Assembly: GCF_000009705.1 (NCBI RefSeq)
Contig: NC_003272.1
Span: 780,001-812,000, forward strand
Reading direction: 5' to 3'
Length of the DNA stretch: 32,000 bases
Source of the DNA: Nostoc sp. PCC 7120 = FACHB-418
GTDB lineage: Bacteria; Cyanobacteriota; Cyanobacteriia; Cyanobacteriales; Nostocaceae
In this document: positions 1 to 32,000 of the stretch, piece by piece
Layout of the letters: the number at the start of each line of letters is the position of its first letter
Position numbering within the stretch: the stretch's first letter is position 1
Made by a program: the position numbers and the translations under genes
Notes under the pieces: model-generated
Seen by the model: only the letters and a program-made list of their open reading frames with translations
Database searches by the model: none
Told to the model about the DNA's origin: nothing

Positions 1-402
1 ATCTCTTTCTTTTTGGCTTTGGCTCACGGATTTATGATGATACAAAAGAGAAATTTTGATTTTTTTGACTTCAAGACATTTGTGATTTACATCCAGGGAA
101 TTAGCATTTTCACGATTTTTACAATTCTCGCTGTTACTTCTAATGATTGGAGTGTCAAAAAGCTTAAATCTAACTGGAAACAATTACATAAACTCACTTA
201 TTTAGCCATGTTTATTCTAACCTGGCATATCTGGGATAAGATGTCTGGGCATTGGACATATTTAACTCCTATTAGTATTGTGATCATTGCCGGAATCACT
301 GTTCTATTTATGCTGAGAATGTGGATGGAACACCAAGTGAAAAGAAAGAAATTTGATGCAAAGATAAATCCAGAAAGGTTGCCAGATAATGTCACTAGAT
401 AA
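1..402 (+). CDS. Membrane protein, C-terminal part; ferric-reductase/MsrQ(YedZ)-like heme-binding TM domain (ORF open at window edge)
   Basis: Frame 1 is open from nt 1 (ISFFLALAHG...), so the M at 13 is probably internal. Several hydrophobic helices are present. WKQLHKLTYLAMFILTWH resembles the W-x-x-LH-x-x-Y...H region of YedZ/ferric-reductase TM proteins. The family call rests on motif memory only. Confidence 0.4.
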   Translation: MSFFLALAHGFMMIQKRNFDFFDFKTFVIYIQGISIFTIFTILAVTSNDWSVKKLKSNWKQLHKLTYLAMFILTWHIWDKMSGHWTYLTPISIVIIAGITVLFMLRMWMEHQVKRKKFDAKINPERLPDNVTR

Positions 403-446
403 CGTCAATATTAGTCAAGTATATTGTGAAATGAGAGAGCCTATCG

Positions 447-1547
447 ATGCCATTAAAACTAATTTCCAAGAAAAGTACAGCAGCGTTGGCAATTAGCACC
501 ACAGTAGCCTTGTTTGGAATCAGTTTGTCTAGATTAAAGTTGCCATTTGAGACGTTTACACATAACGTTACATCTGTCCCCATAATTCAACCCGATCGCA
601 CCATCAAAGACCATTCAGCGTGGATTTATGCGATCGCCATTACTCCCGATGGTAAGACTCTAGTCAATGGCAACTACGATGGCACGATTAAAACTTGGAA
701 TCTGCATACTGGCAAATTACTCCACACTTTTAAAAGTCATACTGATGCCGTGTCATCCCTAGCTATGAGTGTTGATGGTCGTATCCTGGTTAGTGGTAGT
801 TGGGATAACCGGATTAAGCTCTGGAATCTGGAAACAAATACTTTAATCAGTACCCTTGATGGACATAAGGACGATGTACAGACAGTTGCTATCAGCCCCA
901 ACGGCAAGTTAGTCGCCAGTGGTAGTGCCGACAACACGATTAAGCTTTGGAATCTGGATACCCACAAACAACTCTTGACACTCCAGAATGCAGACTGGGC
1001 GAGGTCTATTGCTTTTAGCCCCGATAATCAGACCTTAGTTAGCGGTAGTACCAACGGCTCAATCAAAATTTGGCAGTTAACTACCCCCCGTCCAATACCT
1101 CTCTATACCATCATCGGGCATTCTCAAGCCGTCAGGTCTGTTGTCATTAGTCCAGATGGACAAACCCTAGCTAGTGGTAGTGTCGATCAAACCATTAAAC
1201 TTTGGAGTTGGCGCGATCGCAATCTCTTACGCACACTCACAGGACATTCTGGAGCAGTGTGGTCTGTAGCCTTCAGTCCCAACGGTCAAACCTTAGCCAG
1301 TGGTAGTAACGACAGAACAATCAAACGGTGGGATATAGCTACAGGTCAACTCATAGATAACTTTGTCGGGCATACCAACCCCGTTTGGTCAGTTACCTTC
1401 AGTCCAGATGGGCAGACCCTAGCTAGTGGTAGTGGAGATCAAACCATCAAACTTTGGTCTATTAAGAGTGACACAAGTTCTCAAACTCATACTCAAAGTA
1501 ATACTCTTTCCCAGACCAAATCCAAATATCTGAAGCAAATACGATGA
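447..1547 (+). CDS. WD40-repeat protein with N-terminal hydrophobic anchor
   Basis: Seven tandem about 42-aa units each end in TIK(T/L/I/R)W(N/Q/S/D), with the GH...SGS.D spacing typical of a WD40 beta-propeller. The N-terminus (TAALAISTTVALFGISL) is hydrophobic. Confidence 0.9.
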   Translation: MPLKLISKKSTAALAISTTVALFGISLSRLKLPFETFTHNVTSVPIIQPDRTIKDHSAWIYAIAITPDGKTLVNGNYDGTIKTWNLHTGKLLHTFKSHTDAVSSLAMSVDGRILVSGSWDNRIKLWNLETNTLISTLDGHKDDVQTVAISPNGKLVASGSADNTIKLWNLDTHKQLLTLQNADWARSIAFSPDNQTLVSGSTNGSIKIWQLTTPRPIPLYTIIGHSQAVRSVVISPDGQTLASGSVDQTIKLWSWRDRNLLRTLTGHSGAVWSVAFSPNGQTLASGSNDRTIKRWDIATGQLIDNFVGHTNPVWSVTFSPDGQTLASGSGDQTIKLWSIKSDTSSQTHTQSNTLSQTKSKYLKQIR

Positions 1548-1916
1548 TGAAATATAGCCAAAAATATTTAATCGCAAATCACACATTTAATAGTGGTCGA
1601 TGGACGTTGAAACTAAATGGAAGAAGCCCGCCACTATCAATCCAAAATTGTTGAGAGTGTCCTATTTAATGTTAATTTAAAAAACGCTCTCATTTCTTCT
1701 TCCCTTTCACCTGTTACCTGTCACTTATTACCTATGTTTTTGCAGGAGCAAAAAAAATCATAAAAGTTATGAAAAGGATCAATCTCAAGTTGTAGATCAA
1801 TGTATATCTACAAAAGTGAAATTTAACCACCTAAGTAGATAAAGTTCCCTCTTTCAATTCAGTTGAACTTAATTTTCCCCACAATCAAGCAACAAAAAAA
1901 AGTACAAAGGATTTTT

Positions 1917-3218
1917 ATGCCAGATCAAGTTATCAATTGGAACAATGTATACTTGCAAACAATCCGGTCAAATGGTGGCGCTCCTACATGGATCTCCCGT
2001 ACAGGTGCAATATTACATTCTGCAATCTATGACGCGGTTAATTCCATTGAGAAAAAATACAACCCTTATTTAGAAATCATCCCGGCCAATCCTGGTGCTT
2101 CCCCAGAAGCTGCGGCAATTTACGCTGCATATACTGTCTTAACTAGTGACATCGTTTATCCTAATGCGAATTTTCCCAAATCCAAAGCTAAAAATAATAG
2201 CTTTTTTGAGACAGAACGCGACAAAGCCATTGAAGAACTAGTAAGCAGTGGTGTATCGGTACAAAGCATCGGAGATGGTAAGGAACTGGGGATCGCAGCA
2301 GCTCAAGCAATCCTGCAAAATCGCCAAGCAGACGGGTATAACGACAACACCCCTTATACTCCTGGTAATCAGCCTGGTGATTGGCGACCAACAGGTTCTA
2401 GCGCGCCAGTTACCCCCAATTGGGGCAAAGTGAAAACTTTCTCAAAAGCACCAATAAAGCAATTCCGTCCGACTCGACCAGCTGGGTTCAAGACAAAAAA
2501 GGCTCTGCTTGCCAGCCTCGAATACGCTGCTCAAGTCAATGAAGTCAAACGCCTTGGTGCTGATAACTCCACTGAACGCACCCAAGAACAAACTGATATT
2601 GCTCTTTTCTGGGCAAACGATCTGGATGGGACTTATAAGCCACCAGGACACTTGTTCAGCATCACCCAGATTGTCTCTAAATTGAAGGGACTGAGCTTTT
2701 ATGAGAATGCTCGACTGTTTGCCCTAGTAGGTTTAGGTTTAGGGGATGCCGGAATCTTAGCTTGGGATGCCAAATATAACACCGATTTAGACTTGTGGAG
2801 ACCAGAAAGTGCCATTCAATTGGCACATACAGATGGAAACCCTGGAACAGTCGCCGACCCAACTTGGAGACCTCTATCACCCAATCCTGATGGCACTCGT
2901 TTTTCACCTCCGTTCCCAGCCTATATCTCTGGTCACGCAACTTTCGGAGCGATCCATGCTGGCATCCTACGCAACTTCTTCGGCACAGACAATGTGACTT
3001 TCACAGCCACATCTGAAGATCCATCTGCTAGAGGAGCTAATGGCATCAGGGTCACACGCACATTCAATAGCTTCTCCGCAGCAGCTTTAGAAAATGGCCG
3101 CAGCCGTGTTTATCTCGGTGTGCATTATCAATGGGATGCAGATGCAGCTTATGTCTCTGGCACAAAATTGGCAGATTTTGTATCGGAAAACTTATTGACA
3201 CCATCGGTGAGATGTTAA
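1917..3218 (+). CDS. PAP2-superfamily protein, vanadium-dependent haloperoxidase / acid phosphatase-like
   Basis: PAP2 signature motifs occur in order: LWRPESAI (K/R-x6-RP-like), YISGHATFG (PSGH), SRVYLGVHYQWD (SR-x5-H-x3-D). The ORF track starts at a TTG at 1863; the first ATG (MPDQVINW) at 1917 is preferred. Confidence 0.8.
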   Translation: MPDQVINWNNVYLQTIRSNGGAPTWISRTGAILHSAIYDAVNSIEKKYNPYLEIIPANPGASPEAAAIYAAYTVLTSDIVYPNANFPKSKAKNNSFFETERDKAIEELVSSGVSVQSIGDGKELGIAAAQAILQNRQADGYNDNTPYTPGNQPGDWRPTGSSAPVTPNWGKVKTFSKAPIKQFRPTRPAGFKTKKALLASLEYAAQVNEVKRLGADNSTERTQEQTDIALFWANDLDGTYKPPGHLFSITQIVSKLKGLSFYENARLFALVGLGLGDAGILAWDAKYNTDLDLWRPESAIQLAHTDGNPGTVADPTWRPLSPNPDGTRFSPPFPAYISGHATFGAIHAGILRNFFGTDNVTFTATSEDPSARGANGIRVTRTFNSFSAAALENGRSRVYLGVHYQWDADAAYVSGTKLADFVSENLLTPSVRC

Positions 3219-3289
3219 GACAATCTTACTTTTGTTAATTAGAAATTATGCTGGCAATTTGGGAAAAGCAGAGGTATGAACTTAACTAT

Positions 3290-3708
3290 TCAAAAATCCA
3301 AAGCAGAGATAGCGTTCTGCTTCTCAGTTACACCCAGATAACGCTCCAACGCTGCCAACATCCGATGCCCTGATATCTTTTGTATGTGGCGCAAAGGTAT
3401 CCCGGCATCTTTCATCCTGATTAACGCAGCCCCCTTGAACCTGTGCGTACTTACCCCCTCAATCCCCAACCGCGCACAGGTATCTCTCTCGGTTTTTATC
3501 AGCACTCTCCTTATAGATATGCGCCCCACAGACTACTATTTAAGTTGACAATCTCATCGCGGCGCAAGTCAGTATTCAGTATCCGTATCCCGGTTGTACC
3601 CCTTGCGGTTATTTTGTGCGATAAGTATAACGGCATGGCTAACGAACGCTTACTACTCCTACCCAAAACTATCAAATTATTTGATTTTGGTGAGGGATGC
3701 GATCGCAC
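3290..3708 (-). pseudogene. Tyrosine recombinase (phage-type integrase) remnant, frameshifted and N-terminally truncated
   Basis: Two minus-strand ORFs in different frames carry consecutive integrase catalytic-domain blocks. ORF 3511-3708 has TTGIRILNTDLRRDEI (box I, TG-I/L-R-I...L...DI). ORF 3290-3529 has STHRFKGAALIRMKDAGIPLRHIQKISGHRMLAALERYLGV (box II H-x-x-R-like, GH, catalytic Y). No intact N-terminal half is present. Confidence 0.6.
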
Positions 3709-3819
3709 TTGTTGGTATTTTGAAGGCGATACCTCCGGTGGGCTACGCCTACGCTTTTAGTAAATATTATGGTTATGATAGAGACAGCAATCGCTTGTTG
3801 TGGTGGTTTTTTGTAATCG

Positions 3820-4233
3820 CTACTGTCCTTCAATTTCTTCTACAATCAACCCACCTGATTCTAATAATTGCACAGCTTCAGCCTTGGACATTTTAGCAGT
3901 GGCGATGAGGTCTGACCCTCTACCCAAACCTTGAAATACTCTAATAATTTTACCTTTCTCATCTTTTATAGTGACAAGGAAACTTTTCGTTGTAGTCATT
4001 ACCTTGCCTGCTTCTATAATTTTGACTCCTTTACTTCTTGTCTGAACTACAAAGACCTGCCCTTCTTCTATAACGTCTGTGTGAACAATATCATCAGCAG
4101 CTTTTGAGTTATTCAGTGCATAACTTGCTTGATGACAATCTGAAGACTGGGCGGTAGGAGTTTTTACAAATAAAATACCAATCAGAACAATTACACTTGC
4201 AAGTGGCAGTACGTAGAGCTTTGAAAGTTTCAT
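3820..4233 (-). CDS. Hypothetical secreted protein (signal peptide)
   Basis: 137-aa ORF with a signal-peptide-like N-terminus (MKLSKLYVLPLASVIVLIGILFVKTPTAQS). No recognisable family. Confidence 0.55.
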   Translation of the reverse strand: MKLSKLYVLPLASVIVLIGILFVKTPTAQSSDCHQASYALNNSKAADDIVHTDVIEEGQVFVVQTRSKGVKIIEAGKVMTTTKSFLVTIKDEKGKIIRVFQGLGRGSDLIATAKMSKAEAVQLLESGGLIVEEIEGQ

Positions 4234-4390
4234 GTTCTTTGTTTACTTGGAGAGTTGTTATTGTATTGTAGTTTAGGGCAAGCACATCGTAGCAACAGCA
4301 CTCAGCAATTCTCAACCATGAAATATTAATGAGCTAATGACTAACTAAATCATAACTAGCCATTAGCCACTCATTAATTAACAGCACACT

Positions 4391-4429
4391 CTCCGCGTAC
4401 CTCCGCGCTGACCTCCGCGCCCCTCTGCG
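4391..4429. repeat. GC-rich dispersed repeat (CTCCGCG/ACCTCCGCG units), inverted copy of 20489-20527
   Basis: The reverse complement of ctccgcgtacctccgcgctgacctccgcgcccctctgcg matches cagaggggcgctgaggtaggcgcggaggggcgcggag at 20489-20527 at roughly 32 of 37 positions. A partial third copy lies at about 22928-22946. Confidence 0.7.
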
Positions 4430-4436
4430 TTTAAAC

Positions 4437-5537
4437 TTAAGCAGTCCGAAAACGCGCCAACTCCTCGCCTGTCTTCGCATCATGGGCGTGGACAGTACAC
4501 ACCAGACAAGAGTCAAACGATCGCGCAACGTGTCCCACTTCCACAGGATCTCTAGAATCTTCAATAGGAGTCCCGATTAAAGCTTCCTCAATAGGGCCGC
4601 GTACCCCTTCACTATCACGGGGGCCGACGTTCCAAGTAGTCGCAGCAATCACCTGATAATTCTTAATCTTGCCACCTTCTATATCTATCCAGTGACACAA
4701 AGAACCCCGTGAGGCTTCCGTTGCACCCCAACCACGTCCGTCTTTTTCTTTGGGTTTGATATACCAAGGATCATTTAAGACAAACTCACGCAGACATCTT
4801 TCTGCTTGGCGATATAACTTGACAATTTCGTGAACTCGTGCAAGTTGACGCAAATGAATACTAGCACCACCCATTTTTTGGAAAGCATCCAAGATAAAAC
4901 CGTCGTAATGTTGCCAAGATTCGCCATGCTGACCACCTGCAACTAGCTGGCGGGCTAGGGGGCCGACTTCCAAGCGTCCGAAGTCTTGGTGTAGTACGGC
5001 TGTTGACCAAGAGTAGGCATTTTTGAAGTCTTTAGTATTTTTCTGGGTGGGTTTGGTGGTACGGTCAAAGGGGTGAACATCTGCGTTACCTTCATCATAC
5101 CAGGCGTGGGTGGTATTCTCACGGGCGAAGGTGTGATCCATCAAAGTGTGTGTATTCTCGAAGCTGTCATACACACCACTTTTCATAATCATGGCGGCGT
5201 TGCGTCCTTCGATGGTGGGCTTTTGGTATTTATCTTCATGGGGTAGGTATCCCCAGGAGACGTATTTACCCACACCAGCCCCGTATCTATCCAAACCGAT
5301 ATCTAAACCCATACGCCAATAGAAACCCAAGTCTGACTCACGATGCTTGATGTCTGCTTCTAACCAGTCCATGAAGTCATCGTAAGTTTGAATTTCTTCG
5401 TAGCGTTCCAAAGAACAACCCAACCACACAGGTTCTAACCAGTTGGTGCGGAAGTATTCGAGAATTGCCCAAGCGCGGGTAATGTCGGTTAAGGTGGGGG
5501 CGCACATCACACCACCAGGCACCATATAACTGCTGTG
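4437..5537 (-). CDS. hupL: Uptake [NiFe]-hydrogenase large subunit HupL, 3' segment (interrupted gene; includes one 16-bp core)
   Basis: The ORF begins MVPGGVMCAPTL... and ends with the C-terminal Ni-ligand motif DSCLVCTVH followed by a short tail (AHDAKTGEELARFRTA) of the kind removed by the maturation protease. It continues the reading frame of segment 14957-15467 across the repeat. Confidence 0.95.
   Translation of the reverse strand, partial: HSSYMVPGGVMCAPTLTDITRAWAILEYFRTNWLEPVWLGCSLERYEEIQTYDDFMDWLEADIKHRESDLGFYWRMGLDIGLDRYGAGVGKYVSWGYLPHEDKYQKPTIEGRNAAMIMKSGVYDSFENTHTLMDHTFARENTTHAWYDEGNADVHPFDRTTKPTQKNTKDFKNAYSWSTAVLHQDFGRLEVGPLARQLVAGGQHGESWQHYDGFILDAFQKMGGASIHLRQLARVHEIVKLYRQAERCLREFVLNDPWYIKPKEKDGRGWGATEASRGSLCHWIDIEGGKIKNYQVIAATTWNVGPRDSEGVRGPIEEALIGTPIEDSRDPVEVGHVARSFDSCLVCTVHAHDAKTGEELARFRTA
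5522..5537. repeat. 16-bp recombination core (left copy) CCATATAACTGCTGTG
   Basis: Identical to 14957-14972 in direct orientation. The reverse complement CAC AGC AGT TAT ATG G encodes HSSYM of HupL. Confidence 0.95.
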
Positions 5538-5555
5538 GCAACTGGTGATATATTG

Positions 5556-5578
5556 AAAATGTTACTGAGTAACGTTTT
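5556..5578. promoter_or_regulatory. Near-perfect 23-bp palindrome between recombination core and xisC start
   Basis: aaaatGTTACtgaGTAACgtttt, with only two asymmetric positions. It lies 19 bp from the core and 75 bp upstream of the xisC ATG. Function is unknown. Confidence 0.35.
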
Positions 5579-5652
5579 AGTAAGGCAATTTTGCTCGGTA
5601 AGAACATTTTATTTTCACCATTTCAGTTTATAAATAAGGGAATATTTAGGGA

Positions 5653-7149
5653 ATGAGCGGACAAAATCAGGGGAATTGCGAGGAGACATATTCCACATCT
5701 ACACATGAATATGCAAATGCAGACTCAACCGACTGGTTCGCAGATATGTTTGCAGATTTTGAGCCGCAGAACACCACAGACGGCAGCTATAGGGGAACAA
5801 TGGCGAAAATAAAAGCAACGGAATTACAGTATCAAGCAGTTTTTGAACAGAAGTTAGTCGAAGCCAATACTAATTTAAAAAGGGAGAGAATAAGAGTTAG
5901 CATTAAACAGACTGGTAATTCTCTCCAATTACGAGCTACCCTACCCTTAAAACCAGGGGATGGTAGTTTAGGTAAGACAAAAAAACAGTATGATTTGTCT
6001 CTAGGGATACCAGCAAATTTAGAAGGACTGAAAACTGCAATTGAAGAAAGTTACGAGTTGGGTAAATTAATCGCTCGTCATACTTTCGAGTGGAATGAGA
6101 AGTATTTAGGAATTAAATCTAGAGAGAAGCAAGAAATAAAAACTATTGGGGAATTATTAGATAAATTTGAGGAAAAATATTATCAAACCCGTCAGAAAAC
6201 TATAACCAGTCAAAATACTTTTCCTAACTATATATCTGTAATTAAAAGAAACTTTCCTCTCACCCATTTAGCCACAAAAGAAAATTTTGAGGAAATTATT
6301 AATTCAGTTCAGGGGAATAAAAAAAATGAACTAATTGCCGTAACTTCTGTTTTTATTAAAACCTTTAATTTAGGATTTCAACTCGATGTTAAACGTGATA
6401 ATGTCACCCCTGCTCATCGAGAAATACCTGAAGATGACAAAATAATATATTCTTTTGACCTCTTTGAAAAATTCGCCCTCAATCGCAAAAATACAAATAT
6501 TAGTGATGAAATCGACACCTGGGAAATGTGGCGTTGGGTATATGGAATGTTGGCGACATTTGGGTTAAGACCAAGGGAACTATTTGTACAACCAGATATT
6601 AATTGGTGGATGTCTCCCCAAAATCTAGACCATACTTGGAAAGTCAATAAAAATACAAAAACTGGATATCGAGAAGTTATTCCTTTTGTTCCTGAATGGA
6701 TAGAATTATTTGATTTAAAAAATCCCAAACCATTAAAGATTTTAGAAAAAAAGGTGACAAAAATTGCATCTGTACAAAATATTAATTGGATGCGGAGAGA
6801 TATATCCAGATGGTTTAGAAAAGTGGGAATTGAGTTTCAACCCTACGATTTGCGTCATGCTTGTGCAATTCGAGCGCATCTTCAAGGAATACCTATTAAA
6901 GCAGCAGCAGATAATTTAGGTCATACTGTTGATGAACATACAAAAACCTATCAAAGATGGTTTGGTATTGAAAATAGGAAAAAAGCCTTTGGTGAGGTAA
7001 TTAGTCAAAAGTCATTAATTGAGTTGCAGAAGAATGAAATATTGGCGTTACGGATGGAGAATGAAAGGTTAAGGTTGGAGGTGGAAAAGTTGAAATTTTC
7101 GACAACTAAAAATCCAGAGGACTGTGAACAGCTTTACCATCAAGGTTAA
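5653..7149 (+). CDS. xisC: Site-specific recombinase XisC (XisA/XisC family, divergent tyrosine recombinase)
   Basis: The 498-aa ORF lies at the element border. It contains the [14 protein letters not shown]...[43 protein letters not shown] block that I recognise as conserved with XisA. C-terminal catalytic residues are present ([26 protein letters not shown]). Confidence 0.9.
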
Positions 7150-7252
7150 GAATGTGCGTATAAATCATGGTGATTTTGACATCCTTGTGTCCGAGTAATT
7201 CCTGAAAAGTGCGAATGTCATAAGAATTTTGCAGTAAATGGGTAGCTCGCAT
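7106..7252 (-). pseudogene. Remnant of the 3' end of an integron-integrase/XerD-like tyrosine recombinase gene
   Basis: Manual minus-strand translation gives [48 protein letters not shown]. This matches the ATHLL-x-x-GYDIRTVQELLGH-x-DV-x-TTMIYTHVL-x-x-GG-x-GV-x-SPLD C-terminus typical of IntI-type integrases. A stop lies 6 codons upstream of the M, so only about 45 codons survive. The last 44 nt overlap the xisC 3' end in antisense. Confidence 0.6.
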
Positions 7253-7329
7253 CTTGCACCTGTTCCATCAATTTTTTTGGGCGTGTTCCATAATAAAAAC
7301 ATCCTGAAAATTCTGTCTAATCTCCTAAT

Positions 7330-8319
7330 ATGGAATATATTTCATCAGCTTTGCGTTTGGAATTTCGTGAATTCTGTGTCGAGCTAGTTCTGCGTCAGAT
7401 TGATGATATGTTCCAAATGGCTGGTATTCAACCAGGCCAACCTGAGCGTGTTGTTAGTGGTGCGAGACGTTCACGTGTTGAGGAATACTATGCATCTATA
7501 GACTGGACTAACTTAACGGATACTCAAAAATTCTTAAAAGTTATAGGATTGGTGTTATCGCAATCCTATATTTCTGATGAGAGAAAAGAGTTTATACGAA
7601 ATATATGTATAAAAGAAGGCTTGATTGTTGAGGGGGAACAAATCCAACTGCCGCAAATAACATCTCCTAATGAACCTGATGATTTATTTATGCATCAATT
7701 TCCTGGGGGACTTCCTTTTGGATTGGTGAAACCTGAGTTTGCTGTAACTGCCAAAGAAGGCAAGCAATCACTGAAATTTGAATTGAAGTCTGGCATAGGT
7801 ATTATTTGGCGGGGTGTATATCCAAATTTTGATTTTCCAACTTTTCAAACTGCTTGTGGAATTAACTCGGAAACAAACCTAGCACTAAAAAAAGCTCTTC
7901 TTGCCATGAATCAAACTGAATCTGAAAAAATATTTTTTCAGTCATATGCCAAACATTTCGGCATGGCGGATAATCATATACCAATGTTAATTCCACAAGC
8001 CTGGATACAATGGCATTCGTCATCAAAAAAGGTTTTGCAAGCTTCAGGAAGTTCACTAGCAAAAGAACTGTATCGTGTAGATTTTGTCGCATTTTGGAAT
8101 AATCATAGATATGCGATATTGATTGACGACATTAGCCATTACGCGATAAAGCATGGTAATCAGTGGATAGCTGATGAGGAAACCTACTCAAAACGCCTAG
8201 AGGAAGATCGAAAATTACAAGTAGAGGGATGGAATATTTTTAGAGTGAGTAATTGGGAGGTCAGGCAGAATAAAGTGAGTGAAATAGTTATTGACTTACA
8301 AAAGTTCATTGGATTTTAA
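7330..8319 (+). CDS. Hypothetical protein with C-terminal Vsr/DUF559-like (restriction-endonuclease-fold) domain
   Basis: 329-aa ORF. The C-terminal block YRVDFVAFWNNHRYAILIDDISHY...EEDRKLQVEGWNIFRVSNWEV follows the DUF559/Vsr-like pattern (RVDF..., hydrophobic-I-(D/E)-x-D-x-x-H, DR-x-L-x-x-x-GW-x-x-x-R-x-x-x-x-E). The N-terminal about 230 aa are unassigned. Confidence 0.55.
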   Translation: MEYISSALRLEFREFCVELVLRQIDDMFQMAGIQPGQPERVVSGARRSRVEEYYASIDWTNLTDTQKFLKVIGLVLSQSYISDERKEFIRNICIKEGLIVEGEQIQLPQITSPNEPDDLFMHQFPGGLPFGLVKPEFAVTAKEGKQSLKFELKSGIGIIWRGVYPNFDFPTFQTACGINSETNLALKKALLAMNQTESEKIFFQSYAKHFGMADNHIPMLIPQAWIQWHSSSKKVLQASGSSLAKELYRVDFVAFWNNHRYAILIDDISHYAIKHGNQWIADEETYSKRLEEDRKLQVEGWNIFRVSNWEVRQNKVSEIVIDLQKFIGF

Positions 8320-8523
8320 GTGCGATGCCTGCGGCGGGCGTAGCCATTGCCTATCTTGTCGGGTGCTTACTCCGCCGATAAATTCATGGGAACACACCAA
8401 GATTGTAGACTTTAAGCAAGCGATCGCAGTCTAGAGGTGTTAGATTTGCCGTTAAACATATTTGAGTGCGATCGCTCAATTTCCATTATCTTGTGCTTCC
8501 GTAACTACTATTAACTGCGATCC
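8319..8523. repeat. Cassette-terminal repeat, copy A (HIP1-rich, hairpin-forming)
   Basis: It starts on the last base of the 7330-8319 stop codon. It aligns with 9346-9552 over its full length, and with 10343-10453 except for a roughly 50-bp internal block. The core is AGCGATCGCAGTC-N36-GAGTGCGATCGCT. Confidence 0.85.
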
Positions 8524-8637
8524 CTATCAAGTAGAGAATCTTAGCTTAGATTATCAAGGGATTGAAATAGGATCACGTTAATATAGTTTAATGTAATATG
8601 AAGAGAATGTTTTAATAAATTAACTCGTATTTTACCT

Positions 8638-8973
8638 TTGATAATTCATATTTTACGAGAACCTGCAACACCTAGCCAAATCAACGAGATGCTTCAAGCT
8701 AATCGTTTCTATATTAAAACAGCCGTAGATATACGTCATCAAATTTTGGCAGGTGGAGGTGAAATGCACTCGGACTGCGAAACAATTTTACTGGAGAATG
8801 GAAGTCAACAGCAGGATATTTGGGGCGCGAGTTGGAATCCTATTTCTCAAGAAATTTTCTATGAATCAATGGTAAATCTCCGACCACGTCAAAATAGAGC
8901 GATGGAAATTTTAGATCCAGCGATTCGGGAAGAGGTCAAACAAATCATCCACAAGTTATTAGGAGGCGTATGA
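8638..8973 (+). CDS. DUF5674-like small protein
   Basis: 111-aa ORF with a TTG start and no in-frame ATG. MIIHILREPATPSQINEML...AVDIRHQILAGGGEMHSDCE...DIWGASW matches my memory of the DUF5674 consensus. It overlaps the next ORF by ATGA. Confidence 0.55.
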   Translation: MIIHILREPATPSQINEMLQANRFYIKTAVDIRHQILAGGGEMHSDCETILLENGSQQQDIWGASWNPISQEIFYESMVNLRPRQNRAMEILDPAIREEVKQIIHKLLGGV

Positions 8974-9317
8974 ATAACTGGACTTTAGAACAAACTGCAT
9001 TTCGGTGCGATCGCCTTTCTGTACGTCTTGAACGATTAGCACAGAACTTTCTGCAAATGGCATCTCTCAGTTTGGATGGGGTTAATGGGGAAGCTGTACT
9101 TGGGATTGTTAGAGAAAGTAAAGTATTTTTAGAACTGACAGCGATTGATTTAGATGTGGACAGTGCCTTTGAACTGGCTCAAATGCAACGTCAATTGTCT
9201 CGATGGCATATTCATTGGTGGTCAACTTGGGCAAGTGATTCTAGTCGTCTGGAAATTTCAACTTTGTCTCAAACCTGGGCAAATCGAATTAAACAGATGG
9301 CAAGAGTTCTGGTTTAA
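8970..9317 (+). CDS. Hypothetical protein, translationally coupled to the DUF5674-like gene
   Basis: 115-aa ORF. Its ATG overlaps the upstream TGA (ATGA), and AGGAGG lies at 8961-8966. It looks helical, with a Trp-rich C-terminal part (SRWHIHWWSTWASD). No family recognised. Confidence 0.55.
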   Translation: MNNWTLEQTAFRCDRLSVRLERLAQNFLQMASLSLDGVNGEAVLGIVRESKVFLELTAIDLDVDSAFELAQMQRQLSRWHIHWWSTWASDSSRLEISTLSQTWANRIKQMARVLV

Positions 9318-9345
9318 ATTCCCATCTCTTAACTTTGATATGCTT

Positions 9346-9552
9346 AGTGCGATGCCTGCGGCGGGCGTAGCCATCGCCTATCTTGTGGGGTGCTTACTCC
9401 GCCGATAAATTCCTCTTAACGTACCAAGATTGTGGACTTTAATCAAGCGATCGCAGTCTAGAAGTGTTAGATTTACTGTTAAACATATTTGAGTGCGATC
9501 GCTCAATATTCATTTTCTTGTGCTTCCTTAACTACTATGTAACTGCGATCGC
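9346..9552. repeat. Cassette-terminal repeat, copy B
   Basis: Starts 29 bp after the 8970-9317 stop and is near-identical to copy A. The sequence just beyond it (about 9553-9567, CAATATCCAAACAAAG) reappears at the left edge of the second ATPase repeat (13129-13144). Confidence 0.85.
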
Positions 9553-9687
9553 TCAATATCCAAACAAAGTGCGATCGCCGATCTTGTAGGATGCATTAAT
9601 GAAATGTAATGCACCTTTTGGATGCTTATTATTTCTGCGATACGCTTTTTCGCTAAATTATAATCAGGGAAACAGCAAGATGAGATT

Positions 9688-9927
9688 ATGAACTTAGATA
9701 CAATTCAACAAGATATTGAGTCTCTTCCTCCCGATGCACAACAAATCATAGTGGATCTCGTAGAAGTTCTGAAAAAACGCTACCTTCTGAATCAACACGA
9801 ATCTTCAGCAAATTCCTTACAAGACTGGTCAGACTTTATCGGTTGCATAGAAGCTGAAACAGACCTCTCAAAAAACTATAAAAACTACTTAGACCATGAA
9901 CTTAACCAAAAATATGATCATAGTTGA
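9688..9927 (+). CDS. Type II antitoxin, DUF2281-like
   Basis: 79-aa ORF. The N-terminal IQQDIESLPPDAQQIIVDLVEVLKKRY matches the DUF2281 antitoxin pattern. It overlaps the downstream PIN gene. Confidence 0.6.
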   Translation: MNLDTIQQDIESLPPDAQQIIVDLVEVLKKRYLLNQHESSANSLQDWSDFIGCIEAETDLSKNYKNYLDHELNQKYDHS

Positions 9928-10339
9928 TACAGGCTTTTGGTTAGCTCTTGCCAATAAAAAAGATACAGTTCATATATCCGCCAAAAAACGATTTCAAGAT
10001 TTAGCTAATCAGCAATTTATTACGACTTGGTGTGTCGTCACGGAAACGTGCTATCTATTACAAAAAAGAGTAGGAGTAGATGCTCCAAAAATCTTTATTC
10101 ATAAAATTTCTACAGGAAAGCTACAAATCTTTGATCTGAAACAACATCATTGCCAGCGTATTGAAGAACTGATGGAAAAATATAAAGACTTACCGATGGA
10201 TTTAGCCGATGCCTCTCTCGTTATTTTGGCAGAAGAATTAGGTCATGGTCAAATTTTATCGGTTGATTATCGAGACTTCAACACCTATCGCTGGAAAAAT
10301 ACAGAACCTTTTGATAACCTCTTTCAGGAATTTTTATGA
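9896..10339 (+). CDS. PIN-domain toxin (VapC-like ribonuclease)
   Basis: PIN acidic residues occur in the expected context: IIVDTGFWLAL, VVTETCYLL, PMDLADASLVILAEE, SVDYRDF. The start is either 9896 or, more likely, the ATG at 9914 (MIIVDTG). Confidence 0.75.
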   Translation: MNLTKNMIIVDTGFWLALANKKDTVHISAKKRFQDLANQQFITTWCVVTETCYLLQKRVGVDAPKIFIHKISTGKLQIFDLKQHHCQRIEELMEKYKDLPMDLADASLVILAEELGHGQILSVDYRDFNTYRWKNTEPFDNLFQEFL

Positions 10340-10342
10340 CGT

Positions 10343-10453
10343 AGTGCGACTATAAATTCCTGGGAATGTAGCAGGATTATAGAATTTAATCAAGCGATCG
10401 CAGTCTAGAAGTGTTAGATTTACTGTTAAACATATTTGAGTGCGATCGCTCAA
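10343..10453. repeat. Cassette-terminal repeat, copy C (short form)
   Basis: Starts 4 bp after the PIN gene stop. It equals copies A/B minus the internal tgcctgcggcgggcgtagcc...ctccgcc block and keeps the AGCGATCGCA...TGCGATCGCT hairpin core. Confidence 0.85.
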
Positions 10454-12081
10454 ACAAAGAAATCAATCATACAAAATACTTACGCCCGAATCACAGTAAT
10501 CCTACGCTGATTTTCTGTCACCACAACCTGAGTTGACAAACGTTCTTCCATTGGCAAAGCATTTTTCCGCCTATCAAACACAAATAACCAACCAAAATCC
10601 AACCCCAAACGCCCTAAATAGGATTCTAACTGCTCAATCCCCTCAGCTTGGGGGTCACGCTTTTTCTCCCGCCATACCTTTAACTCAATACCTAACGTGA
10701 CATCTTTGTAACGCAGACATAAATCCATTCTGTCGCTACCAATTGCATATTCCCGTTCTAGGGTTCCACCACCATTAACAACACGATGCAAGAAAGCCAT
10801 TAATACGATATGCGGTGCAATTTCATGATAGCCAGTGCTACCTAATAACGGTTCTCCATGCTGTCGCCAAAACTTGAGAAATGCTGCAAGTAACGCATCT
10901 ATATTTAACTCTCCTTCTGGGGTTAACCAAGTTGGTGCAATCACTGGTAAAGAAGCCATTGGTGTCACCGTTAACACCCTGGGCAAAACTTCTCGATAAA
11001 TGGGATTAGCAATGGTTAATCCACCTTGGGGGTGCATTTTACATAAACCTAAATCAATCACAAATTGAATGTCATCATTGGGTATATCCCCCAATTCCAA
11101 ACCCGCTAACATCGGCTCGATAATTGCTTTGATTCTTGGTTCTCGTAAGCGTTCAGCTAAACTATCAAGATGAGTATCTTGACGAGCAATTAATATTTCT
11201 TTAGCTTGTAAAATATGTTCTTTAGTAATAGCAATACTTCTATCTTTCACCATTTTTTCCACAACTTCTTTAGCCAGAGCATTCACTAACCAAGGTTGTC
11301 CTTGGGTTAAATCAAAGGCTGTTGCAGTTGCTTCTGGTGTGAAAATTTGTCCTGTTGCTGCTGTATGTTGTTGATATAGTTCTACAACTTCTTCGGCATT
11401 AAAATTTCTCAGAGTAATGGAAGTGACTTTAATATTAAAAGGACTGGATGTGTTTAACCTGTCACTACCACCGGATGCTACTTTATAATCTCGCACATCC
11501 CGTAAACCAATTAATCCTACTGATGAGGGGAAATTTTCTGGACGACTGCGATAGCCTTCACGTAACTGTCGTAAAACTGAAATTAATGTTTGGTCTTGTA
11601 AGGAATCAATTTCATCTATAAGTAATACTAACGGACGCTTGATAGCTCTTGACCAAGCTCTTAAATTTTCGCCAATTCTCTGTCCAGGCGCATTATAAAC
11701 CCAATTTGGGGGTTGTAGTTCTGGGGGTAAGTTATCTTCAATTGTATTCTGCCAAGTTCCCAAAATTGCTAATTCTGCTGCACTGGGGTCATGATTAAAT
11801 GCACTTCCTACCTCTACCGATACCATTACTGCTGCATAAAGTCCTGTATCGGTAAGTTGCTGTGCTAGAGCTAACATTGCTGTGGTTTTCCCTGTTTGTC
11901 GCGGTGCATGAAGGACAAAATAACTTTCTTGTTCAATCAGCAATGATAAGTCGGGGAGACGACTTGTGGCTGAGATGGTGTAGTGCTTTTCAGGGTTACA
12001 AGGGCCTGCAATGTTGAACCAGCGAGACATGGGATTTTGGCAGTTGGCGGACACTTTGAGTTTAGACGATTTTGGAGTTGG
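10451..12081. repeat. 1.63-kb direct repeat, copy 1 (contains the intact ATPase gene)
   Basis: Aligns with 13136-14772 from caaacaaagaaatcaatc to gattttggRgttgg. The part encoding the C-terminal two thirds of the protein is near-identical. The part encoding the N-terminal third contains divergent patches. Confidence 0.9.
10480..12030 (-). CDS. P-loop ATPase with C-terminal PD-(D/E)XK nuclease-like domain
   Basis: Walker A is HAPRQTGKTT and Walker B is LVLLIDEID. The C-terminus has EREY...DRMDLCLRYKDVTLGIELKVW (D...E-x-K). The ATG at 12030 (MSRWFNIAGPC) is preferred over the GTG at 12054 because the paralog starts at the equivalent ATG. Confidence 0.8.
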   Translation of the reverse strand: MSRWFNIAGPCNPEKHYTISATSRLPDLSLLIEQESYFVLHAPRQTGKTTAMLALAQQLTDTGLYAAVMVSVEVGSAFNHDPSAAELAILGTWQNTIEDNLPPELQPPNWVYNAPGQRIGENLRAWSRAIKRPLVLLIDEIDSLQDQTLISVLRQLREGYRSRPENFPSSVGLIGLRDVRDYKVASGGSDRLNTSSPFNIKVTSITLRNFNAEEVVELYQQHTAATGQIFTPEATATAFDLTQGQPWLVNALAKEVVEKMVKDRSIAITKEHILQAKEILIARQDTHLDSLAERLREPRIKAIIEPMLAGLELGDIPNDDIQFVIDLGLCKMHPQGGLTIANPIYREVLPRVLTVTPMASLPVIAPTWLTPEGELNIDALLAAFLKFWRQHGEPLLGSTGYHEIAPHIVLMAFLHRVVNGGGTLEREYAIGSDRMDLCLRYKDVTLGIELKVWREKKRDPQAEGIEQLESYLGRLGLDFGWLFVFDRRKNALPMEERLSTQVVVTENQRRITVIRA

Positions 12082-12379
12082 GTATTTTTTTCTGTTTAAA
12101 CTCTGTGGGAGTCAACCAGTATAAATAAAAACTTCCTATTAAGTCCTCTCTGTTTGGTAGGAATAGTACTTAACCCGGATCACATTCTGCACCTATTTGA
12201 GTATTTTTTTATACTTTATTTTATCAAGAGTTTTGTGAAAAATTCTGTTTAATATCCGAAGAAGGATATGAAAAAGAGATTTTTTGTATAATTTTATATA
12301 ATAATGAGGTGATAAACTAAATATATTTCAGGTTTTGATGATGTTTTCAATAGATAAGATACTGATTTGATTAATTGCC

Positions 12380-12952
12380 ATGACAAATCAAGGGCTTGAG
12401 TCGATTAGTGTGAATGAACAGACAATTTACTGGGCAGTGCGTTCTGGAGTTGCCGTAGGAGTACAGAAATATACAAAAACTCATGTGACTGGTGGCTATG
12501 GAGATTCAGCTCCATCCTCTCAAATTGAGACGATTATAGAGTTTTCTCTTCAACAAGAGAGTGGAAATGAAATTGAGATGAAATTTAGAAGAGAAGACAT
12601 TCGAGTTCGAGACGGTCAGAGGGTATCAGCAGTTTTTGGCTATACCGAAAGTAAAACTAGCTACTGGCTAATCTTTATCAACCATGATAGTAACAAATGG
12701 TATTGGGTAGATACACCTTATTCATTTTTTAGGAAGCTTGAAATATTTGTATTGTTATCAGATTGGTGGATTGCATTTTTTCTAGCAGTCATTGCTATCT
12801 CTCTAGTTGTCTCTTCAGAGTGGGCGATTTTTGGAATAATTGTTGGAACTTTTGGAATTATATTTCTTATAATTCAGAGATGTCGATGTCAATTAGCTTG
12901 GAATATGGTAAAGCCTCAAATTATTGAGATATTATCTCAATTAAGAGAATAA
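12380..12952 (+). CDS. Hypothetical two-TM membrane protein in AT-rich DNA
   Basis: 190-aa ORF with a soluble N-terminal about 125 aa followed by two hydrophobic helices (IFVLLSDWWIAFFLAVIAISLVV, WAIFGIIVGTFGIIFLII). The gene and its upstream region are visibly AT-rich compared with the flanks. Confidence 0.6.
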   Translation: MTNQGLESISVNEQTIYWAVRSGVAVGVQKYTKTHVTGGYGDSAPSSQIETIIEFSLQQESGNEIEMKFRREDIRVRDGQRVSAVFGYTESKTSYWLIFINHDSNKWYWVDTPYSFFRKLEIFVLLSDWWIAFFLAVIAISLVVSSEWAIFGIIVGTFGIIFLIIQRCRCQLAWNMVKPQIIEILSQLRE

Positions 12953-13135
12953 AGTAATTTTCCATTCATGAAAAGCAGTTGCTGCGTTAACCGGTCGAAC
13001 AATCTGCTTGCACACTGACTGTATTGAAATGCTTGATTAAGAACGAAAGTTTACTAGCGGCGGATGAAGAGGCGCGTTAAACATCTTTGAAAAAAGCGAT
13101 GGGCAAAGCCCGGTCTCCGACCATCGCGCAATATC

Positions 13136-14772
13136 CAAACAAAGAAATCAATCGTAAAAAATACTCACGCCCGAATCACAGTAATCCGACGCTGATTTTC
13201 CGTCAGCACAACCTGAGTTGACAAACGTTCTTCCATTGGGAGGGCATTTTTACGCCTGTCAAACACAAATAACCAACCAAAATCCAACCCCAAACGAGCT
13301 AAGTAGGATTCTAACTGCTCAATTCCCTCAGCTTGGGGGTCACGCTTTTTCTCCCGCCATACCTTTAACTCGATACCTAACATGACATCTTTGTAACGCA
13401 GACATAAATCCATTCTGTCACTACCAATTGCATATTCCCGTTCTAGGGTTCCACCACCATTAACAACACGATGTAAGAAAGCCATTAATACGATGTGAGG
13501 GGCGATTTCATGATAGCCAGTGCTACCTAATAACGGTTCTCCATGCTGTCGCCAAAACTTGAGAAATGCTGCCAGTAGCCCATCTATATTTAACTCTCCT
13601 TCTGGGGTTAACCAAGTGGGTGCAATCACTGGTAAAGAAGCCATTGGTGTCACCGTTAACACCCTGGGCAAAACTTCTCGATAAATGGGATTAGCAATGG
13701 TTAATCCACCTTGGGGGTGCATTTTACATAAACCTAAATCAATCACAAATTGAATGTCATCATTGGGTATATCCCCCAATTCCAAACCCGCTAACATCGG
13801 CTCGATAATTGCTTTGATTCTTGGTTCTCGTAAGCGTTCAGCTAAACTATCAAGATGAGTATCTTGACGAGCAATTAATATTTCTTTAGCTTGTAAAATA
13901 TGTTCTTTAGTAATAGCAATACTTCTATCTTTCACCATTTTTTCCACAACTTCTTTAGCCAGAGCATTCACTAACCAAGGTTGTCCTTGGGTTAAATCAA
14001 AGGCTGTTGCTGTGGCTTCTGGTGTGAAAATTTGTCCTGTTTCTTGTGTATGTTGTTGATATAGTTCTGCCACTTCCTCGGCATTGAAATTTCTCAGGGT
14101 AATGGAAGTGACTTTAATATTAAAAGGACTGGATGTGTTTAATCTGTCACTCCCACCGGATGCTACTTTATAATCTCGCACATCTCTTAAACCGATTAAT
14201 CCCACCGATGAGGGAAAATTTTCTGGACGATTAGGAAAACCATCTCGTAATTGTCGTAAAACTGAAATTAATGTTTGGTCTTGTAAGGAATCAATTTCAT
14301 CTATAAATAATACTATTGGAAGATTTATAGCTCTTGACCAAGCTCTTAAAAAAGCCTTAATTCTATTTCCTGCTTCTTGCTGTTGCGATTGTTTAGCTGA
14401 TGGTTGTAATTCTGGAGGTAATCTATCCTCAATCGTATCATACCAAGTTCCCAAAATTGCCAATTCTGCCGCACCTGGATCATGATTGAATGCACTTCCC
14501 ACCTCGACCGATACCATTACTGCTGCATAACGTCCTGTATCAGTAAGTTGCTGTGCTAAAGCTAACATTGTGGTGGTTTTCCCTGTTTGTCATGGTGCAT
14601 GAAGGACAAAATAACTACGCTGTTGGATTAGCTCCTCCAAATCTGGTAATCGTGTTGTTGGAGATAGCATATAGTGGATATCGTCTTCACATGGACCTGC
14701 AATATTGAACCAGCGAGGCATGGGATTTTGGCAGTTGGCGGACACTTTGAGTTTAGACGATTTTGGGGTTGG
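13136..14772. repeat. 1.63-kb direct repeat, copy 2 (contains the disrupted ATPase gene)
   Basis: See 10451-12081. It ends about 185 bp from the right recombination core. Confidence 0.9.
13165..14721 (-). pseudogene. P-loop ATPase/PD-(D/E)XK paralog inactivated by an in-frame TGA beside the Walker A motif
   Basis: Manual translation from the ATG at 14721 gives MPRWFNIAGPCEDDIHYMLSPTTRLPDLEELIQQRSYFVLHAP*QTGKTTTMLALAQQL. The TGA at 14590-14592 corresponds to CGA (Arg) in copy 1. The 467-aa ORF in the track restarts after the P-loop. Confidence 0.8.
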
Positions 14773-14956
14773 AGTGAGGCAATGTAGGGAAAAGTTAGGT
14801 AACGCCTGAGAAAAGCAAATAACTTTTAGTAGATAAAAATAAATGGATTGATGATATTTCTGGAGTGGCTTTATTGCCTAATTTAAGGAAAAATCAGGGA
14901 ATCATTGCACCTATCCTGGTAAATCCTGACTACATAAGCAATTTCCTAATTTATTT

Positions 14957-14972
14957 CCATATAACTGCTGTG
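14957..14972. repeat. 16-bp recombination core (right copy) CCATATAACTGCTGTG
   Basis: Identical to 5522-5537 and lies inside the hupL reading frame. Confidence 0.95.
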
Positions 14973-15467
14973 CGGCCATTGTCCGCCAAACAGGGCGTAA
15001 ATTTCTACGGGTTTGCTGGAAATGGTCACGCCGAGTTCATAAGATTTACCTGTGTAGGCAGAAAAGCGGCGGACGGCTTCATCGTAGAAGCGGCTACTAC
15101 GGTATTTTTTATTTGTTAGGTCAATGGCGAACAATCCATAAAAGTAGCGGGGGATGCTTTGGATGGTTTCGACAATTTGACCGAGGTTTCTGGCTAAGAT
15201 GGCGTTGCGGGGAACGGTTGTATTCCATGCTGTATCTAATGCCCATGATGCAGAGGTTAAGTGAGAAGCACCGCAGATACCGCAGATACGAGGCGTAACA
15301 ATTAATCCAGCTTGGGGGTCTTTACCACGAAGAATGATTTCAAAGCCGCGAAATAGTTCGGCGTGTGTCCAGGCGTTAACTACCCTTCCGTCTTCTATTT
15401 CCACACGGACATCTAAATCACCCTCGACTCTACCGACGGGTGATATATCTAATGTTTTGATTGTCAT
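14957..15467 (-). CDS. hupL: Uptake [NiFe]-hydrogenase large subunit HupL, 5' segment (interrupted gene)
   Basis: MTIKTLDISPVGRVEGDL... carries the N-terminal Ni-Fe ligand motif RICGICGASH. The frame runs to ...GGQWPHSSYM and then meets a stop 3 codons into element DNA (EIN*). Confidence 0.95.
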
Positions 15468-15470
15468 ATT

Positions 15471-15535
15471 TGTTAGTTGTTGGTTGTCGGTTGTCGGTTG
15501 TCAGTAGCAACTGACCATTGACTACTGACCACTGA
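15471..15535. repeat. hupS-hupL intergenic STRR heptamers with complementary arm (hairpin potential)
   Basis: tgttagttgttggttgtcggttgtcggttgtcagt is followed by actgaccattgactactgaccactgac. The two halves are imperfectly complementary around a short loop (agca). Confidence 0.6.
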
Positions 15536-16498
15536 CTAAACTGTGAAAAAGTCTTCTTCTGCCCATTTGGGGGCTGTGTCTTTAGCCACCATTGTGAGGA
15601 CAGCGTAGTTTTTATTGCTTACTCCTGGCGGTAGTTCTTTGGGTACTCCCATGATGGTTTGGGTTTTAAATACGGTTCCGGGTTTGAGGTCGAAGAAGGG
15701 GAACTCTGGTTCTGTGCAACCTAAACAGGGCATTCCGGCGCGGGTTTTGGAGGAGACGCGATTCCAGAGGATGCGGTTGCAGGAGGAATGAGTCATGGGG
15801 CCGCGACAACCCAAGTCGTAGAATAAACAGCCTTTGCGTTGTCCAAATTCGGCGGTGGTGGCTTTGTAGGCGAAGTGGACGTTACGAGTACAGCCTGTTT
15901 GGGTGAAGGTGTTAAAGAAGGTTTGGGGGCGATTGAGTTCATCGAGGGCGATGTCGCCGATGCGTCCGGTAGCGATCGCCACTAATATCTGCGTAATCCA
16001 ATCGGGATGGGCTGGACAACCGGGAATATTGATGACTGGTAGCCCTGATTTGGTGCGGAAATCTTGACCCAAGAAACCGCCACCTTTGCGTTTGAGGAAT
16101 TGCAAGCCTTGGGATTCGCTGGGGTTTGGTTCCATTGCGGGGATTCCTCCCCAGGTGGCGCAGTCTCCCACGGCGACGACAAAACTAGCGGCTTGGGCGA
16201 GGTCGGTTAGCCAATCTTTCATGGGGCGATCGGCAAAACGGTTCCATTCGCCTGTACCGTTGGGGGCGTTAACTACAGTGCCTTCAAAGACCAAAATGTC
16301 TAGAGGGATTTTGCCTAAGATGCAATCCCAAAGTAAGGTTTGTAAGTTGTCGCCTAGTTCCAGTCCTAAGGAAGGATGCCAAAGTACCTTGATCCCAAAA
16401 TCAGCAATTAAATCGCATACTGTCGGTTCTTCGGCGTTGAGAAAAGACATGGTGTTGCCTGAACAAGCACCACCTTGCAGCCAGAGTACGTTAGTCAT
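15536..16498 (-). CDS. hupS: Uptake [NiFe]-hydrogenase small subunit HupS
   Basis: 320 aa. The N-terminal WLQGGACSGN and later GDCATWGGIP, PGCPAHPDW, CRGP...C and CLGCTEPEFP Fe-S cluster ligand motifs are present. There is no twin-arginine signal peptide, as is usual for cyanobacterial HupS. It lies immediately upstream of hupL. Confidence 0.95.
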   Translation of the reverse strand: MTNVLWLQGGACSGNTMSFLNAEEPTVCDLIADFGIKVLWHPSLGLELGDNLQTLLWDCILGKIPLDILVFEGTVVNAPNGTGEWNRFADRPMKDWLTDLAQAASFVVAVGDCATWGGIPAMEPNPSESQGLQFLKRKGGGFLGQDFRTKSGLPVINIPGCPAHPDWITQILVAIATGRIGDIALDELNRPQTFFNTFTQTGCTRNVHFAYKATTAEFGQRKGCLFYDLGCRGPMTHSSCNRILWNRVSSKTRAGMPCLGCTEPEFPFFDLKPGTVFKTQTIMGVPKELPPGVSNKNYAVLTMVAKDTAPKWAEEDFFTV

Positions 16499-16517
16499 TG
16501 GCTATTAGTTTGTATAT

Positions 16518-16604
16518 TGTTAGTTGTCAGTTGTCAGTTGTCAGTTGTTAGTTGTTAGTTGTTAGTTGTTAGTTGCCAGTTGTCAGTTATCAGTTGTTAG
16601 TTGT
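16518..16604. repeat. STRR array, about 12 heptamers (TTGTCAG/TTGTTAG), directly upstream of hupS start
   Basis: Tandem 7-mers are visible from 16518. They are followed at 16611-16626 by the complementary cactgactactgacaa. Confidence 0.9.
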
Positions 16605-16998
16605 TTTGCCACTGACTACTGACAAAACTCTATCCTCTTGTGAGTGGAGTTTTATCAGGTGTGATGCAGGTGTTGACGCTTGTAGAGGTTCACCTGTTTA
16701 TAAAGGTTTACTTTTCAGAATACAGTATTTTTTATCTGATTGAATATCATTAAATGAATTTAATTTTTGAGAATCGTTAAATCAAAATTATATTTGTTTT
16801 AATAGTAGTTTTTTAGACAGATTTTAATTGATAAATCTGCGGTTTTTATAACTCGATTTTTAGGCAAAAATACTGGGTTATTAGATGAGCTAATTTGATT
16901 GACAATCACACTCTAGAATTTATATATGTGGTGTTTTATATTTAAAAGTTAATGAGGCTTTTTCTATACTGCCAGTCAAGAGAGGAACGTAATAGCGA

Positions 16999-17265
16999 AT
17001 GAATGAATTTTTTAGTAACTCTCATCTTCGTGAATTTCTGATCAATATGGTAACAAGTGATGTCACTTTCATCACGGGATTGTTTTGGTTAGTTGTAGCC
17101 ACGCTTATATCAATGATTGGCGGCGCTATTGGTGGGATGGTATTGGCTGGGAAAGATATTGGCTATGGTTTTTCAGCCACAATTGGAGCATTGTTTGCGC
17201 CGGCGGGGGTAATTCCTGCTATTGTTTTGGGTCTGGGTTTACTAAGTTTCTTGAGTAATTATTAG
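16999..17265 (+). CDS. Small hydrophobic protein (first ORF of the conserved cluster upstream of hypF)
   Basis: 88 aa with two Gly-rich TM helices (LFWLVVATLISMIGGAIGGMVLAG, GALFAPAGVIPAIVLGLGLL). It is followed 8 nt later by the next ORF, with GGAGG before that start. Confidence 0.6.
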   Translation: MNEFFSNSHLREFLINMVTSDVTFITGLFWLVVATLISMIGGAIGGMVLAGKDIGYGFSATIGALFAPAGVIPAIVLGLGLLSFLSNY

Positions 17266-17273
17266 GAGGTAAT

Positions 17274-17498
17274 ATGTTGGAATTAGGTTGGTTGTCGGCG
17301 AGGTTATTTTTGAAGGGTAAGCTACTACGTGACCCGATATATTTTATGAGGCAAACTCTGATAGGTAGTACTATCGGTTTGTTAGTGCTAGTGTTACTTG
17401 CTCAGGCGGAAATTCCTTTTTGTTTGCCAGTAACTATCTCTAGTTTAACTACAGGTATAATCATGCCATTTCTTCTCAAAGATTTCAAAATGAAGTGA
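17274..17498 (+). CDS. Small hydrophobic protein (second ORF of the cluster)
   Basis: 74 aa with two hydrophobic segments, tightly spaced behind 16999-17265. Confidence 0.55.
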   Translation: MLELGWLSARLFLKGKLLRDPIYFMRQTLIGSTIGLLVLVLLAQAEIPFCLPVTISSLTTGIIMPFLLKDFKMK

Positions 17499-17590
17499 TT
17501 TGTTGTTTACTTGTCAAAGTAGGTTTGATTGTCAGCTTAGTATTGATTAATCACCAAACTGAAAAATAGAAACTGTTGCCTAGAGATTAG

Positions 17591-17623
17591 GGGCTGAAAA
17601 ATATTGATTTTTCATCCCTTTTT
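17591..17623 (+). terminator. Intrinsic-terminator-like hairpin with T-tract
   Basis: GGGCTGAAAAAT-attg-ATTTTTCATCCC (11 of 12 bp pair) is followed by TTTTT. It lies about 90 nt downstream of the 17274-17498 stop. Confidence 0.5.
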
Positions 17624-17711
17624 GTCTGCAAACAAGCTGTATATTTACCTGAAAAATGGTGATATTTCCTGAAAGAAAATCCTAGTTTTACTACCTCACA
17701 ATTGACTTTAA

Positions 17712-18701
17712 ATGACACCCAGCATTACAGATTCAACAGTAAAAGCTGCATTGGCCGCCATTGCATCGGAGTCAGCGACAACTGAAGAGAAAATTCAGAT
17801 GTTGATTGAATTGGCACAAGGTTTGCAGAAAAAACCTAAAACGCCTGGGGATTTATGGAATGCTGTTGAGTTATATCAGCAAGCAATTAAAATGTGCGGT
17901 GGGGATTATTCTTTATGGAAAGCCCGTTCTCAGGCGGGAATGGCTGGGGCGTTGAAGTCAATTCCTGATGTGGGGGCGGAATTGCTGCTACAAGCTAAAG
18001 CTGGTTATGAGGAAGCGTTACCAGTTCTGCGACAGTTGGCTGCGGCGGTGGAAGTTGCAGAAGCCCAGATGAATTTCGGGTTGGTGTTGCAGTCTTTAGT
18101 GCCTTTTAATTTGGCGAGGATAACCGATAGTATTGCTGCTTATCAGGAGGCGATGGGGGTATTTACAAGTCAGGATTATCCTCAAGAATACGCGATTTTG
18201 GCGAATAATGTTGCGATCGCCTACCTTTCTATGTCGGGGGGTGGAGAACAGCAAAATCTCTATGCAGGTTTGGCTGTACAGACCTTTGAGTCAGCACTCA
18301 AGCAAATTAACTTGATTGACCACCCCAGGGAATATGCCATGTTGCAAAATAACTTGGGTAATGCTTTGCAATATTTACCCAGTTCTCATCCTGTGGAAAA
18401 TAATTTACGGGCGATCGCAGCCTATAATGAAGCATTAAAGGTACGTACTTGTCAAGGTACGCCTGTGGAGTATGCAAACACGATTGCCAACAAGGCTAAT
18501 GCTTTATTTAATTTACCTGATGACCCGGAAAAGCCAGAGTTAGGTAATTCCCAAAATCTTTTACAAGCCCGTGCTTATTATCAAGAGGCTTGGGAAATAT
18601 TTAGTCAATGTCAGCAAATGGAACAGGCGGAGGCGGTAGCCCAGGCGTTGCATGAAGTAGCAGCAGAAATTAGGATAAGCATGAGTAATGGCGACAAATA
18701 A
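17712..18701 (+). CDS. TPR-like repeat protein (hydrogenase-cluster associated)
   Basis: 329 aa with repeated about 40-aa units of the form A-x-x-Y-x-EA(L/M)...P-x-EYA-x-x-x-NN(L/V)-x-x-A(Y/L), for example AAYQEAMGVFTSQDYPQEYAILANNVAIAYL and AAYNEALKVRT...EYANTIANKANALFNL. Confidence 0.7.
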   Translation: MTPSITDSTVKAALAAIASESATTEEKIQMLIELAQGLQKKPKTPGDLWNAVELYQQAIKMCGGDYSLWKARSQAGMAGALKSIPDVGAELLLQAKAGYEEALPVLRQLAAAVEVAEAQMNFGLVLQSLVPFNLARITDSIAAYQEAMGVFTSQDYPQEYAILANNVAIAYLSMSGGGEQQNLYAGLAVQTFESALKQINLIDHPREYAMLQNNLGNALQYLPSSHPVENNLRAIAAYNEALKVRTCQGTPVEYANTIANKANALFNLPDDPEKPELGNSQNLLQARAYYQEAWEIFSQCQQMEQAEAVAQALHEVAAEIRISMSNGDK

Positions 18702-18760
18702 ACCATTTGTAGAGACGCGATTCATCGCGTCTTCTTCACCCAAAGATATGTTGCTAACAA

Positions 18761-19237
18761 ATGACAAATTTAGAAGATTTGGTGACGGAAATTAGCCGCT
18801 ATGAGGCGATTATCTCACAGTGGGATGAAACTCAGCGCGGGGTGGTGGTTGGGTTGAAAAGGGCGATTGAGGATTTACATCAGGAAGCTTTGAAGCGGTT
18901 GATTAAGAGTGTGAAACAGGAATGTTTGCCAGCTTTACAAAATGCGGTGCAGGATGAGGTGGTTTACGGAGTTCTACTTTATCATGGGTTGGTGAAACAG
19001 CCCCAACCGCCGCTTTTACAACGTGTGCAAGCTGCTTTGGAAGAGGTGCGTCCAGGGTTGAAAGACCATCATGGGGATGTGGAGTTAGTGGCGATTAAAC
19101 CACCGGATACGGTAGAGGTGAGGTTTATCGGGACTTGTAGTAGTTGTCCGGCTTCTACTTTGACGTTATCCCAAGGGGTGGAACAGGCGATTAAGGCGCT
19201 GTGTCCAGAAATTGTGACGGTGATTGCGGTGAAGTAA
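18761..19237 (+). CDS. NifU C-terminal-domain (Nfu-like) protein
   Basis: The C-terminal block HHGDVELVAI...VEVRFIGTCSSCPASTLTLSQGVEQAIK carries the CxxC Nfu/NifU C-terminal signature. Confidence 0.75.
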   Translation: MTNLEDLVTEISRYEAIISQWDETQRGVVVGLKRAIEDLHQEALKRLIKSVKQECLPALQNAVQDEVVYGVLLYHGLVKQPQPPLLQRVQAALEEVRPGLKDHHGDVELVAIKPPDTVEVRFIGTCSSCPASTLTLSQGVEQAIKALCPEIVTVIAVK

Positions 19238-20436
19238 AAAAATTAACAAATTACTATAAGACTTTGCAACCAGAATTAACAAAAACTCCTGCAAATTTCC
19301 CCCTTTCACCTCTAGGCGCGGTAGTAATTTTAGGTGATATTCCCAATCCAGAATTATTAGCGATTCCCTTAGCGCCTACTCCCAGCACAATGTTCGGCCC
19401 CCGTGGTGCTTGTTTGGTGGCGGAAACAGGGGCGTTATGGGTGTCAGATACGGGACATCATCGGTTGTTGGGTTGGCGTAAGTTACCTACAACAGATAGT
19501 CAACCGGCTGACTGGGTAATTGGACAACCAGATTTTTATCATGAGGGACAGAATGCTAAGGGTACGCCGGGTAGGACTACGGTGAGTGTACCGACGGGGA
19601 TTTGTGTCTGTGGTGGAGGTTTGGCAATTGCTGATGCTTGGAATCACCGGGTTTTAATTTGGCACAAGATACCGGAAGATAGCAATGTGCCGGCGGATTT
19701 GGTGTTGGGACAAAGGAATTTTTCGGAGAATGAACCAAATCGGGGTAAGCAATCACCAGATGCAAATACTATGCACTGGCCTTATGGGGTTGCATATCAT
19801 CAGGGAAAATTATTTGTGGCTGACACTGGTAATCGTCGGTTGTTGATTTGGCAGCAGTTACCAACAGAAAATGGACAACCGGCTGATATAGTTTTGGGAC
19901 AGCCAGATATGATATCTCGGAATGAGAATGGTGGCGGTTCCCCCACGGCTGGGAGTATGCGCTGGTGTCATGATATTGCTTTTTGGGATGATAATTTAGT
20001 TGTCACCGATGCGGGTAATAATCGGGTGATGATTTGGCAGGGGATACCTACGGAAAATAATGCGCCTTGTGCGGTGGTGTTGGGGCAGAAAAGTTTTGAT
20101 TTAGTGGAGATGAACCAAGGGGTTTATTTTCCCAGTGCTGGTAGTTTGAGTATGCCTTATGGGGTGGGGGCGACTGAGGATTGGTTAATGGTGGCGGATA
20201 CTGCTAATTCTCGGTTGTTAGGATGGAGGAAACGAGAGTCAATATTATTATTGCAGGGTGCGATCGCTGATGGCATCATCGGCCAAAATTCTTTTCAAAG
20301 CAAAAGTGAAAATCGGCATTTTGGTTTACCTACAAGGGATAGTTTGAATTGGTGTTATGGGGTGAAGGTTTGCGGTAGTACGGCGGTAATATCTGATTCT
20401 GGGAATAATCGGGTTTTGTTGTGGCGCTTTTTGTAA
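19201..20436 (+). CDS. NHL-repeat beta-propeller protein
   Basis: Six repeats of D-(T/A/S)-(G/W/A)-N-x-R-(V/L)-(L/M)-x-W are present (DTGHHRLLGW, DAWNHRVLIW, DTGNRRLLIW, DAGNNRVMIW, DTANSRLLGW, DSGNNRVLLW). The start is uncertain: GTG at 19201 overlaps the upstream gene, and TTG at 19264 is an alternative. Confidence 0.75.
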   Translation: MSRNCDGDCGEVKKLTNYYKTLQPELTKTPANFPLSPLGAVVILGDIPNPELLAIPLAPTPSTMFGPRGACLVAETGALWVSDTGHHRLLGWRKLPTTDSQPADWVIGQPDFYHEGQNAKGTPGRTTVSVPTGICVCGGGLAIADAWNHRVLIWHKIPEDSNVPADLVLGQRNFSENEPNRGKQSPDANTMHWPYGVAYHQGKLFVADTGNRRLLIWQQLPTENGQPADIVLGQPDMISRNENGGGSPTAGSMRWCHDIAFWDDNLVVTDAGNNRVMIWQGIPTENNAPCAVVLGQKSFDLVEMNQGVYFPSAGSLSMPYGVGATEDWLMVADTANSRLLGWRKRESILLLQGAIADGIIGQNSFQSKSENRHFGLPTRDSLNWCYGVKVCGSTAVISDSGNNRVLLWRFL

Positions 20437-20488
20437 CGCAGCGAAAAGTTCTGAAGGAGGGTTTCCCTCCGTAGGAAACTTTTCAAGA

Positions 20489-20527
20489 CAGAGGGGCGCT
20501 GAGGTAGGCGCGGAGGGGCGCGGAGAG
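20489..20527. repeat. GC-rich dispersed repeat, inverted partner of 4391-4429
   Basis: cagaggggcgctgaggtaggcgcggaggggcgcggagag lies directly upstream of the hypF ATG. It is preceded by the long hairpin gaaaagtt-ctgaa-ggaggg-ttt-ccctcc-gtagg-aaacttttc (about 20446-20486). Confidence 0.7.
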
Positions 20528-20535
20528 GAGTTTTT

Positions 20536-22893
20536 ATGGCGACTGAGGAAATTCGAGTGCGGGGAACTGTGCAGGGAGTGGGGTTTCGTCCCACTGTGTA
20601 TCGTCTGGCGAAAGCTTGCGGGTTGCGGGGGGATGTTTGTAATGATGGGGAAGGGGTGTTAATTCGGGTATGTGGTGATGAAGGGGCTTTGACGGAGTTT
20701 GTCGCTAGATTGCAGCAGGAATGTCCACCACTGGCGAAAATTAATGAACTCATCAGGACACCATATCAAGGTGAGTTAAACTTCCATGATTTTGTCATTT
20801 CTCATAGTGTTAGTGGCGTGGTAAGAACGGAAATTACTCCTGATGCGGCTACTTGTCCGGAATGTCAGCGAGAAATTTTTGACCCCTTTAGCCGTTTTTA
20901 CCGTTATCCCTTTACTAACTGTACTCATTGCGGCCCCCGGTTGAGTATTATTCGCGCCATTCCTTATGACAGATGTAATACCAGTATGTCTGCGTTTGTC
21001 ATGTGTCCCGAATGTGAGGACTCATACCACGATGTGGAAAATCGCCGCTTTCACGCCCAACCTGTAGCCTGTCACACCTGCGGCCCCAAGGCTTGGCTAG
21101 AAAGGGCTGATGGTAAACCTGTGACGGCTTCTATGTTTTCTATGTTGGATGATGTGGATGCTGTTTGTACTTTGTTACAGAAGGGTGAAATTGTTGCTAT
21201 TAAGGGAATTGGTGGTTTTCATTTAGCTTGTGATGCAACGCAAGAAGCGGCTGTGGAGAAATTGCGTCAACGTAAGCGAAGATATGATAAGCCTTTTGCT
21301 TTGATGGCACGGGATATTAATGTTATTGAAAAATATTGCTTTGTTAATGATAGGGAACGGGAGTTATTAGTTAGTCCTGCTGCACCAATTGTTTTGTTAG
21401 AAAAAAGGACAGAGGAAATAAGTTCTTTCCCTATCGCTTCCACTGTCGCACCTGGGCAAAATACCCTCGGTTTCATGCTACCTTATACGCCTTTGCATCA
21501 TTTGATTCTCAAGCGGATGAATCGCCCGATTGTTTTGACAAGTGGCAATATTGCTGATGAACCACAATGTGTTGCTAATGATGAAGCAAAAGAAAAATTA
21601 AGTCATATAGCTGATTATTTTCTTTTACATAATCGGGAGATTGTGAATAGAGTTGATGATTCAGTTGTGCGGGTGATTGATAATAAAATTCAAATCATGC
21701 GTCGTGCTAGGGGCTATGCGCCAGCACCGATAAAATTACCACCAGGATTTGATAATATTCCCCAAATTCTAGCGATGGGTAGTGAGTTAAAAAATACCTT
21801 TTGTTTATTGAGGGAAGGCGAGGCAATTCTATCTCAACATTTGGGTGATTTAGAAAATGCTTTGGCGTTTGATTGTTATCAAGATACATTGAATTTATAT
21901 CTAAATTTATTTCAACATCAACCAGAAGTAATTGCGGTTGATTTACATCCTGAATATCTCTCAACAAAACTTGGTAAAGAATTAGCCACAGCTAACCAAA
22001 TTCAACTGCAATTTATTCAACATCATCATGCCCATATTGCTGCTTGTATGGCAGAAAATGGTATTCCTTTAGATTCGTCACCAGTTTTAGGTATTGCTTT
22101 TGACGGATTGGGTTATGGTACAGATGGTAAACTTTGGGGGGGAGAATTTCTTTTAGCTGATTATACTCAATTTCAACGCCTGGCTACATTTAAACCAGTG
22201 GCAATGATTGGTGGCAAACAAGCAATTTATCAGCCTTGGCGTAATACATACTCTCATTTACTAAGTGCCAATATTTGGGATGATTGCCAACAAAATTACA
22301 ATAATTGGGAAATTATTAAATTTTTACAACAACAGCCGATAAATCTCCTCAATCAACTTGTAGAAAAAGGTATTAATACTCCTTTAGCTTCTTCTGTAGG
22401 AAGGCTATTTGATGCTGTGGCTGGGGCTATCGGCATTTGTTCAGAAAAATGTAGCTATGAAGGACAAGCAGCGATCGCACTAGAAGCTATAGCCGACATT
22501 CACACATTAAATAATCCTAAAGAAACAGCAATTTATCCCTTTAAGTTTACCTTTTCCGATAATATTTATTGTATAGACTCATGCCTCATGTGGCCATTAT
22601 TGCTTGATGACTTACAGCAGCATACTCCTCAATCAGTTATCGCTGCCAAATTTCATTTAAGTTTATCTAATGTCATTGTGGAGACAGTCAAGTATCTCGG
22701 TCAACAAAACTTATTTAATCAAGTCGCCTTAACAGGAGGAGTTTTTCAAAATAGTATCTTATTACAACTAGTCACTAAGCAGTTACAAAATTTAGGAATC
22801 AAGGTACTCGCCCATAGTGTAGTTCCTACAAACGACGGTGGTTTATCACTAGGTCAAGCAATAATTACGGCCGCAAGATTAATTAAACAATAG
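20536..22893 (+). CDS. hypF: [NiFe]-hydrogenase maturation carbamoyltransferase HypF
   Basis: 785 aa. It has an N-terminal acylphosphatase-like motif (VRGTVQGVGFRPTVYRLA), two CxxC-x18-CxxC zinc-finger pairs (CPECQ...CTHCGPR and CPECE...CHTCGP), a YrdC-like region and a Kae1-like C-terminal region. Confidence 0.95.
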   Translation: MATEEIRVRGTVQGVGFRPTVYRLAKACGLRGDVCNDGEGVLIRVCGDEGALTEFVARLQQECPPLAKINELIRTPYQGELNFHDFVISHSVSGVVRTEITPDAATCPECQREIFDPFSRFYRYPFTNCTHCGPRLSIIRAIPYDRCNTSMSAFVMCPECEDSYHDVENRRFHAQPVACHTCGPKAWLERADGKPVTASMFSMLDDVDAVCTLLQKGEIVAIKGIGGFHLACDATQEAAVEKLRQRKRRYDKPFALMARDINVIEKYCFVNDRERELLVSPAAPIVLLEKRTEEISSFPIASTVAPGQNTLGFMLPYTPLHHLILKRMNRPIVLTSGNIADEPQCVANDEAKEKLSHIADYFLLHNREIVNRVDDSVVRVIDNKIQIMRRARGYAPAPIKLPPGFDNIPQILAMGSELKNTFCLLREGEAILSQHLGDLENALAFDCYQDTLNLYLNLFQHQPEVIAVDLHPEYLSTKLGKELATANQIQLQFIQHHHAHIAACMAENGIPLDSSPVLGIAFDGLGYGTDGKLWGGEFLLADYTQFQRLATFKPVAMIGGKQAIYQPWRNTYSHLLSANIWDDCQQNYNNWEIIKFLQQQPINLLNQLVEKGINTPLASSVGRLFDAVAGAIGICSEKCSYEGQAAIALEAIADIHTLNNPKETAIYPFKFTFSDNIYCIDSCLMWPLLLDDLQQHTPQSVIAAKFHLSLSNVIVETVKYLGQQNLFNQVALTGGVFQNSILLQLVTKQLQNLGIKVLAHSVVPTNDGGLSLGQAIITAARLIKQ

Positions 22894-23005
22894 ATATTCA
22901 ATATTTTTCAGTATCTCTTAAAAACACCTCCCTACGCCTCTGCGTGAAAAAATATTTATTGCGAATTGCGAATTGGTTTTATCTCTCCAATAAGGAACAA
23001 TAAAA

Positions 23006-23254
23006 ATGTGTTTAGGAATCCCCGGACAAATTACCGAAATCACCGACATTAACCACAAACTAGCTATTGTCGATGTGGGTGGAGTAAAACGCCAAGTCAA
23101 TATCGCTTGTATAGTAGACGAACAACATCCCCCAGAAGCGTGTTTAGGAGATTGGGTGTTAGTTCATGTAGGCTTTGCTATGAATAGAATCAACGAACAA
23201 GAAGCAGCCGAAACCCTAAAATTATTACAAGAAATCGCCGCCCTACAAGCATAA
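23006..23254 (+). CDS. hypC: Hydrogenase assembly chaperone HypC
   Basis: 82 aa starting with the canonical MCLGIPGQI. Confidence 0.93.
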   Translation: MCLGIPGQITEITDINHKLAIVDVGGVKRQVNIACIVDEQHPPEACLGDWVLVHVGFAMNRINEQEAAETLKLLQEIAALQA

Positions 23255-23284
23255 ATATTTTCTAATAATTACGAATTAAGAACT

Positions 23285-24436
23285 ATGAAATATGTCGATG
23301 AATTTCGGGAACCAGAAAAAGCTGAAGCCTTACGCCGTGAGATAGAAAAACTCAGCCAGCAATTAGATAAACATATCAAAATTATGGAAGTATGCGGCGG
23401 GCATACTCACTCTATTTTTAAATACGGTATTGAAGAAATCTTACCAGCCAACATAGAACTGATTCACGGGCCTGGTTGTCCAGTTTGTGTTATGCCTAAG
23501 GGGAGATTAGATGATGCGATCGCTATCTCCCAAAATCCCAATGTCATTTTAACAACATTTGGCGACACCATGCGCGTCCCTGGTTCCAAAACCACCTTGC
23601 TGCAAGCCAAAGCCCAAGGCGCAGATATCCGCATGGTTTACTCTCCCCTAGATAGTCTGCAAATTGCCAGAAATCACCCTGATAAAGAAATTGTATTCTT
23701 CGCTTTGGGCTTTGAAACCACAGCCCCCAGCACCGCCCTTACCATCCTCCAAGCTGCTTCGGAAAATATTACTAACTTTAGTATGTTTTCTAATCACGTC
23801 CTCGTAATTCCCGCCTTGCAAGCTTTATTAAATAATCCTGATTTGCAGCTAGATGGCTTTATTGGCCCTGGTCATGTGAGTATGGTAATTGGTACTGAAC
23901 CTTATGAATTTATTGCCCAACAATATCATAAGCCAATTGTTGTTTCCGGTTTTGAACCGTTAGATATTTTCCAATCCATTTGGATGTTGTTACAACAACT
24001 AGTAGAAAATCGCTGTGAAGTAGAAAATCAATATAATAGATTAGTTCAAAAAGGTGGGAATCAAATAGCACTAGCAGCCATGCACAAAGTATTTGCAGTT
24101 CGGGAAAAATTTGCATGGCGTGGCTTAGATGAAATCCCGGATTCTGGGTTAAAAATTAGAGAAGAATATGCCCAATTTGATGCAGAATTAAAATTTACTA
24201 TTCCTAACCTAAAAGTAGCCGACCATAAAGCCTGTAAGTGCGGCGAAATTCTTAAAGGAGTCCTCAAACCTTGGCAGTGTAAAGTATTTGGTACAGCTTG
24301 CACACCAGAAACACCAATAGGTACTTGCATGGTGTCCTCAGAAGGAGCTTGTGCAGCATACTATAAATATGGCAGATTTTCGACAACGTTGCAAAAACAA
24401 GCAGCCGAAAAGCCAAAAGTGACTATCTCGTCATAA
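23285..24436 (+). CDS. hypD: Hydrogenase maturation factor HypD
   Basis: 383 aa with the CGGHTH, GPGCPVCV and FETT motifs and a Cys-rich C-terminal part. Confidence 0.95.
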   Translation: MKYVDEFREPEKAEALRREIEKLSQQLDKHIKIMEVCGGHTHSIFKYGIEEILPANIELIHGPGCPVCVMPKGRLDDAIAISQNPNVILTTFGDTMRVPGSKTTLLQAKAQGADIRMVYSPLDSLQIARNHPDKEIVFFALGFETTAPSTALTILQAASENITNFSMFSNHVLVIPALQALLNNPDLQLDGFIGPGHVSMVIGTEPYEFIAQQYHKPIVVSGFEPLDIFQSIWMLLQQLVENRCEVENQYNRLVQKGGNQIALAAMHKVFAVREKFAWRGLDEIPDSGLKIREEYAQFDAELKFTIPNLKVADHKACKCGEILKGVLKPWQCKVFGTACTPETPIGTCMVSSEGACAAYYKYGRFSTTLQKQAAEKPKVTISS

Positions 24437-24489
24437 CCTCCAAAAAAGCAGCAACACACTCCACACAACAACACTGCGAGGATATTTAT

Positions 24490-24705
24490 ATGCCATTTGT
24501 CACCGTTAAAATTGCCAGAGGACACTCCATCGAAAAAAAACGGCATTTAGTAGAAGCTATTACTAACGCTTTAGTAACTGCTTTAGATACTAAACCGGAA
24601 TGGATAACTATTCACATTGATGAATTTGAACGCGAAAATTGGGCTGTGAATGGTATTTTGCATTGTGATAGGCATCGGGGAAGACACGATGAAACAGGTA
24701 GATAA
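24490..24705 (+). CDS. 4-oxalocrotonate tautomerase-family protein embedded in the hyp cluster
   Basis: 71 aa starting MPFVTVKIARG (catalytic Pro1 context), with the beta-alpha-beta tautomerase pattern ...KKRHLVEAITNALVTAL... Confidence 0.75.
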   Translation: MPFVTVKIARGHSIEKKRHLVEAITNALVTALDTKPEWITIHIDEFERENWAVNGILHCDRHRGRHDETGR

Positions 24706-24725
24706 AATTGCTAAATAAATAGTAG

Positions 24726-24791
24726 GGTGTGTTAGGCGCATATTTCGATATGATTTATCACTAAAAAGATAAATTAAGTGCCTAACACACC
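24726..24791. repeat. Perfect 12-bp inverted repeat (GGTGTGTTAGGC / GCCTAACACACC) with 42-nt loop
   Basis: The arms lie at 24726-24737 and 24780-24791. A third partial arm (ttaacacacccc) lies at about 24823-24834. It sits between the tautomerase gene and hypE. Confidence 0.8.
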
Positions 24792-24889
24792 GCTAAATAA
24801 TATAGTATGTTGGGCTAACGACTTAACACACCCCACTTAAAATTTACTTGATAAACACTTTTTTAATTACCAACTACGAATTATAAAAA

Positions 24890-25993
24890 ATGGATTTTTC
24901 AAAAACTAACTCAGTACCAAATCCTTTATTTCAGAAAATTGAACAAGTCCGCCGTCGCCCAGGTAAAGTAAGAGATACTCACATTACTTTGGCACATGGT
25001 AGTGGTGGTAAAGCCATGCGCGACTTAATAGATGATATTTTTGTCAACAATTTTGATAATCCCATCCTCTCTCAACTAGAAGACCAAGCCACTATCAATT
25101 TATCTACTCTTTTACAACAGGGGGAGAGGCTGGCTTTTACCACAGATTCCTATGTGGTAGACCCGTTATTTTTTCCCGGTAGTGATATAGGAGAATTAGC
25201 AATTAATGGCACAATAAATGACTTAGCTGTTAGTGGTGCTAAACCCTTATATTTTACCTGTAGCGTCATTTTAGAAGAAGGTTTACCGATAGAAACTTTG
25301 CGTCGTGTTGCTACCAGCATGAAAGTAGCTGCCCAAAAAGCCGGAGTGCAAATTGTGACTGGTGACACCAAAGTTGTTCCTCGCGGATGTGCTGATAAAC
25401 TCTTTATTAACACGGCTGGTATTGGTATTATTCCATCGGGAATTGATATTTCTGCACATAATATTCAACCAGGAGATTCTATAATTATTAATGGTGAATT
25501 AGGTAATCATGGGGCAGCAATTTTAATTGCCCGTGGTGAATTAGCCTTAGAAACTAATATAGAAAGTGACTGTCAAGCCTTACATGATTTAGTGGCTACT
25601 ATCCTTAATGTTTGCCCTCAAGTTCATGCTATGCGAGATGCTACAAGGGGAGGATTAGCTACAGTTTTAAATGAATTTGCTACCAGTTCTCATGTCGGAA
25701 TACGCCTGTACGAAGAATCTCTACCAGTGCGTGAGGAAGTCAAGGGAATGTGTGAGATTTTAGGTTTAGACCCTTTATATTTAGCGAATGAAGGCAAATT
25801 AGTAGTAGTGGTAGATAGTGAACAAGCACAAGCTGTTTTATCTGCGATGAAATCTCATCCAAAAGGACGAGATGCGTGTATTGTGGGTGAAGTTATGGCT
25901 ACGCCTCCGGGAGTAGTTTTTCTAAAAACTACTTTTGGTACAGAACGGATTGTTGATATGCTAGTCGGTGAGCAATTACCGCGTATTTGTTAA
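24890..25993 (+). CDS. hypE: Hydrogenase maturation protein HypE
   Basis: 367 aa with a PurM-like fold pattern, LAHGSGGKAM near the N-terminus and the canonical C-terminal PRIC. Confidence 0.95.
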   Translation: MDFSKTNSVPNPLFQKIEQVRRRPGKVRDTHITLAHGSGGKAMRDLIDDIFVNNFDNPILSQLEDQATINLSTLLQQGERLAFTTDSYVVDPLFFPGSDIGELAINGTINDLAVSGAKPLYFTCSVILEEGLPIETLRRVATSMKVAAQKAGVQIVTGDTKVVPRGCADKLFINTAGIGIIPSGIDISAHNIQPGDSIIINGELGNHGAAILIARGELALETNIESDCQALHDLVATILNVCPQVHAMRDATRGGLATVLNEFATSSHVGIRLYEESLPVREEVKGMCEILGLDPLYLANEGKLVVVVDSEQAQAVLSAMKSHPKGRDACIVGEVMATPPGVVFLKTTFGTERIVDMLVGEQLPRIC

Positions 25994-26011
25994 TTATAAG
26001 TAGAGCGTTTC

Positions 26012-26353
26012 ATGCACGAACTAGGAATTACACAAAATATCGTAGCTATTGTTAGTGAATATGCTCAAGGCTCAAAAGTAAACCGAATTTTATTAGAAAT
26101 CGGTAAACTTTCGGCTATTATGCCTGATGCTGTGCAATTTTGTTTTGATATTTGTAGTAAAGGTACGTCTTTAGAAGGTGCAGTCTTAGAAATTAGAGAA
26201 ATTCCGGGTTTAGCTAAATGTCGCCAATGTGGTGCAGAAATTGCTTTAGAAAAACCATTTGGTATTTGTGGTTGTGGTAGTGTGCATTTAGATGTAATTA
26301 CTGGTGAAGAACTGAAAATCAAAGAAATAGAGGTCGAAGAAGTATGTGTGTAA
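26012..26353 (+). CDS. hypA: Nickel insertion protein HypA
   Basis: 113 aa. The MHELGI N-terminus and the zinc-site pairs CRQCG and CGCGS are present. Confidence 0.93.
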   Translation: MHELGITQNIVAIVSEYAQGSKVNRILLEIGKLSAIMPDAVQFCFDICSKGTSLEGAVLEIREIPGLAKCRQCGAEIALEKPFGICGCGSVHLDVITGEELKIKEIEVEEVCV

Positions 26354-27189
26354 CCTGTGGTTGTTCTGATGAGTCTGAAGATAAAATTACTAATTTAGAA
26401 ACAGGCGAAATGGTACATAATCACCATCATCATACTCACACCTTAGCTGATGGTACTGTCATTACTCACTCTCATAGTCATGAGCAGGAACCATCACAAA
26501 TTCATGCCAAAATTCATAACACTACGATATCTTTAGAACAAGAAATTTTAGGGAAAAATAACCTATTAGCTGCCCAAAATCGGGGATGGTTTAAAGGTCG
26601 AAATATTCTGTCCTTAAATCTAATGAGTTCTCCTGGCGCAGGTAAAACAACTCTTTTGACTCAGACTATCAACGACCTGAAGCATCAATTACCCATAACT
26701 GTGATTGAAGGCGACCAAGAAACAATTAACGATGCCGAAAAAATTAAAGAAACTGGCTGTAAAGTAGTCCAAATTAACACGGGAACAGGTTGTCATTTGG
26801 ATGCTTCCATGATTGAAAGGGGTTTACAACAATTAAACCCACCGATAAACTCTGTTTTGATGATTGAAAATGTCGGTAATTTAGTTTGTCCGGCTTTATT
26901 TGATTTGGGTGAACAAGCGAAAGTCGTGATTCTTTCGGTGACAGAGGGAGAGGATAAACCAATCAAATACCCCCACATCTTCCGCGCCAGTGAGATTATG
27001 ATTCTCACTAAAATTGATTTGTTGCCCTATGTGAATTTCGATGTGCAGCGTTGTGTAGAATATGCAAAGCAGGTAAACCCGAACATCCAGATTTTTCAAG
27101 TTTCTGCAACTACGGGTTTAGGGTTGGATACTTGGTATAAATGGTTAACGAATAAAGTAGCTAATTCATCAGTACCAGTTTTTCCTTAA
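26344..27189 (+). CDS. hypB: Nickel-binding GTPase HypB
   Basis: It starts MCVTCGCSDE and has a His-rich stretch (HNHHHHTHT...HSHSHE), the P-loop SSPGAGKTTLL and ENVGNLVCPA. It overlaps the hypA end by 10 nt. Confidence 0.95.
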   Translation: MCVTCGCSDESEDKITNLETGEMVHNHHHHTHTLADGTVITHSHSHEQEPSQIHAKIHNTTISLEQEILGKNNLLAAQNRGWFKGRNILSLNLMSSPGAGKTTLLTQTINDLKHQLPITVIEGDQETINDAEKIKETGCKVVQINTGTGCHLDASMIERGLQQLNPPINSVLMIENVGNLVCPALFDLGEQAKVVILSVTEGEDKPIKYPHIFRASEIMILTKIDLLPYVNFDVQRCVEYAKQVNPNIQIFQVSATTGLGLDTWYKWLTNKVANSSVPVFP

Positions 27190-27451
27190 TCTAGTAATTT
27201 TGCGTCAACCTGTAGATGTTTTTTAGCCACGATGAACATTTCTGACTGAAAAGCTTATACTCTATGTCTTTGGACGGTTTTTCCTCAAAATGAGGTTGAC
27301 GCTATTACATCAAATTCTTGCTGTGATTGGTTTTCACGCATTTTTTGAGGTGCTACTCTTGACAAAGCGATCGCTCAAAAGCTACCTTAGTCACAAGTTC
27401 ACGCAACCGCACCTTGAAAACCAAATATATCAAGCTTTCCCAGCCTGAGCC

Positions 27452-27559
27452 ATTGCAATTAACTAAAATCCCTATCAGGGATTGAAACATCCCACAGGTT
27501 ATTCAGCCTTGCTATTGCATCATTGCAATTAACTAAAATCCCTATCAGGGATTGAAACG
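27452..27559 (+). CRISPR. Orphan mini-CRISPR: two identical 37/38-bp repeats and one 32-bp spacer
   Basis: cATTGCAATTAACTAAAATCCCTATCAGGGATTGAAAC occurs at 27452-27489 and 27522-27559. It has an internal palindrome (CCCTATCAGGG) and ends in ATTGAAAC, the Cas6-type 8-nt tag. The spacer is atcccacaggttattcagccttgctattgcat. No cas genes are in the window. Confidence 0.75.
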
Positions 27560-27720
27560 TAAGAAACAATAGATTTGTTGTACTCGCAACATTGAGTTCC
27601 AATTAATACAACGCGAATCCTTAGCCCCTAGCCTTTATCATGTAAGTTGAGCGTCGCCAAACCGAGAAATATTGCAACTCTTCACAAAAAAGCAATAACA
27701 AAGCAACAAAACTGTCATAA

Positions 27721-29010
27721 ATGCTATCTAAAGTAGTAATAAACATAGTTTCCTTGCTCACGGCCATGCAAAACCAAGTACACGATGAATCTCAACCGTT
27801 AAATCCTAAAAACCATAATCATGCACCTTGGAAAAAAGCGGCTGCATCTCTATCACTAGTACTGCTGGGATCTGGTATGACTTTAGCTGGTGGATATTTA
27901 GCAGGAAACCAGCAGCAATTGGCACAAAAAGCATCTGACTTGGCGGTGAGCCGAGTAGATGCAGCACCACCATTAGGAAATAACACAGACCCCAACTTTG
28001 TGACTCAAGTGGTGCAAAGAGTTGGGCCGGCTGTGGTGCGGATTGAAGCGTCTCGGACTGTCACATCTCGATTACCAGCCGAGTTTAACGACCCATTTTT
28101 CCGCCGCTTCTTCGGTTCTCAACTACCTCAACAACAAGAAAGAGTACAACGGGGTACTGGTTCCGGCTTTCTTATTAGTGCTGATGGCAGTATTCTTACC
28201 AATGCTCACGTTGTTGATGGTGCAGATACAGTGCGGGTCATCCTCAAAGATGGGCGCAGTTTTCAGGGTAAAGTATTAGGTACAGATAATTTAACAGATG
28301 TAGCTGTTGTCAAAATTCAGGCAAATAACTTGCCAACCTTAACGGTGGGTAATTCTGACCAATTACAACCAGGACAATGGGCGATCGCTATTGGTAATCC
28401 TTTAGGTTTAGATAACACCGTCACCACAGGTATAATTAGTGCGACTGGACGTACCAGCAATCAAATTGGCGCACCTGATAAGCGCGTAGAATATATTCAA
28501 ACTGACGCGGCAATTAATCCAGGTAACTCTGGTGGCCCCTTGCTGAATTATCGTGGTGAAGTGATTGGGATGAATACCGCCATTATTCAAGGCGCACAGG
28601 GTCTAGGTTTTGCCATCCCTATCAAAACAGCACAACGTATTTCTAATCAACTTATAGCTACCGGTAAAGTACAGCATCCTTACCTTGGTATTCAAATGGT
28701 AGGGTTAACACCGCAAATCAAGCAAAACATTAACTCTGACCCCAATAGCGGTTTAACTGTAGATAGAGACAAGGGTGTTTTAGTGGTCAGAGTCCTGCCA
28801 AACTCGCCAGCCGCAAGAGCAGGGCTACGCGCTGGTGATGTCATTCAAAAGCTGAATGGCCAAGCTGTTACAGATGCTAGCAATGTACAGAGAGCCGTTG
28901 AGAACGCTCAAGTTGGTGGACAATTGCAGCTAGAATTATGGCGCAATGGTCGAAATCTCAACTTAGCCGTACAAGCAGGCGCTTTCCCGACCCAACAACA
29001 GGTGAAATAA
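27721..29010 (+). CDS. HtrA/DegP-family serine protease with C-terminal PDZ domain
   Basis: The catalytic triad contexts TNAHVV, TDVAVVK and GNSGGPL are present, with an N-terminal TM anchor and a PDZ-like C-terminus (GVLVVRVLPNSPAARAGLRAGDVI). The start could also be the internal M (MQNQVHD). Confidence 0.9.
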   Translation: MLSKVVINIVSLLTAMQNQVHDESQPLNPKNHNHAPWKKAAASLSLVLLGSGMTLAGGYLAGNQQQLAQKASDLAVSRVDAAPPLGNNTDPNFVTQVVQRVGPAVVRIEASRTVTSRLPAEFNDPFFRRFFGSQLPQQQERVQRGTGSGFLISADGSILTNAHVVDGADTVRVILKDGRSFQGKVLGTDNLTDVAVVKIQANNLPTLTVGNSDQLQPGQWAIAIGNPLGLDNTVTTGIISATGRTSNQIGAPDKRVEYIQTDAAINPGNSGGPLLNYRGEVIGMNTAIIQGAQGLGFAIPIKTAQRISNQLIATGKVQHPYLGIQMVGLTPQIKQNINSDPNSGLTVDRDKGVLVVRVLPNSPAARAGLRAGDVIQKLNGQAVTDASNVQRAVENAQVGGQLQLELWRNGRNLNLAVQAGAFPTQQQVK

Positions 29011-29097
29011 GGGTGTAAGTAGGGATGTAGGGGTGTAGGGGTGTAGAAGAAGAAAAAATTCTTACTCAGCACTCATTACTACCCACTCCCTACTCCC
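29011..29097. repeat. Octamer tandem repeats (GGGGTGTA-like) plus complementary C-rich arm; possible bidirectional terminator
   Basis: gggtgtaagtagggatgtaggggtgtaggggtgtag (29011-29046) faces ctacccactccctactccc (29079-29097), between the convergent genes 27721-29010(+) and 29102-29473(-). Confidence 0.45.
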
Positions 29098-29101
29098 TCA
29101 A

Positions 29102-29473
29102 TTAACGTACTAACAAATACCTGAAACCAATGGCTAACAAAAATACACCGTACAATTTTTTCATGGTTTCGCTGGTAATAAATGGCTGATTGGCAAACAT
29201 CGCACCAAACAAATTGCCAACTAATAAGCCGACTGCAATAATCACAGCATATTTAAAATTAATATTGCCGCTACGATGATAGACTGCTGCTCCTAAAAGT
29301 CCAATGGGTAAGATTTGGGCTGCAATAGATGTACCCGTGGCAAATTTTTGATCAAGCCCCATTAATAGAACCATTGCAGGAACCATAATTGCACCGCCAC
29401 CAATGCCAAACATTCCCCCAGCAACACCAGCAGCCAGTCCAATTAGCAATAGTTGTACAAGTAAATTAGACAT
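29102..29473 (-). CDS. Half-size TauE/SafE (TSUP, DUF81) family membrane protein
   Basis: 123 aa with four hydrophobic helices. GGMFGIGGGAIMVPAMVLLMGLDQKFATGTS matches the TSUP signature. It is about half the length of typical family members. Confidence 0.7.
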   Translation of the reverse strand: MSNLLVQLLLIGLAAGVAGGMFGIGGGAIMVPAMVLLMGLDQKFATGTSIAAQILPIGLLGAAVYHRSGNINFKYAVIIAVGLLVGNLFGAMFANQPFITSETMKKLYGVFLLAIGFRYLLVR

Positions 29474-29692
29474 ACAAACGTGTAATTTCTCTGTGAATTA
29501 CAAATAATTTTAGGTGACAAGATTGGTTTAGAGGCTGTTTTCAGTGATGAGGTTTGTTGACTGTTGACAAAAAAATATGTAGGTTCGTCTTAGGGTAGTC
29601 TGGATCTGAGATCGCTAACAATTCCTTTTATCTACAAAATTCGGACACCCATCTAAGATAAAACCCCAACAATCAAAGGCTTTCAAGTCTGT

Positions 29693-29734
29693 TAACAGTC
29701 AACCATCAACAGTCAACCATCAACAGTCAACAAT
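29693..29734. repeat. STRR array (AACAGTC/AACCATC heptamers) in divergent promoter region
   Basis: aacagtcaaccatcaacagtcaaccatcaacagtcaacaat. The complementary ttgactgttgacaa lies at about 29555-29570. Confidence 0.85.
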
Positions 29735-29774
29735 ATAAATATCGTGCCAAATCGGCTAAAAGCGCATACTCTAG

Positions 29775-31856
29775 ATGTATTCTGTATCAACTTTAACATC
29801 TATTGTCATTGCTATGCCCCAAGATTTTTCTCACCAAAATCTTAGAGGTCGCTCTTTTAAAGGTCAAAATCTTGTAGGAGTCAATTTTAGTTACGCAGAT
29901 ATTCAAGGCGTAGATTTTAGTGGAGCCAATCTGCGAGGGGCAAATTTTAGCTGCACCAAAACGGGACTGCAAAGCACGTGGAGAACTTGTTTAGCCGTTA
30001 TATGTTTATTGCTAGCACTAATATCAGGGGTGATTTGTGCATTTGCAGGTGGTTATCTGGGATTTTTACTGGTAAATCCGAATTGGTTAAATAAAGCAAC
30101 TGGTCTATTACTGATGGTGGGATTTGCCATCTTTTTTACAGTTGGTGTTAGCAAAAGTTTAACGGACGCTTTTTATGTTTCAGGGCTTTTATTGATTTTG
30201 GCGTTTACAGGCGGTGTATTAACATCGGGGTCTGGAACTGGCAGTGGTGCGGGATATTTTGCCTTTTCCATGATTGGTATGCTCACAGGTGTCATGCTTG
30301 GAGCTATAGCTATTGCGGAAGCCTGGGATTTGTTTGGGACTTTCACCGTGCTTGGTGTTTTGCTGTCCACAATATTCGGTGCGTTGATTTATTCAACGAT
30401 GGGAAGAGGTGCGGTAGTTGAGGCGAGATTTCTAGCGTTGGTATTTGCATTGATATTTATCGGATTTTCCACTTATATTGGTCACCGGATATTAAAAAAT
30501 CATGAAATAGATGGGTGGATGCGTACTATTTTGATTTTTCTAGCAACGATAGGAGGGACAAACTTTCGTAATGCTAATTTGACTGATGCTAACTTTACGG
30601 GATCTATACTTAAAAGTACAGATTTGAGAAAAGCGAACCTGACACGTACTAGTTTCCACAAAGTTAATCAACTTGACCGTGTACTTCCTGGTTTCACTTA
30701 CCTACAAAACACGAAAATACACCAACTATTAATCACAGGACAAGGACAAGAGCAGCAGCTTGAGCGTCAAGATTTACGCGGAGTTAACTTACAGGGTGCA
30801 AACTTAGCAGATGCTAATTTTATCGGTGCAGACTTGAGCCAAGCCAACTTACAAGACGCAGATTTATCTAGAGCAAAGCTGGTACAAACCCAACTGGACG
30901 GTACAGATTTCACCGGTGCAATTCTCACCGGAGCCTACATTGAAGACTGGGGGATTACTACCGATACCAAATTTGATGGCGTGCGGTGTGAGTATGTTTA
31001 TATGCGATTGCCTACTCAAGATAATCCAGACCCCCATCGTAAACCTGATAATCGCCAAGAAGTCTTTGCCGATGGAGAGTTTGGCGATTTTATTCAACCA
31101 ATTTTTGACACACTTGACTTATACCATAATCAGGGTGTTGATCCTCGTGCGATCGCCATTTCTTTTAAGGAACTAGCAGAAAATCACCCAGAGGCTGAAC
31201 TAGAAATAGTCGCAATGGAGAAACGCGGACAAGACAAAATTCTGTTACGAGCCAAAACCGCAACTCAGGCTGATAAATCCGAACTTAGTGCTGAATATTT
31301 CACTACATATAATCAACTACACACTTTAGCACAGCAAGAATTACAAGCGCTCATAGCCGAGAAAGATAGCAGAATTTCTGATTTACAAACTATGGTGATG
31401 ACAGCATTACAGCGTCCTAGTTTTTATGCCCAAACCTATCAAAATCAGGGGGATACCGTTATGTCCGAAAGCTCAAAACAAGTTTTTCATAACAGCCTAC
31501 CAAATGCCCAATTCGGGGGTGGTCTGGTAAATGCTGATACTGTAACCGGGCAGCAAATTGCCACTGGAAACATGACTAATAATAGCCCACAGCAAAAGCA
31601 GAATTTGGCCGCAGCCGCTACAGAAATTCAACAGTTACTCAATCAACTCAGCCAAACACACCCCACAACAACCACATCGGAAAAGATGACAGTTGTGGCT
31701 AAGGTTGTGGATGAAATTGAAAGCAATCCCACTTTAAAAGCGCGAGTAGTTGGCGCATTGAAGGCGGGAGGAATAGAAGCTTTTAAAGAGATGATAGATC
31801 ATCCCCTGGTAAATATTCTCTTGGCTTCAATCGATGGGTGGCAGGAGGCGGAGTAA
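29775..31856 (+). CDS. Pentapeptide-repeat protein with central multi-TM region and C-terminal coiled/unknown domain
   Basis: 693 aa. Pentapeptide runs occur at the N-terminus (NLVGVNFSYADIQGVDFSGANLRGANFS) and after the TM block (ANLTDANFTGSILKSTDLRKANLTRTSF; VNLQGANLADANFIGADLSQANLQDADLSRAKL). About 6 hydrophobic helices lie between residues about 70 and 260. Confidence 0.85.
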   Translation: MYSVSTLTSIVIAMPQDFSHQNLRGRSFKGQNLVGVNFSYADIQGVDFSGANLRGANFSCTKTGLQSTWRTCLAVICLLLALISGVICAFAGGYLGFLLVNPNWLNKATGLLLMVGFAIFFTVGVSKSLTDAFYVSGLLLILAFTGGVLTSGSGTGSGAGYFAFSMIGMLTGVMLGAIAIAEAWDLFGTFTVLGVLLSTIFGALIYSTMGRGAVVEARFLALVFALIFIGFSTYIGHRILKNHEIDGWMRTILIFLATIGGTNFRNANLTDANFTGSILKSTDLRKANLTRTSFHKVNQLDRVLPGFTYLQNTKIHQLLITGQGQEQQLERQDLRGVNLQGANLADANFIGADLSQANLQDADLSRAKLVQTQLDGTDFTGAILTGAYIEDWGITTDTKFDGVRCEYVYMRLPTQDNPDPHRKPDNRQEVFADGEFGDFIQPIFDTLDLYHNQGVDPRAIAISFKELAENHPEAELEIVAMEKRGQDKILLRAKTATQADKSELSAEYFTTYNQLHTLAQQELQALIAEKDSRISDLQTMVMTALQRPSFYAQTYQNQGDTVMSESSKQVFHNSLPNAQFGGGLVNADTVTGQQIATGNMTNNSPQQKQNLAAAATEIQQLLNQLSQTHPTTTTSEKMTVVAKVVDEIESNPTLKARVVGALKAGGIEAFKEMIDHPLVNILLASIDGWQEAE

Positions 31857-31860
31857 AAAA

Positions 31861-31892
31861 GCAGGGGAGCAGGGGAGCAGGGAGCAGGGGAG
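31861..31892. repeat. Short tandem repeat GCAGGGGA x4
   Basis: gcaggggagcaggggagcagggagcaggggag lies directly after the stop of 29775-31856. A related gagcaggggagc lies at about 31960. Confidence 0.8.
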
Positions 31893-32000
31893 AAAAACCA
31901 CCCACAAGGGGTGTTAGCGAAGCGGAACGTAGTTCGGCTTCAACCAAGGGAGCAAGAGAGCAGGGGAGCTATCGCCCACAAGGGGCGAGGTTTTAAACCT

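Follow-up and report, generated by a model that had tools for sequence, protein, structure and literature searches.

Excision of the hupL element of Nostoc sp. PCC 7120 by the recombinase XisC is a textbook case that is already known. The fdxN element of the same strain, at 55–59 kb, is much larger. Its excision by XisF is likewise developmentally timed and makes a heterocyst gene whole again (PMC4874684). Unlike the tyrosine recombinase XisC, XisF belongs to the serine recombinases, and the two therefore differ in chemistry and family. In the case of the nifD element of PCC 7120 and other Nostocales, a heterocyst gene is also split, with short direct repeats and the recombinase gene xisA at one end. 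XisA-type proteins are 47–50% identical to XisC and share the same invariant R-Y-R-Y set, whereas the target gene, the cargo, and the 11-bp core, GGATTACTCCG (PMC3610870), differ from those of the hupL element. The skin element of Bacillus subtilis sigK is likewise excised, by SpoIVCA, only in the terminally differentiated cell, where the gene is rebuilt. It comes from a different phylum, depends on a serine recombinase, is prophage-derived, and is unrelated in sequence. The skin and hupL elements are treated together in PMC6957869.

Excision of the hupL element is reported to take place late in heterocyst differentiation and to depend on xisC (Carrasco et al. 1995, 2005, as cited in PMC4874684, PMC11249958, and PMC13056922). 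The last of these gives the xisC locus tag as alr0677 and states that XisC is needed to reconstitute hupSL. The 16-bp repeat of the PCC 7120 element was published as CACAGCAGTTATATGG (PMC3610870), and the shared repeat as GCAGTTATATGG (bioRxiv 10.1101/629832).

Identity and organization of the hupL locus

We analyzed a 32,000-nt stretch of DNA, hereafter the window, in which the split hupL gene and its surroundings were delimited as follows.

15536–16498, minus strand: hupS, uptake hydrogenase small subunit (Pfam Oxidored_q6 and NiFe_hyd_SSU_C; exact match to BAB72645.1)
14946–15467, minus strand: hupL 5′ fragment, residues 1–170, followed by EIN and a stop codon from element DNA (ORF, alignment)
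14957–14972, unstranded: distal recombination core CCATATAACTGCTGTG (repeat search)
5538–14972, unstranded: segment lost on recombination, 9,435 bp, consisting of 9,419 bp and one core copy (in-silico deletion)
5653–7149, plus strand: xisC, 498-aa XisA/XisC-type tyrosine recombinase (exact match to BAB72635.1 / XISC_NOSS1)
5522–5537, unstranded: xisC-proximal recombination core CCATATAACTGCTGTG (repeat search and published repeat, PMC3610870)
4437–5525, minus strand: hupL 3′ fragment, 362-aa ORF (ORF, alignment)

Over 17,149 nt, the window was 100.000% identical to GCA_014696465.1 and 99.97% identical to AP018216.1. The recombinase was an exact match to the PCC 7120 protein XISC_NOSS1 (UniProt) / BAB72635.1, the in-silico joined HupL to BAB72634.1 of Nostoc sp. 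PCC 7120, the all0686 product to BAB72644.1, and HupS to BAB72645.1. From these protein matches and the 17,149 identical nucleotides, we concluded that the hupL element in the window is not merely PCC 7120-like but the PCC 7120 element itself, and hence the type example of its kind. The repeat, the insertion codon, and the proteins all agree with those of the described element (XisC, alr0677; Carrasco et al. 1995, 2005), and the ORF count, ten with a 48-aa relic included, is the same as in PMC3610870. The size of 10.5 kb from the 1995 work, as quoted in PMC3610870, differs from the 9,435 bp given by the sequence, and we take the former as a mapping estimate. In the window, the hupSL region of the PCC 7120 chromosome has the arrangement of vegetative cells, with hupS upstream of hupL in one operon.

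The 5′ fragment of hupL contained the Ni-Fe site motif RICGICGASH and ended in ...GGQWPHSSYM-EIN*. The 3′ ORF began with MVPGGVMCAPTL and carried the C-terminal Ni-Fe site motif DSCLVCTVH; its first Met, encoded by the core, was M170 of HupL, and residues 171–531 followed. In the hupL sense, the core read CAC AGC AGT TAT ATG G (HSSYM). The 16-mer occurred in exactly two plus-strand copies, separated by 9,419 bp (5538–14956), and no third copy was found in the window with two mismatches allowed; none of 100 shuffled sequences contained two matches. Sequence identity between the surroundings of the repeats ended precisely at both edges of the 16-mer, which is the reverse complement of the published CACAGCAGTTATATGG and matches the published direct-repeat definition containing GCAGTTATATGG.

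Removal of 5538–14972 in silico yielded a single 531-aa HupL ORF (170 + 361 residues). The alignment of this ORF with seven uninterrupted 531-aa HupLs was colinear and gap-free, with identities of 84–87%, and residues 161–183, which span the junction, were invariant among them. The interruption falls at the conserved ...QWPHSSYM/VPGG... codons (fragment edges at residues 170 and 170/171).

A first-pass annotation of the window had claimed the two direct 16-mers 9,419 bp apart, the two minus-strand hupL ORFs with their motifs, the in-frame 531-aa HupL after deletion, and a 498-aa XisA/XisC-family recombinase starting 115 bp inside the left core. All of these were found again, with every coordinate correct, and the alignment it had proposed against uninterrupted HupL was the colinear one described above. 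It had also regarded the element as already known from PCC 7120, which is borne out by the exact protein matches and the published repeat, and had stated that gene callers split hupL in two; indeed, the exact 173-aa product was called on 25 public contigs and the exact 362-aa product on 61. Taken together, it is nearly certain that a 9,435-bp element splits hupL behind codon 170 and that XisC recombination at the 16-bp repeats restores the gene.

XisC

xisC lies inside the element, beside the core that adjoins the hupL 3′ part; 115 nt separate this core from the ATG of the gene. Foldseek search with the AlphaFold model of XisC (pLDDT 80.4) returned XerA, lambda Int, XerH, and Cre as the best matches, each with a probability of 1.00. 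The protein scored 28.9 bits against Pfam PF00589 (Phage_integrase; cut-off 27.1), and its long N-terminal region comprised XisAC_N (PF27551) and XisAC_2nd (PF27132) according to precomputed Pfam matches for the exact protein.

Residues R306, K336, Y398, R401, H424, and Y433 were invariant in 21 XisC/XisA relatives. In the alignment with XerA (4a8e), Y398 was placed at the canonical His site and Y433 at the nucleophile site, and R401 and H424 were placed as well; the assignment of R306 and K336 is based on motif context only (GLRPRE and KTKTG, respectively). The PYDLRH of XisC corresponds to PHQLRH of XerA, namely, Tyr substitutes for the canonical His and the R-H-R-Y tetrad becomes R-Y-R-Y, a substitution that has been described for XisA/XisC (PMC3610870). 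XisC is therefore a tyrosine recombinase, as judged from its predicted fold and putative catalytic residues. No perfect NtcA box (GTA-N8-TAC) was present between the core and xisC, and hence the sequence does not account for the developmental control of xisC.

Comparison with related elements

A XisC relative was examined in 80 other genomes. In 76 of them, approximately 115–330 bp lay between xisC and the same hupL core, which adjoined hupL residues 166–531 and was upstream of xisC. The second core was also present in 39 loci and adjoined residues 1–170 wherever the contig included that fragment. The core was kept with at most two mismatches in 79 of 81 sequences (the window and 80 loci), and the two cores differed at position 14 or 16 in 13 of 40 pairs (the window and 39 loci). 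Element sizes ranged from 3.7 to 11.5 kb; the cargo varied and the ends were conserved. Two non-coding inner ends were delimited by this conservation.

5538–5652, plus strand: inner end from the core to the xisC start (conservation, 78 sequences)
14770–14956, plus strand: inner end by the distal core (conservation, 40 sequences)

Although 5538–5652 is non-coding, most of its columns were at least 90% identical among the 78 sequences. The same level was reached in most columns over approximately 170 nt of 14770–14956 among the 40 sequences. The former may contain the xisC promoter and accessory sites for recombinase binding, and the latter is a candidate accessory-site region.

Cargo of the element

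Between xisC and the distal inner end, the following features were recognized.

7106–7252, minus strand: 48-aa C-terminal relic of an integron-integrase-like tyrosine recombinase, convergent with xisC (profile matches)
7330–8319, plus strand: 329-aa ORF (89% identical to a Microcystis aeruginosa protein)
8319–8511, plus strand: inter-module repeat copy 1, with the palindrome TTGAGTGCGATCGCTCAA (repeat comparison)
8638–9317, plus strand: two-ORF module, DUF5674 (111 aa) and a 115-aa ORF (ORFs, element comparison)
9346–9538, plus strand: inter-module repeat copy 2 (repeat comparison)
9646–10349, plus strand: VapBC-like toxin-antitoxin module (Pfam, element comparison)
10342–10453, plus strand: inter-module repeat copy 3 (repeat comparison)
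10480–12054, minus strand: AAA_35-like ATPase, full-length copy, 524 aa, GTG start (Pfam)
12380–12952, plus strand: 190-aa ORF between the AAA copies (ORF)
13165–14568, minus strand: second AAA-like copy, all0686, 467 aa (comparison with the first copy)

Of the other hupL elements, L021 alone had the 329-aa ORF. The DUF5674 module was found in 10–12 other elements, and homology stopped at the stop codon at 9317. The VapBC-like module, composed of a 79-aa ORF (9688–9927; weak DUF2281 match) and a PIN-domain ORF (9896–10339), formed a 704-bp block with 94–98% identity in approximately 15 elements, with differing neighbors and sharp, recurrent boundaries. Of the 80 related loci, 32 had homologs of the AAA_35-like ATPase, and almost all of these homologs were situated within the element. 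The all0686 product was 93% identical to the first copy but lacked its N-terminal 59 aa and with them the Walker A motif; this duplication covers 1.6 kb at approximately 91% DNA identity, and only one copy is left in the collapsed variant contig L127. The 190-aa ORF had no relatives in the other elements compared.

In the related loci (approximately 1.4 Mb), the inter-module repeat of approximately 65–116 nt occurred 107 times on the xisC strand and once on the other strand inside elements, and no copy was found in the 805 kb outside them. One module boundary sits inside a HIP1 palindrome.

The 48-aa relic matched Pfam PF00589 (E 3.5e-9), and matched the integron integrase model TIGR02249 (E 1.1e-18) better than XerC/XerD (approximately 1e-11). 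In the window, its reading frame was closed five codons upstream of the match; in 16 other elements, the open stretch at this place reached no more than 82 aa. The relic recurred at the same position in at least 16 elements besides that of the window (at least 17 in all). Integrons consist of IntI and attC-bounded cassettes, and such a relic beside small sharp-edged modules and co-oriented repeats resembles them. However, only the relic, and no intact intI with an adjacent attI, was found in the window and the relic-bearing elements, and the modules carry their own promoter-like sequences. An attC site is an imperfect inverted repeat that ends in RYYYAAC ... GTTRRRY. In the inter-module repeats, we recognized no R''/L''-L'/R' architecture of the attC type; when the repeat unit was inspected by eye, ATTAAC...GTTAAT lay just approximately 30 nt apart, and the predicted hairpins stemmed from HIP1 palindromes. 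Membership of the interior among the integrons is not supported. That the interior is the remains of a cassette platform, or one still working, is suggested by the positional relic in at least 17 elements, the sharp modules across species, and the element-confined oriented repeat, and we regard it as quite improbable.

The locus may also be regarded as a selfish integrated mobile element or degenerate integrative island, for which the conserved hupL codons are an attachment site, excision in terminal cells is tolerated without being useful, and the developmental switch is a by-product. The mobile-DNA-type cargo (VapBC-like module, AAA-like ATPases, Microcystis-like ORF, and relic of a second integrase), its difference among species (3.7–11.5 kb) between constant ends, and the many hupL genes without any element (our alignment; bioRxiv 10.1101/629832) are consistent with this idea, but 76 of 80 genomes have kept both the precise site and the placement of xisC, and hupL is restored precisely and in frame. 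We consider it possible but rather unlikely; it is an evolutionary view of the same mechanism and does not compete with excision by XisC.

Excision of the element

Logan contigs from SRR10208180, SRR32280513, and SRR10208179 (L130–L132) were 100.000% identical to the in-silico excised window over 5,675, 3,778, and 2,713 nt, respectively. Each lacked precisely 5538–14972 and had a single core at the junction; these contigs may be derived from DNA or cDNA and say nothing of cell type. As they equal the in-silico product with a single core, precise excision is present in real data. The excised element is predicted to leave as a circle, and no circle-junction contig was found in a scan of viral contigs.

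Our own data cover the anatomy, the exact rebuilding of the hupL frame, the match with the published element, the fold and residues of XisC, and the presence of the excised junction in public read assemblies. In the model of XisC-driven excision, XisC would act on the two 16-bp repeats by conservative site-specific recombination, the element would depart as a circle, and one repeat copy would be kept by the chromosome, rebuilding an in-frame 531-aa hupL that would be co-transcribed with hupS. The core variants among elements limit the possible positions of strand exchange, which probably takes place inside the first 12–13 nt of the core (CCATATAACTGC[T]). The xisC promoter and sites for accessory binding may be located in the inner ends that are conserved though non-coding. 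No evidence contradicting this explanation appeared in the analyses run.

General homologous recombination between the repeats, without XisC, is favored by their being direct and identical. For RecA-type recombination, 16 bp is a very short substrate. The internal 1.6-kb duplication of approximately 91% identity is a far better one, and it collapses in one variant. Furthermore, the architecture is kept even though the cores differ at position 14 or 16 in 13 of 40 pairs, xisC adjoins the core in 76 of 80 genomes, and PMC13056922 reports xisC as required. We therefore judged this route extremely unlikely. Equally slight is the probability that hupL is a dead pseudogene and the 16-bp repeat a mere target-site duplication, as the two fragments from gene callers might suggest: the fragments are intact and conserved, and the neighboring recombinase gene is intact with its catalytic residues complete. 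This idea was refuted by the gap-free alignment of the joined product, 84–87% identical to functional-length HupLs, and by the three independent read assemblies that contain the excised junction. That the split is an artefact of assembly or scaffolding, which nothing supported, has practically no chance and was refuted, since the same arrangement is found at 100% in one independent assembly and at 99.97% in a second and recurs in dozens of species.

Significance

The main finding correctly re-identifies a classic programmed DNA rearrangement in bacterial development and therefore contributes nothing new to the biology. For annotation, the 16-bp core and xisC permit automatic repair of the split hupL calls on dozens of public contigs. 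The conserved inner ends, the core variants, the modular cargo with its near-private oriented repeat, and the positional integrase relic may be useful by-products for specialists. If the interior did prove to be a cassette platform, excised elements would also gather and exchange accessory genes among Nostocales.

In-frame restoration of hupL by in silico excision

The 16-mer CCATATAACTGCTGTG occurred in two copies on the + strand of the window, at 5522-5537 (the proximal, xisC-side core) and 14957-14972 (the distal core), and no third copy was found in the window when up to two mismatches were allowed. None of 100 shuffled sequences carried two copies. Base-by-base comparison indicated that the edges of identity between the two cores were the exact edges of the 16-mer. 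The sequence search thus confirmed the repeat positions and the core-to-core spacing of 9,419 bp reported in the first-pass annotation. The cores and the genes at the two ends of the element are arranged as follows.

4437-5525, - strand: 3' fragment of hupL, 362 aa (MVPGGVMCAPTL...DSCLVCTVH...)
5653-7149, + strand: xisC, a 498-aa ORF starting 115 nt after the left core
14946-15467, - strand: 5' fragment of hupL, 173 aa (MTIKTL...RICGICGASH...GGQWPHSSYM, then EIN and a stop codon)

Deletion of 5538-14972 (9,435 bp) yielded a single hupL ORF of 531 aa, as the annotation had claimed, and the recombinase gene was also found where it had been placed. Colinearity of the joined product with uninterrupted HupL had been set beforehand as the check. 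The alignment with seven uninterrupted HupL proteins of 531 aa covered 531 columns with zero gaps at 84-87% identity, and the junction-spanning residues 161-183 (GGQWPHSSYMVPGGVMCAPTLTD) were invariant.

Identity with the PCC 7120 element and its surroundings

Exact-sequence look-ups matched the 498-aa protein to BAB72635.1 (UniProt XISC_NOSS1), the product of the ORF at 13165-14568 to all0686 (BAB72644.1), the small-subunit gene product to BAB72645.1, and the joined 531-aa HupL to BAB72634.1, all four from Nostoc sp. PCC 7120. In addition, positions 1-17149 of the window showed 100.000% DNA identity to GCA_014696465.1 and 99.97% to AP018216.1. The window therefore stems from the PCC 7120 lineage, and the element described here is the type specimen of hupL elements. 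Reverse-complementing the 16-mer gives the repeat published for the element, CACAGCAGTTATATGG (16 bp; PMC3610870), which likewise upheld the earlier identification. Ten ORFs have been counted in the PCC 7120 element (PMC3610870), in agreement with the nine of at least 79 aa plus a 48-aa recombinase relic found here.

hupS lies upstream of hupL on the same strand. Heptamer tandem repeats resembling cyanobacterial STRR repeats were seen in the hupS-hupL spacer (15476-15536; GTTGTCG x3.9 and ACTGACC x3.9) and just upstream of hupS (16517-16605; TTGTTAG x12.7). A terminator-like hairpin of 16 pairs was located 3' of hupL (4332-4368, - strand), and a second, unrelated tyrosine-recombinase C-terminal relic (3290-3529, - strand; 79 aa; PF00589, E 7.7e-6) lies outside the element, approximately 0.9 kb past the hupL 3' end. 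On the other side, a divergent cluster comprises genes for NifU-like and NHL-repeat proteins and, after these, hypF, hypD, hypE, hypA, and hypB. Two Rfam CRISPR-DR5 repeats (27452-27488 and 27522-27558, + strand; 57.6 bits each) separated by one 33-nt spacer make up an orphan mini-array, with hypB on one side and a trypsin/PDZ protease gene on the other.

XisC is a tyrosine recombinase

XisC passed the Pfam Phage_integrase threshold (28.9 bits), and precomputed Pfam matches on the exact protein comprised XisAC_N, XisAC_2nd, and Phage_integrase. The sole sequence-level relative in the PDB was the archaeal XerA (4a8e), in which PHQLRH aligned with PYDLRH of XisC and the nucleophilic Tyr with Y433. 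In a set of 21 proteins of the XisC and XisA types, which shared 45-91% identity with XisC, R306, K336, Y398, R401, H424, and Y433 were invariant. This pattern is the R-Y-R-Y tetrad variant described for XisA/XisC (PMC3610870). An AlphaFold model built with the 21-protein alignment had a mean pLDDT of 80.4, and its best structural matches, XerA, lambda integrase, XerH, and Cre, were all tyrosine recombinases.

Conservation of the architecture and variation of the cores

We compared 80 loci carrying XisC relatives of 77-96% identity, with one genome per species scanned. At 76 loci, hupL residues 166-531, encoded on the strand opposite to xisC, directly abutted a core (two mismatches or fewer) that preceded the xisC match by roughly 115-330 bp. 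A second core lay inside the fetched DNA at 39 loci and adjoined hupL residues 1-170 wherever that fragment was on the contig. In Rivularia-type loci the 3' fragment of hupL seemed to reach back to residue 149, but this was not a longer duplication. The length of the 40 elements, including that of the window, ranged from 3,686 to 11,517 bp (median 7,196 bp; 9,435 bp in PCC 7120).

Thirteen of the 40 repeat pairs had unequal cores, with the difference at position 14 or 16; the commonest difference was an xisC-side copy ending in ...GCTATG. This ending was found in 34 of 79 xisC-side cores and ...GCAATG in 5, and the distal core was nearly always ...GCTGTG. The ...GCTATG variant is synonymous (CAT for CAC, both His). 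Because of these variants, the identity common to all cores is only CCATATAACTGC (12-13 nt), and strand exchange would have to fall within this stretch, which equals the repeat GCAGTTATATGG reported earlier (bioRxiv 10.1101/629832).

The non-coding inner ends were also conserved: most columns were at least 90% conserved in the 115 nt from the core to the xisC start (5538-5652; 78 sequences) and in the approximately 170 nt at the distal core (14770-14956; 40 sequences). We infer from this conservation that the inner ends hold a candidate xisC promoter and candidate accessory sites. The window contained 9 copies of AGGGAAT where 5.4 were expected, an excess without window-wide significance; AGGGAAT-like motifs recurred in the inner ends, with 3 of the 9 window copies in these roughly 300 nt, a hint that the motif might be an arm-type site. 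Neither the core-xisC interval nor the region upstream of hupS contained an NtcA box (GTA-N8-TAC).

Modular cargo and an oriented repeat

Homology between elements broke sharply at module edges and stopped at identical coordinates across the elements of different species. The interior features are listed below.

7106-7252, - strand: recombinase relic, 48 aa, C-terminus of a tyrosine recombinase
7329-8322, 8465/8604-9317, 9646-10349, and 10352 onward: cargo modules
8319-8511, 9346-9538, and 10342-10453: inter-module repeat, 100-190 nt, one copy after each of three cargo modules

The VapBC-like module, a 704-bp block (9646-10349), was present at 94-98% identity in about 15 elements with differing neighbours; it starts just 5' of a promoter-like sequence (TTGCTA...CTATAAT), and its 3' end lies inside a HIP1 palindrome (GTGCGA|TCGC). 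The cargo ORF at 7330-8319 (+ strand, 329 aa) showed 89% identity to a Microcystis aeruginosa protein, its 90%-identity cluster had mostly Microcystis members, and only one of the 80 related elements (locus L021) carried it. These sequence relationships suggest a recent horizontal transfer between orders. A direct duplication of approximately 1.6 kb (10451-12081 and 13136-14772; 91% DNA identity, offset 2,685-2,691 bp) accommodates two AAA_35-like genes with 93% protein identity; the N-terminal 59 aa, Walker A motif included, are missing from the distal copy. On one public contig of this lineage (L127, JGI 3300030446), the same element has one AAA_35-like copy and would be about 6.75 kb long. 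PADLOC recognised no defence system in the cargo, giving only a sub-threshold mad8 match, and the integrase was the only match in the PHROGs search.

The relic is convergent with xisC and overlaps its last 44 nt. Its best model was the integron integrase TIGR02249 (E 1.1e-18), with XerC/XerD at about 1e-11. At least 16 more hupL elements had this relic in the corresponding position, and no copy was intact; no full-length relative was found in context, and a protein-collection search gave only other short fragments. Together, the interior features described in this section allow, on indirect evidence, the unlikely reading that the interior is a cassette platform, either fossil or still active.

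A repeat family built on a 72-nt tandem unit (GCGATCGCTCAAAATCCATTATCTTGTGCTTCCTTAACTG...) includes the 3' part of the inter-module repeat. Across the window and the 80 loci, matches to the 18-mer TCTTGTGCTTCCTTAACT (at most 3 mismatches) numbered 107 on the xisC strand, within elements or to the right of the proximal core, with one match on the other strand and none in the 805 kb outside elements. In an unbiased metagenome scan, the exact 19-mer was found on 45 contigs, 31 of which had the extended motif, and the motif was co-oriented with xisC on all 13 contigs bearing xisC. One contig had a lone copy without a hupL context, located in a small island beside a methyltransferase-like gene (L094:10385). 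The first approximately 40 nt of the window copies (9346-9385, AGTGCGATGCCTGCGGCGGGCGTAGCCATCGCC) are a separate, generic Nostocales dispersed repeat, found on 22 Nostocales plasmids at 90-100% identity. Comparison of the inter-module repeats with attC sites did not support an attC reading, and a CRISPR reading of the arrays was rejected since the spacers themselves are repeated in the 72-nt unit. A text search of papers for the repeat sequences gave no matches.

Excision in public sequence data

Logan assemblies of public sequencing runs included 12 contigs on which the exact joined HupL had been called. The three of these that were compared were all 100.000% identical to the in silico excised window over 5,675 (SRR10208180), 3,778 (SRR32280513), and 2,713 nt (SRR10208179), each with one CACAGCAGTTATATGG at the junction. 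As contiguous hupL requires a rearranged template, whether the contigs derive from DNA or cDNA, they are evidence that excision really occurs at the predicted bases. The circle junction is expected to read ...TTTATTTCCATATAACTGCTGTGGCAACTGG..., and a search of viral_contigs for the circle-junction pattern returned no matches. Separately, an 8,540-bp contig of a metagenome-assembled genome (L033, Aulosira sp. DedQUE10 contig_162) has the 16-bp core at both exact ends and one whole hupL element inside, the form that an assembly graph yields when a sample contains the element both integrated and as an excised circle.

The view of the element as selfish, with which the cargo is compatible, only reads this mechanism in evolutionary terms. 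The readings of hupL as a pseudogene, of the split as an assembly artefact, and of excision as RecA-type recombination do not hold, contradicted by the gap-free HupL alignment, the recurrent architecture, the core mismatches, the near-identical assemblies, and the excised contigs.

The hupL element is thus real, was rightly interpreted at first pass, and is already known, and the established model of XisC excision is the best explanation. Its heterocyst timing and requirement for xisC are taken from the literature (Carrasco 1995 and 2005, as cited in PMC4874684, PMC11249958, and PMC13056922). According to this model, XisC would carry out recombination between the direct repeats and so release a circle of 9,435 bp from the chromosome, and hupL would be rebuilt and then expressed with hupS.

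Follow-up and report, generated by a model that had tools for sequence, protein, structure and literature searches.

The question what makes heterocyst interruption elements persist, and whether their hosts gain from them or are parasitised, has stood for decades. The hupL element of Nostoc (Anabaena) PCC 7120, which is excised during heterocyst differentiation, raises it at a single locus, where 9,435 bp of DNA interrupt the hydrogenase gene hupL. We analysed a window of 32,000 nucleotides around this element (NC_003272.1, 780001-812000), for which an earlier description made without database searches (the sequence-only reading) had proposed a compact conflict and defence island at 7106-14772. 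The features needed for the argument are, in window coordinates:

4437..5525, minus strand: 3' part of the host gene hupL, external to the element; ORF, with Pfam NiFeSe_Hases on the identical gene
5522..5537, plus strand: left 16-bp core direct repeat (XisC recombination site), exact repeat CCATATAACTGCTGTG
5653-7149, plus strand: xisC, tyrosine recombinase (Pfam Phage_integrase E 1.2e-6; PHROG integrase E 6e-12)
7330..8319, plus strand: A, ORF of 329 aa, in the slot adjoining xisC
8319..8530, plus strand: linker repeat copy 1, beginning directly after the A stop codon
8638-8973, plus strand: B, DUF5674 protein (Pfam E 2e-32)
8970-9317, plus strand: C, ORF of 115 aa, no family
9346..9570, plus strand: linker repeat copy 2, a generic Nostoc dispersed 30-mer first and the element-specific 58-nt core last
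9688-9927, plus strand: D, 79 aa, DUF2281-like putative antitoxin (sub-threshold match)
9896-10339, plus strand: E, PIN putative toxin (Pfam PIN E 2e-7)
10342..10480, plus strand: truncated third copy of the linker repeat, reaching up to the 3' end of F
10480..12054, minus strand: F, AAA+/winged-helix/PD-(D/E)XK-like (Pfam AAA_35 E 1.6e-7)
12380..12952, plus strand: G, 190 aa, two transmembrane helices predicted from hydropathy
13165..14745, minus strand: H, disrupted paralog of F, adjoining the right border
14946..15467, minus strand: 5' part of hupL (host gene), ORF
14957..14972, plus strand: right 16-bp core direct repeat, exact repeat CCATATAACTGCTGTG

Positions 7106-14772 represent the cargo of the hupL element that XisC excises. 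The two core repeats match exactly and lie 9435 bp apart, which is also the length published for the PCC 7120 element (PMC8461463, Table 2), and no third core site occurs in the window at up to three mismatches. Within the element, adjoining one junction, lies the XisA/XisC-family recombinase gene; a protein identical to its product has the Pfam domains XisAC_N and XisAC_2nd on record from precomputed annotation, and the 3' part of hupL adjoins xisC in 75 of 80 related loci. With its split hupL and identical junction repeats the locus belongs to the XisC-type hupL interruption elements, and it is the element published by Carrasco et al. (1995, 2005), sharing its length, 16-bp core, terminal xisC and split hupL. 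The cargo is ordered A, B-C, D-E, F, G, H. All genes listed in the sequence-only reading are present where it had placed them, the reading frames of F and H reaching to 12054 and 14745. Its statement that phage-structural and metabolic cargo is missing was borne out as well: no phage structural, lysis or replication genes and no metabolic genes were found in the element, and the integrase alone matches PHROGs.

We propose, with a probability of roughly 0.6, that this cargo is an exchanged cassette array combining toxin-antitoxin addiction with candidate defence slots, turned over through repeats and spread by XisC. The TA-type cassettes (D-E, perhaps B-C) would serve as addiction modules that kill or arrest vegetative cells losing the element by untimely XisC excision and would thereby keep it in the dividing cell line; its loss in heterocysts would be costless because these cells do not divide. 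The A slot, the F-type ATPase/nuclease and the variable gene beside the latter, here G, would provide candidate defence or anti-mobile-element genes. Cassettes would be replaced by recombination at linker repeats and between the F/H paralogs, and XisC would spread the whole element by integrating it at the conserved core within hupL. Compact toxin-antitoxin and nuclease cassettes, shared and exchanged with elements of other cyanobacteria, make the hupL element look like an active selfish, possibly defensive, element. Its family is young relative to the host gene, trades cassettes horizontally, bears an addiction-type load and has a hotspot for defence genes beside the recombinase. Stabilisation of the element by toxin-antitoxin pairs, phage protection by A or F and detectable cassette turnover are testable now. 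Surveys treat the cargo as function-less hypothetical proteins and the elements mainly as taxonomic markers (PMC4874684, PMC8461463); these published descriptions mention neither a cassette pool nor a linker repeat, nor the low divergence of the elements or their TA/defence content.

A comparison of 80 XisC loci, 39 of which are complete elements with 2-10 kb of cargo, shows that the cargo, far from being a random leftover, is an array of compact cassettes drawn from a pool common to hupL elements across the Nostocales. Each cassette consists of a gene or gene pair with a leader of about 10-45 nt, and its homology block has sharp ends at the ORF boundaries, the last one being the stop codon. 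After cassettes lying on the xisC strand comes the linker repeat. Most cassettes are toxin-antitoxin-like pairs. Combinations seen repeatedly are DUF2281-PIN, DUF433-DUF5615 and AAA/PD-(D/E)XK, besides an aspartyl protease accompanied by a protein of 72 aa, Tox-PL-2 by one of 127 aa, a ParE-like protein by one of 73 aa, TumE by one of 96 aa, a DUF6036 nucleotidyltransferase by one of 101 aa and DUF5674 by one of 115 aa. The B-C pair, whose homology block stops at the C stop codon, recurs in 12-13 elements. The D-E pair (block from about 9640 to 10340) is present in 19-23, and an identical PIN protein is found in at least five different element architectures, each time inside a split hupL.

The linker repeat has a 58-nt core that is specific to XisC elements and always in xisC orientation. 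Its profile gave 123 matches, all on the plus strand and within cargo, and 0 across 939 kb of flanks, the repeat being present in only 34 of 81 loci. When the core pattern was searched in 241 million metagenome records, 31 contigs matched, 27 of them carrying xisC, hupL or cassette genes; wherever xisC lies on the contig, the repeat shares its orientation. The Nostoc plasmids and phages searched lack the repeat. An attC-like hairpin was not found in it, since pairing occurs solely via two terminal HIP1 octamers, and natural copies fold with z-scores of -1.3 to +0.5. No XisC core-like site was found at cassette borders.

Sedentary chromosomal integrons, e.g., the Vibrio superintegron, possess VCR/attC repeats and stabilising toxin-antitoxin cassettes. 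The hupL elements share with them a terminal tyrosine recombinase, an array of compact, minimally flanked cassettes followed by same-orientation repeats, and many TA pairs with defence genes among them. They differ from integrons by an XisA/XisC-type recombinase, by the missing hairpin and border sites, by cassettes on both strands, by the patchy occurrence of the repeat and by a cassette mobility that we infer. XisC itself was tried as an IntI-type integrase and rejected (22.8 bits against a cutoff of 220 for the XerA/integron model, a weak generic integrase match). XisC elements might be a hitherto overlooked integron-like platform, a recombinase-bounded array on which compact TA and defence cassettes are captured, shed and traded horizontally, with trading at the orientation-locked repeat by a site-specific or HIP1-associated mechanism instead of plain homologous recombination; the array would then sit in a gene needed only by non-dividing cells, so that the library would cost the host nothing. 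We consider such a platform doubtful. If cassettes do turn out to be exchanged site-specifically, integron-like gene capture would have been invented twice, independently.

The exchange of cassettes can be read from divergence, taken as raw third-codon-position differences of other loci to the window. These amount to 0.47 for hupL and 0.36 for hupS, against 0.155 for xisC (below hupL in 26 of 26 loci), 0.19 for F (12 of 12), 0.088 for D (20 of 20), 0.075 for E (15 of 15), 0.09 for B, 0.096 for C and 0.05 for A; hupL already reaches 0.41-0.54 past about 40 codons from either junction. Cassettes, at about 8%, and xisC, at about 16%, being several-fold less diverged than hupL, at about 47%, recent movement between lineages by horizontal exchange is indicated. 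The same comparison shows that the cassettes are under purifying selection, with 2-5 fold less divergence at codon positions 1+2 than at position 3; their genes are intact and encode proteins 90-100% identical between genera whose hupL third positions differ by 47%. Such conservation, together with identical PIN proteins across architectures, the absence of phage genes and the lack of XisC relatives in IMG/VR, argues against the cargo being a neutral remnant, i.e., ancient mobile element or prophage DNA that is vertically inherited and slowly decaying, with function in xisC alone. The premature stop in H, the near-orphan G and the truncated F copies of some elements would suit a remnant, and published work has found neither a phenotype for such elements nor known functions for their genes (PMC8461463, PMC4874684). 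On balance the remnant is disfavoured and we hold it for very improbable.

The addiction part of our proposal is carried by D-E, which is a predicted VapBC-type toxin-antitoxin module. E scores above the Pfam PIN threshold (32.1 bits vs a cutoff of 23.6), matches M. tuberculosis VapC26 with E 9e-10 and displays acidic residues at the presumed catalytic positions D11, E50, D102/D105 and D123. D is the small gene directly upstream, overlapping E by 32 nt. Its match to DUF2281 (E 1.8e-3, 19.3 bits vs a cutoff of 26.5) stays below the Pfam threshold, and its match to VapB is likewise sub-threshold. The PIN half of the DUF2281/PIN pair proposed earlier is hence solid, whereas the DUF2281 half stays sub-threshold. 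Cyanobacterial VapBC systems include PIN-COG2442/DUF433 pairs (PMC3834315). D-E resembles such systems in the small putative antitoxin gene overlapping a VapC26-like PIN gene, and the sister elements are rich in DUF433-DUF5615; the weak match of D sets it apart. The coupled pair of small proteins foreseen at B-C was found too, with an overlap of 4 nt (ATGA) and B as a DUF5674 protein. Profile searches found no family for C and G. As B, C and G can be assigned to no class, the assertion that every recognisable cargo gene belongs to a defence or addiction class was an overstatement.

Cyanobacterial genomes, those of Nostocales included, are very rich in toxin-antitoxin modules. At least one Pfam-supported toxin-type gene occurs in 24 of the 39 complete hupL elements, the control here being the conserved hup/hyp flanks only. 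This count and the defence genes found in the A slot strengthen the island idea where cargo is compared across hupL elements. A conflict or addiction role of the cargo, with activity predicted from gene content, is well supported, and A, B-C and F (with G) may be nominated as candidate new conflict genes.

For the defence part, the slot adjoining xisC is the first position of interest. This slot, occupied by A in PCC 7120, is hypervariable among the elements and elsewhere contains Shedu SduA, type II and type IIG/I restriction-modification genes, DUF262/NsnA-type NsnA/PD-T4-2_A and PDC-S51. PADLOC matches in sister elements include Shedu (3e-28), PDC-S51 (1.5e-135), NsnA (6e-61), PD-T4-6 (1e-74) and restriction-modification models; among 20 occupants of the first slot in complete sister elements, 15 match no PADLOC model. 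The PADLOC check suggested for the PCC 7120 cargo did not support defence genes there: none of the ten element proteins matches PADLOC-DB 2.0 at a meaningful level, the best scores being mad8 (E 4.7e-4, P-loop only) and PDC-M02A (E 0.056). A, F and G are defence candidates by virtue of the occupants of the same positions in sister elements, and judged by position a defence role of the cargo is plausible.

A itself has a helical domain at its N-terminus, a putative nuclease domain at its C-terminus and the invariant motif QFPxGLPFG. Its 282 homologs (50-90% identical; cyanobacteria, Thiocapsa, Chloroflexi) conserve the motif YRVDF...ILVDDISH...FRVSNWE, with D251, D266, D267 and H270 invariant. 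The AF2 model (mean pLDDT 75, residues 111-162 unmodelled) matches in Foldseek DUF559 3hrl (TM 0.67, probability 0.85) and I-Bth0305I 3r3p (probability 0.89), both with E > 0.1, and viral DUF559/DUF2726 proteins with E 3e-4 to 1e-2; a phage match to A was not found. A Vsr/DUF559/DUF2726-like nuclease domain is supported by predicted fold and motif only. The Vsr/DUF559-like label given to A from the sequence survives to this extent, but finds no Pfam or NCBIfam match at E up to 0.1, nor does A match PADLOC.

Variable slots adjoining integrases are known as defence hotspots in P2/P4-like prophages, satellites, ICEs and genomic islands. In the same manner, a hypervariable slot is enclosed by the conserved backbone of the hupL element, namely xisC, the att sites and in many cases F. 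Unlike those hotspots, the element interrupts a developmental gene, leaves the chromosome solely in terminally differentiated cells and carries no genes for phage, conjugation or replication functions, and the majority of slot occupants, A among them, do not belong to the known defence genes. Outside the elements, A homologs are solitary genes in small variable islets of Microcystis, Leptolyngbya and Thiocapsa, with PIN/Phd, DUF433, ParE, reverse-transcriptase and transposase genes as neighbours. This distribution, the relatives of G beside a PemK module and the REP-associated Y1 and IS630-type transposases of some elements would agree with pure accretion, in which TA pairs and solitary nucleases are themselves small mobile selfish genes that gather in any dispensable DNA, the element being a safe landing pad that they do not stabilise and the host one that they do not defend. 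Within the data searched, cassettes and linker repeat are seen only in XisC-element contexts, which argues for an element-private pool, and genuine defence systems sit at a fixed position beside xisC; pure accretion is in our view rather unlikely.

The ATPase genes F and H are the second position of interest. They are paralogs, as proposed in the sequence-only reading, and each combines an AAA+ ATPase and a winged helix with a C-terminal D...ExK alpha/beta domain. F, when started at its annotated ATG at 12030, gives 516 aa that are 100% identical to the PCC 7120 protein. AAA_35 is just above the Pfam threshold for F and below it for H, and AAA_16 is below threshold. Based on its AF2 model (pLDDT 90.3), F has the predicted fold of an AAA+ protein of the ORC/Cdc6-like 'archaeal ATPase' type: 2qen is the best Foldseek match (E 2.7e-10), followed by ORC1/Cdc6, RuvB and RFC, and GKT (Walker A) and DEID (Walker B) are conserved. 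Its C-terminal domain is predicted as alpha-beta-beta-beta-alpha-beta (residues 385-524) and contains the pattern D441...E455-L-K457; it matches no PD-(D/E)XK family in Pfam or profile searches. F would share with AAA-ATPase_like (PF09820) plus PDDEXK_9 (PF08011) and with AAA_14 plus DUF4143 a layout in which a P-loop ATPase comes first and a restriction-endonuclease-like domain, putative in F, last, but it has no Pfam match to them and a profile comparison reaches 48% probability for the ATPase part only. In Thiocapsa, one such ATPase/endonuclease-like gene adjoins an A homolog and a Phd-PIN pair.

F-type genes are the commonest cargo (32 loci) and usually have a fixed place and orientation at the border opposite xisC. 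This constancy, the initiator/loader type of AAA+ fold and the Pseudanabaena plasmids, which carry one F homolog each, one of them beside a tyrosine recombinase, could also point to element housekeeping, where F/H would serve processing of the excised circle, maintenance, transfer or control of recombination and would not be a defence gene. About one third of complete elements do without F, and its family is very large (5286 clusters) and extends beyond the elements. TIR/SEFIR-domain genes adjoin F homologs in several other elements and CHAT-TPR genes adjoin one plasmid homolog, a context typical of conflict systems. Moreover, xisC alone is reportedly enough for recombination in E. coli, so that we see little chance for such a role of F.

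G occupies the variable slot between F and H, where the locus L001 has an AAA_14-DUF4143 gene between its F-type genes. The two-TM protein announced at this position agrees with the hydropathy of G, whose hydrophobic stretch of 52 residues (119-170) is interrupted by SSEW and reads as two helices. With 10 homologs and none in the other 80 loci G is a near-orphan, and no linkage of its relatives to F-type ATPases was seen. H was correctly described as disrupted: one in-frame TGA (14590-14592) replaces an Arg codon just before the Walker A GKT, and a frameshift was ruled out. Intact H orthologs hold the same position in L001, L014 and L055; H is a pseudogene in PCC 7120, and part of the cargo is thus decaying. 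The F/H repeats are spaced by 2685-2691 in the window, and the variant element L122 is missing exactly the F-G segment, the expected outcome of recombination between F and H.

We find that the cargo of the hupL element, the insert that XisC excises from hupL in Nostoc sp. PCC 7120, consists of selfish-type modules that are conserved, under selection and traded horizontally. The sequence-only reading had described it as a compact conflict and defence island; the conflict part of this idea is well supported, whereas for the defence part none of the ten proteins matches any PADLOC model meaningfully. An ORF check of the window recovered every gene of that reading, and the features considered here are:

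4437-5525 and 14946-15467, minus strand: two halves of the [NiFe] hydrogenase large-subunit gene (hupL), enclosing the repeats
5522-5537 and 14957-14972: exact 16-bp direct repeat CCATATAACTGCTGTG, spacing 9435 bp
5653-7149, plus strand: xisC, a tyrosine recombinase gene (498 aa) just within the left junction
7330-8319, plus strand: gene A
8638-8973 and 8970-9317, plus strand: genes B and C
9688-9927 and 9896-10339, plus strand: genes D and E
10480-12054, minus strand: gene F
12380-12952, plus strand: gene G
13165-14745, minus strand: gene H, a paralog of F
15536-16498: hupS, next after the hupL half

The hupL element itself is already known. Its length agrees with the 9,435 bp published for the Nostoc PCC 7120 element (PMC8461463, Table 2) and protein F has a 100% identical counterpart in PCC 7120, so that our findings concern the cargo of the classical, already described element. 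According to precomputed Pfam data, a protein identical to the recombinase of the window carries the XisAC_N and XisAC_2nd domains. The XisC core has no further site in the 32 kb at up to three mismatches, cassette borders included. Beyond hupS, two small membrane-protein ORFs of 88 and 74 aa (16999-17498) and a 329-aa ORF without assigned family (17712-18701) are conserved in position in related genomes.

Scans of all ten proteins with PADLOC, NCBIfam and PHROGs returned nothing except the integrase, the PIN protein and DUF5674. The integrase is the sole phage-type gene by PHROGs, in line with the earlier remark that structural phage genes are absent, and a phage origin is unsupported by PHROGs, phage and IMG/VR searches. 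The element has no Rfam match and contains no tRNA genes. The DUF2281/PIN toxin-antitoxin (TA) pair proposed for D and E stands for its toxin: E is a PIN domain protein above the Pfam cutoff (E 2e-7) that aligns over nearly its full length with VapC26 of M. tuberculosis (E 9e-10), but D matches DUF2281 and VapB below threshold only. Size, position and the 32-nt overlap with E agree with D as a putative antitoxin. The coupled pair B-C indeed has a 4-nt overlap; B is a DUF5674 protein (Pfam, E 2e-32), while C has neither a family nor a PDB relative in sequence searches. By this route the PDB yielded no informative match for A, B, C or F.

Protein A belongs to a tightly conserved family of ~330 aa (282 matches, 50-90% identity), with homologs in Microcystis, Leptolyngbya, Microcoleus, Crocosphaera and also in Thiocapsa and a Chloroflexi MAG, and has no match in Pfam, NCBIfam, PADLOC or PHROGs. 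Its C-terminus carries the invariant YRVDF...(I/V)L(V/I)DDISHY...FRVSNWE, and the structures closest to its AF2 model (mean pLDDT 75) are the DUF559 protein 3hrl (TM 0.67), I-Bth0305I, Hjc and Vsr, all with non-significant E-values. Against viral models, DUF2726, DUF559, group I intron endonuclease and restriction-enzyme proteins were retrieved (E 3e-4 to 1e-2). The assignment of A as a Vsr/DUF559-like nuclease fusion is reasonable, going by motif and fold only. Residues 111-162 (window 7660-7830) were left unmodelled by AlphaFold (pLDDT 28-41). The same residues form the best-conserved stretch of the protein, with the invariant QFPxGLPFGxxKP, and may fold perhaps only on a partner or nucleic acid. 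Elsewhere, homologs of A stand alone in small, variable islets that also contain TA pairs, a reverse transcriptase and transposases. In the gammaproteobacterium Thiocapsa sp. KS1 (locus L084; L numbers denote loci with XisC relatives or homologs in other genomes or metagenomes), the A homolog has a Phd-PIN pair and an AAA-ATPase_like/PDDEXK_9 gene 2 kb away; type by type, this trio corresponds in function to genes of the hupL element, but its protein families are different.

Protein G has a single 52-residue hydrophobic block, broken by SSEW, which reads as two helices and thus bears out the earlier description as a two-TM protein. It is a near-orphan, with 10 homologs among 5.8 billion proteins. 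G was rejected as an obligate partner of F, as its relatives are unlinked to F-type genes.

When one genome per species was scanned, 80 loci with XisC relatives were obtained, almost all with the hupL 3' half directly upstream and 39 containing both junctions; their cargo ranges from 2.0 to 9.9 kb. Clustering of the cargo ORFs, which gave ~290 clusters, resolved a mosaic of recurrent small modules; Pfam identification covered part of these clusters.

Recurrent cargo modules and the number of loci carrying them
DUF2281-PIN: 23 and 19 loci
DUF433-DUF5615 (PIN-like): 26 and 17 loci
DUF6036 nucleotidyltransferase and 101-aa partner: 19 and 23 loci
DUF5674 and 115-aa protein: 12 and 13 loci
72-aa protein and retropepsin-like protease: 16 and 13 loci
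127-aa protein and Tox-PL-2 papain-fold toxin: 11 and 8 loci
73-aa protein and ParE-like: 7 and 6 loci
96-aa protein and TumE: 5 loci
REP-associated Y1 transposases: 6 loci
F-type ATPase: 32 loci, mostly the final gene before the right junction

With regard to DUF433-DUF5615, Synechocystis has a system of the PIN-COG2442 type that was characterised as VapBC (PMC3834315). Of the 39 complete elements, 24 encode one or more toxin-type proteins with Pfam support, against a genomic background that is TA-rich, and an F-type gene likewise in 24 of 39. The F-type ATPase is often duplicated, with variable DNA separating the copies. Module order is only partly conserved among elements, and a PIN protein identical to E is found in at least five different architectures, all within split hupL. 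Cassette inversion was rejected: the oppositely oriented c7/aspartyl-protease pairs are divergent alleles and not flipped copies.

The gene immediately downstream of xisC differs in nearly every element, and this first slot holds defence-type genes in several of the sister elements.

Occupants of the first slot after xisC in other elements
L079: Shedu SduA, E 3e-28
L050: PDC-S51, E 1.5e-135
L011: DUF262 NsnA/PD-T4-2_A protein, E 6e-61
L064/L046: EcoRI-type methyltransferase, with an EcoRI endonuclease match in the same set of other-element cargo proteins
L015: type IIG/type I methyltransferase and specificity subunit
L049: CBASS-type endonuclease effector domain
L002: PDC-M36A
L018/L028: restriction-endonuclease-like domain protein

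PADLOC gave no match for 15 of the 20 first-slot proteins of complete elements. In L011, the next gene after the first slot encodes an RxxxxH (HEPN-like) motif, as read from its sequence. Elsewhere in the cargo, L031 encodes a PD-T4-6 kinase (E 1e-74), and F-type genes are adjoined by TIR_2 proteins (L023, L029) or, in L038/L039, by a SEFIR/TIR-GUN4 protein that itself neighbours a NUDIX gene. Some long partial loci may extend past the element end, as HypD and HypF matches appeared. Within L029, at 13.4-21.1 kb, three units of F-type ATPase, 88-aa gene and TIR_2 gene stand in tandem. In PCC 7120, A occupies the first slot and G the slot adjoining F, which makes both candidate conflict genes by position. 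A defence role for the genes of this element is plausible, by analogy with the sister elements only.

The history of the element was read from third codon positions, compared between the window and other genomes (medians). The host genes diverge by 0.47 (hupL 3' half), 0.43 (hupL 5' half) and 0.36 (hupS). The corresponding value is 0.155 for xisC, below the same-locus hupL in 26 of 26 comparisons, and 0.19 for F (12 of 12). The cassettes are closer still: B 0.09, C 0.096, D 0.088 (below hupL in 20 of 20), E 0.075 (15 of 15) and A 0.05 (one locus). Their codon positions 1 and 2 are conserved 2-5 fold more than position 3, indicating that they are under purifying selection. Beyond ~40 codons from either junction, host divergence already amounts to 0.41-0.54; the bins next to the junctions alone fall below this range (0.29 and 0.34), in part through the invariant core. 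From these comparisons we conclude that the whole element, and still more recently its cassettes, moved between Nostocales lineages, and that the exchanged DNA is essentially confined to the element. Such confinement favours site-specific integration at the conserved core, which we infer to fit better than homologous replacement through long flanks.

The homology breaks between the window and other elements recur at points that coincide with ORF ends, delimiting blocks for A (7320-8320), B-C (to 9317), D-E (~9640-10340) and F (10470 to ~12080). Each unit therefore comprises a single gene or a pair, preceded by a leader of 10-45 nt, and ends at the stop codon. A linker repeat of 110-210 nt is present in three copies (8319-8530, 9346-9570 and 10342-10480, plus strand), which directly follow A, C and E at their stop codons. 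A profile of its 58-nt core, TGCGATCGCTCAAAATCCATTTTCTTGTGCTTCCTTAACTGTGATTAACTGCGATCGC with a HIP1 octamer at each end, detects 123 copies in the 80 loci and the window, all on the xisC strand and all within cargo regions (486 kb), compared to none in 939 kb of flanks. The copies occupy the spaces between cassettes, either alone or as tandem runs, and occur in 34 of 81 loci, chiefly Anabaena/Dolichospermum-type elements. In 241 million metagenome records, a search for the exact pattern located the core on 31 contigs; 27 of these bear xisC, hupL or known cassette genes, with the repeat in xisC orientation where xisC is present, and the other four are short and contain repeats only. Phages have nothing in common with the linker repeat, and Nostoc plasmids share with the window copies only a generic 30-nt dispersed repeat at their start. 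This 30-nt GTGCGATGCCTGCGGCGGGCGTAGCCATCGCC (8320-8351 and 9347-9378) resembles an insertion into a HIP1 octamer and occurs at 97-100% identity on 22 plasmids of Nostoc, Anabaena and Nodularia; being a small dispersed repeat of generic type, it differs from the core that is specific to these elements. The linker repeat was also rejected as a conserved terminator, the terminator-like stem of the two window copies being absent from the consensus. A further motif, (ATCGCTCAA...)ACAAAG, occurs at 9548-9569, 10443-10464 and 13123-13144. It borders F and H at their 3' ends and is also found where linker repeat 2 ends, ahead of D-E, where it looks like a relic of a former F-type gene junction; L021 shows this junction too, with A adjoining F.

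Our working model, the most likely one, has three parts. TA cassettes would penalise vegetative cells that lose the element; excision in heterocysts would be cost-free because these cells never divide; and the variable slots would hold nuclease and ATPase genes, possibly defending against phage or rival elements. Surveys describe hupL element cargo as hypothetical proteins, with one hypothetical protein common to five elements or 'one or two' shared genes, and conclude that the elements are remnants of phages or serve no vital function (PMC4874684; PMC8461463; bioRxiv 10.1101/629832). A. variabilis ATCC 29413 lacks the element according to PMC8461463. A full-text search found no paper linking interruption elements to TA or defence cargo, and a search by locus tag found nothing. 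The cassette pool, linker repeat, horizontal exchange and defence-slot pattern appear undescribed so far, and the finding belongs among integrative elements with addiction and defence cargo.

The proposal that F and H are P-loop ATPase/PD-(D/E)XK proteins holds for the ATPase, the nuclease part being a reading of a predicted structure. In the confident AF2 model of F (pLDDT 90.3, pTM 0.87), the first ~370 residues are an AAA+ module with winged helix, similar to the archaeal Walker ATPases PAB2304 and SSO1545 and then to ORC1/Cdc6, RuvB and RFC (E 2.7e-10 and weaker). An alpha-beta-beta-beta-alpha-beta unit at residues 385-524, with D441...E455-L-K457, is read as a putative PD-(D/E)XK nuclease. 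The F family profile matches P-loops only in the PDB, and a weak alignment with an AAA-ATPase_like/PDDEXK_9 protein (48% probability) covers the ATPase part only. The family is large (5286 clusters at 50% identity). Eight Pseudanabaena plasmid records from two strains carry F homologs (61-65% identity; one each in seven), in one case beside CHAT-TPR and TPR genes and in another beside a tyrosine recombinase; for F as a plasmid replication gene, a candidate not retained, these contexts are uninformative.

H is a disrupted paralog of F, as had been noted, with one in-frame TGA (14590-14592, minus strand) replacing the Arg codon of ...HAP-R-QTGKT... (APRQTGKT in F), directly before the Walker A GKT. 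This TGA is its sole defect, the remainder of the 526-codon frame being open, and H orthologs in the same position of other elements are intact. F and H share 94% DNA identity over the 3' 300 nt and 79% over the 5' 300 nt, at a spacing of 2685-2691 nt. The metagenome contig L122 (JGI), among the architectures that carry the PIN protein identical to E, has the gene order of the window minus the ~2.7-kb F-G segment, an exact loss as expected from recombination between F and H, and looks like its product.

Similar to sedentary chromosomal integrons, the hupL element has its recombinase at one end and compact cassettes, many of them TA pairs, each followed by same-orientation repeats. Unlike integrons, it has no IntI, no recombinase core site at cassette borders and no attC hairpin; the linker repeat was rejected as attC-like since HIP1-HIP1 pairing alone forms. 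A dedicated mechanism of cassette turnover is unlikely, and homologous recombination at linker repeats and at the F/H paralogs is the simpler account. In L090 (3.1-6.2 kb), the 58-nt linker repeat is present in more than 20 copies, arranged in runs between few genes.
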